23,772 nt of DNA, taken from NCBI GenBank assembly GCA_018221165.1, contig JAAOYD010000107.1:1-23772 (forward strand), given 5' to 3'. Below, one piece after another: positions 1 to 23,772 of the stretch (positions are counted from its first letter, which is position 1; each line of letters begins with the position of its first letter). The translations under genes were made by a program, and so were the position numbers. Below the pieces are notes generated by a model. That model ran no database searches and was not told the DNA's origin. It was given only the letters and a program-made list of their open reading frames with translations. The DNA is from Candidatus Woesearchaeota archaeon. Lineage in GTDB: Archaea; Nanobdellota; Nanobdellia; Woesearchaeales; UBA525.

Positions 1-635
1 ATCTCGTTCCACAACCTACTCTGGAATGCGTGCAAATACATCTTCAACAACGGAACATGCAATATGCGGATTGCGCCGACATAATCATTCGGGCTTCTCG
101 CAAGATGTTCCTCGATGCGCTTCTGATAGCGACGTTCCTTCGAGACAAGTTCGCATGCAGTCTTGAATTCCTTTCTGACAAGCGCCTCACCAACGCGCGC
201 GTTCTGTTCCTGAAAGCGTTGCTCGTCGTAATAGTTCGGGACGCAAGAAGGCATTGAGAACTCCTCATCCCCCTTGAGGTTTCTGACGGTGATAGTGAAT
301 TTATTTCCTATGAGCATACCTAAGGCAAGTGACTCAGAAACATAACCAAGGAATTCAATCTCCACATTCCCCAGTCGTATTTTTTCTATTTGTTCTTTCT
401 TTGCACCCTTGACGCTAAAGTGTTGCGTCGTGATTGCGTGCTTATCCTTCGTGCCGGCGTAGCCCACAGATTTCCGCGATATCTTCAGCTTCTCGGCCAA
501 CACTCGAGCAACATCTTCAGTATTCAACCCTTTCTTCGTTATCTTCAACAAAAGATAGTTCCCTGCTTCCTTGACAGCATAGCTTGAGAGCTCCTCAACG
601 ATGAAATCCTCGGGAACCTGCTTCAGGACGTACAT
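1..635 (-). CDS. truD: tRNA pseudouridine synthase TruD/Pus7 family, N-terminal ~211 aa; the rest of the gene lies beyond the window start
   Basis: Not in the ORF track because there is no stop in the window. Hand translation of the minus strand from ATG at 635-633 gives MYVLKQVPEDFIVEELSSYAVKEAGNYLLLKITKKGLNTEDVARVLAEKLKISRKSVGYAGTKDKHAITTQHFSVKG... The VPEDFxVxE N-terminus and the GYAGxKDKHAxTxQ motif (catalytic Asp) are TruD hallmarks. The frame stays open to position 1. Listed ORFs 30..257(+) and 44..268(-) are out-of-frame shadows. Confidence 0.8.
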   Translation of the reverse strand, partial: MYVLKQVPEDFIVEELSSYAVKEAGNYLLLKITKKGLNTEDVARVLAEKLKISRKSVGYAGTKDKHAITTQHFSVKGAKKEQIEKIRLGNVEIEFLGYVSESLALGMLIGNKFTITVRNLKGDEEFSMPSCVPNYYDEQRFQEQNARVGEALVRKEFKTACELVSKERRYQKRIEEHLARSPNDYVGAIRILHVPLLKMYLHAFQSRLWNE

Positions 636-657
636 GCTGAGAGGGAACACGGCAACC

Positions 658-666
658 TTAATAAAT
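658..666. promoter_or_regulatory. AT-rich TATA-like box (TTAATAAAT), possibly shared by divergent truD and tRNA-Arg
   Basis: This is the only AT-rich element in the 60-nt spacer. Its centre (~662) is 27 nt from the truD ATG (635) and 34 nt from the mature tRNA 5' end (696). Confidence 0.4.
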
Positions 667-695
667 GAACTGGCCGTCCTGCAGGGTAGAATCAA

Positions 696-770
696 GGGCC
701 TGTAGCTCAGCTTGGATAGAGCACTTCCCTCCTAAGGAAGGGGTCGGGGGTTCAAATCCTCCCAGGTCCG
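696..770 (+). tRNA. tRNA-Arg (anticodon CCU), 75 nt, no encoded CCA, no intron
   Basis: Hand-folded cloverleaf. Acceptor GGGCCTG/CAGGTCC. D arm GCTC-AGCTTGGATA-GAGC. Anticodon arm CTTCC-CTCCTAA-GGAAG, with U33 and anticodon CCT at 731-733. Variable loop GGGTC. T arm GGGGG-TTCAAAT-CCTCC. Discriminator G770. Pair 3:70 is G698:T767. Confidence 0.9.
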
Positions 771-771
771 T

Positions 772-840
772 CGCCTTCACCGATGACGAACATTTCGCTA
801 GAAGCTTCGGCTTTGAAGAGAGTTAGCAGAGGTGAAGGCG
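772..840 (+). ncRNA. Candidate structured RNA element directly 3' of the tRNA (long terminal stem, GA/GA motif, cUUCGg hairpin)
   Basis: Perfect 10-bp inverted repeat CGCCTTCACC (772-781) / GGTGAAGGCG (831-840). GAUGA follows the 5' arm and AGA immediately precedes the 3' arm. An inner hairpin at 801-814 has a C(UUCG)G tetraloop at 805-810. The element sits upstream of the TATA of the next gene, so it is not that gene's 5' UTR. Confidence 0.3.
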
Positions 841-852
841 TCTTCTAATAAC

Positions 853-861
853 ATTAATAAA
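853..861 (+). promoter_or_regulatory. TATA-like box (ATTAATAAA) for the 885 gene; leaderless geometry
   Basis: Lies 24-32 nt upstream of ATG 885, with no SD in between. Confidence 0.4.
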
Positions 862-884
862 CGCTCCCTGTTCAGACCATAACG

Positions 885-1979
885 ATGGACACGAAGAAAC
901 TCCTCACACAAGCCATCATCACGAAAGCCATAGTGGGCAGCGTGCTTGGCGGACTCGCCTTGAGCATCATCCTCGTCTGGGGAGTCGGCGCAGAAGAAAT
1001 CCTCGCCACCTTTCTCCATGCAAAATGGTATCTCATCCTCGCCTACCTCACGACGAGCATCGCCATCGCCATTGCAGTCACGAAGAAATGGGCGGTAGCG
1101 CTCGACGCTTACGGCGTCAGGCTCCCCTTTGGCACATTGTTCATCTACCGGCTTATCGGCTTTGCCGTGGGCTACGTCACACCGACGGCCCACGTCGGCG
1201 GAGAACCAGTGCGTGCTATGCTCGTTGGCCAGGACGGCATCCCCTACAAGATTAGCTTCAGCGCTGTCATCGTGGACAAGCTCATCGAGCTCATGTTCAA
1301 CCTCAGCGTGTTCTTCCTCGGCGCCCTCATCATCGCGAACAGTAGCAGCTTCCCCATAGTCGCGCGGGTGAGCATCTTCATCATCAGTCTCATCCTCATC
1401 ATAGCTGCCACACTCTTCACCTATCAAGTGTTCAAGAAGAAGAAAATCTTCGTGCCACTCCTCAAGTTCCTCCGGTTCAATAAACGCAAGAACTGGGCGA
1501 AGATCAAGAAGACTGCGAACGATATGGAGCTCCTCATCGAGTTCTTCTATGCAAAGCGTAAGAAGCACTTCCACAAGAGCATCCTTCTGAACGCTATCCT
1601 CTGGTGCCTCATGTTCGCCGAGTACAAAGTAGCGTTGCTCATCCTTGGCTACGACGCTTCGTTATTTGGCATCTTCCTTTTCCTCACCGGCGTCGGAATT
1701 GCCTATAGCATCCCTATCCCTGCGGCATTAGGTGTCCTCGAACTGGGTCAGATATCAGCGGGCGCGCTCCTTGGTCTGAACGCCGCTATCGGTGTCGCAC
1801 TTGCATTCCTCATTCGCATCAGGGATCTTGCTTGGACCATCATCGGCCTTGTCATGCTCGGCTTCTATCACCTCAACATCTTCAACCTCTATGATAAGAG
1901 CCGCGCCGCCGCGAAGAAGTACAACTTCGACAAGCTTCATCCTGAGATGCGGAGCGTCATGGAAGGCATGCGGAAATGA
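885..1979 (+). CDS. Polytopic membrane protein, UPF0104 / lysylphosphatidylglycerol-synthase-TM-region (flippase-like) family
   Basis: 364-aa ORF with multiple hydrophobic helices. The N-terminal pattern ...KKWAVALDAYGVRLPFGTLFIYRLIGFAVGYVTPTAHVGGEPVRAMLV matches the R/KW..L...G......F....G.F.N...P...GGE..R signature of this family as I remember it. The antisense ORF 798..1574 is an acidic shadow. Confidence 0.6.
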   Translation: MDTKKLLTQAIITKAIVGSVLGGLALSIILVWGVGAEEILATFLHAKWYLILAYLTTSIAIAIAVTKKWAVALDAYGVRLPFGTLFIYRLIGFAVGYVTPTAHVGGEPVRAMLVGQDGIPYKISFSAVIVDKLIELMFNLSVFFLGALIIANSSSFPIVARVSIFIISLILIIAATLFTYQVFKKKKIFVPLLKFLRFNKRKNWAKIKKTANDMELLIEFFYAKRKKHFHKSILLNAILWCLMFAEYKVALLILGYDASLFGIFLFLTGVGIAYSIPIPAALGVLELGQISAGALLGLNAAIGVALAFLIRIRDLAWTIIGLVMLGFYHLNIFNLYDKSRAAAKKYNFDKLHPEMRSVMEGMRK

Positions 1980-3094
1980 ACCATCATGCTATCATCGAAG
2001 CGATGCGTATTGGGTTGCACGGCTTCAAATGTCATTTTACAGGTCCGAAGCGTTACGCAGGCACTGCAGAATCTATCTGTTCACAAATTATCGAAGGTTG
2101 CTGGGATCCAGCCTTAGGAATCTTCATGACTGGACAGCATAATTATCCACTTTTCTACGCGCGAGATTTTGGTATGTGTATAGATAGCTTACTCACGCTT
2201 GGTTATCGTGAACGAGTACGAGAAACGCTTACGTGGGCGATGAAATACTACAAAGAAGAAGGACGCGTGACACAGATTATCAGGCGGAATGGGAAGGCGT
2301 ATAATTTCCCAGATACCGAAAGTCCTGACGCGCTCGCCTTCGTTCTTCACAGCATCGTCGCACTTAACGATAAAGAACTCATCAAGAAATACAAACCCTT
2401 CCTAGAAAAAGAACTCGCACGATTCACAAAAGCGGTCGTCGACAAGAACGGTTTGTGCAAGCGCGGCATGCATCTCGGTGGCATGCGCGACTACGCTATC
2501 AGGGACAGCAGCTGCTACGACAATACCATGCTCGCGGCCATACAGAAGTACGCCACAAAACTAAAACTCAAAAACCCCTTAGTAAAATACAATTATGAAA
2601 AACTCCTCATCGATAACTTCTGGACTGGCTCCTACTTCAAGGACGATATGGTGAACGACGAGCTTACTGGCGACGCGAACGTCGTCCCGTTCTGGTTCCA
2701 GGTGCTGTCGAAAACAAAAGAGAAAACACTTTTCAAAAAATCATTGAAATCCATTCAGAAGCTCAAGCTCGACAAGCCGTTCACGTTGCGTTATGAACCG
2801 CACAAGAACACAAGTGTGAAAATGCATTGGATGGATCCACTCACCGGCAGCTGGGAAACAGATACTGTCTGGATTCACCTCGGTAATCTGTTCCTACAAG
2901 CAACAGCGAGACTCGACCCGAAAACAGCGAAGCGTTATCTCGCTGTCCACAAACAACTCATCGAACGTGAGCATCACTATCCTGAACTTCTGGACAAGCA
3001 CGGTAAGCCATACGCGGCGCTATTCCTCCATGCCGACGACAGCATGCTCTGGGCGTGTAACTATCTTGTTCTTGCAAAAGAATTCAAACTCTAA
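1976..3094 (+). CDS. Putative (alpha/alpha)6-barrel glycosidase-like protein (family not resolved)
   Basis: 372-aa ORF whose start overlaps the upstream stop (ATGA at 1976-1979). It has helix-rich repeats with aromatic/acidic motifs (FYARDFG, WFQVL, WIHLGNLF, DDSMLWACNY) reminiscent of debranching-enzyme/GH63/GH15-type six-hairpin hydrolases. This is a weak by-eye call. Confidence 0.35.
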   Translation: MNHHAIIEAMRIGLHGFKCHFTGPKRYAGTAESICSQIIEGCWDPALGIFMTGQHNYPLFYARDFGMCIDSLLTLGYRERVRETLTWAMKYYKEEGRVTQIIRRNGKAYNFPDTESPDALAFVLHSIVALNDKELIKKYKPFLEKELARFTKAVVDKNGLCKRGMHLGGMRDYAIRDSSCYDNTMLAAIQKYATKLKLKNPLVKYNYEKLLIDNFWTGSYFKDDMVNDELTGDANVVPFWFQVLSKTKEKTLFKKSLKSIQKLKLDKPFTLRYEPHKNTSVKMHWMDPLTGSWETDTVWIHLGNLFLQATARLDPKTAKRYLAVHKQLIEREHHYPELLDKHGKPYAALFLHADDSMLWACNYLVLAKEFKL

Positions 3095-3927
3095 AGACGC
3101 AATGCCTTCTTCGGCAACCGTACAGCTTTCTTGAGGCCGCCGGTGACGCCTTTCTGGATTTTCACTTTCACAGAACCAGTGGCGTAGCTTAGAGCGCGCT
3201 CGTGCTGCTTCTGTTCTGTCCCCACTACATGAACATGACCGCGTCGAATATTGTCGAGATGTCCTTTCATGGAGGAAGCCTTGCTTGCGGTCACACCGTT
3301 TCCTAAAGATTTCAGGATGTGACCGTCGCTCCCCCCAGCCATGCCTTTCCCTAATTGCACTGCCCAACCTAGCGCTGACAAATTCGCTCTCCTCGTGACT
3401 TGACCATTGAAGACCTCGACGCTGTCAAAACCTTCCATAAGTGGTCGGTACTTCTTCCGACGAAAGAAGAGATATGCACGTCGCGGCTGCGCAGCGAACG
3501 GGTGTGGCATGTGCACGATGCATCGCTCTTCATCCAACCACAGCATGAGGTCACGCATCTTGTAAGGTGTGCGAGACGAACGAAGGGCGTTCTTATCCTT
3601 CAAACCAGGAGCAATACGCTTGTTGAAAAACCGTTCGAGTTCTGCATCCTTATAGAAGTAAGCGATGACTTCCTTGCCTTCCTTACTGCAGAGCTCAACG
3701 CCGGGAATCACAGGAGCGTCTTTGTACTTCCGGGCTTCTATCACACCACCAATCTTGTTGTGATCGGTAAAAGCCACCCAGATACCGAGCTTGCGTGCCT
3801 TTGTGATGATATCCTTCACTTTTGTTTTGCAGTCATGGCTGTAGCTCGTGTGGAAATGCATATCCGCGACGAAACCCTCCTTGCGCAATGCTGCCAGATC
3901 AGGGGCTTCGTGATCAACCCGAAGCAT
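3091..3927 (-). CDS. PHP-domain metal-dependent phosphoesterase
   Basis: 278 aa. N-terminal ADMHFHTSYSHDC (HxH), then AFTDHN, MPHPF, and GGSDGH near the C-terminus. This is the typical PHP metal-ligand series. Confidence 0.75.
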   Translation of the reverse strand: MLRVDHEAPDLAALRKEGFVADMHFHTSYSHDCKTKVKDIITKARKLGIWVAFTDHNKIGGVIEARKYKDAPVIPGVELCSKEGKEVIAYFYKDAELERFFNKRIAPGLKDKNALRSSRTPYKMRDLMLWLDEERCIVHMPHPFAAQPRRAYLFFRRKKYRPLMEGFDSVEVFNGQVTRRANLSALGWAVQLGKGMAGGSDGHILKSLGNGVTASKASSMKGHLDNIRRGHVHVVGTEQKQHERALSYATGSVKVKIQKGVTGGLKKAVRLPKKALRL

Positions 3928-3949
3928 AGAGAAACAGGCGAAAACCGCG

Positions 3950-3958
3950 TTTATATGG
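3950..3958 (-). promoter_or_regulatory. TATA-like box (minus strand CCATATAAA) for the PHP gene; leaderless geometry
   Basis: Centre is ~27 nt upstream of ATG at 3927. It lies in the 39-nt gap after the carS stop. Confidence 0.4.
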
Positions 3959-3966
3959 TTTTGGTT

Positions 3967-4509
3967 TCAGAACTTCTCTCTCATGAGGCCGAGCTTCCAG
4001 CCGAACCAGTGAGAGCCGGCTGCGAGGAGGGCGTTGATCACAAGGAGGAACGCAATTGCGGTCCAGCCAGGCCAGAATACCCAGAACGATATGAGCAAGG
4101 CACCGACGGTGTAGTCGATCTGATCGAATGGTACCCAAGGCTTTCCAGGTTTGATGCCGAACCGGCGCTTGAACAATGATTTACCTACATCACCGATGAA
4201 AATCGCGCCGAACGCGAGGAGGAAGCCGTACCACCATGGCAGCGTTGTGTAGGGGATGAGTGGTGTGGTGACCATGTCGGTAAGGATGTACTTCTGGAGT
4301 AGGAAGACGAATCCGCCGAGTACCGTGCCGCCGATGACGCCACGCCAGGTCTTGTTCAAACCAAGCAAGCGCTTACCTTTCCATTTCGCGCCCAGGTCGA
4401 CCGCCACATCCCATCCAGGGAAAAGCTTCTTCAGTAGTGGCGGCGACGCGTTCGCGATGTATGCAGGCAGGAACCAGTACAGTAGTTGCAGGAACACCAT
4501 AATCACCAT
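3967..4509 (-). CDS. carS: CDP-archaeol synthase (CDP-2,3-bis-O-geranylgeranyl-sn-glycerol synthase)
   Basis: Membrane protein with LLYWFLPAYIANASPPLL...NKTWRGVIGG, typical of the CarS/DUF46 family. I prefer the internal start MVIMVFLQ at 4509, where ATGgTGA overlaps the pssA stop. The track start at 4575 adds a Cys-rich 22-aa extension overlapping pssA. Confidence 0.8.
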   Translation of the reverse strand: MVIMVFLQLLYWFLPAYIANASPPLLKKLFPGWDVAVDLGAKWKGKRLLGLNKTWRGVIGGTVLGGFVFLLQKYILTDMVTTPLIPYTTLPWWYGFLLAFGAIFIGDVGKSLFKRRFGIKPGKPWVPFDQIDYTVGALLISFWVFWPGWTAIAFLLVINALLAAGSHWFGWKLGLMREKF

Positions 4510-5057
4510 TTCGGCACTTTGATTGTGCTTACCATAAGAGCGGCCATGAGGAGTGCAACAAGAGCAAACACCCATTGTTGCAGCGGGATGAAGGTGACTG
4601 CGAGCAACACGAATGCTGCTACGGGAACTGGAATGCCTGCGTAGCTCTTGCCGACAGTTTCGCCAGTCTTGAGCAGGTTGAAGCGCGCCAATCGAAATGC
4701 AGCCGCGACCGCATAGATGGCTGCTGCTGCGAGGACGAGGTCATCGCCAGGATACAAAGTAAGGAGGATGACTCCTGGCGCGACGCCAAATGTGACGACA
4801 TCAGCTAAGGAGTCGAGTTCGCGGCCGAAGTCGTGCGCAAGATTGTATGCTCGAGCAATCTTGCCGTCGAAATAGTCGAAGAGCATGCCTGCCGCGACGA
4901 GAACTATCGCGACGGTTATCTCACCTTTGATTGCGCTGAAGATCGCAGCGATGCCTGCGCAGAGATTGAGTGCGGTAATCAAATCAGGGAAGGTAATTTC
5001 GAAGCCTGCTTTCGTAATAACGGGGAATGATTCATTCTTCTTTAGTTTCTTCACCAT
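4503..5057 (-). CDS. pssA: CDP-alcohol phosphatidyltransferase, archaetidylserine synthase-like
   Basis: 184 aa and membrane-bound. It has the complete motif DG-KI-AR-x8-G-REL-D-SLA-D (DYFDGKIARAYNLAHDFGRELDSLADV). It lies next to psd and carS. Confidence 0.75.
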   Translation of the reverse strand: MVKKLKKNESFPVITKAGFEITFPDLITALNLCAGIAAIFSAIKGEITVAIVLVAAGMLFDYFDGKIARAYNLAHDFGRELDSLADVVTFGVAPGVILLTLYPGDDLVLAAAAIYAVAAAFRLARFNLLKTGETVGKSYAGIPVPVAAFVLLAVTFIPLQQWVFALVALLMAALMVSTIKVPKW

Positions 5058-5677
5058 TTCGCAATCACCGTCTCGCCATCGACAACTACATCTCCTGGTT
5101 TCGCCAGCACTTTCGCTTTGCTTGAAAGCAGCAACGCAACTTGGCTACCAAGATTAATGAACCCAATCACTGAGCCCTTTTCAACTTTTTCATTCTTGTG
5201 AACATGGCAGATGATGCGACGTGCAAGCACTCCTGCGATTTGGACAATCTTAATTTTTCCATGTTTGGTCTTCATGAGTATTTCGTTACGTTCGTTCTGT
5301 AAGGTCAAAAGTTTCTCTGCGTCCTTCACTGCATTGAAGAACTTTCCGTGTTCGTGATGGGTCTTCATAACTTCTCCTTTCATCGGTGCGCGCTGGAAGT
5401 GGACGTGCATTGGCGTCATGACGATGAGGACGAACCAGCCTTTCTTCGCCACGTCCCGCGCGAGGAACTCAACCGAACCTTTATTCCATTTCTTCACCTT
5501 TACCGTCGAGGTGTCGAACTTCTGAACCACCGCGACCGTGCCGTTGGCTGGACTAACCACAACATCACCTTTTGGCGTTTTCCGTTTTGGTCGTCGGCAG
5601 AACCAGTAGCGCCAGAATAGTAAGGAGAGGATGATAAGAGAGACGATGATGAGGACGAACCATGCGAGTAATGTCAT
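5051..5677 (-). CDS. psd: Phosphatidylserine (archaetidylserine) decarboxylase proenzyme, short archaeal type
   Basis: 208 aa with an N-terminal TM helix. There is a C-terminal INLGSQV self-cleavage-type G-S site (Ser codon at 5144-5146), and the beta-rich body is typical of PSD-related proteins. The start overlaps the gatE stop (ATGA at 5674-5677). Confidence 0.75.
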   Translation of the reverse strand: MTLLAWFVLIIVSLIILSLLFWRYWFCRRPKRKTPKGDVVVSPANGTVAVVQKFDTSTVKVKKWNKGSVEFLARDVAKKGWFVLIVMTPMHVHFQRAPMKGEVMKTHHEHGKFFNAVKDAEKLLTLQNERNEILMKTKHGKIKIVQIAGVLARRIICHVHKNEKVEKGSVIGFINLGSQVALLLSSKAKVLAKPGDVVVDGETVIAKW

Positions 5678-7512
5678 TTTTTCTTCGTATGCTTCTTGAG
5701 GAGTGCCATGACTGTCTTACCTGAGGCTTTGCCGCGCAGCTTCGCCATCGCCTGGCCCATGAGAGCGTTGACTGGCGCCTTCGGATCTGCCTTGATGACG
5801 GCCTTAACAACCTTCTCAACTTCCTTGTCATCAACAGCTGCATATTTTGAGAAGTTGGGCTCGTGGCCGTCTGCCACCTGAACCATGAGTTCCATGACTG
5901 CTTCGGCAGGTATAGCTTTCTCGTTCACTTTTGTCAAAATAGCTTTGAGTTCAGCGTCGTGGAGTTCTAGGTTGAACTCTTTCTTGTATCGTTTCTTAAT
6001 CTCTTTCGGTGTGACGAGCATTGATGAGGCGATGAATGCAGGGTTAAGTTTCGGGAACTGTTTCACATACGTATCGAACGCAATGCCTTCTCTCAGAATT
6101 TCTTTTGCGTGCTCTTGCTGTATCTTGTATTTTTTCACCAGATTCTGTTCTTGTTCCTTGAGCGGTTTCGGGACGACAACTGAAGCTGCATCGGTTTGCA
6201 CCCTCGGAATGTCGGTTTCTGGATACATGCGCGCTGCGCCAGGCATCGGACGCAAGAATGTGGACGTGCCATCAGCGTTCGCCTTGCGCACTTCGCCAGG
6301 GACGCCGTGGAGCAATTTCTCAAGGCGAGGGATGATGAGGAAAGCGAAGCATTCCTCAATGCGCGTCTTCTCGCCAAGCAGCAAGATGAACGCGTCGTCC
6401 TTCTGCACTTTGAGCTTGCGCTTAATCGCAGTAATCATGCCTTTCGTGAGCTTGTACTTATCGAGTTTCTCGTCGCTGTGAATCAACCCACCGAAACCCA
6501 TAACTTTAGCGTACCCCGCAATCTCGGTGCCGAGTCTGTAGCCAGGAAACAGCTCCGTACCAAACAAACCACCGAAGCGTGGAATAACGATACCAATCAA
6601 TGCTTGTCCTTTACTAATACCCGAACCAACAAATCCTTTCACACCCTTAACGAGCATAGTCATATCATGCGGTGGCGGCAAGAATATCTCAGTCAGGCCT
6701 CGTTGCTGCAGTTCTTTCTTCATCTTCAACAGCCCTTCTTGGCGTCGCGCCTCGTTCTCAGTGAGCGTCGGGAGCATCTTCAGGTCTTGCGCACCCTTAA
6801 TCTCGACACGAGTCCCGCCTTTGATAGAAACATTGAGGTCCTGCCTAATAGTGCCGAGACCACGCTTGCACGCGCCAGTACTCCGTAACAACATGCCAAT
6901 CTCCGCCGCCACGTCTTTCGCCATGTCTGGCGTTGTGATATCAGGATCAGTCGCCAACTCAACGAGTGGAATACCCAAGCGAGAAAGATTATAGACGTCC
7001 TCATCGGCCTTGCGCTCGACAATTTTACACGCGTCTTCTTCAAGACAGAGCGTTTGGACGCCCACTTTGCTCTCTGGCAACACACCACCAATTGCGACGA
7101 GCGCGGTTCGTTGGAAACCTGAGGTATTAGAGCCATCGACAACCGTCTTGCGCATCACGTGCACAGTGTCGAGAATAGTGGCGTCGACGAGCTTGGCAAG
7201 CTGCAAAGCAGCAACAACAGCCTTGTCGTTCATCGGATGCGGTGGCTCTTCATCAAGTTCGACAAGACAGGTCGTGTCTTTATAGCCATAATAGCGGAAG
7301 CGCTTCGCCTTTACTTGCTCATGAGCGGCGGCTCGATCGACCTCACCAGTCTCTCCAGCGCTTGCTCTGAGATAGCGAACCACCTCAAAATCAGGCGCGT
7401 CCTCCTCGATGACGCTAGGACAACGACAGAAGAGCTTACCAGTAGCTAATTGCTGATGTATCTCGAGTCCGCACTTGAGACCGAGCTTGTCGATACCTTC
7501 CTCCTTCACCAT
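5674..7512 (-). CDS. gatE: Glutamyl-tRNA(Gln) amidotransferase subunit E
   Basis: 612 aa. N-terminus GLKCGLEIHQQLATGKLFCRCPS, GatB/E-type catalytic body, C-terminal YqeY-like tail. Archaea-specific. Confidence 0.95.
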   Translation of the reverse strand: MVKEEGIDKLGLKCGLEIHQQLATGKLFCRCPSVIEEDAPDFEVVRYLRASAGETGEVDRAAAHEQVKAKRFRYYGYKDTTCLVELDEEPPHPMNDKAVVAALQLAKLVDATILDTVHVMRKTVVDGSNTSGFQRTALVAIGGVLPESKVGVQTLCLEEDACKIVERKADEDVYNLSRLGIPLVELATDPDITTPDMAKDVAAEIGMLLRSTGACKRGLGTIRQDLNVSIKGGTRVEIKGAQDLKMLPTLTENEARRQEGLLKMKKELQQRGLTEIFLPPPHDMTMLVKGVKGFVGSGISKGQALIGIVIPRFGGLFGTELFPGYRLGTEIAGYAKVMGFGGLIHSDEKLDKYKLTKGMITAIKRKLKVQKDDAFILLLGEKTRIEECFAFLIIPRLEKLLHGVPGEVRKANADGTSTFLRPMPGAARMYPETDIPRVQTDAASVVVPKPLKEQEQNLVKKYKIQQEHAKEILREGIAFDTYVKQFPKLNPAFIASSMLVTPKEIKKRYKKEFNLELHDAELKAILTKVNEKAIPAEAVMELMVQVADGHEPNFSKYAAVDDKEVEKVVKAVIKADPKAPVNALMGQAMAKLRGKASGKTVMALLKKHTKKK

Positions 7513-7534
7513 GCTTTACCACAATCTGGGAACG

Positions 7535-7540
7535 TTTAAA
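7535..7540 (-). promoter_or_regulatory. TATA-like box (TTTAAA) for the gatE operon; leaderless geometry
   Basis: 23-28 nt upstream of ATG at 7512. Confidence 0.4.
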
Positions 7541-7574
7541 TGTTTTTCTTCGTCGACAAAACCCAGCACAAACC

Positions 7575-7581
7575 TTTTAAA
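7575..7581 (+). promoter_or_regulatory. TATA-like box (cCTTTTAAAc) for cdc48
   Basis: ~50 nt upstream of ATG 7629. GGTGGGTGG SD-like purine run at 7614-7622. The same CTTTTAAAC core recurs at 12450-12458. Confidence 0.4.
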
Positions 7582-7628
7582 CGGCCTGTGAATACGCCAA
7601 AACAGGAACCCTCGGTGGGTGGAAAGGT

Positions 7629-9932
7629 ATGGTAGCAGGTCCTGACGTGAAACTCAAGGTCGCGGAAGCGATTCAAGACGATGTCAATAAGGGTATCGTG
7701 AGGCTCGACTCGAGCTATATGCGAGAGCTGGACATCAGGCCTGGCAATATTGTGGAAATTAAGGGTGATCGGGCCACAGTCGCTATTGCGGACCGTTCGC
7801 TTCCTGGTGATATTGGCCTGAACATCATCAGAATGGATGGCCTCATCAGGCGTAACGCGCACACAACCATTGGCGAGCAAGTCAAGGTGAAGAAGGCCGA
7901 GGTGCACGAGGCCAAGAAGGTCACCATCGCGCCTGCTCGTAGCGGCATCATGATTCGGGCGAACCCGCAGATTTTCAAGCGTGGATTGCTTGGTCGGGCA
8001 GTGCTCAAGGGCGACATCGTCGGCCTGGGCGGCACGAAGCGACGTAAGAGTGCAATGAGTGATAATCCCTTCTTCAATGATATGGACCTCTTCAGCAGTA
8101 TGCTCAACGATTCTTTCACATTTGGCCTTGGTGACCTCAAGTTTGTCGTCGTAGACGTGCAACCTGCTAAGGGCGCGGTGCTCGTGACTGAAAACACTGA
8201 CGTTGTCTTCAATCCTGAAGCGGTGGAGATGAAAGAAGAGAGCAGTGCTAGTGACGTCAGTTATGAGGATATCGGTGGCCTCGACGAAGAATTGTCGAAA
8301 GTACGCGAGATGGTCGAGTTGCCCTTGAGGCATCCTGAGATCTTCGAGCGTCTTGGTGTCGAACCACCAAAAGGTGTGTTACTCCACGGCCCGCCCGGTA
8401 CAGGCAAGACTTTGCTCGCGAAAGCTGTCGCCAACGAGACTCAATCCAACTTCATCCTTATCAATGGCCCAGAGATTATGAGTAAGTACTACGGTCAGTC
8501 TGAAGAGAACCTGCGCAAGAAGTTTGAGGAAGCGGAGAAGGACGCTCCTTCTATTATCTTTATCGATGAGATTGACGCTATCGCGAGCAAGCGAGAGGAG
8601 AGCAAGGGCGAAGTGGAGCGTCGTGTCGTTGCGCAGCTCCTTGCCATCATGGATGGCTTGAAGAGCCGCGGAAAAGTCGTTGTCATTGCAGCTACTAACA
8701 TTCCAAACCAGCTTGACCCCGCATTACGTCGACCTGGACGGTTCGACCGAGAGATTGAGATTGGTGTTCCTGGTGTGGCTGGTCGGTTGAACATTCTCAA
8801 GATTCACACGCGTAACATGCCGCTTGACAAGAGCGTTGACCTCAATAGATTGGCGGCAGTGACGCACGGTTTCGTCGGCGCTGACCTGTCAAGTTTAGCG
8901 AAGGAAGCGGCGATGATTGTCCTGCGCCGTCTCCTCCCAGACCTCAACCTCAAGGAGGATGAGGAGATTCCTAAGGAGGTCCTCGAGAAGCTCTTCATCA
9001 AGCAGAAGGACTTTGTCGACGCATTGAAGGTCGTGCGACCGTCGGCGATGCGTGAAGTCCTCGTGCAGGTGCCGGACGTCAAGTGGGACGACATTGGCGG
9101 TCTTGAGGATGTGAAGCAGGAACTCATGGAAGCGGTCGAATGGCCACTGAAACACAAAGATGCGTTCATCAGGCTTGGTGTCAAGCCGCCAAAAGGCGTG
9201 TTGTTGTATGGTCCTCCTGGTACGGGCAAGACCTTGCTCGCTAAAGCTGTGGCAAATGAGTCAGAAGCTAACTTCATCCTCGTGAAAGGCCCAGAGATGC
9301 TGAGCAAGTGGGTGGGCGAGTCAGAAAAGGCGGTACGCAAGATTTTTGAGAAGGCGCGCCAGACTAGCCCAACAATCATCTTCTTCGACGAGTTCGATTC
9401 AATCGCGCCACGCCGTGGTGGGCAAGGCAACGGGACCGACAGCAATGTCACTGAGCGGGTAGTGAACCAGTTGCTCACTGAGATGGATGGTTTGCAGGAG
9501 TTGCAGGACATCGTCATCATCGCCGCGACGAATCGGCCAGACATCATCGATACCGCATTGTTGCGACCTGGTAGGTTTGATAGGATTATCCTCGCGCCTG
9601 TCCCTGACAGGAAGACGCGAAAGAAGATTTTCGAATTGCACACCAAGGGTATGAAGCTTGGTAAGGATGTTGAGATAGGCGTGCTTACCGAACGCACGGA
9701 TGGCTATGTCGGCGCTGACATTGAAGCGGTGTGTCGAGAAGCAGCGATTATGGCGTTGCGCAAGGATATCAAGGCCAAAGAGGTCACGATGGAGTTCTTC
9801 GACCAGGCTCTGAACAAGGTACAGCCTTCGACAACGAAGGAGATCGAGGACGCCTACAAGGAGCTCGAGGGCCACTTCCGCAGCGCTCAGGGCGCTCGTA
9901 TGAAAGACGAGAAACCGAGCTATTACGGGTAG
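7629..9932 (+). CDS. cdc48: AAA+ ATPase Cdc48/VCP/p97 homologue (VAT-like)
   Basis: 767 aa. N-domain [19 protein letters not shown]...GNIVEIKG. Two AAA modules, each with [17 protein letters not shown] Walker A and IIFIDEID / IIFFDEFD Walker B. The C-terminus ends in YYG, matching a proteasome-docking HbYX-type tail. Confidence 0.95.
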
Positions 9933-9943
9933 TTATCTGAAAA

Positions 9944-9948
9944 TTTTT
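9944..9948 (+). terminator. Oligo-T tract after the cdc48 stop
   Basis: TTTTT lies 12 nt after TAG (9930-9932). Archaeal termination uses oligo-T. Confidence 0.35.
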
Positions 9949-10044
9949 CTTCATTATTTAAAGGTAACAAATCAGAAGATATAAAAAGCGCCCCGCGTTC
10001 TTATAAGGCAAGAAGAGGGGGGAGCACCGTAGGGGTGAAACACT

Positions 10045-11058
10045 ATGAAAAAGATCCTGATGATTATTGCTGCGCTCGCAGCGATTATGACACTGAGTCT
10101 CGCCGCAGTCGCGTTCGAGAATCATGTCCGCTGGAACAACCAGCTAAACGAATGCGTCTATTTCTTTGAGGACGATGGTACCAGCGTGAGCTGCTACGTG
10201 CCTGAAGAATACTGCGAAGGCAAGACCAGCAAGGACCTCAACAAGGATGCCGATACGAGCACGTGCTACTACATCCCTCGGAGCCAGCAGGACGACATGG
10301 TGAGCGGTGTATGCGAGGAGTTCGTCGAAGGCGACCTTATCGTACTCCAGTATGACGGCCAGGATCCCGATCTCGATGAACTCACTTACACTTTCGGTGC
10401 ACCCTTCGACACGAACCAGCGCTGGCAAACCGTTCGCGGCGATGCGGGCACCTATGATGTTAAGGTTACTGTTACAGATGGTCAATTCAGCGACCAAGCG
10501 AGCGTGTGCTTTACCATCCTAGAAGCAAACCATCCTCCTGTCTTGAGTGTGTCAAGTATCACAGTCAAGGAAGGCCAAATCGTGAAGCTCAAGCCGACCT
10601 GCTCTGACGAAGACGGCGACGCTGTCAAGATAGAGTACAACGGTTGGATGACCAAGAGCTCCAAAGAGCTCTCGTTCGAAGACGCGGGCGTGTACAGCGT
10701 GACTGTGAAATGCACAGACACTGATGGCGAGTTCGACAGCAAGACCATTCAGGTCACTGTTGAAGATGTCGACCGAGATCCGCTTGTGAGCGGAGCACGC
10801 GATGTCACTGTCAGCGAGACAGAGACTGTGAAGCTTACGTCGACATGCACCGACCCTGATGGCACGGAAACATCCATGACCTACAGCGGCGACATGACGT
10901 CCGCCTCTTGGAAGACCGGCTACGAAGACTCAGGTGTGTACAGCGTGACCATCACGTGCGAGGATGGCACTGGCCGAACAACGAGCCAGACCGTCAGCGT
11001 CACCGTCGAGGAGCGCAACAGGCCGCCCACCATCACCGCGATGGTTGTGCGAGGCTGA
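10045..11058 (+). CDS. Secreted protein with Cys-rich N-terminal region and three tandem Ig-like (cadherin/He_PIG/PKD-type) domains
   Basis: 337 aa. Signal/anchor MKKILMIIAALAAIMTLSLAAVA. There are three ~80-aa repeats (about 10294-10539, 10540-10782, 10783-11030). Each has C.D.DGD/..TY...., a (D/E)(A/S)G(T/V)Y.V.V.(C/V)TD core, and an N/D-x-P(P) boundary. The repeat is visible in the DNA as GGYGTGTACAGCGTGAC at ~10686 and ~10933. SD AGGGGTGA lies 8 nt before the ATG. Confidence 0.7.
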   Translation: MKKILMIIAALAAIMTLSLAAVAFENHVRWNNQLNECVYFFEDDGTSVSCYVPEEYCEGKTSKDLNKDADTSTCYYIPRSQQDDMVSGVCEEFVEGDLIVLQYDGQDPDLDELTYTFGAPFDTNQRWQTVRGDAGTYDVKVTVTDGQFSDQASVCFTILEANHPPVLSVSSITVKEGQIVKLKPTCSDEDGDAVKIEYNGWMTKSSKELSFEDAGVYSVTVKCTDTDGEFDSKTIQVTVEDVDRDPLVSGARDVTVSETETVKLTSTCTDPDGTETSMTYSGDMTSASWKTGYEDSGVYSVTITCEDGTGRTTSQTVSVTVEERNRPPTITAMVVRG

Positions 11059-11072
11059 TTCCGCTCCAAACC

Positions 11073-11080
11073 TTTTTAAT
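11073..11080 (+). promoter_or_regulatory. TATA-like box (TTTTTAAT) for the 11104 gene; leaderless geometry
   Basis: 24-31 nt upstream of ATG 11104. Confidence 0.4.
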
Positions 11081-11103
11081 CCCTTTTTCTTTCTCTTTTC
11101 TCT

Positions 11104-11454
11104 ATGGAGCCTATTGTCAAGCTTATTGTTGGAGTCCCGAAGGAGAACGAGAAAGAACTCCGTCTTGCATTAGGGAAAGCAGGAGCTGGAAAAATAGGAA
11201 ACTATGATTATTGTTCTTTTGTGACTCCTGGCGTCGGGCACTTCCGTCCGCTCAAGGGAACAAAGCCGCATATCGGTGAAGAAGGGAAAATAGAAGATGT
11301 CGAAGAGGTTCAAATCCAGACGGTGTGCTACGAGAAAGACATACCAAAAATCCTCACTGCGATGCGCAAAGCTCATCCTTACGAGGAAATCGCCTATGAC
11401 CTCATTCCACTCTTGAATCACCGATACGACAAACATGTTGGGAAGAAGCAATGA
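11104..11454 (+). CDS. Stand-alone PII-like NIF3-insert domain protein (COG3323-like)
   Basis: 116 aa. The sequence [70 protein letters not shown]...[14 protein letters not shown] closely follows the inserted domain of NIF3/YqfO proteins as I remember it (GAG.IGNY..CSF...G.G.FRP..G..P.IG......VEE..IE......HPYEE.AYD..PL). Confidence 0.6.
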
Positions 11455-12008
11455 AAATACTCTTCATCACCGGGAACGAGCACAAGCTCAAGGAAGCCAA
11501 GGATATCCTCAGCGAGCACGATGTAGAAGGCAACTCTCTTGACCTCCCAGAAATTCAGAGCCTCGACCCGAAAGAGATTATCACTGAAAAGCTTGCGGCG
11601 GCGGCCGCGTTCATGATGGGTGAACGAGTGGCGCTTATGGTTGAAGATACAAGCTTCTGGATTGGTGACACTGGCTTTCCAGGCCCATTGTTTAAGTTCT
11701 TGCACACAACGCTCGGTTCCAAGGGCGTCGTGCGTTTTGCGGAGGCGTTTCAAGCAGACACGGCCAAGGCTGAGTGCCATATTGGACTGCTGTTACCTAA
11801 CAGGAAGCCGCCAACGTTCTTTGTCGGAACAATCAAGGGAAACATCACCACTGAACGTGGAAAGAGCTCTTTCGGCTTCGACCCCATCTTTATTCCTGAA
11901 GGACACGATAAGACCTTTGCGGAGATGAGTGCTAAAGAGAAGAATAGCATTAGCCACCGACGGAAAGCGCTTGAGCATGTCGCAGACTGGTTGAAAGAGA
12001 ATCTTTAA
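11451..12008 (+). CDS. rdgB: Non-canonical purine NTP pyrophosphatase (ITPase, HAM1/RdgB family)
   Basis: 185 aa. N-terminal [25 protein letters not shown]-terminal [11 protein letters not shown]. The start overlaps the upstream stop (ATGA at 11451-11454). Confidence 0.85.
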
Positions 12009-12050
12009 ATAGCATATCGCCATGTTTTCGCAACACAGGGGGACATTCTA

Positions 12051-12446
12051 ATGAATATCAAGAAACGAGCTAAGAGAACGAAGAAACAGGTGGTGAAGCT
12101 TATGGGAAACAAGAAAATTATGAAAGGTGCAGCCATTAGTGCTGCCATCGCGGCGGCTGCAGCGGCGAGCGTCGCGGGCTATAAGTATGCTAAGAAGAAA
12201 GGCCTCGACAAGAAGGCAAAGGTTGCTGTGAAGAAGGAACTCGCCAAGCTCAAGGCACGGGTGAAACGCGAGACTGCGAAGGCGGAGAAGGCGTTCAAGA
12301 CAGCGATGCAACGCGAGCACAAGAAGGCCGCGAAGCCGACGAAGCGAAAGACTGTCAAACGTAAGACTGCGAAGAGGAAGGTTGCGAAGCGTAAGACCAC
12401 TAAGCGTAAGGTCGCCAAGCGCAAGCCCGCCCGACGCAAGAAGTAA
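12051..12446 (+). CDS. Highly basic Lys/Ala-rich protein with a C-terminal pentapeptide (x-K-R-K-x) repeat tail; histone-H1-like composition
   Basis: 131 aa. AGGGGGA SD lies 7-13 nt upstream. There is an Ala-rich hydrophobic patch (AAISAAIAAAAAASVAG). The tail is TKRKT VKRKT AKRKV AKRKT TKRKV AKRKP ARRKK. Confidence 0.6.
   Translation: MNIKKRAKRTKKQVVKLMGNKKIMKGAAISAAIAAAAAASVAGYKYAKKKGLDKKAKVAVKKELAKLKARVKRETAKAEKAFKTAMQREHKKAAKPTKRKTVKRKTAKRKVAKRKTTKRKVAKRKPARRKK
12339..12443 (+). repeat. Seven tandem 15-nt (pentapeptide xKRKx) coding repeats
   Basis: Read directly from codons 12339-12443, which end at the stop codon at 12444-12446. Confidence 0.8.
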
Positions 12447-12450
12447 AATC

Positions 12451-12457
12451 TTTTAAA
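12451..12457 (+). promoter_or_regulatory. TATA-like box (cTTTTAAAc) for gatD; leaderless geometry
   Basis: 25-31 nt upstream of ATG 12482. Confidence 0.4.
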
Positions 12458-12481
12458 CCCCTTATCCTTTTTCTCCTCTAT

Positions 12482-13774
12482 ATGAAACCAGCTCTGGGCC
12501 AGCACATCAGCTTCGCCTATAAAGGTAAGGCGCTCGAAGGTGTCATTCTCAACAAAGAGAAAGGCAAGCTTGTCGTCAAGCTCGATAGTGGCTACAACAT
12601 CAGCGTTGCTCCTGATGAAATGAAGAACATCAAGGAACTCAAGGTGGAAGCGAAGATGAAAGTACCGCGCTTGCCGAAGAAGCCGAAAGATGGCTTGCCG
12701 AAAGTCGCGCTTCTTCATACTGGCGGCACAATCGCGAGCAGAGTGGATTACGAGACTGGTGCGGTCATCGCCCAATACACTGCTGAGGAAGTGCTTGGCC
12801 TCTATCCTGAACTACTGGACATTGCAGATATTAAGAGCGAACTCGTGAGCAACATGCAAAGCGAGATGATGCGCTTCGCGCATTGGAACATGCTCGCGAA
12901 AGCCGTCGAGCAGGCGGTGAAGGACGGTGCCAAAGGTGTTATCGTCACGCATGGCACTGACATCCTCCACATGACTGCTGCAGCATTAAGTTTCGCGCTC
13001 AAGGACATCACAGTTCCTGTTCTCGTCGTTGGCAGTCAACGCAGCAGCGACCGTCCGAGTAGCGATGCAGTCACCAATCTGCTCTGCGCCACTACGTTCA
13101 TCGCGAAAGAGAAATTCACAGGCGTTGCCCTCTGCATGCATGAAGGCATTGAGAAAGATGATTGTGTCATCCTGCCGGCGTGTCGCTCCAGAAAGATGCA
13201 CACGTCGCGTCGCGACGCGTTCAAGCCAATCAATGATACTCCTTATGCTTGCATTACCTATCCAAAGCTCAAAGTGGAACGCCTGCGTAACTATCCCAAA
13301 GTCCCGGATAGCAAACTTGAAGTCAAGCTGTTCAACGAGAAGCTCAAGATTGGTCTGCTGCATATTCATCCGCAGATGTACGCGGAAGAATTCCTTGCGT
13401 ATGCGAAGTTCGACGGGCTTGTTTTGGAGCTCTTGGGCATCGGCCATGTGCCAACCATGGCGACTGATGCGCACAATAAAGAGCACACGAAAATTCTTGA
13501 TGCGATTACATCGCTTGCGAAAAAGCTGCCTATCGTCGCGTCTCCACAGACAATCTATGGTCGTGTCAACATGAATGTGTACTCGCCCGGAAGACAGCTT
13601 CTTGAGGCTGGCGTCTTAGGACAAGGGCTTGATCTCACGCCCGAGACAGCATTTGTCAAGCTCGCCTGGCTGCTCAGCAACCATGATAAGAAAGAAGTGC
13701 GGCAGCTGTATAGCGAGAATTTGCGCGGCGAGCTTGTGGCTCGCAGCGATGAAGAAGGATTTTCCTCCGAATGA
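12482..13774 (+). CDS. gatD: Glutamyl-tRNA(Gln) amidotransferase subunit D
   Basis: 430 aa. It has the GatD-specific N-terminal domain followed by an asparaginase-type body, with LLHTGGTIAS and VTHGTDILHMTAAAL motifs. Confidence 0.95.
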   Translation: MKPALGQHISFAYKGKALEGVILNKEKGKLVVKLDSGYNISVAPDEMKNIKELKVEAKMKVPRLPKKPKDGLPKVALLHTGGTIASRVDYETGAVIAQYTAEEVLGLYPELLDIADIKSELVSNMQSEMMRFAHWNMLAKAVEQAVKDGAKGVIVTHGTDILHMTAAALSFALKDITVPVLVVGSQRSSDRPSSDAVTNLLCATTFIAKEKFTGVALCMHEGIEKDDCVILPACRSRKMHTSRRDAFKPINDTPYACITYPKLKVERLRNYPKVPDSKLEVKLFNEKLKIGLLHIHPQMYAEEFLAYAKFDGLVLELLGIGHVPTMATDAHNKEHTKILDAITSLAKKLPIVASPQTIYGRVNMNVYSPGRQLLEAGVLGQGLDLTPETAFVKLAWLLSNHDKKEVRQLYSENLRGELVARSDEEGFSSE

Positions 13775-13816
13775 GGGAAATCCTCCGAACGAAGTGAGAA
13801 AGGATATGAATAAGGT

Positions 13817-14260
13817 TTATTTCTTCTTAGCAGTCTTTTTCTTAGCCGGAGCCTTCTGCTCAGCAGTAACCTTTGGCATAGGGATAGGTGACGGCAGTCC
13901 GATGTCGCGCGCCATAATTAAGGCTTGCACGTTTGCACGCTCGAGAATGTGGTTGAGAATTGGCGGCATGAGTTCCTTGGGCAGGTGCTTCTCTTTCTTC
14001 CAGGACTCCAAAATCTTTTCGGCCGCTTTGGTATCTTCGAGCAAGATGACGTCGCCTTCGAATGCGATGTTCCCGATTTCCGGATCGTAGATTGTCTGGA
14101 AGCCAAAATGGACACGCACGCCCTTCTTACCAGTCGCCATGTTCAGGTTGGCGTCCTTAACGTCTTTGATGACGACGTTGTTGTTAATCTTGACGTTGCC
14201 GCGCGCAGCTGCTTTCTTCTCGGCGCTGATGCTTGTGAAACTGAAACCGACGATAGCCAT
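13817..14260 (-). CDS. Conserved-looking hypothetical protein with Lys-rich C-terminal tail (possible SecB-like fold; very tentative)
   Basis: 147 aa. Strong SD AGGTGAT (14266-14272) with a 5-nt spacer, and TATA CTTTATATA (14306-14314). The order of beta-rich N-half then helix ...PPILNHILERANVQALIMARDIGLPSPIPMP is vaguely like SecB's ...PNILFPYARE...G.P.L.L.P. Confidence 0.55.
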   Translation of the reverse strand: MAIVGFSFTSISAEKKAAARGNVKINNNVVIKDVKDANLNMATGKKGVRVHFGFQTIYDPEIGNIAFEGDVILLEDTKAAEKILESWKKEKHLPKELMPPILNHILERANVQALIMARDIGLPSPIPMPKVTAEQKAPAKKKTAKKK

Positions 14261-14305
14261 TGAATATCACCTGTACTTGTAGTGGAGGCTCAGAATCGAG
14301 AGGCG

Positions 14306-14314
14306 TATATAAAG
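14306..14314 (-). promoter_or_regulatory. TATA box (minus strand CTTTATATA) for the 14260 gene
   Basis: Immediately follows the PLD stop codon (14316-14318) and lies ~50 nt upstream of ATG 14260, with an SD in between. Confidence 0.45.
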
Positions 14315-14315
14315 G

Positions 14316-15245
14316 TTATGGGTTTGTGAGGAGCCAGAGACGGTCGAATTCTGCCCGGAAACGGGCTGTTAAGGCTTGATTATGGATAATCAGCACATTC
14401 TCGTCATTCCTCGTGTTACCGTTCTTTGTGGGGTTGTAGCTGCCCATGATGACAGTCTTGCCATCGATAATGAATACTTTGTGATGCATGGTTTGTGGAT
14501 TTGAATCAAAGCGCACATCAAGTCCTGCGGCAAGGAGCCTTTGGTATTCAGAGTATGCGTTTTGTTGCCGTTTCTCAAATACTCCCTGTACAAGAATCCC
14601 GTCCTTGGCTTTCTCAATGAGTAGTTTTCCGATGGGGTCGCTGGTGAAGCTGAAGGTCATGAAGTGGATAGTAGTAATGGCCTTCCCTAATTCCTCTAAA
14701 ACCTGTTTTTCACAGTCATCTTCGGGACAGAAATAGTTCTCGATGAGAAATCCTTCACCATCCTCATGTATTTTATGTTTTATTTTTTTATTTCTTGTTT
14801 GTTGTTCTTTCTTCCCCTTTAACTCCTCAAACTCGTCAAGATAATTCTGCGCAATAACTTCCCCTTCAATAATTAAGATGCCATTGTCGTTCTTGAACAA
14901 TCCGTTCGCGGTCGGATTCGTACTTCCAGTAATTACTATTCTCTCGTCGAGGATGCAAAACTTGTCATGCATCAGTCCGCCGTGCGATGCTTTGACACTG
15001 ATGCCAAAACCATCATAGTTCTCTTTGAAAACCAACACCTCTACGTTTTTGTGTTTGAGAAGTTGCTCGAGTGGATCATAATCGAGGTCGTAGAACGCAC
15101 ACTTGATTTCTTCAGAATTGTTAATCGCGGTGAGCAGTCCTTGTTTGCAGTCATCAACTTGACAAAAGAGCAAGGTTATCTCACCTGTTTGTGTTGGAAT
15201 GGCGCAACAGGACAGGAAGAGTAAGGTGAGTAGCAGGATTCTCAT
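14316..15245 (-). CDS. Secreted/lipid-anchored phospholipase D superfamily protein with two HKD motifs (phospholipase or Nuc-like nuclease)
   Basis: 309 aa. Signal peptide MRILLLTLLFLSCC with a lipobox-like LSC. HKD-1 is HDKFCILDERIVITGSTNPTANG and HKD-2 is HHKVFIIDGKTVIMGSYNPTKNG. Confidence 0.8.
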   Translation of the reverse strand: MRILLLTLLFLSCCAIPTQTGEITLLFCQVDDCKQGLLTAINNSEEIKCAFYDLDYDPLEQLLKHKNVEVLVFKENYDGFGISVKASHGGLMHDKFCILDERIVITGSTNPTANGLFKNDNGILIIEGEVIAQNYLDEFEELKGKKEQQTRNKKIKHKIHEDGEGFLIENYFCPEDDCEKQVLEELGKAITTIHFMTFSFTSDPIGKLLIEKAKDGILVQGVFEKRQQNAYSEYQRLLAAGLDVRFDSNPQTMHHKVFIIDGKTVIMGSYNPTKNGNTRNDENVLIIHNQALTARFRAEFDRLWLLTNP

Positions 15246-15284
15246 GAAGATTGAGGTGAAAGGCGAGCTTCATAAGCCCTTACG

Positions 15285-15800
15285 TCATTTTTCCGTTTGT
15301 TCTTTGAGCCAGGCGAAGCTTTTCCGCAACGCCGATTTAGTCTGTGGCTGTCCTTCTTGCAAAGTCTCAAGCATCTCTCGCACATCATCCTGAGGGGTGA
15401 GTGTTTTTCCAGCAATTTTGTGCCGTTTTGCGAACTCCAGAATCATAGCTTCAGGAACAGTAGTGAGTAAGGGAACGAATTTGTTCTCTTCATCCTTGTC
15501 TTCCAAGAAATTCCTCAATTCCCTGACCAGTTCGTTTTCAAGAGAAGAAGGCAGAAAGACATTCTTCCGTTTCTTGGTGTTTGCTGGTACGAGGCTTATC
15601 TTAATTCTGCCTTGGAAGATATTCTTTAGGAGACTCTTGAGGACCTTGACCTCCACCGTCTTGGTATCAATCAAAAAAAGCTCGTCATAATCGACCCGTT
15701 GAGCTCGAATCTCCTTGCGGAGCCGTTTTTCGATGCCGCCGACAGCCATACATCCAGGTCCGAGCACTGATTTTAATGCTTGCCGCTTAAAAGTATTCAT
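15285..15800 (-). CDS. Hypothetical protein; C-terminal half resembles a PP-loop ATPase (TilS/NcsA-type) but lacks the SGGxDS loop
   Basis: I prefer the start MNTFKRQ at 15800 (TATA 15826-15833, ~29 nt upstream). The track's 227-aa version adds a 56-aa Arg/Pro-rich extension across a GC-rich spacer. KFVPLLTTVPEAMILEFAKRHKIAG...DDVREMLETLQEGQPQTKSALRKSF resembles RPLL.V.E.EI..YA...gI...L..LE...P....S.... Confidence 0.45.
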   Translation of the reverse strand: MNTFKRQALKSVLGPGCMAVGGIEKRLRKEIRAQRVDYDELFLIDTKTVEVKVLKSLLKNIFQGRIKISLVPANTKKRKNVFLPSSLENELVRELRNFLEDKDEENKFVPLLTTVPEAMILEFAKRHKIAGKTLTPQDDVREMLETLQEGQPQTKSALRKSFAWLKEQTEK

Positions 15801-15825
15801 TTTAAAATGGTGACAATACACAAAG

Positions 15826-15833
15826 TATAAAAA
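15826..15833. promoter_or_regulatory. TATA box (TATAAAAA / TTTTTATA), orientation ambiguous
   Basis: On the minus strand it is 29 nt from ATG 15800. On the plus strand it has a purine-rich BRE-like ACAAAG upstream and faces a 160-nt GC-rich spacer ending in T7. Confidence 0.4.
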
Positions 15834-16000
15834 GAAAACTTCATTCTCGAGTGATAACGCCTGAGGGCGATATGGGGGGGAAGCGCACACGCGCTTAACT
15901 ATGCTTCTCACCTCTTTTTCCCGGGAAGGTCTCTTGCTTTGCGCAGGGGGCCTTCTTGGGTTTCTCACTGCTCAAGAAGACTCTTCTATTTTTTTGTGAC

Positions 16001-16483
16001 CTATCCGAAGTAGCCACGTTCGCCCTGGAGGGGCTGCTCTTTCTTCCAGTCAGAATGCAATTTAGAGATAATCGTCCGTAGCCAGTCCTTTTTGGCTTCC
16101 CAACGTGGAATAGCGCTTTTCAGAAATCTTCGATACGCTTCCTCGTTTGCTTCGATATCTGCCATGGTGAATTGCCTGAGGACGCTCATGAGCTCACGAT
16201 AGGACTTCGCGACCTGCTCAATCTCGGCTTCAGTGAAGAAACTACACTCATTCATCGCCGCTAATCCTGAATCTGGCTGAAGTAGCTCCTCGAGTAGCTG
16301 AGCGAAGCCTGCCACACGATCTTTCACTTTCTTCGCCATTTCTCGGGCAATAGAGGGTGTTTCTTCGTTGATTGTCAGAAGTTCGAACTCTTCCATCAGC
16401 GATTTCGTCTGTTCAAAGCCGCAAGCGAGCAATTCCTTCTCCAAATCCTCTTTAAGGGTCGGAAGCTTCTTCTCTTTGTCCAT
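16001..16483 (-). CDS. Hypothetical alpha-helical acidic protein, divergent from the RHH cassette
   Basis: 160 aa. TATA (minus ATATAAA, 16509-16515) lies 26 nt upstream of ATG 16483, giving leaderless geometry. I recognise no motif. Confidence 0.55.
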   Translation of the reverse strand: MDKEKKLPTLKEDLEKELLACGFEQTKSLMEEFELLTINEETPSIAREMAKKVKDRVAGFAQLLEELLQPDSGLAAMNECSFFTEAEIEQVAKSYRELMSVLRQFTMADIEANEEAYRRFLKSAIPRWEAKKDWLRTIISKLHSDWKKEQPLQGERGYFG

Positions 16484-16508
16484 AGTGTTCTCAGGGTCCC
16501 CAGGGCTG

Positions 16509-16515
16509 TTTATAT
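16509..16515 (-). promoter_or_regulatory. TATA-like box for the 16483 gene
   Basis: ATATAAA on the minus strand, 26-32 nt from the ATG. Confidence 0.4.
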
Positions 16516-16546
16516 CCCTTTCGTGCAGCGAAAACGAGTCGAAACA

Positions 16547-16554
16547 TTTAAATA
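16547..16554 (+). promoter_or_regulatory. TATA box (TTTAAATA) with purine-rich BRE-like GAAACA upstream; candidate promoter of the RHH-ATPase cassette
   Basis: Only strong plus-strand TATA candidate in the 191-nt divergent spacer (a weaker CTAAATGTAATA lies at ~16615-16630). The predicted TSS at ~16575-16580 falls inside the iteron array. Confidence 0.4.
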
Positions 16555-16560
16555 GCAGAT

Positions 16561-16593
16561 ATTACAGGTGTAATACAGGCAAATTACAAAAAC
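16561..16593 (+). promoter_or_regulatory. Three tandem 11-bp iterons (ATTACAGGTGT / AATACAGGCAA / ATTACAAAAAC); candidate RHH operator
   Basis: Read directly from the sequence. The periodicity of 11 bp is one helical turn. The first two units also form the inverted repeat ATTACA-GG-TGTAAT (16561-16574). Further copies are TGTAATAC at 16622-16629 (inverted) and TTTACAGAAAAC at 16647-16658. Confidence 0.45.
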
Positions 16594-16674
16594 TCCTCAA
16601 AAGCGCATAGAAACGACTAAATGTAATACGAGTGTCTTACGCTTGTTTTACAGAAAACGACAGTGACGCGCGCG

Positions 16675-16821
16675 ATGGTAGCGACGACAGCAACAGTGAA
16701 CATCAGGCTTCCGAAGGAAGTCTCCGACATTCTAGATACTCTTGTCGAGCGTAAGCTCTTTGCCAACCGCAGCGAAGCTATCCGTGAATTCTGCAGGGAC
16801 TATCTCGAGGTGAGGCGCTGA
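16675..16821 (+). CDS. Ribbon-helix-helix (CopG/Arc/MetJ-type) DNA-binding protein, 48 aa
   Basis: Below the track size cut-off. Hand translation gives MVATTATVNIRLPKEVSDILDTLVERKLFANRSEAIREFCRDYLEVRR*. This is the classic RHH pattern: beta strand VNIRLP, helix, then (S/N)RSEAIREa..yL. The stop TGA shares its A with the next ATG (16821). Confidence 0.7.
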   Translation: MVATTATVNIRLPKEVSDILDTLVERKLFANRSEAIREFCRDYLEVRR

Positions 16822-17096
16822 TGCCTGCTGAGCAAATCGTCACGGTTCGCATGCCTGCTAGCCTCGTCGAAGCGCTCAAAGCCAGAATAGCACCAGATCA
16901 TTACTCTGACCTCTCGGAACAGGTGCGTAGCATCGTCAGGAAAGGCTGCCTCCACTACGTTAACCCAGTTACGAGTGAAATTAAGGAACTAAAAACCCAA
17001 CTCAAAGCGGAGCTCATGCAAGAGTCAGGAGATGACCGCGCGAAAGCCCTCATTGACGAGCTCAAGAATCTGCTCAAGGGAGGTGACGCGTCATGA
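16821..17096 (+). CDS. Second RHH-like protein with C-terminal coiled-coil extension, 91 aa
   Basis: IVTVRMPASLVEALKARIAPDHYSDLSEQVRSIVRKG fits a beta-strand/helix/helix RHH core, followed by the amphipathic helix EIKELKTQLKAELMQE...LIDELKNLLKGG. GAGGTGA lies 8 nt upstream, and its stop overlaps the next start (ATGA). Confidence 0.6.
   Translation: MPAEQIVTVRMPASLVEALKARIAPDHYSDLSEQVRSIVRKGCLHYVNPVTSEIKELKTQLKAELMQESGDDRAKALIDELKNLLKGGDAS
17079..17086 (+). promoter_or_regulatory. Shine-Dalgarno GGAGGTGA embedded in the last codons of the upstream gene
   Basis: 6-nt spacer to ATG 17093. The context GGAGGTGACGCgtCATGA is nearly identical to that at 20039-20056. Confidence 0.7.
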
Positions 17097-20056
17097 ATCG
17101 CATCATCTCTTTCATCATTATCTTCACACTCTTTTTCGCTTCCCCGGTACTGGCAAGTATCGACCTTGTCACACCATTAGCTGACGCGGCCACGAACGAC
17201 CAGAACGCAACCTTTGAGTACTATCCGAGTATACAAGGTATCGAACGCTGCACTCTTGATCTCGAGGGAGAGGAATTCCTTGACGTGACTATTGATAACG
17301 AGGAGTTCAACACTTTTACAGTTGTCAATATCGCTCCCGGCAACTACGATTGGAGCGTCAGTTGCGAGAACAGCACAGCAACAGAGCAATCCGGACAACG
17401 AACGCTGCTCATCGATTGGACACCACCAGAACTCACTATTATCGAACCGGTCGAGAACGCTACCATTGAAGGCTCTATTATCAAGGTGACTGCGAGCGAC
17501 GACAATGACGATGAGGTTGCCTGCAGTGCTTATCACGGTGCGACCTTCCTTGCGAGCTTTACTATCGAGGATGGTGGACTCAAGAACGTTGACCTTGGAC
17601 TTGGCACAGGCACCTATACTATCACTGTTACTTGTTTCGACGAAGCGACGAACGGCGCAATCAAGCAACACACTTTCACGGTCGTTGAGCCCATCCCCAA
17701 CCTATTCCTTGAGCTCTCAACGAACAAGCAGCTCTATTCCCTTGGTGAATCCATAGCGCTCACCATTGACACGCTTAATGAGGCGAGTGTGAGCATTGAA
17801 GTCTGTCCGGACACACAGGGATTCGTCAAATGCTTTACCCCCCTCATCGATGACGGATTTCCCCAGACAGTAGTACTTCCATACACAAATAGCACGGGGA
17901 CCTACCTCATCGATGGCACTGCCGCCCTCGGTGACCAAACAGTCTATTACACGATTACTTACACTGTCGAGAACACTATGACAGTTGCAATAGCATCTGA
18001 TGTGGCGCCAGCATACAACCGTGAGATAACGCTCACCGCGACGGCAAACGGTGCCCTTGGCGAAGTCACATATGTCTGGACACTACATGATGATACTGAA
18101 GTGAACGGAAGTAAAATTGACATCACTTATAGTGATGCTGGCAGCTACACAGAAACAGTTGTCGCTACTGACGAGAGCGGGAACTCAGTTGAAGCTCAAT
18201 TCACTGCGACTATTGAGACTGTGTACGACATTGAAGTCCACGTCAAGGACGCAACGACGAATGAAGTACTCGGCGGTGCGACTGTCCAGTTTGAGGACAC
18301 AGAAGATCATTCATTCACAGCAGATACTGACACTAATGGCAAGACATACTTCTCGCTCGAGAAAGGAGATTACGATCTCTTCGTTTCGAAAATAGGCTAT
18401 GAGTACAACCTGCAGGAAGTCAAGCTCGACAAACAGCAAACCTTCGTCATCTCGCTCACTTCCACTGGACAGTATAAGCCACTTGTTACGATAGTCTCAC
18501 CAGGACCGGATGCTACCACAAGCATTCCGACAATCATCAGCTTCACGGTCAATCACGACCAAGAGACTGTTTGCACACTCTCATACATCTCTGAAGGAAG
18601 TCAATGGCTCGAGCAATCAGGCATCGTCACGGTTCCAGCGGACGGTGAAGGTGCTTTCGACCTTACTGCCCTCGAAGAGAAGACCTATAGATTCAAGATT
18701 GGGTGTGAAGACGCACAGGGTTTCCTCGGTGAGAGTGAAGAGCGTAGTTTCACTGTCGACGAAGATGCAGAAGATGAGACCGAGCTTGTTACTGATGCAT
18801 GGGGTAATGACCCGCTAGATATCATTGACCGTGCATACGGAGCATATGACTCATTCAACGCAGACCAGCGGACACTCGCTGACCTCCTCTCTTGGGAAGA
18901 CTCAGTGAAACAACAGAAGCGCGCTATCGAACGCGCGTTGCGCGACAGAGATGCAGTACGGTTCAGGAATGATCTTACAGATGCTGAGAAGCAGACGAAG
19001 ACAAAAGAATTTGACCGCACCATCACTGAAGCACAACAGACGACTCCATTTGACCTTGCAGTTCTAGAGAAAAAGAAGCGGGTCGAGAACCTCAACAGTG
19101 CTGACATCGCAGCCATCGTCGAAAGTATCATTGAATCTAAGGAATACACACTCACTGCTAAACAAGCGCAGGGATGGCTTGATGAGCTCCAGCAAGGGTT
19201 CACGAAAGAGACGACTGTCTTTCGTGGGAAGATACTCATGGCAGATGGTACTGAGCGAGACATAAGTCTCATCACATACACATTCACGTACAAGAACCCT
19301 GACGCGCTCGAGGACCACACGCTCTACGAACTCATCCCCGAGCAAATGGCTGCAGATGCAAAGAGTGTTATCACTTTGAACAAGCACGTGGTCACTAAGA
19401 CTCAACCACCGGTGCTTGAATTCCAGCCCGAGAAGACAATCACGTATTATGTTGAGGTAGACGTGCCAATCAGCACACTCCTCGGAGCCCAGACAGTCTT
19501 GCTCAAGAAACTCACCGTGTCAGACATGGAAGAAGTGACAGGAAAGGCATTCCTGTCCAACTCAACGAGATTTGACTGGAAGCTCAGTCTTGCGCTGACG
19601 ATACTGCTCACGATTCTCATCGCTGCTGCTCGTCGCTTCGATGCGGTTAGACACTTCAAGTATCTTTTCTATGCTGAATCGAAGAAGAAGTCACTCCACG
19701 CAATCCAGACCATCATCAATGACGGTCACTCACACCTTGACGCGGGCGACCTTGAACGCGCGATGATGCGATACAAGGAAGCGAAGCTCTCCTACGAACA
19801 CTTGAGTGCGTATGCGCAGAACGAGGTTCTCCCCGACATACTCCGTCTTCACGAATTCCTCGACGACGCCTACTTCCGGAAACTACTGAACCGTATCGGT
19901 GAAGCGATTGATGCGGGCAGGATGGCTGACGCGATTGAGGACTACGCTCGACTCGAAGGAACCTTCGAACACCTTCCCGCTGAGAAGCAGAATGATCTCA
20001 TCATGGTCGTAAATGAGATTTCGCGCAAGCTCCACCTTGGAGGTGACGCTGCATGA
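17093..20056 (+). CDS. 987-aa type-I membrane surface protein: signal peptide, multiple Ig-like/PKD-like/CarboxypepD_reg-like modules, coiled coil, one C-proximal TM helix, 138-aa helical cytosolic tail
   Basis: Signal peptide MNRIISFIIIFTLFFASPVLASID. Cys-paired Ig-like modules with D-W-T-P-P-E-L-T-I boundaries. PKD-like module ~17978-18217 (ITLTATANG...VTYVWTL.D....G..I.ITYSDAGSYTETVVATDESGN). CarboxypepD_reg-like module ~18230-18457 (VHVKDATTNEVLGGATVQFED...TDTNGKTYFSLEKGDYDLFVSKIGY). TM WKLSLALTILLTILIAAARRF at 19577-19639. Confidence 0.85.
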   Translation: MNRIISFIIIFTLFFASPVLASIDLVTPLADAATNDQNATFEYYPSIQGIERCTLDLEGEEFLDVTIDNEEFNTFTVVNIAPGNYDWSVSCENSTATEQSGQRTLLIDWTPPELTIIEPVENATIEGSIIKVTASDDNDDEVACSAYHGATFLASFTIEDGGLKNVDLGLGTGTYTITVTCFDEATNGAIKQHTFTVVEPIPNLFLELSTNKQLYSLGESIALTIDTLNEASVSIEVCPDTQGFVKCFTPLIDDGFPQTVVLPYTNSTGTYLIDGTAALGDQTVYYTITYTVENTMTVAIASDVAPAYNREITLTATANGALGEVTYVWTLHDDTEVNGSKIDITYSDAGSYTETVVATDESGNSVEAQFTATIETVYDIEVHVKDATTNEVLGGATVQFEDTEDHSFTADTDTNGKTYFSLEKGDYDLFVSKIGYEYNLQEVKLDKQQTFVISLTSTGQYKPLVTIVSPGPDATTSIPTIISFTVNHDQETVCTLSYISEGSQWLEQSGIVTVPADGEGAFDLTALEEKTYRFKIGCEDAQGFLGESEERSFTVDEDAEDETELVTDAWGNDPLDIIDRAYGAYDSFNADQRTLADLLSWEDSVKQQKRAIERALRDRDAVRFRNDLTDAEKQTKTKEFDRTITEAQQTTPFDLAVLEKKKRVENLNSADIAAIVESIIESKEYTLTAKQAQGWLDELQQGFTKETTVFRGKILMADGTERDISLITYTFTYKNPDALEDHTLYELIPEQMAADAKSVITLNKHVVTKTQPPVLEFQPEKTITYYVEVDVPISTLLGAQTVLLKKLTVSDMEEVTGKAFLSNSTRFDWKLSLALTILLTILIAAARRFDAVRHFKYLFYAESKKKSLHAIQTIINDGHSHLDAGDLERAMMRYKEAKLSYEHLSAYAQNEVLPDILRLHEFLDDAYFRKLLNRIGEAIDAGRMADAIEDYARLEGTFEHLPAEKQNDLIMVVNEISRKLHLGGDAA
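19577..19639 (+). other. Transmembrane helix of the 987-aa protein (WKLSLALTILLTILIAAARRF)
   Basis: 21 hydrophobic residues followed by RRF..R.FK, consistent with the positive-inside rule and a cytosolic tail. Confidence 0.7.
20039..20046 (+). promoter_or_regulatory. Shine-Dalgarno GGAGGTGA embedded in the last codons of the 987-aa gene
   Basis: 6-nt spacer to ATG 20053. Context is GGAGGTGACGCtgCATGA. Confidence 0.7.
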
Positions 20057-23000
20057 GGACGATAACTCGACAACGCCGCGCTGCCTTCTGGCTTGGCATT
20101 CTCCTCCTCACGATTTTCGCGATTAAAGGCCTAGTTATTGTTAGCCAGTTCATCGGCTACGCAACGAGTTCTGATGCAGAGGCAGGAACAATCACCCAAC
20201 TCATCATCCGCCATGAAGTACCAACGGAAAACTGGGCTGCGGTATTCGGTGTTGCTGTGCGCGTACCTGGTTATCTCAATCAACAGTTTGAGGATTTCAC
20301 CGCGGGTGACATGGAAGAAACTAACCTCCTCTTCGATTGCATGGAAAGCAACATAGAACATGAGGTCTTTGTGACAGAGTCTGACCCTGCACTTTTGGAC
20401 ATCTCGAACATGTTCTCTATCACTGTTGCGGAGCTTGATGCCTATTATGGACGTGATTCTAATGACTTTGATAGCGCGACGAACACCTTCACGCAGGCTA
20501 TTAGTTTCCAATACGGTTCAACGACAGTGAATACTGTTGGTACTGTAGCCTACAAGCTCGGCGAATCACCCCCGACGACTTTTAGGATAGCGGCGGCGCA
20601 ACTCTCTGATGGCTCACCGGTGTATGTGGCGATAGTAACGAACTTCACTGATGGGTATAATGGGCGACTCTACAACTACCAGCTCCTCCTTCCTGCTTCG
20701 ATAAATGTGACGACTCGCTATTACTTTTGGACTGACCCTAATGATATCTGCCCTGAAGGTGAAGGGCAAGAGCCCAACAAGGGTGTCGTATTCGGCAAGG
20801 TCACGACAACAACTGGCATTCCTATTCCTGGCGTCATCGTTGAGGTGGCTGGCGTTACGAACATCACCGACATTAATGGAAACTATACTATCAGAACTCA
20901 AGAAGGAACCCACAATATCTTTGCAATCAAGACAGGGTTCGATGTCTACAAGAACAACGTTACAGTAATCGCGAACAACAAAACGCGTCATGACATCATC
21001 CTCGAAGAGACAGTCATCCCGAACGACAACACAGGTATCGGCCCTGGACAGGACAACCCGGGGGATGATGTTGGGCCTGCACAACAGGAAGGAATCGGTC
21101 CAGGGCAGGATGTTGGTCCTGGTGAGGCACCGCTCGTCCCATTCGTGCAGCAGCCGAAAGTCATCGAAGGCAAGGATTTCATAATTAGCCTTACAGAGTT
21201 GAACAGAAAATTGCGCCTCGGCCAGTTCGTGCAGGACCGAATCTACATCTACAATTTCCGGAAGACCCCTGTGACAATCACCTTAGCGGTTAACGGCACG
21301 AATATCAGCCGTCTTATCACCGTTGATAAGAACGAGATTGTCGTCGACCCGAACGGGAAGGGTGAGTTCGTGCTCACAATCTTTGGTGTTGGTAGCACGG
21401 GCATCTTCAACGGCACGATTGAGTTGGATGGTGACATCAACGCTTCTATTCCTGTGCGTATAGATATCTTGCCGCGCGAACAACTTCCTATAGAGGCACT
21501 TCATATAGAGGTGGAGACTGCAGAGAAGCGATACTACCCGAATGACCTGGTCAGAGTGAAGACTGACTTACGTAACATGCTCATTGATCAGCAATATCCT
21601 GTTAGGCTCTTCTTTACAGTGCAGAACCCTGAAGGCGATGAGACTATCTGGAGCTACGAGACGAACGTGCATATCAAGACTGCATTCAGTCTTATCAAGA
21701 GCTTCAAGCTACAGAACAGCGTCAAGAGTGGTGATTACATCCTCCGTGTTAGCGCTACATATTTGGGATTGAGCAGCGGGACGAGCACGATATTCCATGT
21801 CGCTGTGCCGTTCTGGCAACGTAGTCTCTTCGGTTTGAAGTATTGGCTCTGGTTCCTTATCCTAGCGTTCATCGCAGCTGGCATCGGCGCGTTCTTCTAT
21901 ATCAGGAAGAAGATTGAGGAGAAGAAGAAATATCACCTCAAGGTCGACTACGACGAGCTGCCGAAACCAGGACCGCGCAGCATTTATGTCGGGAAGATTG
22001 CTGAGACTGACAAGACGACCTATTTCAATCTCGAGAACTTCAAGACGCACACTATCGTCGCTGGCTCGACAGGTGGTGGTAAATCGGTGAGTGCCCAAGT
22101 TATCATTGAGGAAGCTCTTGACAAGGATATTGCGGTCGTCGTCTTTGACCCGACGGCACAATGGACTGGTATGCTCCGGCCGTGCAAGGACAAGACTATG
22201 CTCGCACTTTACCCACTCTATGGTATGAAGAAGACTGACGCGAAGGCTTTCCCAGGAAACATCCGACAGATTAACAACGCGCGTGAGAAGATTGACATCA
22301 GGAAGTATGCGAAACCAGGCGAGATTCAGGTGTTCTGCGGGCACAAGCTCGATCCGAAGGACATGGACATCATGGTCGCGAATGCAATCAGGGAAATTTT
22401 CCACGCGAGCTTCCCCGAAAACAAGCTCCTCAAGATATTCTTCGTCTTTGATGAGGTGCACCGACTCCTGCCGAAATTCGGTGGCAGTGGCGATGGCTTC
22501 CTCCAAATCGAGCGTGGTTGTCGTGAATTCCGTAAGTGGGGTCTTGGCATGATGCTAATCTCACAGGTCCTGAGCGACTTCGTCGGTACAATCAAGGCGA
22601 ACATCAACACAGAAATCCAGATGCGAACCCGCGACGAAGGTGACCTCGAACGTATCAGGCAGAAGTACGGCGAGGATGTGTTGCGCAGTCTGGTGAAAGC
22701 AACAGTTGGTACAGGTATGGTGGAGAATCCCGCCTATAACAGAGGTCAGCCGTACTTCGTTGGTTTCAAACCACTCAAGCACAGCGTCGAGAGGTTGACT
22801 GATGAGGAGATTGAGCAGTACAACGAGTATAACGATAGGATTGACAACCTCTACTACAGTCTCGAACAGCTTGAAGAGGCGAAGATAGATGTTTTCGATC
22901 TCAAGCTTGAACTCAAGCTCGCCCTCGATAAAGTAAAAACTGGAAATTTCAACATGGTCAAGATATATTTGGAAGGCCTCGAGCCGCGCATTGACAAGCA

Positions 23001-23772
23001 ATGGCAAAAACTCGGGAGGAAGCCGAAGGTGATGGAACGCGAGCTCGTCGACATGAGCGAGATCCAGGAAGATCTGAAGAAGGCACAGGCCGATCGCGAT
23101 AAGGCTATCGCCGCTGAGGAGAAGGAAGGCGCTGACAAAAAGGGCGCAGAGGAAAAGAAGGAATGGGGTTGGAAGGACGATGTTTCACCCGACAAGATTC
23201 TCAACCTGAAGAACGGCATGATTGTCATCAACCTCGCGTCACTCTACGATGAGGTCAGTGCGATGAAAGATGCGGACCTGCCGAACGAATTCCTACCAGA
23301 GCCACCAGAGCCAGAAGAGGGCGAGGAACCGAAGCAGCCAATCAACACCTTTGCAGAATGGGTAGTGAACGCGACTGGTGACACCAAGCTTGGCTATGCA
23401 CTTGCGGCCTGCACGACGAAGGAAGAGATGATAGCGTTGCTAGATAAGAAGAAGGAAGGTCAAGAGATTCCTGATGCGAAGCCACCAGCGTGGTTTGTCA
23501 AGCAGGCTGGCGCCGCTGTTGTCGAGGAGAAAGAAGCTGCAGAAGAGAAGAAAGAGGAAGTGAAGGAAGCGGCACCTGCGGAAGAGCAGAAAGAAGATGT
23601 GACACCACAACCTGCAGAAACTTCTGCAGCTGAACAAACAACACCTGAGATTCCAACACCTGAGACTCCTGAAGCACAAGCTCCAGAACAGCCTGCACAA
23701 CCTGCTCCAGTCCAACCTGAACAACCAAAACAAGAAACTCCCACTACAGAAACTCCCACTACAGAAACTCCC
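20053..23772 (+). CDS. Bitopic membrane protein of more than 1240 aa: TM1 - ~580-aa ectodomain - TM2 - cytosolic HerA/FtsK/VirB4-type (DUF87-like) P-loop ATPase - coiled coil - small helical domain - acidic Pro/Glu/Thr-rich tail. 3' end lies beyond the window
   Basis: Absent from the ORF track because there is no stop in the window. I translated the frame by hand: 1240 sense codons from ATG 20053, whose start overlaps the upstream stop (ATGA). The N-terminus is MRTITRQRRAAFWLGILLLTIFAIKGLVIV. Walker A is KTHTIVAGSTGGGKSV. Also present are VVVFDPTAQW, Walker B KIFFVFDEVHRLLP, REFRKWGLGMMLISQVLSDF and NTEIQMRTRDEGD. All minus-strand track ORFs between 20131 and 23759 are shadows of this frame. 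Confidence 0.85.
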   Translation, partial: MRTITRQRRAAFWLGILLLTIFAIKGLVIVSQFIGYATSSDAEAGTITQLIIRHEVPTENWAAVFGVAVRVPGYLNQQFEDFTAGDMEETNLLFDCMESNIEHEVFVTESDPALLDISNMFSITVAELDAYYGRDSNDFDSATNTFTQAISFQYGSTTVNTVGTVAYKLGESPPTTFRIAAAQLSDGSPVYVAIVTNFTDGYNGRLYNYQLLLPASINVTTRYYFWTDPNDICPEGEGQEPNKGVVFGKVTTTTGIPIPGVIVEVAGVTNITDINGNYTIRTQEGTHNIFAIKTGFDVYKNNVTVIANNKTRHDIILEETVIPNDNTGIGPGQDNPGDDVGPAQQEGIGPGQDVGPGEAPLVPFVQQPKVIEGKDFIISLTELNRKLRLGQFVQDRIYIYNFRKTPVTITLAVNGTNISRLITVDKNEIVVDPNGKGEFVLTIFGVGSTGIFNGTIELDGDINASIPVRIDILPREQLPIEALHIEVETAEKRYYPNDLVRVKTDLRNMLIDQQYPVRLFFTVQNPEGDETIWSYETNVHIKTAFSLIKSFKLQNSVKSGDYILRVSATYLGLSSGTSTIFHVAVPFWQRSLFGLKYWLWFLILAFIAAGIGAFFYIRKKIEEKKKYHLKVDYDELPKPGPRSIYVGKIAETDKTTYFNLENFKTHTIVAGSTGGGKSVSAQVIIEEALDKDIAVVVFDPTAQWTGMLRPCKDKTMLALYPLYGMKKTDAKAFPGNIRQINNAREKIDIRKYAKPGEIQVFCGHKLDPKDMDIMVANAIREIFHASFPENKLLKIFFVFDEVHRLLPKFGGSGDGFLQIERGCREFRKWGLGMMLISQVLSDFVGTIKANINTEIQMRTRDEGDLERIRQKYGEDVLRSLVKATVGTGMVENPAYNRGQPYFVGFKPLKHSVERLTDEEIEQYNEYNDRIDNLYYSLEQLEEAKIDVFDLKLELKLALDKVKTGNFNMVKIYLEGLEPRIDKQWQKLGRKPKVMERELVDMSEIQEDLKKAQADRDKAIAAEEKEGADKKGAEEKKEWGWKDDVSPDKILNLKNGMIVINLASLYDEVSAMKDADLPNEFLPEPPEPEEGEEPKQPINTFAEWVVNATGDTKLGYALAACTTKEEMIALLDKKKEGQEIPDAKPPAWFVKQAGAAVVEEKEAAEEKKEEVKEAAPAEEQKEDVTPQPAETSAAEQTTPEIPTPETPEAQAPEQPAQPAPVQPEQPKQETPTTETPTTETP
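20083..20145 (+). other. TM1 / signal anchor of the ATPase protein
   Basis: AFWLGILLLTIFAIKGLVIVS preceded by RQRR, which predicts an N-in orientation. Confidence 0.65.
20782..21003 (+). other. CarboxypepD_reg-like beta-sandwich module in the ectodomain
   Basis: GVVFGKVTTTTGIPIPGVIVEVAGVTNITDINGNYTIRTQEGTHNIFAIKTGFDVYKNNVTVIANNKTRHDIIL matches the G.V.D..G.P..GA.V.......T.TD.NG.Y.l..l..G.Y.l...k.GY pattern. Confidence 0.6.
21034..21126 (+). repeat. Gly/Pro-rich linker with internal duplication (GIGPGQDN...GIGPGQDVGPG)
   Basis: Read from codons 21034-21126. Confidence 0.7.
21841..21903 (+). other. TM2 of the ATPase protein (YWLWFLILAFIAAGIGAFFYI)
   Basis: Hydrophobic 21-mer followed by RKKIEEKKK, which places the ATPase in the cytosol. 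Confidence 0.7.
21976..22785 (+). other. HerA/FtsK-type ATPase domain (Walker A 22063-22086, Walker B 22438-22455)
   Basis: Motif order and spacing: H-T-hhh-G-S-T-G-x-G-K-S, then hhhDP...W/Y, then hhhh-D-E-h-H, then RK.G.G..hhSQ...D, then NT.I..R. This is as in DUF87/HerA-like translocases. Confidence 0.7.
23734..23772 (+). repeat. 15-nt tandem repeat GAAACTCCCACTACA (ETPTT), 2.6 copies, truncated by the window end
   Basis: Read directly; it lies in frame in the C-terminal low-complexity tail. Confidence 0.85.

Follow-up and report, generated by a model that had tools for sequence, protein, structure and literature searches.

Gene cassette and chromosomal setting

The window (the whole stretch of DNA analysed, a contig of exactly 23,772 nt) ends in four consecutive plus-strand open reading frames, the last of which encodes an ATPase protein listed as partial in NCBI. 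These genes and a divergent neighbour are as follows.

16001–16483, minus strand: divergent gene for a 160-aa soluble protein, with homologues at the equivalent position in 21 loci
16675–16821, plus strand: rhh1, 48-aa ribbon-helix-helix (RHH) protein (Pfam RHH_1, E 2.6e-5, above cut-off)
16821–17096, plus strand: rhh2, 91 aa, a predicted N-terminal RHH paralogue (about residues 3–48) with a C-terminal helical extension (hhalign)
17093–20056, plus strand: partner surface protein, 987 aa (Pfam, Kyte–Doolittle hydropathy, relatives)
20053 to beyond 23772, plus strand: ATPase protein, 1240 codons without a stop and open at the window edge

The stop/start overlaps described in an earlier, sequence-only reading of this DNA were recovered at each junction, namely TGATG (1 nt) between rhh1 and rhh2 and ATGA (4 nt) at both rhh2/partner and partner/ATPase. 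So was its GAGGTGA motif before every internal start (16807–16813, 17080–17086 and 20040–20046), which lies 6–7 nt 5′ of the ATG and occurs nine times in the window against 3.2 expected. Overlaps were the majority state at related loci, with scripted counts of 38/49, 46/53 and 25/48 for the three junctions, the script having chosen the start codon closest to the upstream stop and thus favoured small gaps. The RHH1–RHH2–partner–ATPase order, whose conservation had been proposed as a check, is kept across dozens of species (about 50–60 species-level genomes of Woesearchaeota and Pacearchaeota), with rhh1 present in 59 and rhh2 in 58 of 86 loci. The four genes are a conserved, co-oriented and mostly translationally coupled cassette.

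A search for downstream partners, also suggested at the outset, revealed two more genes 3′ of the ATPase gene in relatives, D1 and D2, both with soluble products, D2 being a long coiled-coil protein. The order RHH1–RHH2–partner–ATPase–(D1–D2) was found in most of 80 species-level loci. The operon extends beyond the window, and the cassette seen there is incomplete. Both the conserved four-gene order and the downstream D1 and D2 genes of relatives appear to be new. The divergent 160-aa gene adjoins the operon in closer relatives and its product matched no family above cut-offs; whether it is part of the system is uncertain.

Recurrent neighbours of the operon encode ADK, TruD, GatD/E and CDC48, and the GC content is level along the whole window. 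The cassette sits in a chromosomal housekeeping setting rather than on a plasmid or within an integrated element. The idea that the genes belong to a mobile element such as an integrated conjugative plasmid, with the RHH proteins as relaxosome accessories and the ATPase as a coupling-protein-like enzyme, is close to refuted. It could draw on the known RHH stimulators of coupling ATPases (TrwA for TrwB, TraM for TraD) and on weak NCBIfam matches of the ATPase to TraD, TraC and TraB and of RHH2 to TprA (E 4e-6 to 5e-3). However, these scores all fall far under the family cut-offs, neither an integrase, relaxase or replication gene nor a tRNA-flanked island turned up, and the same housekeeping neighbours and flat GC stand against it.

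Phased repeats and the RHH proteins

Three elements were located between the divergent gene and rhh1.

16540–16554, plus strand: promoter-like element CGAAACATTTAAATA, BRE/TATA-like (TTTAAATA at 16547–16554), read from the sequence
16563–16588, plus strand: repeat array 1 (TACAGGTGTAATACAGGCAAATTACA), with three TACA cores set exactly 11 nt apart, from spacing counts
16627–16652, plus strand: repeat array 2, TACG-N7-TACG-N7-TACA, just 5′ of the rhh1 start codon

A WTTAWAWA element precedes rhh1 in 50/53 related loci, and CGAAACATTTAAATA would act as a promoter element. Across 54 loci, pairs of TAC[AG] were spaced by 11 nt in 121 cases, by 22 nt in 70 and by 33 nt in 25, where about 0.9 would be expected, and at least two phased units were present in 50 of 53 loci. 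The window contains only two triple arrays, arrays 1 and 2, both in the promoter region; 1.2 Mb of related loci contain 64 triple arrays, every one of them beside rhh1, and no 11-nt arrays were found at loci of giant family members that are without RHH genes. Since arrays and RHH genes co-occur, we infer that the RHH proteins bind the arrays, which are thus probable RHH operators; array 1 would be a putative operator overlapping the expected transcription start. These operon-specific 11-nt arrays appear to be new.

RHH1, with invariant residues R11, R32, E34, R37 and R41, resembles the N-terminal domains of NikR and CdrS and is the probable repressor of the operon. Two RHH genes had been claimed: the first is confirmed by its Pfam match, while RHH2 is RHH-like by profile only, its family alignment matching that of RHH1 by hhalign (probability 96.4%, E 1.4e-9) and, weakly, NikR RHH domains. 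Given the operon-specific arrays, the initial choice between regulators and DNA-handling factors can be refined, the RHH proteins being most simply read as autoregulators, although they may also handle DNA.

Surface partner and ATPase protein

The two large products were divided as follows, in part by comparison with the giant nanohaloarchaeal surface proteins known as SPEARE proteins.

17093–17155, plus strand: partner signal-like N-terminus (hydrophobic segment, residues 4–22, Kyte–Doolittle)
19571–19636, plus strand: predicted partner transmembrane (TM) helix (hydrophobic segment, residues 827–845, Kyte–Doolittle)
19640–20053, plus strand: predicted 138-aa helical cytosolic tail of the partner, after the TM helix
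20053–21846, plus strand: ATPase protein, N-terminal part (Pfam, hydropathy, family alignments)
20086–20142, plus strand: ATPase N-terminal hydrophobic anchor or signal (residues 12–30, Kyte–Doolittle)
21847–21903, plus strand: second ATPase TM helix (residues 599–617, Kyte–Doolittle; aligns with the SPEARE TM helix)
21970–22782, plus strand: predicted cytosolic HerA-clade P-loop ATPase core (Pfam, PDB sequence matches, AF2, Foldseek)
22795–23052, plus strand: conserved C-terminal helical domain (…DVFDLKLELKLALDKVKTGNFNMVKIYLEGL…; model helices 306–414, SPEARE C-terminal alignment)
23170–23427, plus strand: DUF5752-like module, residues ~1040–1125 (BLAST matches linking ATPase C-termini to D1 proteins)

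All four hydrophobic segments agree with those originally proposed. In the partner, Pfam recognised PKD (residues 307–371), CarboxypepD_reg (380–455) and Big_13 (483–556) domains, and a Pfam search gave no family match for residues 560–987. A sequence search found no relative with a solved structure, and the partner shows no similarity to ectodomains within the ATPase family. The partner evolves much faster than the ATPase protein (47% vs 73% identity to the closest relative).

The ectodomain of the ATPase protein comprises a conserved N-terminal domain (residues 31–240), a CarboxypepD_reg domain (246–317, Pfam), a Gly/Pro-rich linker and two membrane-proximal Ig-like modules (~371–598) common to the short forms and SPEARE proteins. 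The suggested N-in topology is consistent with an arginine-rich N-terminus and an RKKIEEKKK run directly after the second helix. A cleaved signal peptide is an equally good reading of residues 12–30, in which case each ring would contain a different number of membrane helices.

The HerA/FtsK-type motifs read from the sequence (AGSTGGGKS, FVFDEVH and RKWGLGMMLISQ) are all present. Specifically, the core carries an intact catalytic set, with Walker A GSTGGGKS, Walker B FDEVH, REFRKWG and ISQ; all 28 homologues compared keep the Walker A lysine, the D-E of Walker B and the SQ unchanged. The best Pfam match was the DUF87/HerA central domain (644–744, 42.7 bits) and every PDB sequence match was to HerA. 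An AF2 model (pLDDT 81.6, pTM 0.83), submitted to the Foldseek check that had been recommended, retrieved HerA 4d2i first (4e-11), followed by FtsK (1e-8) and TcpA (8e-8). By sequence and model, HerA-clade is the best-scoring class, and a membrane-anchored HerA/FtsK-superfamily ATPase encoded beside adhesin-like surface parts is supported; no well-characterised family was matched in the same domain context.

In SPEARE proteins the C-terminal helical domain has its counterpart in the ‘coiled coil’. Precomputed annotations assign PF19027 to many homologues, and it also matches D1, which shares the DUF5752-like module with the ATPase C-terminus; a segment matching this module was found again in 52 family members. 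A Pro/Glu/Thr-rich low-complexity stretch follows it and runs past the window end.

SPEARE kinship and possible mechanism

In a BLASTP comparison with the Ca. Nanohaloarchaeum antarcticus SPEARE protein, whose sequence is given in the SI of Hamm et al. 2019 (PMC6642349), ATPase residues 401–981 aligned to its last 596 residues with 37% identity and 58% positives over 596 columns (E 1e-125). This homology covers the two Ig-like modules, the TM helix, the ATPase and the helical end. The earlier statement that known archaeal machineries offer no match to this architecture therefore fails, the module being the C-terminal one of SPEARE-type DPANN surface proteins; of that interpretation, the conserved coupled cassette stands and its uniqueness does not. 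The family was already described, Hamm et al. having remarked on similar Woesearchaeota sequences (PMC6642349), and the window ATPase is a compact member by alignment, 4–7 times shorter and lacking two kinds of domain described as typical of SPEARE proteins, LamG and protease. Throughout the family the ATPase always follows a TM helix that ends an ectodomain of ~250 to >5600 aa, which in giant members bears subtilase, LamG, beta-helix and NEW3 domains. At some loci, though not consistently, giant CARDB surface proteins are encoded within a few genes on the downstream side; ScpA adjoins one giant family member, and several paralogues are possible per genome.

SPEARE proteins are expressed, and host contact and transport have been proposed for them (PMC6642349, PMC10266531, PMC11001535), but the published roles are hypotheses at odds with one another, DNA degradation or uptake versus effector secretion. 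The cytosolic part was first annotated as a type III restriction-like domain (PMC6642349); Reva et al. 2023 reinterpreted it as a VirB4/TraG-like ATPase with a coiled coil after it (PMC10266531). A defence or restriction module, either an anti-phage HerA-type ATPase or a type III restriction-like degrader of incoming DNA, would suit that first annotation, the PADLOC matches (mad8, E 1.5e-16, and several anti-phage HerA models) and the weak ResIII matches precomputed for many family members. We consider it very improbable: the PADLOC matches are confined to the ATPase core, with none for the other four proteins; Sir2, DUF4297, NurA-like, nuclease and methylase partners are all absent; Reva et al. 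found no endonuclease domain (PMC10266531); and stable housekeeping synteny with a membrane/ectodomain build is atypical of defence islands.

Export of proteins, including effector injection, or a motor deploying surface proteins was proposed for SPEARE proteins by Reva et al. 2023 (PMC10266531). Here a ring ATPase would unfold proteins or push them out through the membrane, like EssC/EccC (type VII) or VirB4/VirD4 (type IV), with the ectodomains and partner forming a conduit (‘straw’) to the host. The TM-then-ATPase layout recalls coupling proteins (TrwB_AAD_bind, 22.7 bits against a cut-off of 20.5), TcpA is among the Foldseek matches, the giant CARDB proteins would fit, and accessory parts with coiled coils or TPRs could serve as adaptors for substrates. 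Yet the top sequence and fold matches are to DNA-translocating HerA/FtsK and not to EssC/VirB4, the TrwB_AAD_bind match is limited to the P-loop (residues 664–705), the VirB4 N-terminal domain, a VirB6-like channel and a recognisable substrate family are lacking, and the giant neighbours are inconsistent. This explanation is unlikely.

A basic role in the cell envelope or in division would also be consistent with such wide conservation amid housekeeping genes. In such a machine, for instance an anchored FtsK/SpoIIIE-like pump that clears or segregates chromosomal DNA during division, or a surface-layer organiser, the RHH proteins would serve as DNA adaptors or in cell-cycle regulation, with the ectodomains linking the ring to the S-layer. 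The cytosolic ATPase domain is 58–87% identical across Woesearchaeota and Pacearchaeota, FtsK is a clear structural relative, ScpA lies beside one giant member, and RHH1 matches CdrS, a haloarchaeal cell-division regulator (E 1.3e-6). Nevertheless, the CdrS score is 28 bits (cut-off 100) and that for FtsK_SpoIIIE 20 (cut-off 24), a Pfam search of the ATPase protein found no FtsK gamma DNA-recognition domain, the possible paralogues argue otherwise, and ectodomains of 250 to >5600 aa with lectin and protease modules look host-facing and fast-evolving, unlike a division apparatus. We regard this function as distinctly improbable.

Overall, we slightly favour the cassette as the core of an autoregulated chromosomal operon for an envelope-spanning hexameric motor with adhesin-like surface parts. 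Most likely the RHH pair would repress the operon by binding both arrays, which lie between its TATA box and first start codon. The central protein would join its surface ectodomain, through a membrane helix just before the ATPase, to the conserved helical end, and would be co-produced with the separately encoded type-I adhesin-like partner. By analogy with HerA, FtsK and VirB4 relatives, we infer a hexameric ring beneath the membrane, with a putative pore. The ATPase transmembrane helices, the membrane-proximal Ig modules and the partner would span the envelope, the variable outer domains would grip another cell, and ATP hydrolysis would power the passage of a polymer through the ring and over the membrane where the cells touch.

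Woesearchaeota are tiny, probably symbiotic DPANN archaea, and our committed but tentative guess for the polymer is DNA, which a symbiont poor in nucleotides would take up; exported protein is a more doubtful second choice. No nuclease, relaxase, polytopic channel protein or pilin was found in the operon, which therefore holds no direct pointer to DNA. Lastly, the partner tail, D1 and D2 may contact the ATPase; D2 is also encoded directly 3′ of giant family members in distant lineages.

Organisation of the cassette and its surroundings

The four plus-strand ORFs from which the sequence-only reading had built a translationally coupled cassette were recovered directly from the sequence, downstream of a promoter region:

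16540-16554, + strand: BRE/TATA-like promoter element, ahead of the arrays
16563-16588, + strand: array 1, TACA/TACG cores exactly 11 nt apart
16627-16652, + strand: array 2, TACA/TACG cores exactly 11 nt apart
16675-16821, + strand: rhh1, first ribbon-helix-helix (RHH) gene
16821-17096, + strand: rhh2, second RHH gene
17093-20056, + strand: partner, a 987-aa adhesin-like surface protein
20053 to beyond 23772, + strand: ATPase gene, encoding a membrane-anchored protein with a cytosolic HerA-clade P-loop domain

The junctions read TGATG, ATGA and ATGA, and GAGGTGA stands 6-7 nt ahead of every internal ATG of the cassette, as had been described; no such site precedes the operon's first gene (16675). 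This motif occurs nine times in the window against 3.2 expected, a count reached in 0 of 100 shuffles, and three of the nine copies lie just 5′ of the internal start codons of the cassette. The ATPase gene is open at the window end, and its NCBI product is a partial DUF87 protein of Candidatus Woesearchaeota archaeon.

The proposed character of the gene products was largely borne out. RHH1 scored above the Pfam RHH_1 threshold, which places it in the RHH fold by sequence, and RHH2 was recognised by profile-profile comparison as a divergent RHH1 paralogue (family-versus-family hhalign probability 96.4%, E 1.4e-9); a single-sequence PDB search with RHH2 gave chance matches only. Pfam found the expected PKD, CarboxypepD_reg and Big_13 modules in the partner, and CarboxypepD_reg and DUF87/HerA in the ATPase protein. 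The complementary topologies agree with hydropathy: in the partner it marks residues 4-22 and 827-845 as hydrophobic, and in the ATPase protein residues 12-30 and 599-617, with positive-inside flanks. The distribution of charges is consistent with both topologies, although residues 12-30 could alternatively be a signal peptide that is cleaved off. No PDB entry was matched by sequence when the query was the ATPase ectodomain, the partner's C-terminal half or D2 (the second gene product encoded downstream of the ATPase gene in relatives).

Membership of a mobile element is poorly supported by the genomic setting. The rest of the window carries ordinary archaeal housekeeping genes (GatE, GatD, CDC48, Ham1, CDP-archaeol synthase, CDP-alcohol phosphatidyltransferase, phosphatidylserine decarboxylase and a PLD-like protein), its GC content is level throughout, and no plasmid or integrated-element signs were found in it. 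Adenylate kinase, TruD, GatD/E and CDC48 recur near related loci. A viral origin was likewise rejected, as PHROGs gave only generic FtsK-like or terminase-like P-loop matches.

Three further features of the window were recorded. A divergently oriented gene (16001-16483, - strand) encodes a 160-aa soluble protein of no family, with a TATA-like TTTATAT ~26-32 nt upstream of its start codon; in 21 loci a homologue occupies the same place, flanked by adenylate kinase and the operon, and the product may or may not be part of the system. Positions 885-1979 and 3967-5677 hold a lipid head-group cluster of LPG_synthase_TM, CDP-archaeol synthase, CDP-alcohol phosphatidyltransferase and phosphatidylserine decarboxylase, which suggests at least head-group remodelling and is notable because DPANN archaea are usually said to be without lipid synthesis. 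Lastly, 10045-11058 (+ strand) encodes a small adhesin-like surface protein of 337 aa with Big_9, cadherin-like and PKD domains, unlinked to the operon.

The ATPase domain and its relation to SPEARE proteins

An AF2 model of residues 612-1026 of the ATPase protein (pLDDT 81.6, pTM 0.83) consists of a RecA-like core followed by four long helices. Foldseek searches of the PDB ranked Sulfolobus HerA (4d2i), HerA-NurA and anti-phage HerA first (4e-11 to 1e-9), FtsK next (1e-8) and the pCW3 coupling protein TcpA thereafter (8e-8), and sequence searches concurred on HerA as the nearest class. PF01935, the DUF87/HerA central P-loop domain, scored 42.7 bits against a cut-off of 23.2, HerA_C 21.6 against 22, and the NCBIfam HerA models 22-28 bits against cut-offs of 800-970. 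The likeness to FtsK is real in the modelled fold and second to that of HerA; PF01580 (FtsK_SpoIIIE) covers just the P-loop and, at 20 bits, stays below its cut-off of 24, and Pfam gave no match to the FtsK gamma (winged-helix) DNA-recognition domain in the ATPase protein. The P-loop motifs initially described as HerA/FtsK/VirB4-type are intact, with HerA nearest and FtsK next. None of 28 homologues, one of them 44% identical, departs from the Walker A lysine, the Walker B D-E, the REFRKWG arginines or the SQ, so the ATPase is probably active.

HerA itself, the best relative of the core in both sequence and fold, shares the intact Walker A, Walker B and downstream motifs, but is a soluble protein with an N-terminal HAS-barrel. 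The window protein has no HAS-barrel and is membrane-anchored, with ~25 residues separating the end of its TM helix from the P-loop domain's first strand. No NurA, Mre11, Rad50 or Sir2 was found in the window or related loci, and the window ATPase has no DUF4297 partner.

The sequence-only reading had held that the architecture matches no known archaeal machinery. This did not survive comparison with SPEARE, the giant surface proteins of nanohaloarchaea: in BLASTP against the Ca. Nha. antarcticus sequence printed in the SI of Hamm 2019 (PMC6642349), residues 401-981 of the ATPase protein align with the last 596 SPEARE residues at 37% identity and E 1e-125. The alignment takes in both membrane-proximal Ig-like modules, the TM, the ATPase and the helical end. 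Because the SPEARE C-terminal module aligns at this level, we classify the window ATPase protein, by sequence, as a compact SPEARE-family member, and the system as a variant of a kind described before rather than a categorically new one. Hamm 2019 (PMC6642349) described the SPEARE proteins of Nanohaloarchaeota as very long, with at least one laminin-G domain, a serine protease and other adhesion domains. That study assigned a type III restriction domain to their conserved portion inside the cell, and pointed to similar sequences in Woesearchaeota, Aenigmarchaeota, Micrarchaeota and Altiarchaeales. The intracellular part was re-read by Reva 2023 (PMC10266531) as a VirB4/TraG-like ATPase with a coiled coil, a second VirB4-like ATPase was reported downstream in nanohaloarchaeal loci, and a secretion “straw” was proposed. 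Our comparison corrects two annotations: the cytosolic domain is nearest HerA, rather than VirB4/TraG or a restriction enzyme, and the ATPase family extends beyond giant proteins.

At E < 1e-30, an exhaustive HMMER search recovered 375 cluster representatives. All family members have the ATPase domain at the C-terminal end, behind a region that varies in length from ~250 to over 5600 residues. Giants combine an N-terminal anchor with one TM directly ahead of the ATPase, and subtilase, LamG, beta-helix and NEW3 domains occur in their ectodomains. SPEARE and the window protein share one plan, with a motor that is conserved inside the cell and an adhesin-like ectodomain that varies outside it, and differ in scale and composition. 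SPEARE proteins reach 4-9 kaa, as against ~1.3-1.45 kaa for window-type proteins and 0.78 kaa for short forms. SPEARE proteins lie mostly outside the cell, with a TM helix near the C-terminus and a cytoplasmic C-terminal region. Hydropathy predicts the same arrangement for the window protein, but with ~570 residues outside and at least 620 in the cytosol, so that only giants are mostly extracellular. The LamG, protease and toxin-like domains of SPEARE are absent from the window protein, in which Pfam found CarboxypepD_reg and Ig-like modules only, with no LamG or Peptidase_S8. Unlike in SPEARE, the adhesin-like partner is encoded by a separate gene; the idea that it is a split-off piece of giant ectodomains was not supported, as BLAST found no similarity.

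Several family members (P0190, P0196, P0158/P0320 from locus L087, P0162 and P0195) are extremely acidic, with a pI of 4.05-4.2 and 15-19% Asp+Glu, a composition that fits halophiles. The JGI metagenome protein P0195, at 717 aa, equals in length the “Lake Tyrrell SPEARE” listed in Hamm 2019 (PMC6642349) and may be that protein. In L087 the 2598-aa member lies beside ScpA and is followed by a 184-aa D2-like protein.

Conservation, companions and putative regulation of the operon

In Woesearchaeota/Nanoarchaeota MAGs, full-length counterparts of the ATPase protein are frequent, at 1250-1450 aa and 47-73% identity. Conservation was scanned with one genome per GTDB species, covering 80 loci of at least 114 confirmed relatives; these are labelled Woesearchaeota, Pacearchaeota or Nanoarchaeia, and the cytosolic domain is 58-87% identical in them. 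Operon contigs have also been deposited as uncultured Methanosarcinales, Saccharibacteria, Patescibacteria, Nitrospirae and Leptospiraceae (L013-L015, L018, L019, L042 and others; proteins P0113, P0249 and P0291), labels that are probably default or wrong depositor taxonomy, or mis-binning. Mapping of related loci by tblastn showed the order rhh1-rhh2-partner-ATPase to be kept wherever the flank is present. In a count of 86 loci that takes in truncated contigs and four duplicate contigs, 59 have rhh1, 58 have rhh2 and 63 have the partner. Overlaps of 1-17 nt occur at 38/49, 46/53 and 25/48 of the successive junctions, numbers that lean to small gaps because the script took the start codon nearest the upstream stop.

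Most loci extend into D1 and then D2. D1 is a soluble protein of 170-410 aa, and neither it nor D2 matches a P-loop family; relatives carry D1 and D2 in place of the second VirB4/TraG-like ATPase reported immediately downstream in nanohaloarchaeal SPEARE loci. D1 shares with the ATPase C-terminal extension a DUF5752-like module of ~70-100 aa (motif such as NDFSNWI), seen in the window at 23170-23427. Long-form ATPases have one or two copies of it in the extension, and D1 proteins carry it too (e.g. L001:14351-15202); some homologues have TPR repeats in its place, and no literature mention of DUF5752 was found. D2 is a coiled-coil protein of 350-430 aa starting MGLFxKK. Because it also directly follows the ATPase in giant members of distant lineages (L006, L087, L088, L089), D2 looks like a general companion of the ATPase family. 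In the AF2 model (pLDDT 66.7, pTM 0.32) D2 folds into three long helices, for which Foldseek gave no match of significance; an ESCRT-III/PspA-like identity, considered from the MGLFxKK start, was not supported, Vipp1 and Snf7 being matched only at E ~1.

Short-form ATPase proteins (~780 aa) retain just two membrane-proximal Ig-like modules of the ectodomain, and their operon stops after the ATPase with the RHH pair and partner still present. One locus, L055, has a short-form operon at 2481-9506 and, 3.4 kb downstream, a long-form paralogue at 12962-17125 (1387 aa, 43% identical to the window ATPase protein over the main 811-column alignment). The Walker B of this paralogue reads VYDGIH, D-G replacing D-E, so that it may be catalytically dead; the pair hints at mixed rings or a regulatory paralogue.

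The promoter arrays recur with the RHH genes. Across 54 non-redundant loci there are 121 TACA/TACG pairs spaced 11 nt apart, 70 at 22 nt and 25 at 33 nt, where ~0.9 would be expected, and the cores are strongly strand-biased (5.6 versus 1.4 per 200 nt). At least two phased units, approximately WRWMW-TACA-WW, were present in 50 of 53 loci. All 64 triple arrays in 1.2 Mb of loci adjoin rhh1, the two in the window both lying in this promoter, and no phased arrays were found at giant loci that have no RHH genes. Among the loci examined, the RHH pair and a partner encoded on its own belong to the compact operon alone, both being absent at the giant loci. As RHH dimers typically bind tandem repeats one helical turn apart and the arrays are specific to rhh1 promoters, putative RHH autoregulation is the simplest reading of the sequence pattern.

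Searches covering part of the literature found nothing on the operon structure, the D2 companion, the HerA-clade assignment or the putative operator arrays, so that all four appear undescribed, and queries pairing Woesearchaeota with DUF87, or DPANN with HerA/FtsK/membrane, returned nothing relevant.

Comparison with transport machineries and possible function

Among known machines, Ced offers the closest functional analogy for a DNA substrate, CedB and CedD being membrane-anchored HerA-clade ATPases in DNA import between contacting archaeal cells (PMC11868833). The Ced ATPases are without a large ectodomain, unlike the window protein, and the VirB4-like N-terminal domain, the polytopic CedA/CedE channel and the Ced pilin are all missing here; the operon proteins carry at most two hydrophobic segments each, which leaves no CedA-type polytopic channel. 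Membership of Ced was rejected, since NF053655 (CedD) reaches 30.5 bits where the cut-off is 600, and matches the P-loop region alone.

The coupling proteins TrwB/VirD4, TcpA and Streptomyces TraB resemble the ATPase in having TM helices followed by a cytosolic FtsK/HerA-superfamily ATPase, TcpA and FtsK being Foldseek matches, and there are precedents for RHH proteins that modulate type IV coupling-type ATPases. Their extracytoplasmic loop measures ~30 residues, however, against hundreds to thousands here, their families score at or below cut-off over the P-loop only, and a relaxase or mobile-element context is absent. The TrwB_AAD_bind match spans 42 residues of a 387-position profile. Type IV secretion/conjugation was rejected with no match to the VirB4 N-terminal domain (PF03135), AAA_10 and T4SS-DNA_transf below cut-offs, and housekeeping genes as neighbours. 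Makarova's predicted archaeal secretion systems comprise a different gene set (arCOG01314/MoxR/vWA), and the 2015 and 2019 papers are without HerA or FtsK. A role as a defence module is poorly supported, PADLOC matching the ATPase core only and none of the other proteins.

What is established at the level of sequence is a HerA-clade ATPase with intact catalytic motifs, predicted to be tethered beneath the membrane and fused to, or co-encoded with, fast-evolving adhesin-like surface domains; helical cytosolic proteins and dedicated RHH genes accompany it in the operon. In the mechanism we propose, the ATPase would form a hexameric ring, its TM helices and proximal Ig modules would span the envelope with the partner, the outer domains would bind a neighbouring cell, and ATP hydrolysis would translocate a polymer at the contact site. 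That this polymer is DNA, probably imported, is a plausible though far from assured option, favoured by analogy because most relatives (HerA, FtsK, CedB/CedD) pump DNA and because these organisms are thought to rely on others for nucleotides. Export of protein, as proposed by Reva 2023 (PMC10266531), comes second, with a lower probability. A housekeeping role in the envelope or in division is less likely still, though the wide distribution and synteny of the operon lend it some weight.

DPANN archaea make up a large share of the diversity of archaea, and their usual way of life is attachment to other cells. SPEARE proteins are the leading candidates for passing material between symbiont and host and, at 4-9 kaa, are hard to study. 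The most far-reaching reading, offered tentatively and with more doubt than confidence, is that the Woesearchaeota/Pacearchaeota operon could be a minimal, self-regulated, DPANN-specific cell-to-cell conduit: a HerA-type hexameric pump built into an adhesin, with a separate adhesin partner and D2, moving DNA or proteins between symbiont and host, unlike type IV secretion, Ced/Ted and type IV pili in composition, and with the giant SPEARE proteins as elaborations of its core.

The compact operon, widespread in Woesearchaeota and Pacearchaeota, holds the conserved core of the SPEARE family in ATPase proteins of 0.8-1.4 kaa, and adds a defined partner, a coiled-coil companion (D2) that recurs, and probable RHH regulators of its own, marked by a clear putative operator signature. 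At this size the system is amenable to structure determination, to gel shifts and to assays of ATPase activity and DNA binding, and its sequence signature can be used to find the system in metagenomes.

Some loci, but not others, encode very large CARDB/Ig-rich surface proteins, from 1250 aa to over 4000 aa in length, at a distance of two to four genes 3′ of D2 (L003:18264-23894, L004:16949-23972 and L005:14599-21622); these could be co-functioning adhesins or cargo.

What the first reader, a model, noticed from the sequence alone, without database searches (positions are those of the whole stretch)
20053..23772. Giant ORF missing from the ORF track: ectodomain fused through a second TM helix to a HerA/FtsK-like ATPase
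The last 3.7 kb of the window shows only short minus-strand ORFs in the track (for example 20614..21084, 21862..22506, 22561..23007). Frame 1 of the plus strand, however, is open for 1240 codons from ATG 20053 to the window edge and carries clear protein motifs. Placing a DUF87/HerA-type motor behind a large extracellular region is unusual, because HerA/FtsK relatives usually have at most short N-terminal TM anchors. That extracellular region is made of:
- an N-terminal ~240-aa domain of unknown type
- a CarboxypepD_reg-like module
- a duplicated GIGPGQD Gly/Pro linker
- two further beta-rich modules

After the motor there is a coiled coil (22790-23100), then a ~80-aa helical module (NLKNGMIVINLASLYDEVSAMKDADLPNEF...INTFAEWVVNATGDTKLGYALAACTTKEEMIALL), then an acidic Pro-rich tail.
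Basis: seen in the sequence. Interest (0 to 1): 0.8.

Follow-up and report, generated by a model that had tools for sequence, protein, structure and literature searches.

The report
Surface protein fused to HerA-type motor
The end of the window encodes a real, edge-truncated membrane protein of a tiny symbiotic (DPANN) archaeon that joins an outside adhesin-like region to an inside HerA-type ring ATPase; it is a compact relative of the published "SPEARE" giant surface proteins, whose function is still unproven.

Summary
Frame +1 from 20053 is open for 1240 codons to the window edge. It encodes a signal/anchor helix, a ~560-aa beta-rich ectodomain, a second TM helix, a HerA-clade P-loop ATPase, a conserved helical domain, an OrfY/DUF5752-like module and a Pro/Glu/Gln-rich tail. 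The ORF list omits it only because it runs off the edge.

It is an exact match to an NCBI [quoted passage not shown]. Full-length orthologs (1135-1582 aa) lie in a conserved operon:
- two RHH proteins;
- a single-pass PKD/Ig partner;
- this ATPase protein;
- OrfY-module proteins;
- a ~350-aa coiled-coil protein.

The same ATPase core (50-92% identity) sits behind ectodomains of ~50 to ~5,600 aa in at least 345 protein clusters and at least 517 genomic loci. Almost all named ones are DPANN archaea.

The architecture is not new. It matches the nanohaloarchaeal SPEARE proteins (Hamm 2019; Reva 2023). The window's cytoplasmic part is 50% identical (E 4e-121) to the C-terminus of a 4,079-aa Nanosalina giant protein.

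The most likely function is a ring translocase coupling surface adhesion to macromolecule (probably DNA) transport, which is inferred and not shown. Novelty: new member of a known kind. Interest about 0.5.

The parts
16675..16821 (+). Small ribbon-helix-helix protein (48 aa), first gene of the conserved operon
   Evidence: Pfam RHH_1 E 2.6e-5, above the cut-off. A homolog lies at the same position in 64 of 85 loci.
16821..17096 (+). 91-aa protein: N-terminal RHH-like strand-helix-helix plus a C-terminal amphipathic helix. Its start overlaps the stop of the previous gene.
   Evidence: Sequence. Conserved upstream in 64 of 85 loci. Weak NCBIfam hits to TprA and NikR RHH regulators.
17093..20056 (+). 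987-aa partner: signal peptide, PKD / CarboxypepD_reg / Big_13 ectodomain, one TM (aa ~830-852), and a ~135-aa helical cytoplasmic tail. ATGA overlap with the ATPase gene.
   Evidence: Pfam; TM prediction; conserved immediately upstream in 72 of 85 loci.
20053..23772 (+). The finding: an edge-truncated gene (1240 codons) for a SPEARE-type membrane-anchored HerA-clade ATPase
   Evidence: Open frame. 100% match to an NCBI partial protein from a Woesearchaeota archaeon, and 56 full-length homologs.
20077..20163 (+). N-terminal hydrophobic helix (aa 9-37), either a signal anchor or a cleavable signal peptide ending in conserved GYA
   Evidence: Hydropathy; alignment A1; helix 6-33 in the model.
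20164..20772 (+). N-terminal ectodomain of unknown type (aa 38-240): beta-rich, with invariant C96 and C233
   Evidence: pLDDT 80-93. No Pfam hit and no PDB sequence hit. Found in the ATPase gene of 69 of 85 loci.
20788..21003 (+). CarboxypepD_reg-like beta-sandwich (aa 246-317)
   Evidence: Pfam PF13620 E 1.2e-7; model strands 243-312.
21016..21156 (+). Disordered Gly/Pro linker (aa 322-368) with GIGPGQD at aa 328 and 347
   Evidence: pLDDT below 50 for residues 323-373.
21178..21801 (+). Two membrane-proximal Ig/FnIII-like beta-sandwiches (aa 376-473 and 483-583)
   Evidence: Model. Foldseek hits to tandem Ig/FnIII proteins such as RbmA. Present in all 85 loci.
21841..21909 (+). Transmembrane helix (aa 597-619) followed by RKKIEEKKK
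   Evidence: In 112 of 115 relatives the last TM ends about 53 aa before Walker A.
21970..22788 (+). HerA-clade P-loop ATPase core (aa 640-912): Walker A G671-S678; Walker B FFVFDEVH 796-803; REFRKWGLG..SQ 824-838
   Evidence: Pfam DUF87; PDB HerA alignments; Foldseek; mean pairwise identity 0.76 across orthologs.
22801..23142 (+). Family-conserved three-helix domain (aa 917-987) plus a long helix (aa 1001-1030).
   Evidence: DSSP of the model, pLDDT about 90. It aligns to the extreme C-terminus of the Nanosalina giant protein.
23182..23436 (+). OrfY/DUF5752-like module (aa 1044-1128), copy 1. This copy carries a Pro/Glu-rich insertion.
   Evidence: Family HMM E 9.6e-17. The module profile hits PDB 4cso OrfY at E 1.7e-8. 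Pfam DUF5752 is above cut-off in orthologs.
23455..23772 (+). Pro/Glu/Gln/Thr-rich low-complexity linker, cut by the window edge
   Evidence: Composition. In orthologs it leads to a second OrfY-like module or to TPR repeats.

Best explanation
**What it is.** The gene encodes a compact Woesearchaeal member of the SPEARE-type protein family of DPANN archaea. It is a single-pass (type I-like) envelope protein. An adhesin-like ectodomain is covalently joined, through one TM helix, to a cytoplasmic HerA-clade ASCE ATPase that begins about 25 residues below the membrane.

**How it most likely works.**
- Shown: the domain order, the topology signals, intact catalytic motifs, and fold similarity to hexameric HerA/FtsK translocases.
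- Inferred: the ATPase assembles into a ring under the membrane. This bundles six (or twelve) TM helices and six ectodomains, probably together with the single-pass partner encoded just upstream and the cytoplasmic coiled-coil protein encoded downstream.
- Inferred: ATP hydrolysis in the ring drives a polymer through or at the membrane where the variable ectodomain contacts another cell or surface.
- My preferred substrate is DNA or another nucleic acid, for uptake by a nucleotide-auxotrophic symbiont. The C-terminal OrfY-like modules and the two RHH proteins would act as nucleic-acid-handling or regulatory adaptors.

**Sub-probabilities.**
- Identity as a SPEARE-type HerA-clade membrane ATPase: about 0.9.
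- Ring translocase moving some macromolecule: about 0.55.
- Substrate is DNA: about 0.35.
For: **A real gene with many relatives.**
- Real gene and orthologs.
- Topology.

**ATPase identity.**
- Pfam DUF87 E 9e-11.
- HerA-only PDB sequence hits aligning the FFVFDEVHRLLP and REFRKWGLG..SQ motifs to HerA's EEAH and REGRKFG..SQ.
- Confident model (pLDDT 84) whose best PDB matches are hexameric HerA, then FtsK and the TcpA coupling protein.
- Walker A Lys, Walker B Asp-Glu and many Arg/Lys residues are invariant across 18-32 orthologs.

**Conserved motor, variable ectodomain.**
- Mean pairwise identity is 0.76 for the ATPase against 0.42-0.53 for the ectodomain.
- The same core (50-92% identity) sits behind N-terminal regions of ~50 to ~5,600 aa, with the TM always about 53 aa before Walker A.

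**Link to SPEARE.**
- 50% identity, E 4e-121, to the C-terminus of a 4,079-aa Ca. Nanosalina giant protein that also carries the ResIII-type hit.
- Published description of the architecture and of its relatives in Woesearchaeota.

**Conserved operon.**
- Operon conserved across loci.
- The coiled-coil partner lies directly downstream even in distant loci (E 1e-50 to 1e-58).

**Nucleic-acid hints.**
- Two RHH proteins in the operon.
- The OrfY module matches PDB 4cso, deposited as a 'transcription factor'.
- Membrane-bound HerA-clade relatives CedB/CedD are needed for DNA import.
Against: - No experiment exists for any member's ATPase function.
- Oligomeric state was not predicted.
- No polytopic membrane protein that could form a channel is conserved in the operon.
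- No nuclease, relaxase or ssDNA-binding protein is encoded in the operon.
- The RHH proteins may be ordinary transcription regulators.
- The 'transcription factor' label of 4cso is only a depositor's name, and I found no paper on it.
- The published proposal for the nanohaloarchaeal relatives is effector secretion, not DNA uptake.
- The ATPase scores far below every curated family cut-off for HerA, CedD, VirB4 and TraD, so function cannot be transferred by orthology.
Confidence: 0.5

Rival explanations
1. It is a T4SS-like secretion 'straw'. The ectodomain binds the host, and the VirB4/HerA-like ATPase exports protein effectors from the symbiont into the host. This is the proposal of Reva et al. 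2023 for the nanohaloarchaeal giant proteins.
For: - Published interpretation of homologous proteins.
- Weak Pfam/NCBIfam P-loop hits to TrwB, TraD and TraC.
- Foldseek hit to the TcpA coupling protein.
- The downstream small proteins share the OrfY module with the ATPase tail and could be adaptors or substrates.
Against: - No VirB4 N-terminal domain.
- AAA_10 scores 15.7 bits against a cut-off of 27.5.
- No VirB6/CedA-like polytopic channel or pilin in the Woesearchaeal operon.
- No second VirB4-family ATPase downstream, unlike the nanohaloarchaeal loci described.
- The best matches are to HerA rather than VirB4.
Confidence: 0.2
2. It does not transport anything. The ATPase ring does mechanical or assembly work on the envelope, using ATP to organise, tension, retract or remodel the ectodomains and a surface structure. 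That structure would be built with the partner protein, the coiled-coil protein and the giant Ig-rich protein often encoded downstream.
For: - All conserved membrane components are single-pass, with no channel subunit.
- An obligate cytoplasmic coiled-coil partner is present.
- Giant Ig/CARDB surface proteins lie just downstream in many loci.
- The operon sits among housekeeping genes.
Against: As far as I know, members of the FtsK-HerA superfamily thread polymers through a ring rather than acting as remodelling scaffolds (established knowledge, Iyer et al. 2004, not readable here). There is no precedent within this superfamily.
Confidence: 0.15
3. It is an archaeal FtsK analogue: a membrane-anchored DNA pump for chromosome segregation or division in DPANN cells.
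For: - A membrane-tethered FtsK/HerA-type motor followed by a Pro/Gln-rich linker and a small C-terminal domain recalls the FtsK layout (FtsK layout from established knowledge).
- The orthologous operon sits in the same place beside housekeeping genes in several genomes.
- The coiled-coil partner gives SMC/Rad50-like coiled-coil hits.
Against: - Ectodomains are large and hypervariable, and several paralogs occur per locus or genome, which fits surface interaction rather than division.
- Pfam FtsK_SpoIIIE is below its cut-off, at 20.0 against 24.
- The SMC/Rad50 hits are generic coiled-coil similarity far below the cut-offs.
Confidence: 0.07
4. It is a restriction-enzyme-like or anti-phage HerA defence module. 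This covers the original 'RE' reading of SPEARE and the HerA-Sir2 / HerA-DUF4297 type systems.
For: - ResIII Pfam hits in relatives.
- PADLOC hits to mad8 (1.5e-16) and to HerA models.
- Hamm et al. 2019 proposed DNA degradation.
Against: - The hits cover only the P-loop core.
- No nuclease, Sir2 or DUF4297 partner is found in the protein or the operon.
- Reva et al. 2023 re-analysed SPEARE and found no endonuclease domain.
- The genomic context is housekeeping and syntenic across genomes, not a defence island.
Confidence: 0.04

Closest known systems
SPEARE giant surface proteins of Nanohaloarchaeota (Hamm et al. 2019, PMC6642349; re-analysed by Reva et al. 2023, PMC10266531)
   Same: - Signal peptide, extracytoplasmic adhesion-type beta-sandwich domains, a single TM towards the C-terminus, then a conserved cytoplasmic ATPase and a helical/coiled-coil end.
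- The window's aa 623-980 are 50% identical (E 4e-121) to the C-terminus of a 4,079-aa Ca. Nanosalina protein of this type.
- The same spurious ResIII signal is present.
- The lineage distribution matches the one the authors reported.
   Different: - Much smaller ectodomain: about 560 aa, against thousands.
- No laminin-G, protease-like or toxin-like regions, and a family-specific N-terminal domain instead.
- Extra C-terminal OrfY/DUF5752 modules after the helical domain.
- Different neighbours: two RHH proteins, a single-pass partner, OrfY-module proteins and a coiled-coil protein, rather than a second VirB4-family ATPase.
- I could not align it to the published accessions themselves.
HerA (HerA-NurA DNA-end-resection translocase; e.g. 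Sulfolobus solfataricus 4d2i)
   Same: - Best sequence and fold match for the RecA-like core.
- Shares Walker A, the DE(V/A)H Walker B motif and the R(E)xRK(W/Y/F)G...SQ motif.
   Different: - No room for the N-terminal HAS-barrel, because the TM helix ends about 25 residues before the core.
- No NurA neighbour.
- 22-25 bits against cut-offs of 800-970 for the NCBIfam HerA equivalogs.
- Membrane-embedded and carries an ectodomain.
CedB/CedD of the crenarchaeal Ced DNA-import system
   Same: TM-anchored HerA-clade ATPases acting at the membrane in DNA uptake. CedD is the top NCBIfam hit.
   Different: - Only 30.5 bits against a cut-off of 600, covering the P-loop region only.
- Ced ATPases have a VirB4-like N-terminal domain and work with the polytopic CedA/CedE and a pilus. 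None of these is present here.
- Ced ATPases have no ectodomain.
VirB4/TraG/VirD4 ATPases of type IV secretion
   Same: Same superfamily. Weak P-loop hits to TrwB_AAD_bind, T4SS-DNA_transf, TraD and TraC. The published annotation of SPEARE relatives uses this label.
   Different: The hits are limited to about 40-60 residues around Walker A. No VirB4 N-domain is found, AAA_10 is below its cut-off, and there are no T4SS structural genes nearby.
FtsK/SpoIIIE and T7SS EccC/EssC membrane-anchored pumps
   Same: A membrane-tethered ring motor of the same superfamily. FtsK motor structures are among the Foldseek hits (about 1e-7). A low-complexity linker is followed by a small terminal domain.
   Different: - Pfam FtsK_SpoIIIE is below its cut-off.
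- The anchor is one or two TM helices instead of FtsK's four-helix N-terminal membrane domain, and there is no gamma domain or FHA domain (FtsK/EccC anatomy from established knowledge).
- The large ectodomain has no counterpart.
OrfY of Thermoproteus tenax (PDB 4cso) / Pfam DUF5752
   Same: The ~72-aa module (NG..EL...M..F..HV...NDFA.WI) matches both repeats of 4cso (E 1.7e-8). It also matches Pfam DUF5752 in orthologs and in the downstream genes.
   Different: Here the module is appended once or twice to an ATPase, or occurs in small operon-encoded proteins. The function of OrfY is unknown to me, and no paper was found.

Membership tests
FtsK-HerA superfamily of ASCE pumping ATPases | Walker A GxxGxGK[ST] and Walker B hhhhDE | tested here: met
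   GSTGGGKS at aa 671 and FFVFDEVH at aa 796-803. K677, D800 and E801 are invariant in 18 and 32 orthologs.
FtsK-HerA superfamily of ASCE pumping ATPases | RecA-like fold most similar to HerA/FtsK-type ring translocases | tested here: met
   Model pLDDT 84. Foldseek against PDB: HerA 4d2i 4e-10, other HerA structures 1e-8 to 1e-7, FtsK motor 9e-8, TcpA 2e-7.
FtsK-HerA superfamily of ASCE pumping ATPases | Assembly into a hexameric ring with a central pore | not testable with these tools
HerA proper (HerA-NurA) | N-terminal HAS-barrel domain before the ATPase core | tested here: not met
   The TM helix ends at aa 619 and the DUF87 match starts at aa 644, leaving no space for a barrel domain.
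HerA proper (HerA-NurA) | Score above the curated equivalog cut-off, and a NurA/Mre11/Rad50 neighbourhood | tested here: not met
   NF040937 scores 25.2 against 800, and NF040819 scores 22.8 against 970. The operon neighbours are RHH proteins, a single-pass partner, OrfY-module proteins and a coiled-coil protein.
VirB4 / T4SS ATPase | VirB4 N-terminal domain plus an AAA_10-type core above cut-off, with T4SS membrane partners | tested here: not met
   AAA_10 scores 15.7 against 27.5, and no CagE_TrbE_VirB hit is found. TraC scores 23.9 against 567. No polytopic partner is present in 47 complete operons.
FtsK/SpoIIIE | FtsK_SpoIIIE motor above cut-off, and a C-terminal gamma domain | tested here: not met
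   PF01580 scores 20.0 against 24, covering only aa 643-688. No FtsK_gamma hit is found.
Ced system ATPases (CedB/CedD) | Equivalog-level similarity, and association with CedA/CedA1/CedA2 | tested here: not met
   CedD NF053655 scores 30.5 bits against a cut-off of 600. No Ced-like membrane proteins are present in the operon.
SPEARE-type proteins of DPANN archaea | Conserved intracellular portion (P-loop ATPase giving ResIII/HerA-type hits) shared with the nanohaloarchaeal giant proteins | tested here: met
   - 50% identity over 364 aa, E 4e-121, to the C-terminus of P0199, a 4,079-aa Ca. Nanosalina protein.
- P0199 carries ResIII (5e-9) and DUF87 hits.
- Not tested against the published accessions NAR1_1133, AOV94740.1 or SVXNc_0300, which I could not obtain.
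SPEARE-type proteins of DPANN archaea | Extracytoplasmic N-terminal part, a TM towards the C-terminus, and a cytoplasmic C-terminal part ending in a coiled-coil/helical domain | tested here: met
   Topology signals; models. The TM lies about 53 aa before Walker A, as in 112 of 115 relatives. The helical domain aligns to the end of P0199.
SPEARE-type proteins of DPANN archaea | At least one laminin-G domain plus multiple adhesion domains in the ectodomain, and very large size (Hamm et al. 2019) | tested here: not met
   No laminin-G hit is found. Only one CarboxypepD_reg and two Ig-like sandwiches are present. Length is about 1,430 aa by the closest ortholog. Published SPEARE versions of 655 and 717 aa show that size is not strict.
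HerA-based anti-phage defence systems | HerA ATPase paired with an effector (Sir2, DUF4297, nuclease) in a defence locus | tested here: not met
   PADLOC hits cover the ATPase core only, and none of the neighbours match. The surrounding genes are housekeeping.
OrfY / DUF5752 module | Sequence-profile match to Pfam DUF5752 or to the OrfY structure | tested here: met
   The family module profile matches 4cso at E 1.7e-8, on both repeats. Orthologs P0021 and P0033 score 35.7 and 33.5 bits against a cut-off of 23. The window copy matches the family HMM at 9.6e-17 but carries an insertion and was not reported by Pfam itself.

The most novel reading that the evidence does not exclude
The compact Woesearchaeal operon and its giant paralogs could be versions of one undescribed envelope-spanning machine found across most DPANN lineages. 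In that machine, a HerA-type ring ATPase is fused directly to a hypervariable host-binding ectodomain and paired with an obligate coiled-coil protein. It would form the conduit through which these genome-reduced symbionts pull DNA or nucleotides (or other macromolecules) out of host cells. The ~1,400-aa Woesearchaeal form would be the tractable minimal model for it.
Probability: 0.3. Interest if true: 0.85.

Novelty: new member of a known kind. Interest (0 to 1): 0.5.

Why it matters
How DPANN archaea obtain nucleotides, lipids and other building blocks from their hosts is an open question. SPEARE-type proteins are the leading but untested candidates for the contact machinery.

This analysis shows four things:
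- The SPEARE cytoplasmic motor is a distinct, very highly conserved HerA-clade ATPase.
- It is spread over at least 345 protein clusters and at least 517 genomic loci.
- It always pairs with an uncharacterised coiled-coil protein.
- In Woesearchaeota it exists in a compact ~1,400-aa form inside a tidy six-gene operon.

That gives a protein small enough for expression, structure determination and biochemistry. It also gives a defined partner list, so the competing ideas (DNA uptake, effector secretion, mechanical role) can be tested directly. For annotation, it suggests that 'DUF87 domain-containing protein' entries of this type in DPANN genomes could be labelled as SPEARE-type membrane ATPases.

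Tried and rejected
- **N-terminal ectodomain (aa 38-240):** no Pfam family and no meaningful PDB sequence hit. The whole-ectodomain Foldseek search was dominated by generic tandem Ig/FnIII proteins, so the fold type remains unassigned.
- **Coiled-coil partner family:**
  - It has no Pfam, NCBIfam or PDB relative beyond generic coiled-coil noise.
  - Its N-terminal 'MGLF..KKK' motif reminded me of PspA/ESCRT-III amphipathic N-termini. No PspA or Snf7 hit appeared, so I do not claim that link.
- **Defence system:** rejected, because there are only ATPase-core hits, no effector and a housekeeping context.
- **Restriction-enzyme reading:** rejected, because the ResIII hit covers the P-loop only and no nuclease is present. 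This agrees with Reva et al..
- **Short ~400-aa forms as the ancestral state:** at least one (P0232) is a truncated gene call of a 2,019-aa ORF. P0278, however, appears to be a genuinely soluble paralog.
- **Literature searches that found nothing:** DUF5752, OrfY, DUF87 with DPANN, and HerA with DPANN. The SPEARE link was found only through a search on giant surface proteins.
- **Iyer et al. 2004:** could not be read.
- **Not done:** a proper phylogeny among HerA, VirB4, CedB/D, FtsK and TraB, for lack of reference sequences.

Full report
**1. Observation**

Translating window 20053-23772 in frame +1 gives 1240 codons without a stop. The probability of this by chance at the window's base composition is about 1.5e-26. 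The six-frame ORF list shows only short minus-strand ORFs over this stretch, because ORFs that run off the source are not listed. The 'missing giant ORF' is therefore a listing rule, not biology.

The product is an exact match to an NCBI entry named 'DUF87 domain-containing protein, partial [Candidatus Woesearchaeota archaeon]' on a 23,772-bp contig. It has 56 full-length homologs of 1135-1582 aa at 47-73% identity.

The rest of the window holds ordinary archaeal housekeeping genes:
- GatD and GatE
- CDC48
- Ham1
- CDP-archaeol synthase
- a CDP-alcohol phosphatidyltransferase
- phosphatidylserine decarboxylase
- a PLD-like protein
- tRNA-Arg

The gene is therefore chromosomal and not part of a mobile or defence island.

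**2. Anatomy**

Numbering is aa of the window ORF; nt = 20053 + 3(aa-1).

| Region | aa | Evidence |
|---|---|---|
| Hydrophobic helix after RQRR, ending in a conserved GYA (signal anchor or cleavable signal peptide) | 9-37 | |
| Beta-rich N-terminal domain with an invariant Cys pair (C96, C233); no Pfam or PDB sequence relative | 38-240 | |
| CarboxypepD_reg sandwich | 246-317 | |
| Disordered Gly/Pro linker carrying the two GIGPGQD copies | 322-368 | |
| Two Ig/FnIII-like sandwiches | 376-473, 483-583 | |
| TM helix followed by RKKIEEKKK | 597-619 | |
| ATPase core | 640-912 | |
| Conserved three-helix domain | 917-987 | |
| Long helix | 1001-1030 | |
| OrfY/DUF5752-like module | 1044-1128 | |
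| Pro/Glu/Gln-rich tail, cut by the window edge | 1135-1240 | |

Three features fit an outside-N, inside-C topology:
- The sequence after the TM follows the positive-inside rule.
- There are ten NxS/T sequons in the ectodomain against one in the cytoplasmic half.
- The ectodomain carries an invariant Cys pair.

Full-length orthologs continue through the low-complexity linker. They end in a second OrfY-like module or, in one subgroup, in TPR repeats.

**3. The motor**

Sequence evidence:
- Pfam gives DUF87 (HerA central domain) at E 9e-11. All other P-loop families (TrwB, HerA_C, FtsK_SpoIIIE, T4SS-DNA_transf, AAA_10) are weaker, and most fall below their cut-offs.
- NCBIfam hits (CedD, anti-phage HerA, TraD, HerA, TraC) are all tens of bits against cut-offs of hundreds.
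- A sequence search of the PDB finds only HerA-type proteins. The alignments match FFVFDEVHRLLP and REFRKWGLG..SQ to HerA's EEAH and REGRKFG..SQ motifs.

Structural evidence:
- An AlphaFold model of aa 621-1135 is confident (pLDDT 84, pTM 0.71).
- Its best PDB matches are Sulfolobus HerA (4e-10) and other HerA structures. These are followed by the FtsK motor (about 1e-7) and the TcpA coupling protein.

There is no room for HerA's N-terminal barrel, because the core starts about 25 residues after the TM. The motor is thus a distinct, membrane-embedded branch on the HerA side of the FtsK-HerA superfamily. I did not build a phylogeny.

**4. A large family with one motor and many ectodomains**

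- A full scan of 1.84 billion representatives with the 295-aa core found 1049 hits: 484 at E<=1e-10 and 345 at E<=1e-30.
- The best 150 are 50-92% identical over the whole core. They occur in proteins of 253 to 6,253 aa, with the core starting anywhere from about residue 80 to about 5,650.
- In 112 of 115 testable cases, the last TM helix ends about 53 residues before Walker A.
- Among orthologs the ATPase is far more conserved than the ectodomain (mean pairwise identity 0.76 against 0.42-0.53).
- Named members are from Woesearchaeota, Nanoarchaeota, Pacearchaeota, Micrarchaeota, Aenigmarchaeota, Altiarchaeota and Nanohaloarchaea.
- A scan of one genome per species found at least 517 confirmed loci. 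The best 80 are all from DPANN MAGs, apart from labels that look like pipeline mis-assignments.

**5. Operon**

Across 85 loci the gene order is conserved:
1. a small RHH protein;
2. a 91-aa RHH-plus-helix protein;
3. a ~1000-aa single-pass partner, with signal peptide, PKD/Ig ectodomain, TM and helical cytoplasmic tail;
4. the ATPase protein;
5. one or more proteins carrying the same OrfY-like module;
6. a ~350-400-aa coiled-coil protein;
7. often, a giant Ig-rich surface protein.

The window holds the first four of these. Successive genes overlap by 1 or 4 nt at their stop and start codons.

The coiled-coil protein is the universal partner. A family HMM finds it directly downstream of the ATPase next to a 4,862-aa Woesearchaeal paralog, in a Micrarchaeota locus (L086), and in a third, unnamed locus that holds a soluble paralog (L087). 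E-values are 8e-50 to 3e-58. The RHH proteins, the partner and the OrfY modules are absent from those three loci. The coiled-coil family has no Pfam or PDB relative, and its named members are all from DPANN-type archaea.

No polytopic membrane protein is conserved in 47 complete operons.

**6. The helical module**

A profile of 25 diverse copies hits PDB 4cso, 'OrfY protein, transcription factor', at E 1.7e-8 on both of its repeats. This agrees with the Pfam DUF5752 hits in orthologs and downstream genes. I found no paper on OrfY or DUF5752 in the library, so the depositor's label is only a lead.

**7. Comparison with what is known**

Hamm et al. 2019 described the nanohaloarchaeal 'SPEARE' proteins (655-8,553 aa). 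These are mostly extracytoplasmic, with a TM near the C-terminus and a conserved intracellular portion giving type III restriction-enzyme hits. The authors reported similar sequences in Woesearchaeota, Aenigmarchaeota, Micrarchaeota and Altiarchaeales.

Reva et al. 2023 re-analysed these proteins. They found no nuclease. They described a TM followed by a cytosolic VirB4/TraG-like ATPase and a terminal coiled coil, and proposed a type-IV-secretion-like 'straw'.

I tested the link directly:
- Window aa 623-980 align end-to-end with residues 3717-4079 of a 4,079-aa Ca. Nanosalina protein (50% identity, E 4e-121).
- That protein has Ig, CarboxypepD_reg and NEW3 ectodomain repeats and the same ResIII signal.

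The window gene is therefore a compact Woesearchaeal member of this published kind.

Some features differ or are, as far as I could search, undescribed:
- the small ectodomain with its own N-domain, and no laminin-G domain;
- the OrfY modules;
- the RHH / partner / OrfY / coiled-coil operon;
- the universal coiled-coil partner;
- the closer resemblance to HerA than to VirB4.

**8. Mechanism**

Shown:
- architecture and topology signals;
- intact and invariant catalytic motifs;
- a ring-translocase fold;
- extreme conservation of the motor against variable ectodomains;
- the conserved partners.

Inferred: a ring under the membrane couples ATP hydrolysis to movement of a polymer at a site where the ectodomain binds another cell.

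I favour nucleic acid as the substrate (about 0.35), for three reasons:
- As far as I know, membrane-associated members of this superfamily mostly move DNA. The one example I could check here is CedB/CedD, HerA-clade ATPases needed for DNA import.
- The operon carries two RHH proteins and OrfY-type modules.
- DPANN cells need external nucleotides (general knowledge of the group).

The evidence against is real:
- no channel subunit;
- no DNA-processing enzyme;
- no experimental data.

Rival explanations and rough weights:

| Rival | Weight | Comment |
|---|---|---|
| Effector secretion | about 0.2 | The published view for the nanohaloarchaeal proteins |
| Non-transport mechanical or assembly role | about 0.15 | |
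| FtsK-like segregation pump | about 0.07 | |
| Restriction or defence | about 0.04 | Contradicted |

**9. Verdict**

- Novelty: a new member of a known kind, with some features I did not find described.
- Interest: moderate, 0.5. It is a tractable, widespread form of a protein family at the centre of an open question, but it is not a new kind of system.

Noticed in passing
window 3967-5677 (-), 885-1979 (+), 14316-15245 (-): A run of membrane-lipid head-group genes sits in a DPANN genome: CDP-archaeol synthase (CarS), a CDP-alcohol phosphatidyltransferase and phosphatidylserine decarboxylase, plus an LPG_synthase_TM protein and a PLD-like protein. DPANN archaea are usually described as lacking lipid synthesis. 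This organism can at least activate and decorate archaeol.
   Followed up: partly
window 10045-11058 (+): A 337-aa protein with PKD, Big_9 and cadherin-like domains. It is another likely surface protein, unrelated in position to the operon.
   Followed up: no
window 16001-16483 (-): A 160-aa acidic helical protein is transcribed divergently from the operon. It is conserved at the same place in 22 loci, often beside adenylate kinase. Its only hit is a weak one to the BAF-type SAM domain (E 0.005). It is unclear whether it belongs to the system.
   Followed up: partly
L001 14771-15856; L003 13240-14295; L085 24596-25489; L086 8554-9414; L087 8606-9961: The universal coiled-coil partner family starts with a short hydrophobic-basic motif (MGLFSKK, MFWFKKK, MGLLNNFFKKK) that looks like an amphipathic membrane-binding N-terminus. 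It has a well-conserved ~220-aa core, with no Pfam or PDB relative. The resemblance to PspA/ESCRT-III N-termini comes from memory only and is untested.
   Followed up: partly
L087 7001-8254 and 1-5839: A 417-aa soluble paralog of the ATPase (no TM, starting at the juxtamembrane motif) lies 1.2 kb downstream of a 2,462-aa membrane paralog on a 1.2-Mb contig. This suggests mixed or paired ATPase assemblies.
   Followed up: partly
L086 2042-8101: The 366-aa database protein P0232 (Micrarchaeota) is a truncated gene call. The open frame is 2,019 aa and includes a large N-terminal region. Short database entries of this family should be treated with caution.
   Followed up: yes
L058, L059, L062, L067-L070, L073, L075, L081-L084: A shorter ortholog class (~770-810 aa) lacks the N-terminal domain and the CarboxypepD_reg module but keeps the membrane-proximal sandwiches. 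It pairs with a larger upstream partner of about 1,180-1,460 aa, as if ectodomain mass had moved between the two genes.
   Followed up: partly
L003 16264-19894; L004 14977-19867; L017, L028, L032, L033, L040, L045, L053, L055, L060 downstream regions: Giant Ig/CARDB/Big_13-rich surface proteins (about 2,200-5,200 aa) are encoded 1.4-2.2 kb (up to about 4.4 kb in L003) downstream of the ATPase gene, just past the coiled-coil gene, in many loci. They may be a further component or cargo of the system.
   Followed up: partly
cluster of P0196: One 90%-identity cluster of the ATPase family contains members labelled Hadesarchaea/Hadarchaeales, including a 7,818-aa protein with a PGF-pre-PGF domain. 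Either the family extends beyond DPANN or these are binning errors.
   Followed up: no
L009, L010, L014, L018, L028 and others; L038: Many loci with the complete DPANN-type operon come from MAGs titled 'uncultured Methanosarcinales archaeon', and one from 'Candidatus Saccharibacteria bacterium'. These are probably taxonomic mislabels from automated pipelines.
   Followed up: no
window 23281-23346 (aa 1077-1098): The window's OrfY-like module has a Pro/Glu-rich insertion (LPNEFLPEPPEPEEGEEPKQPI). The insertion replaces the otherwise nearly invariant HV...KNDF stretch. The closest orthologs P0002, P0007 and P0010 share it, so this copy may have diverged in function.
   Followed up: no
window 696-770 (+): tRNA-Arg (CCT), the only tRNA in the window.
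   Followed up: no
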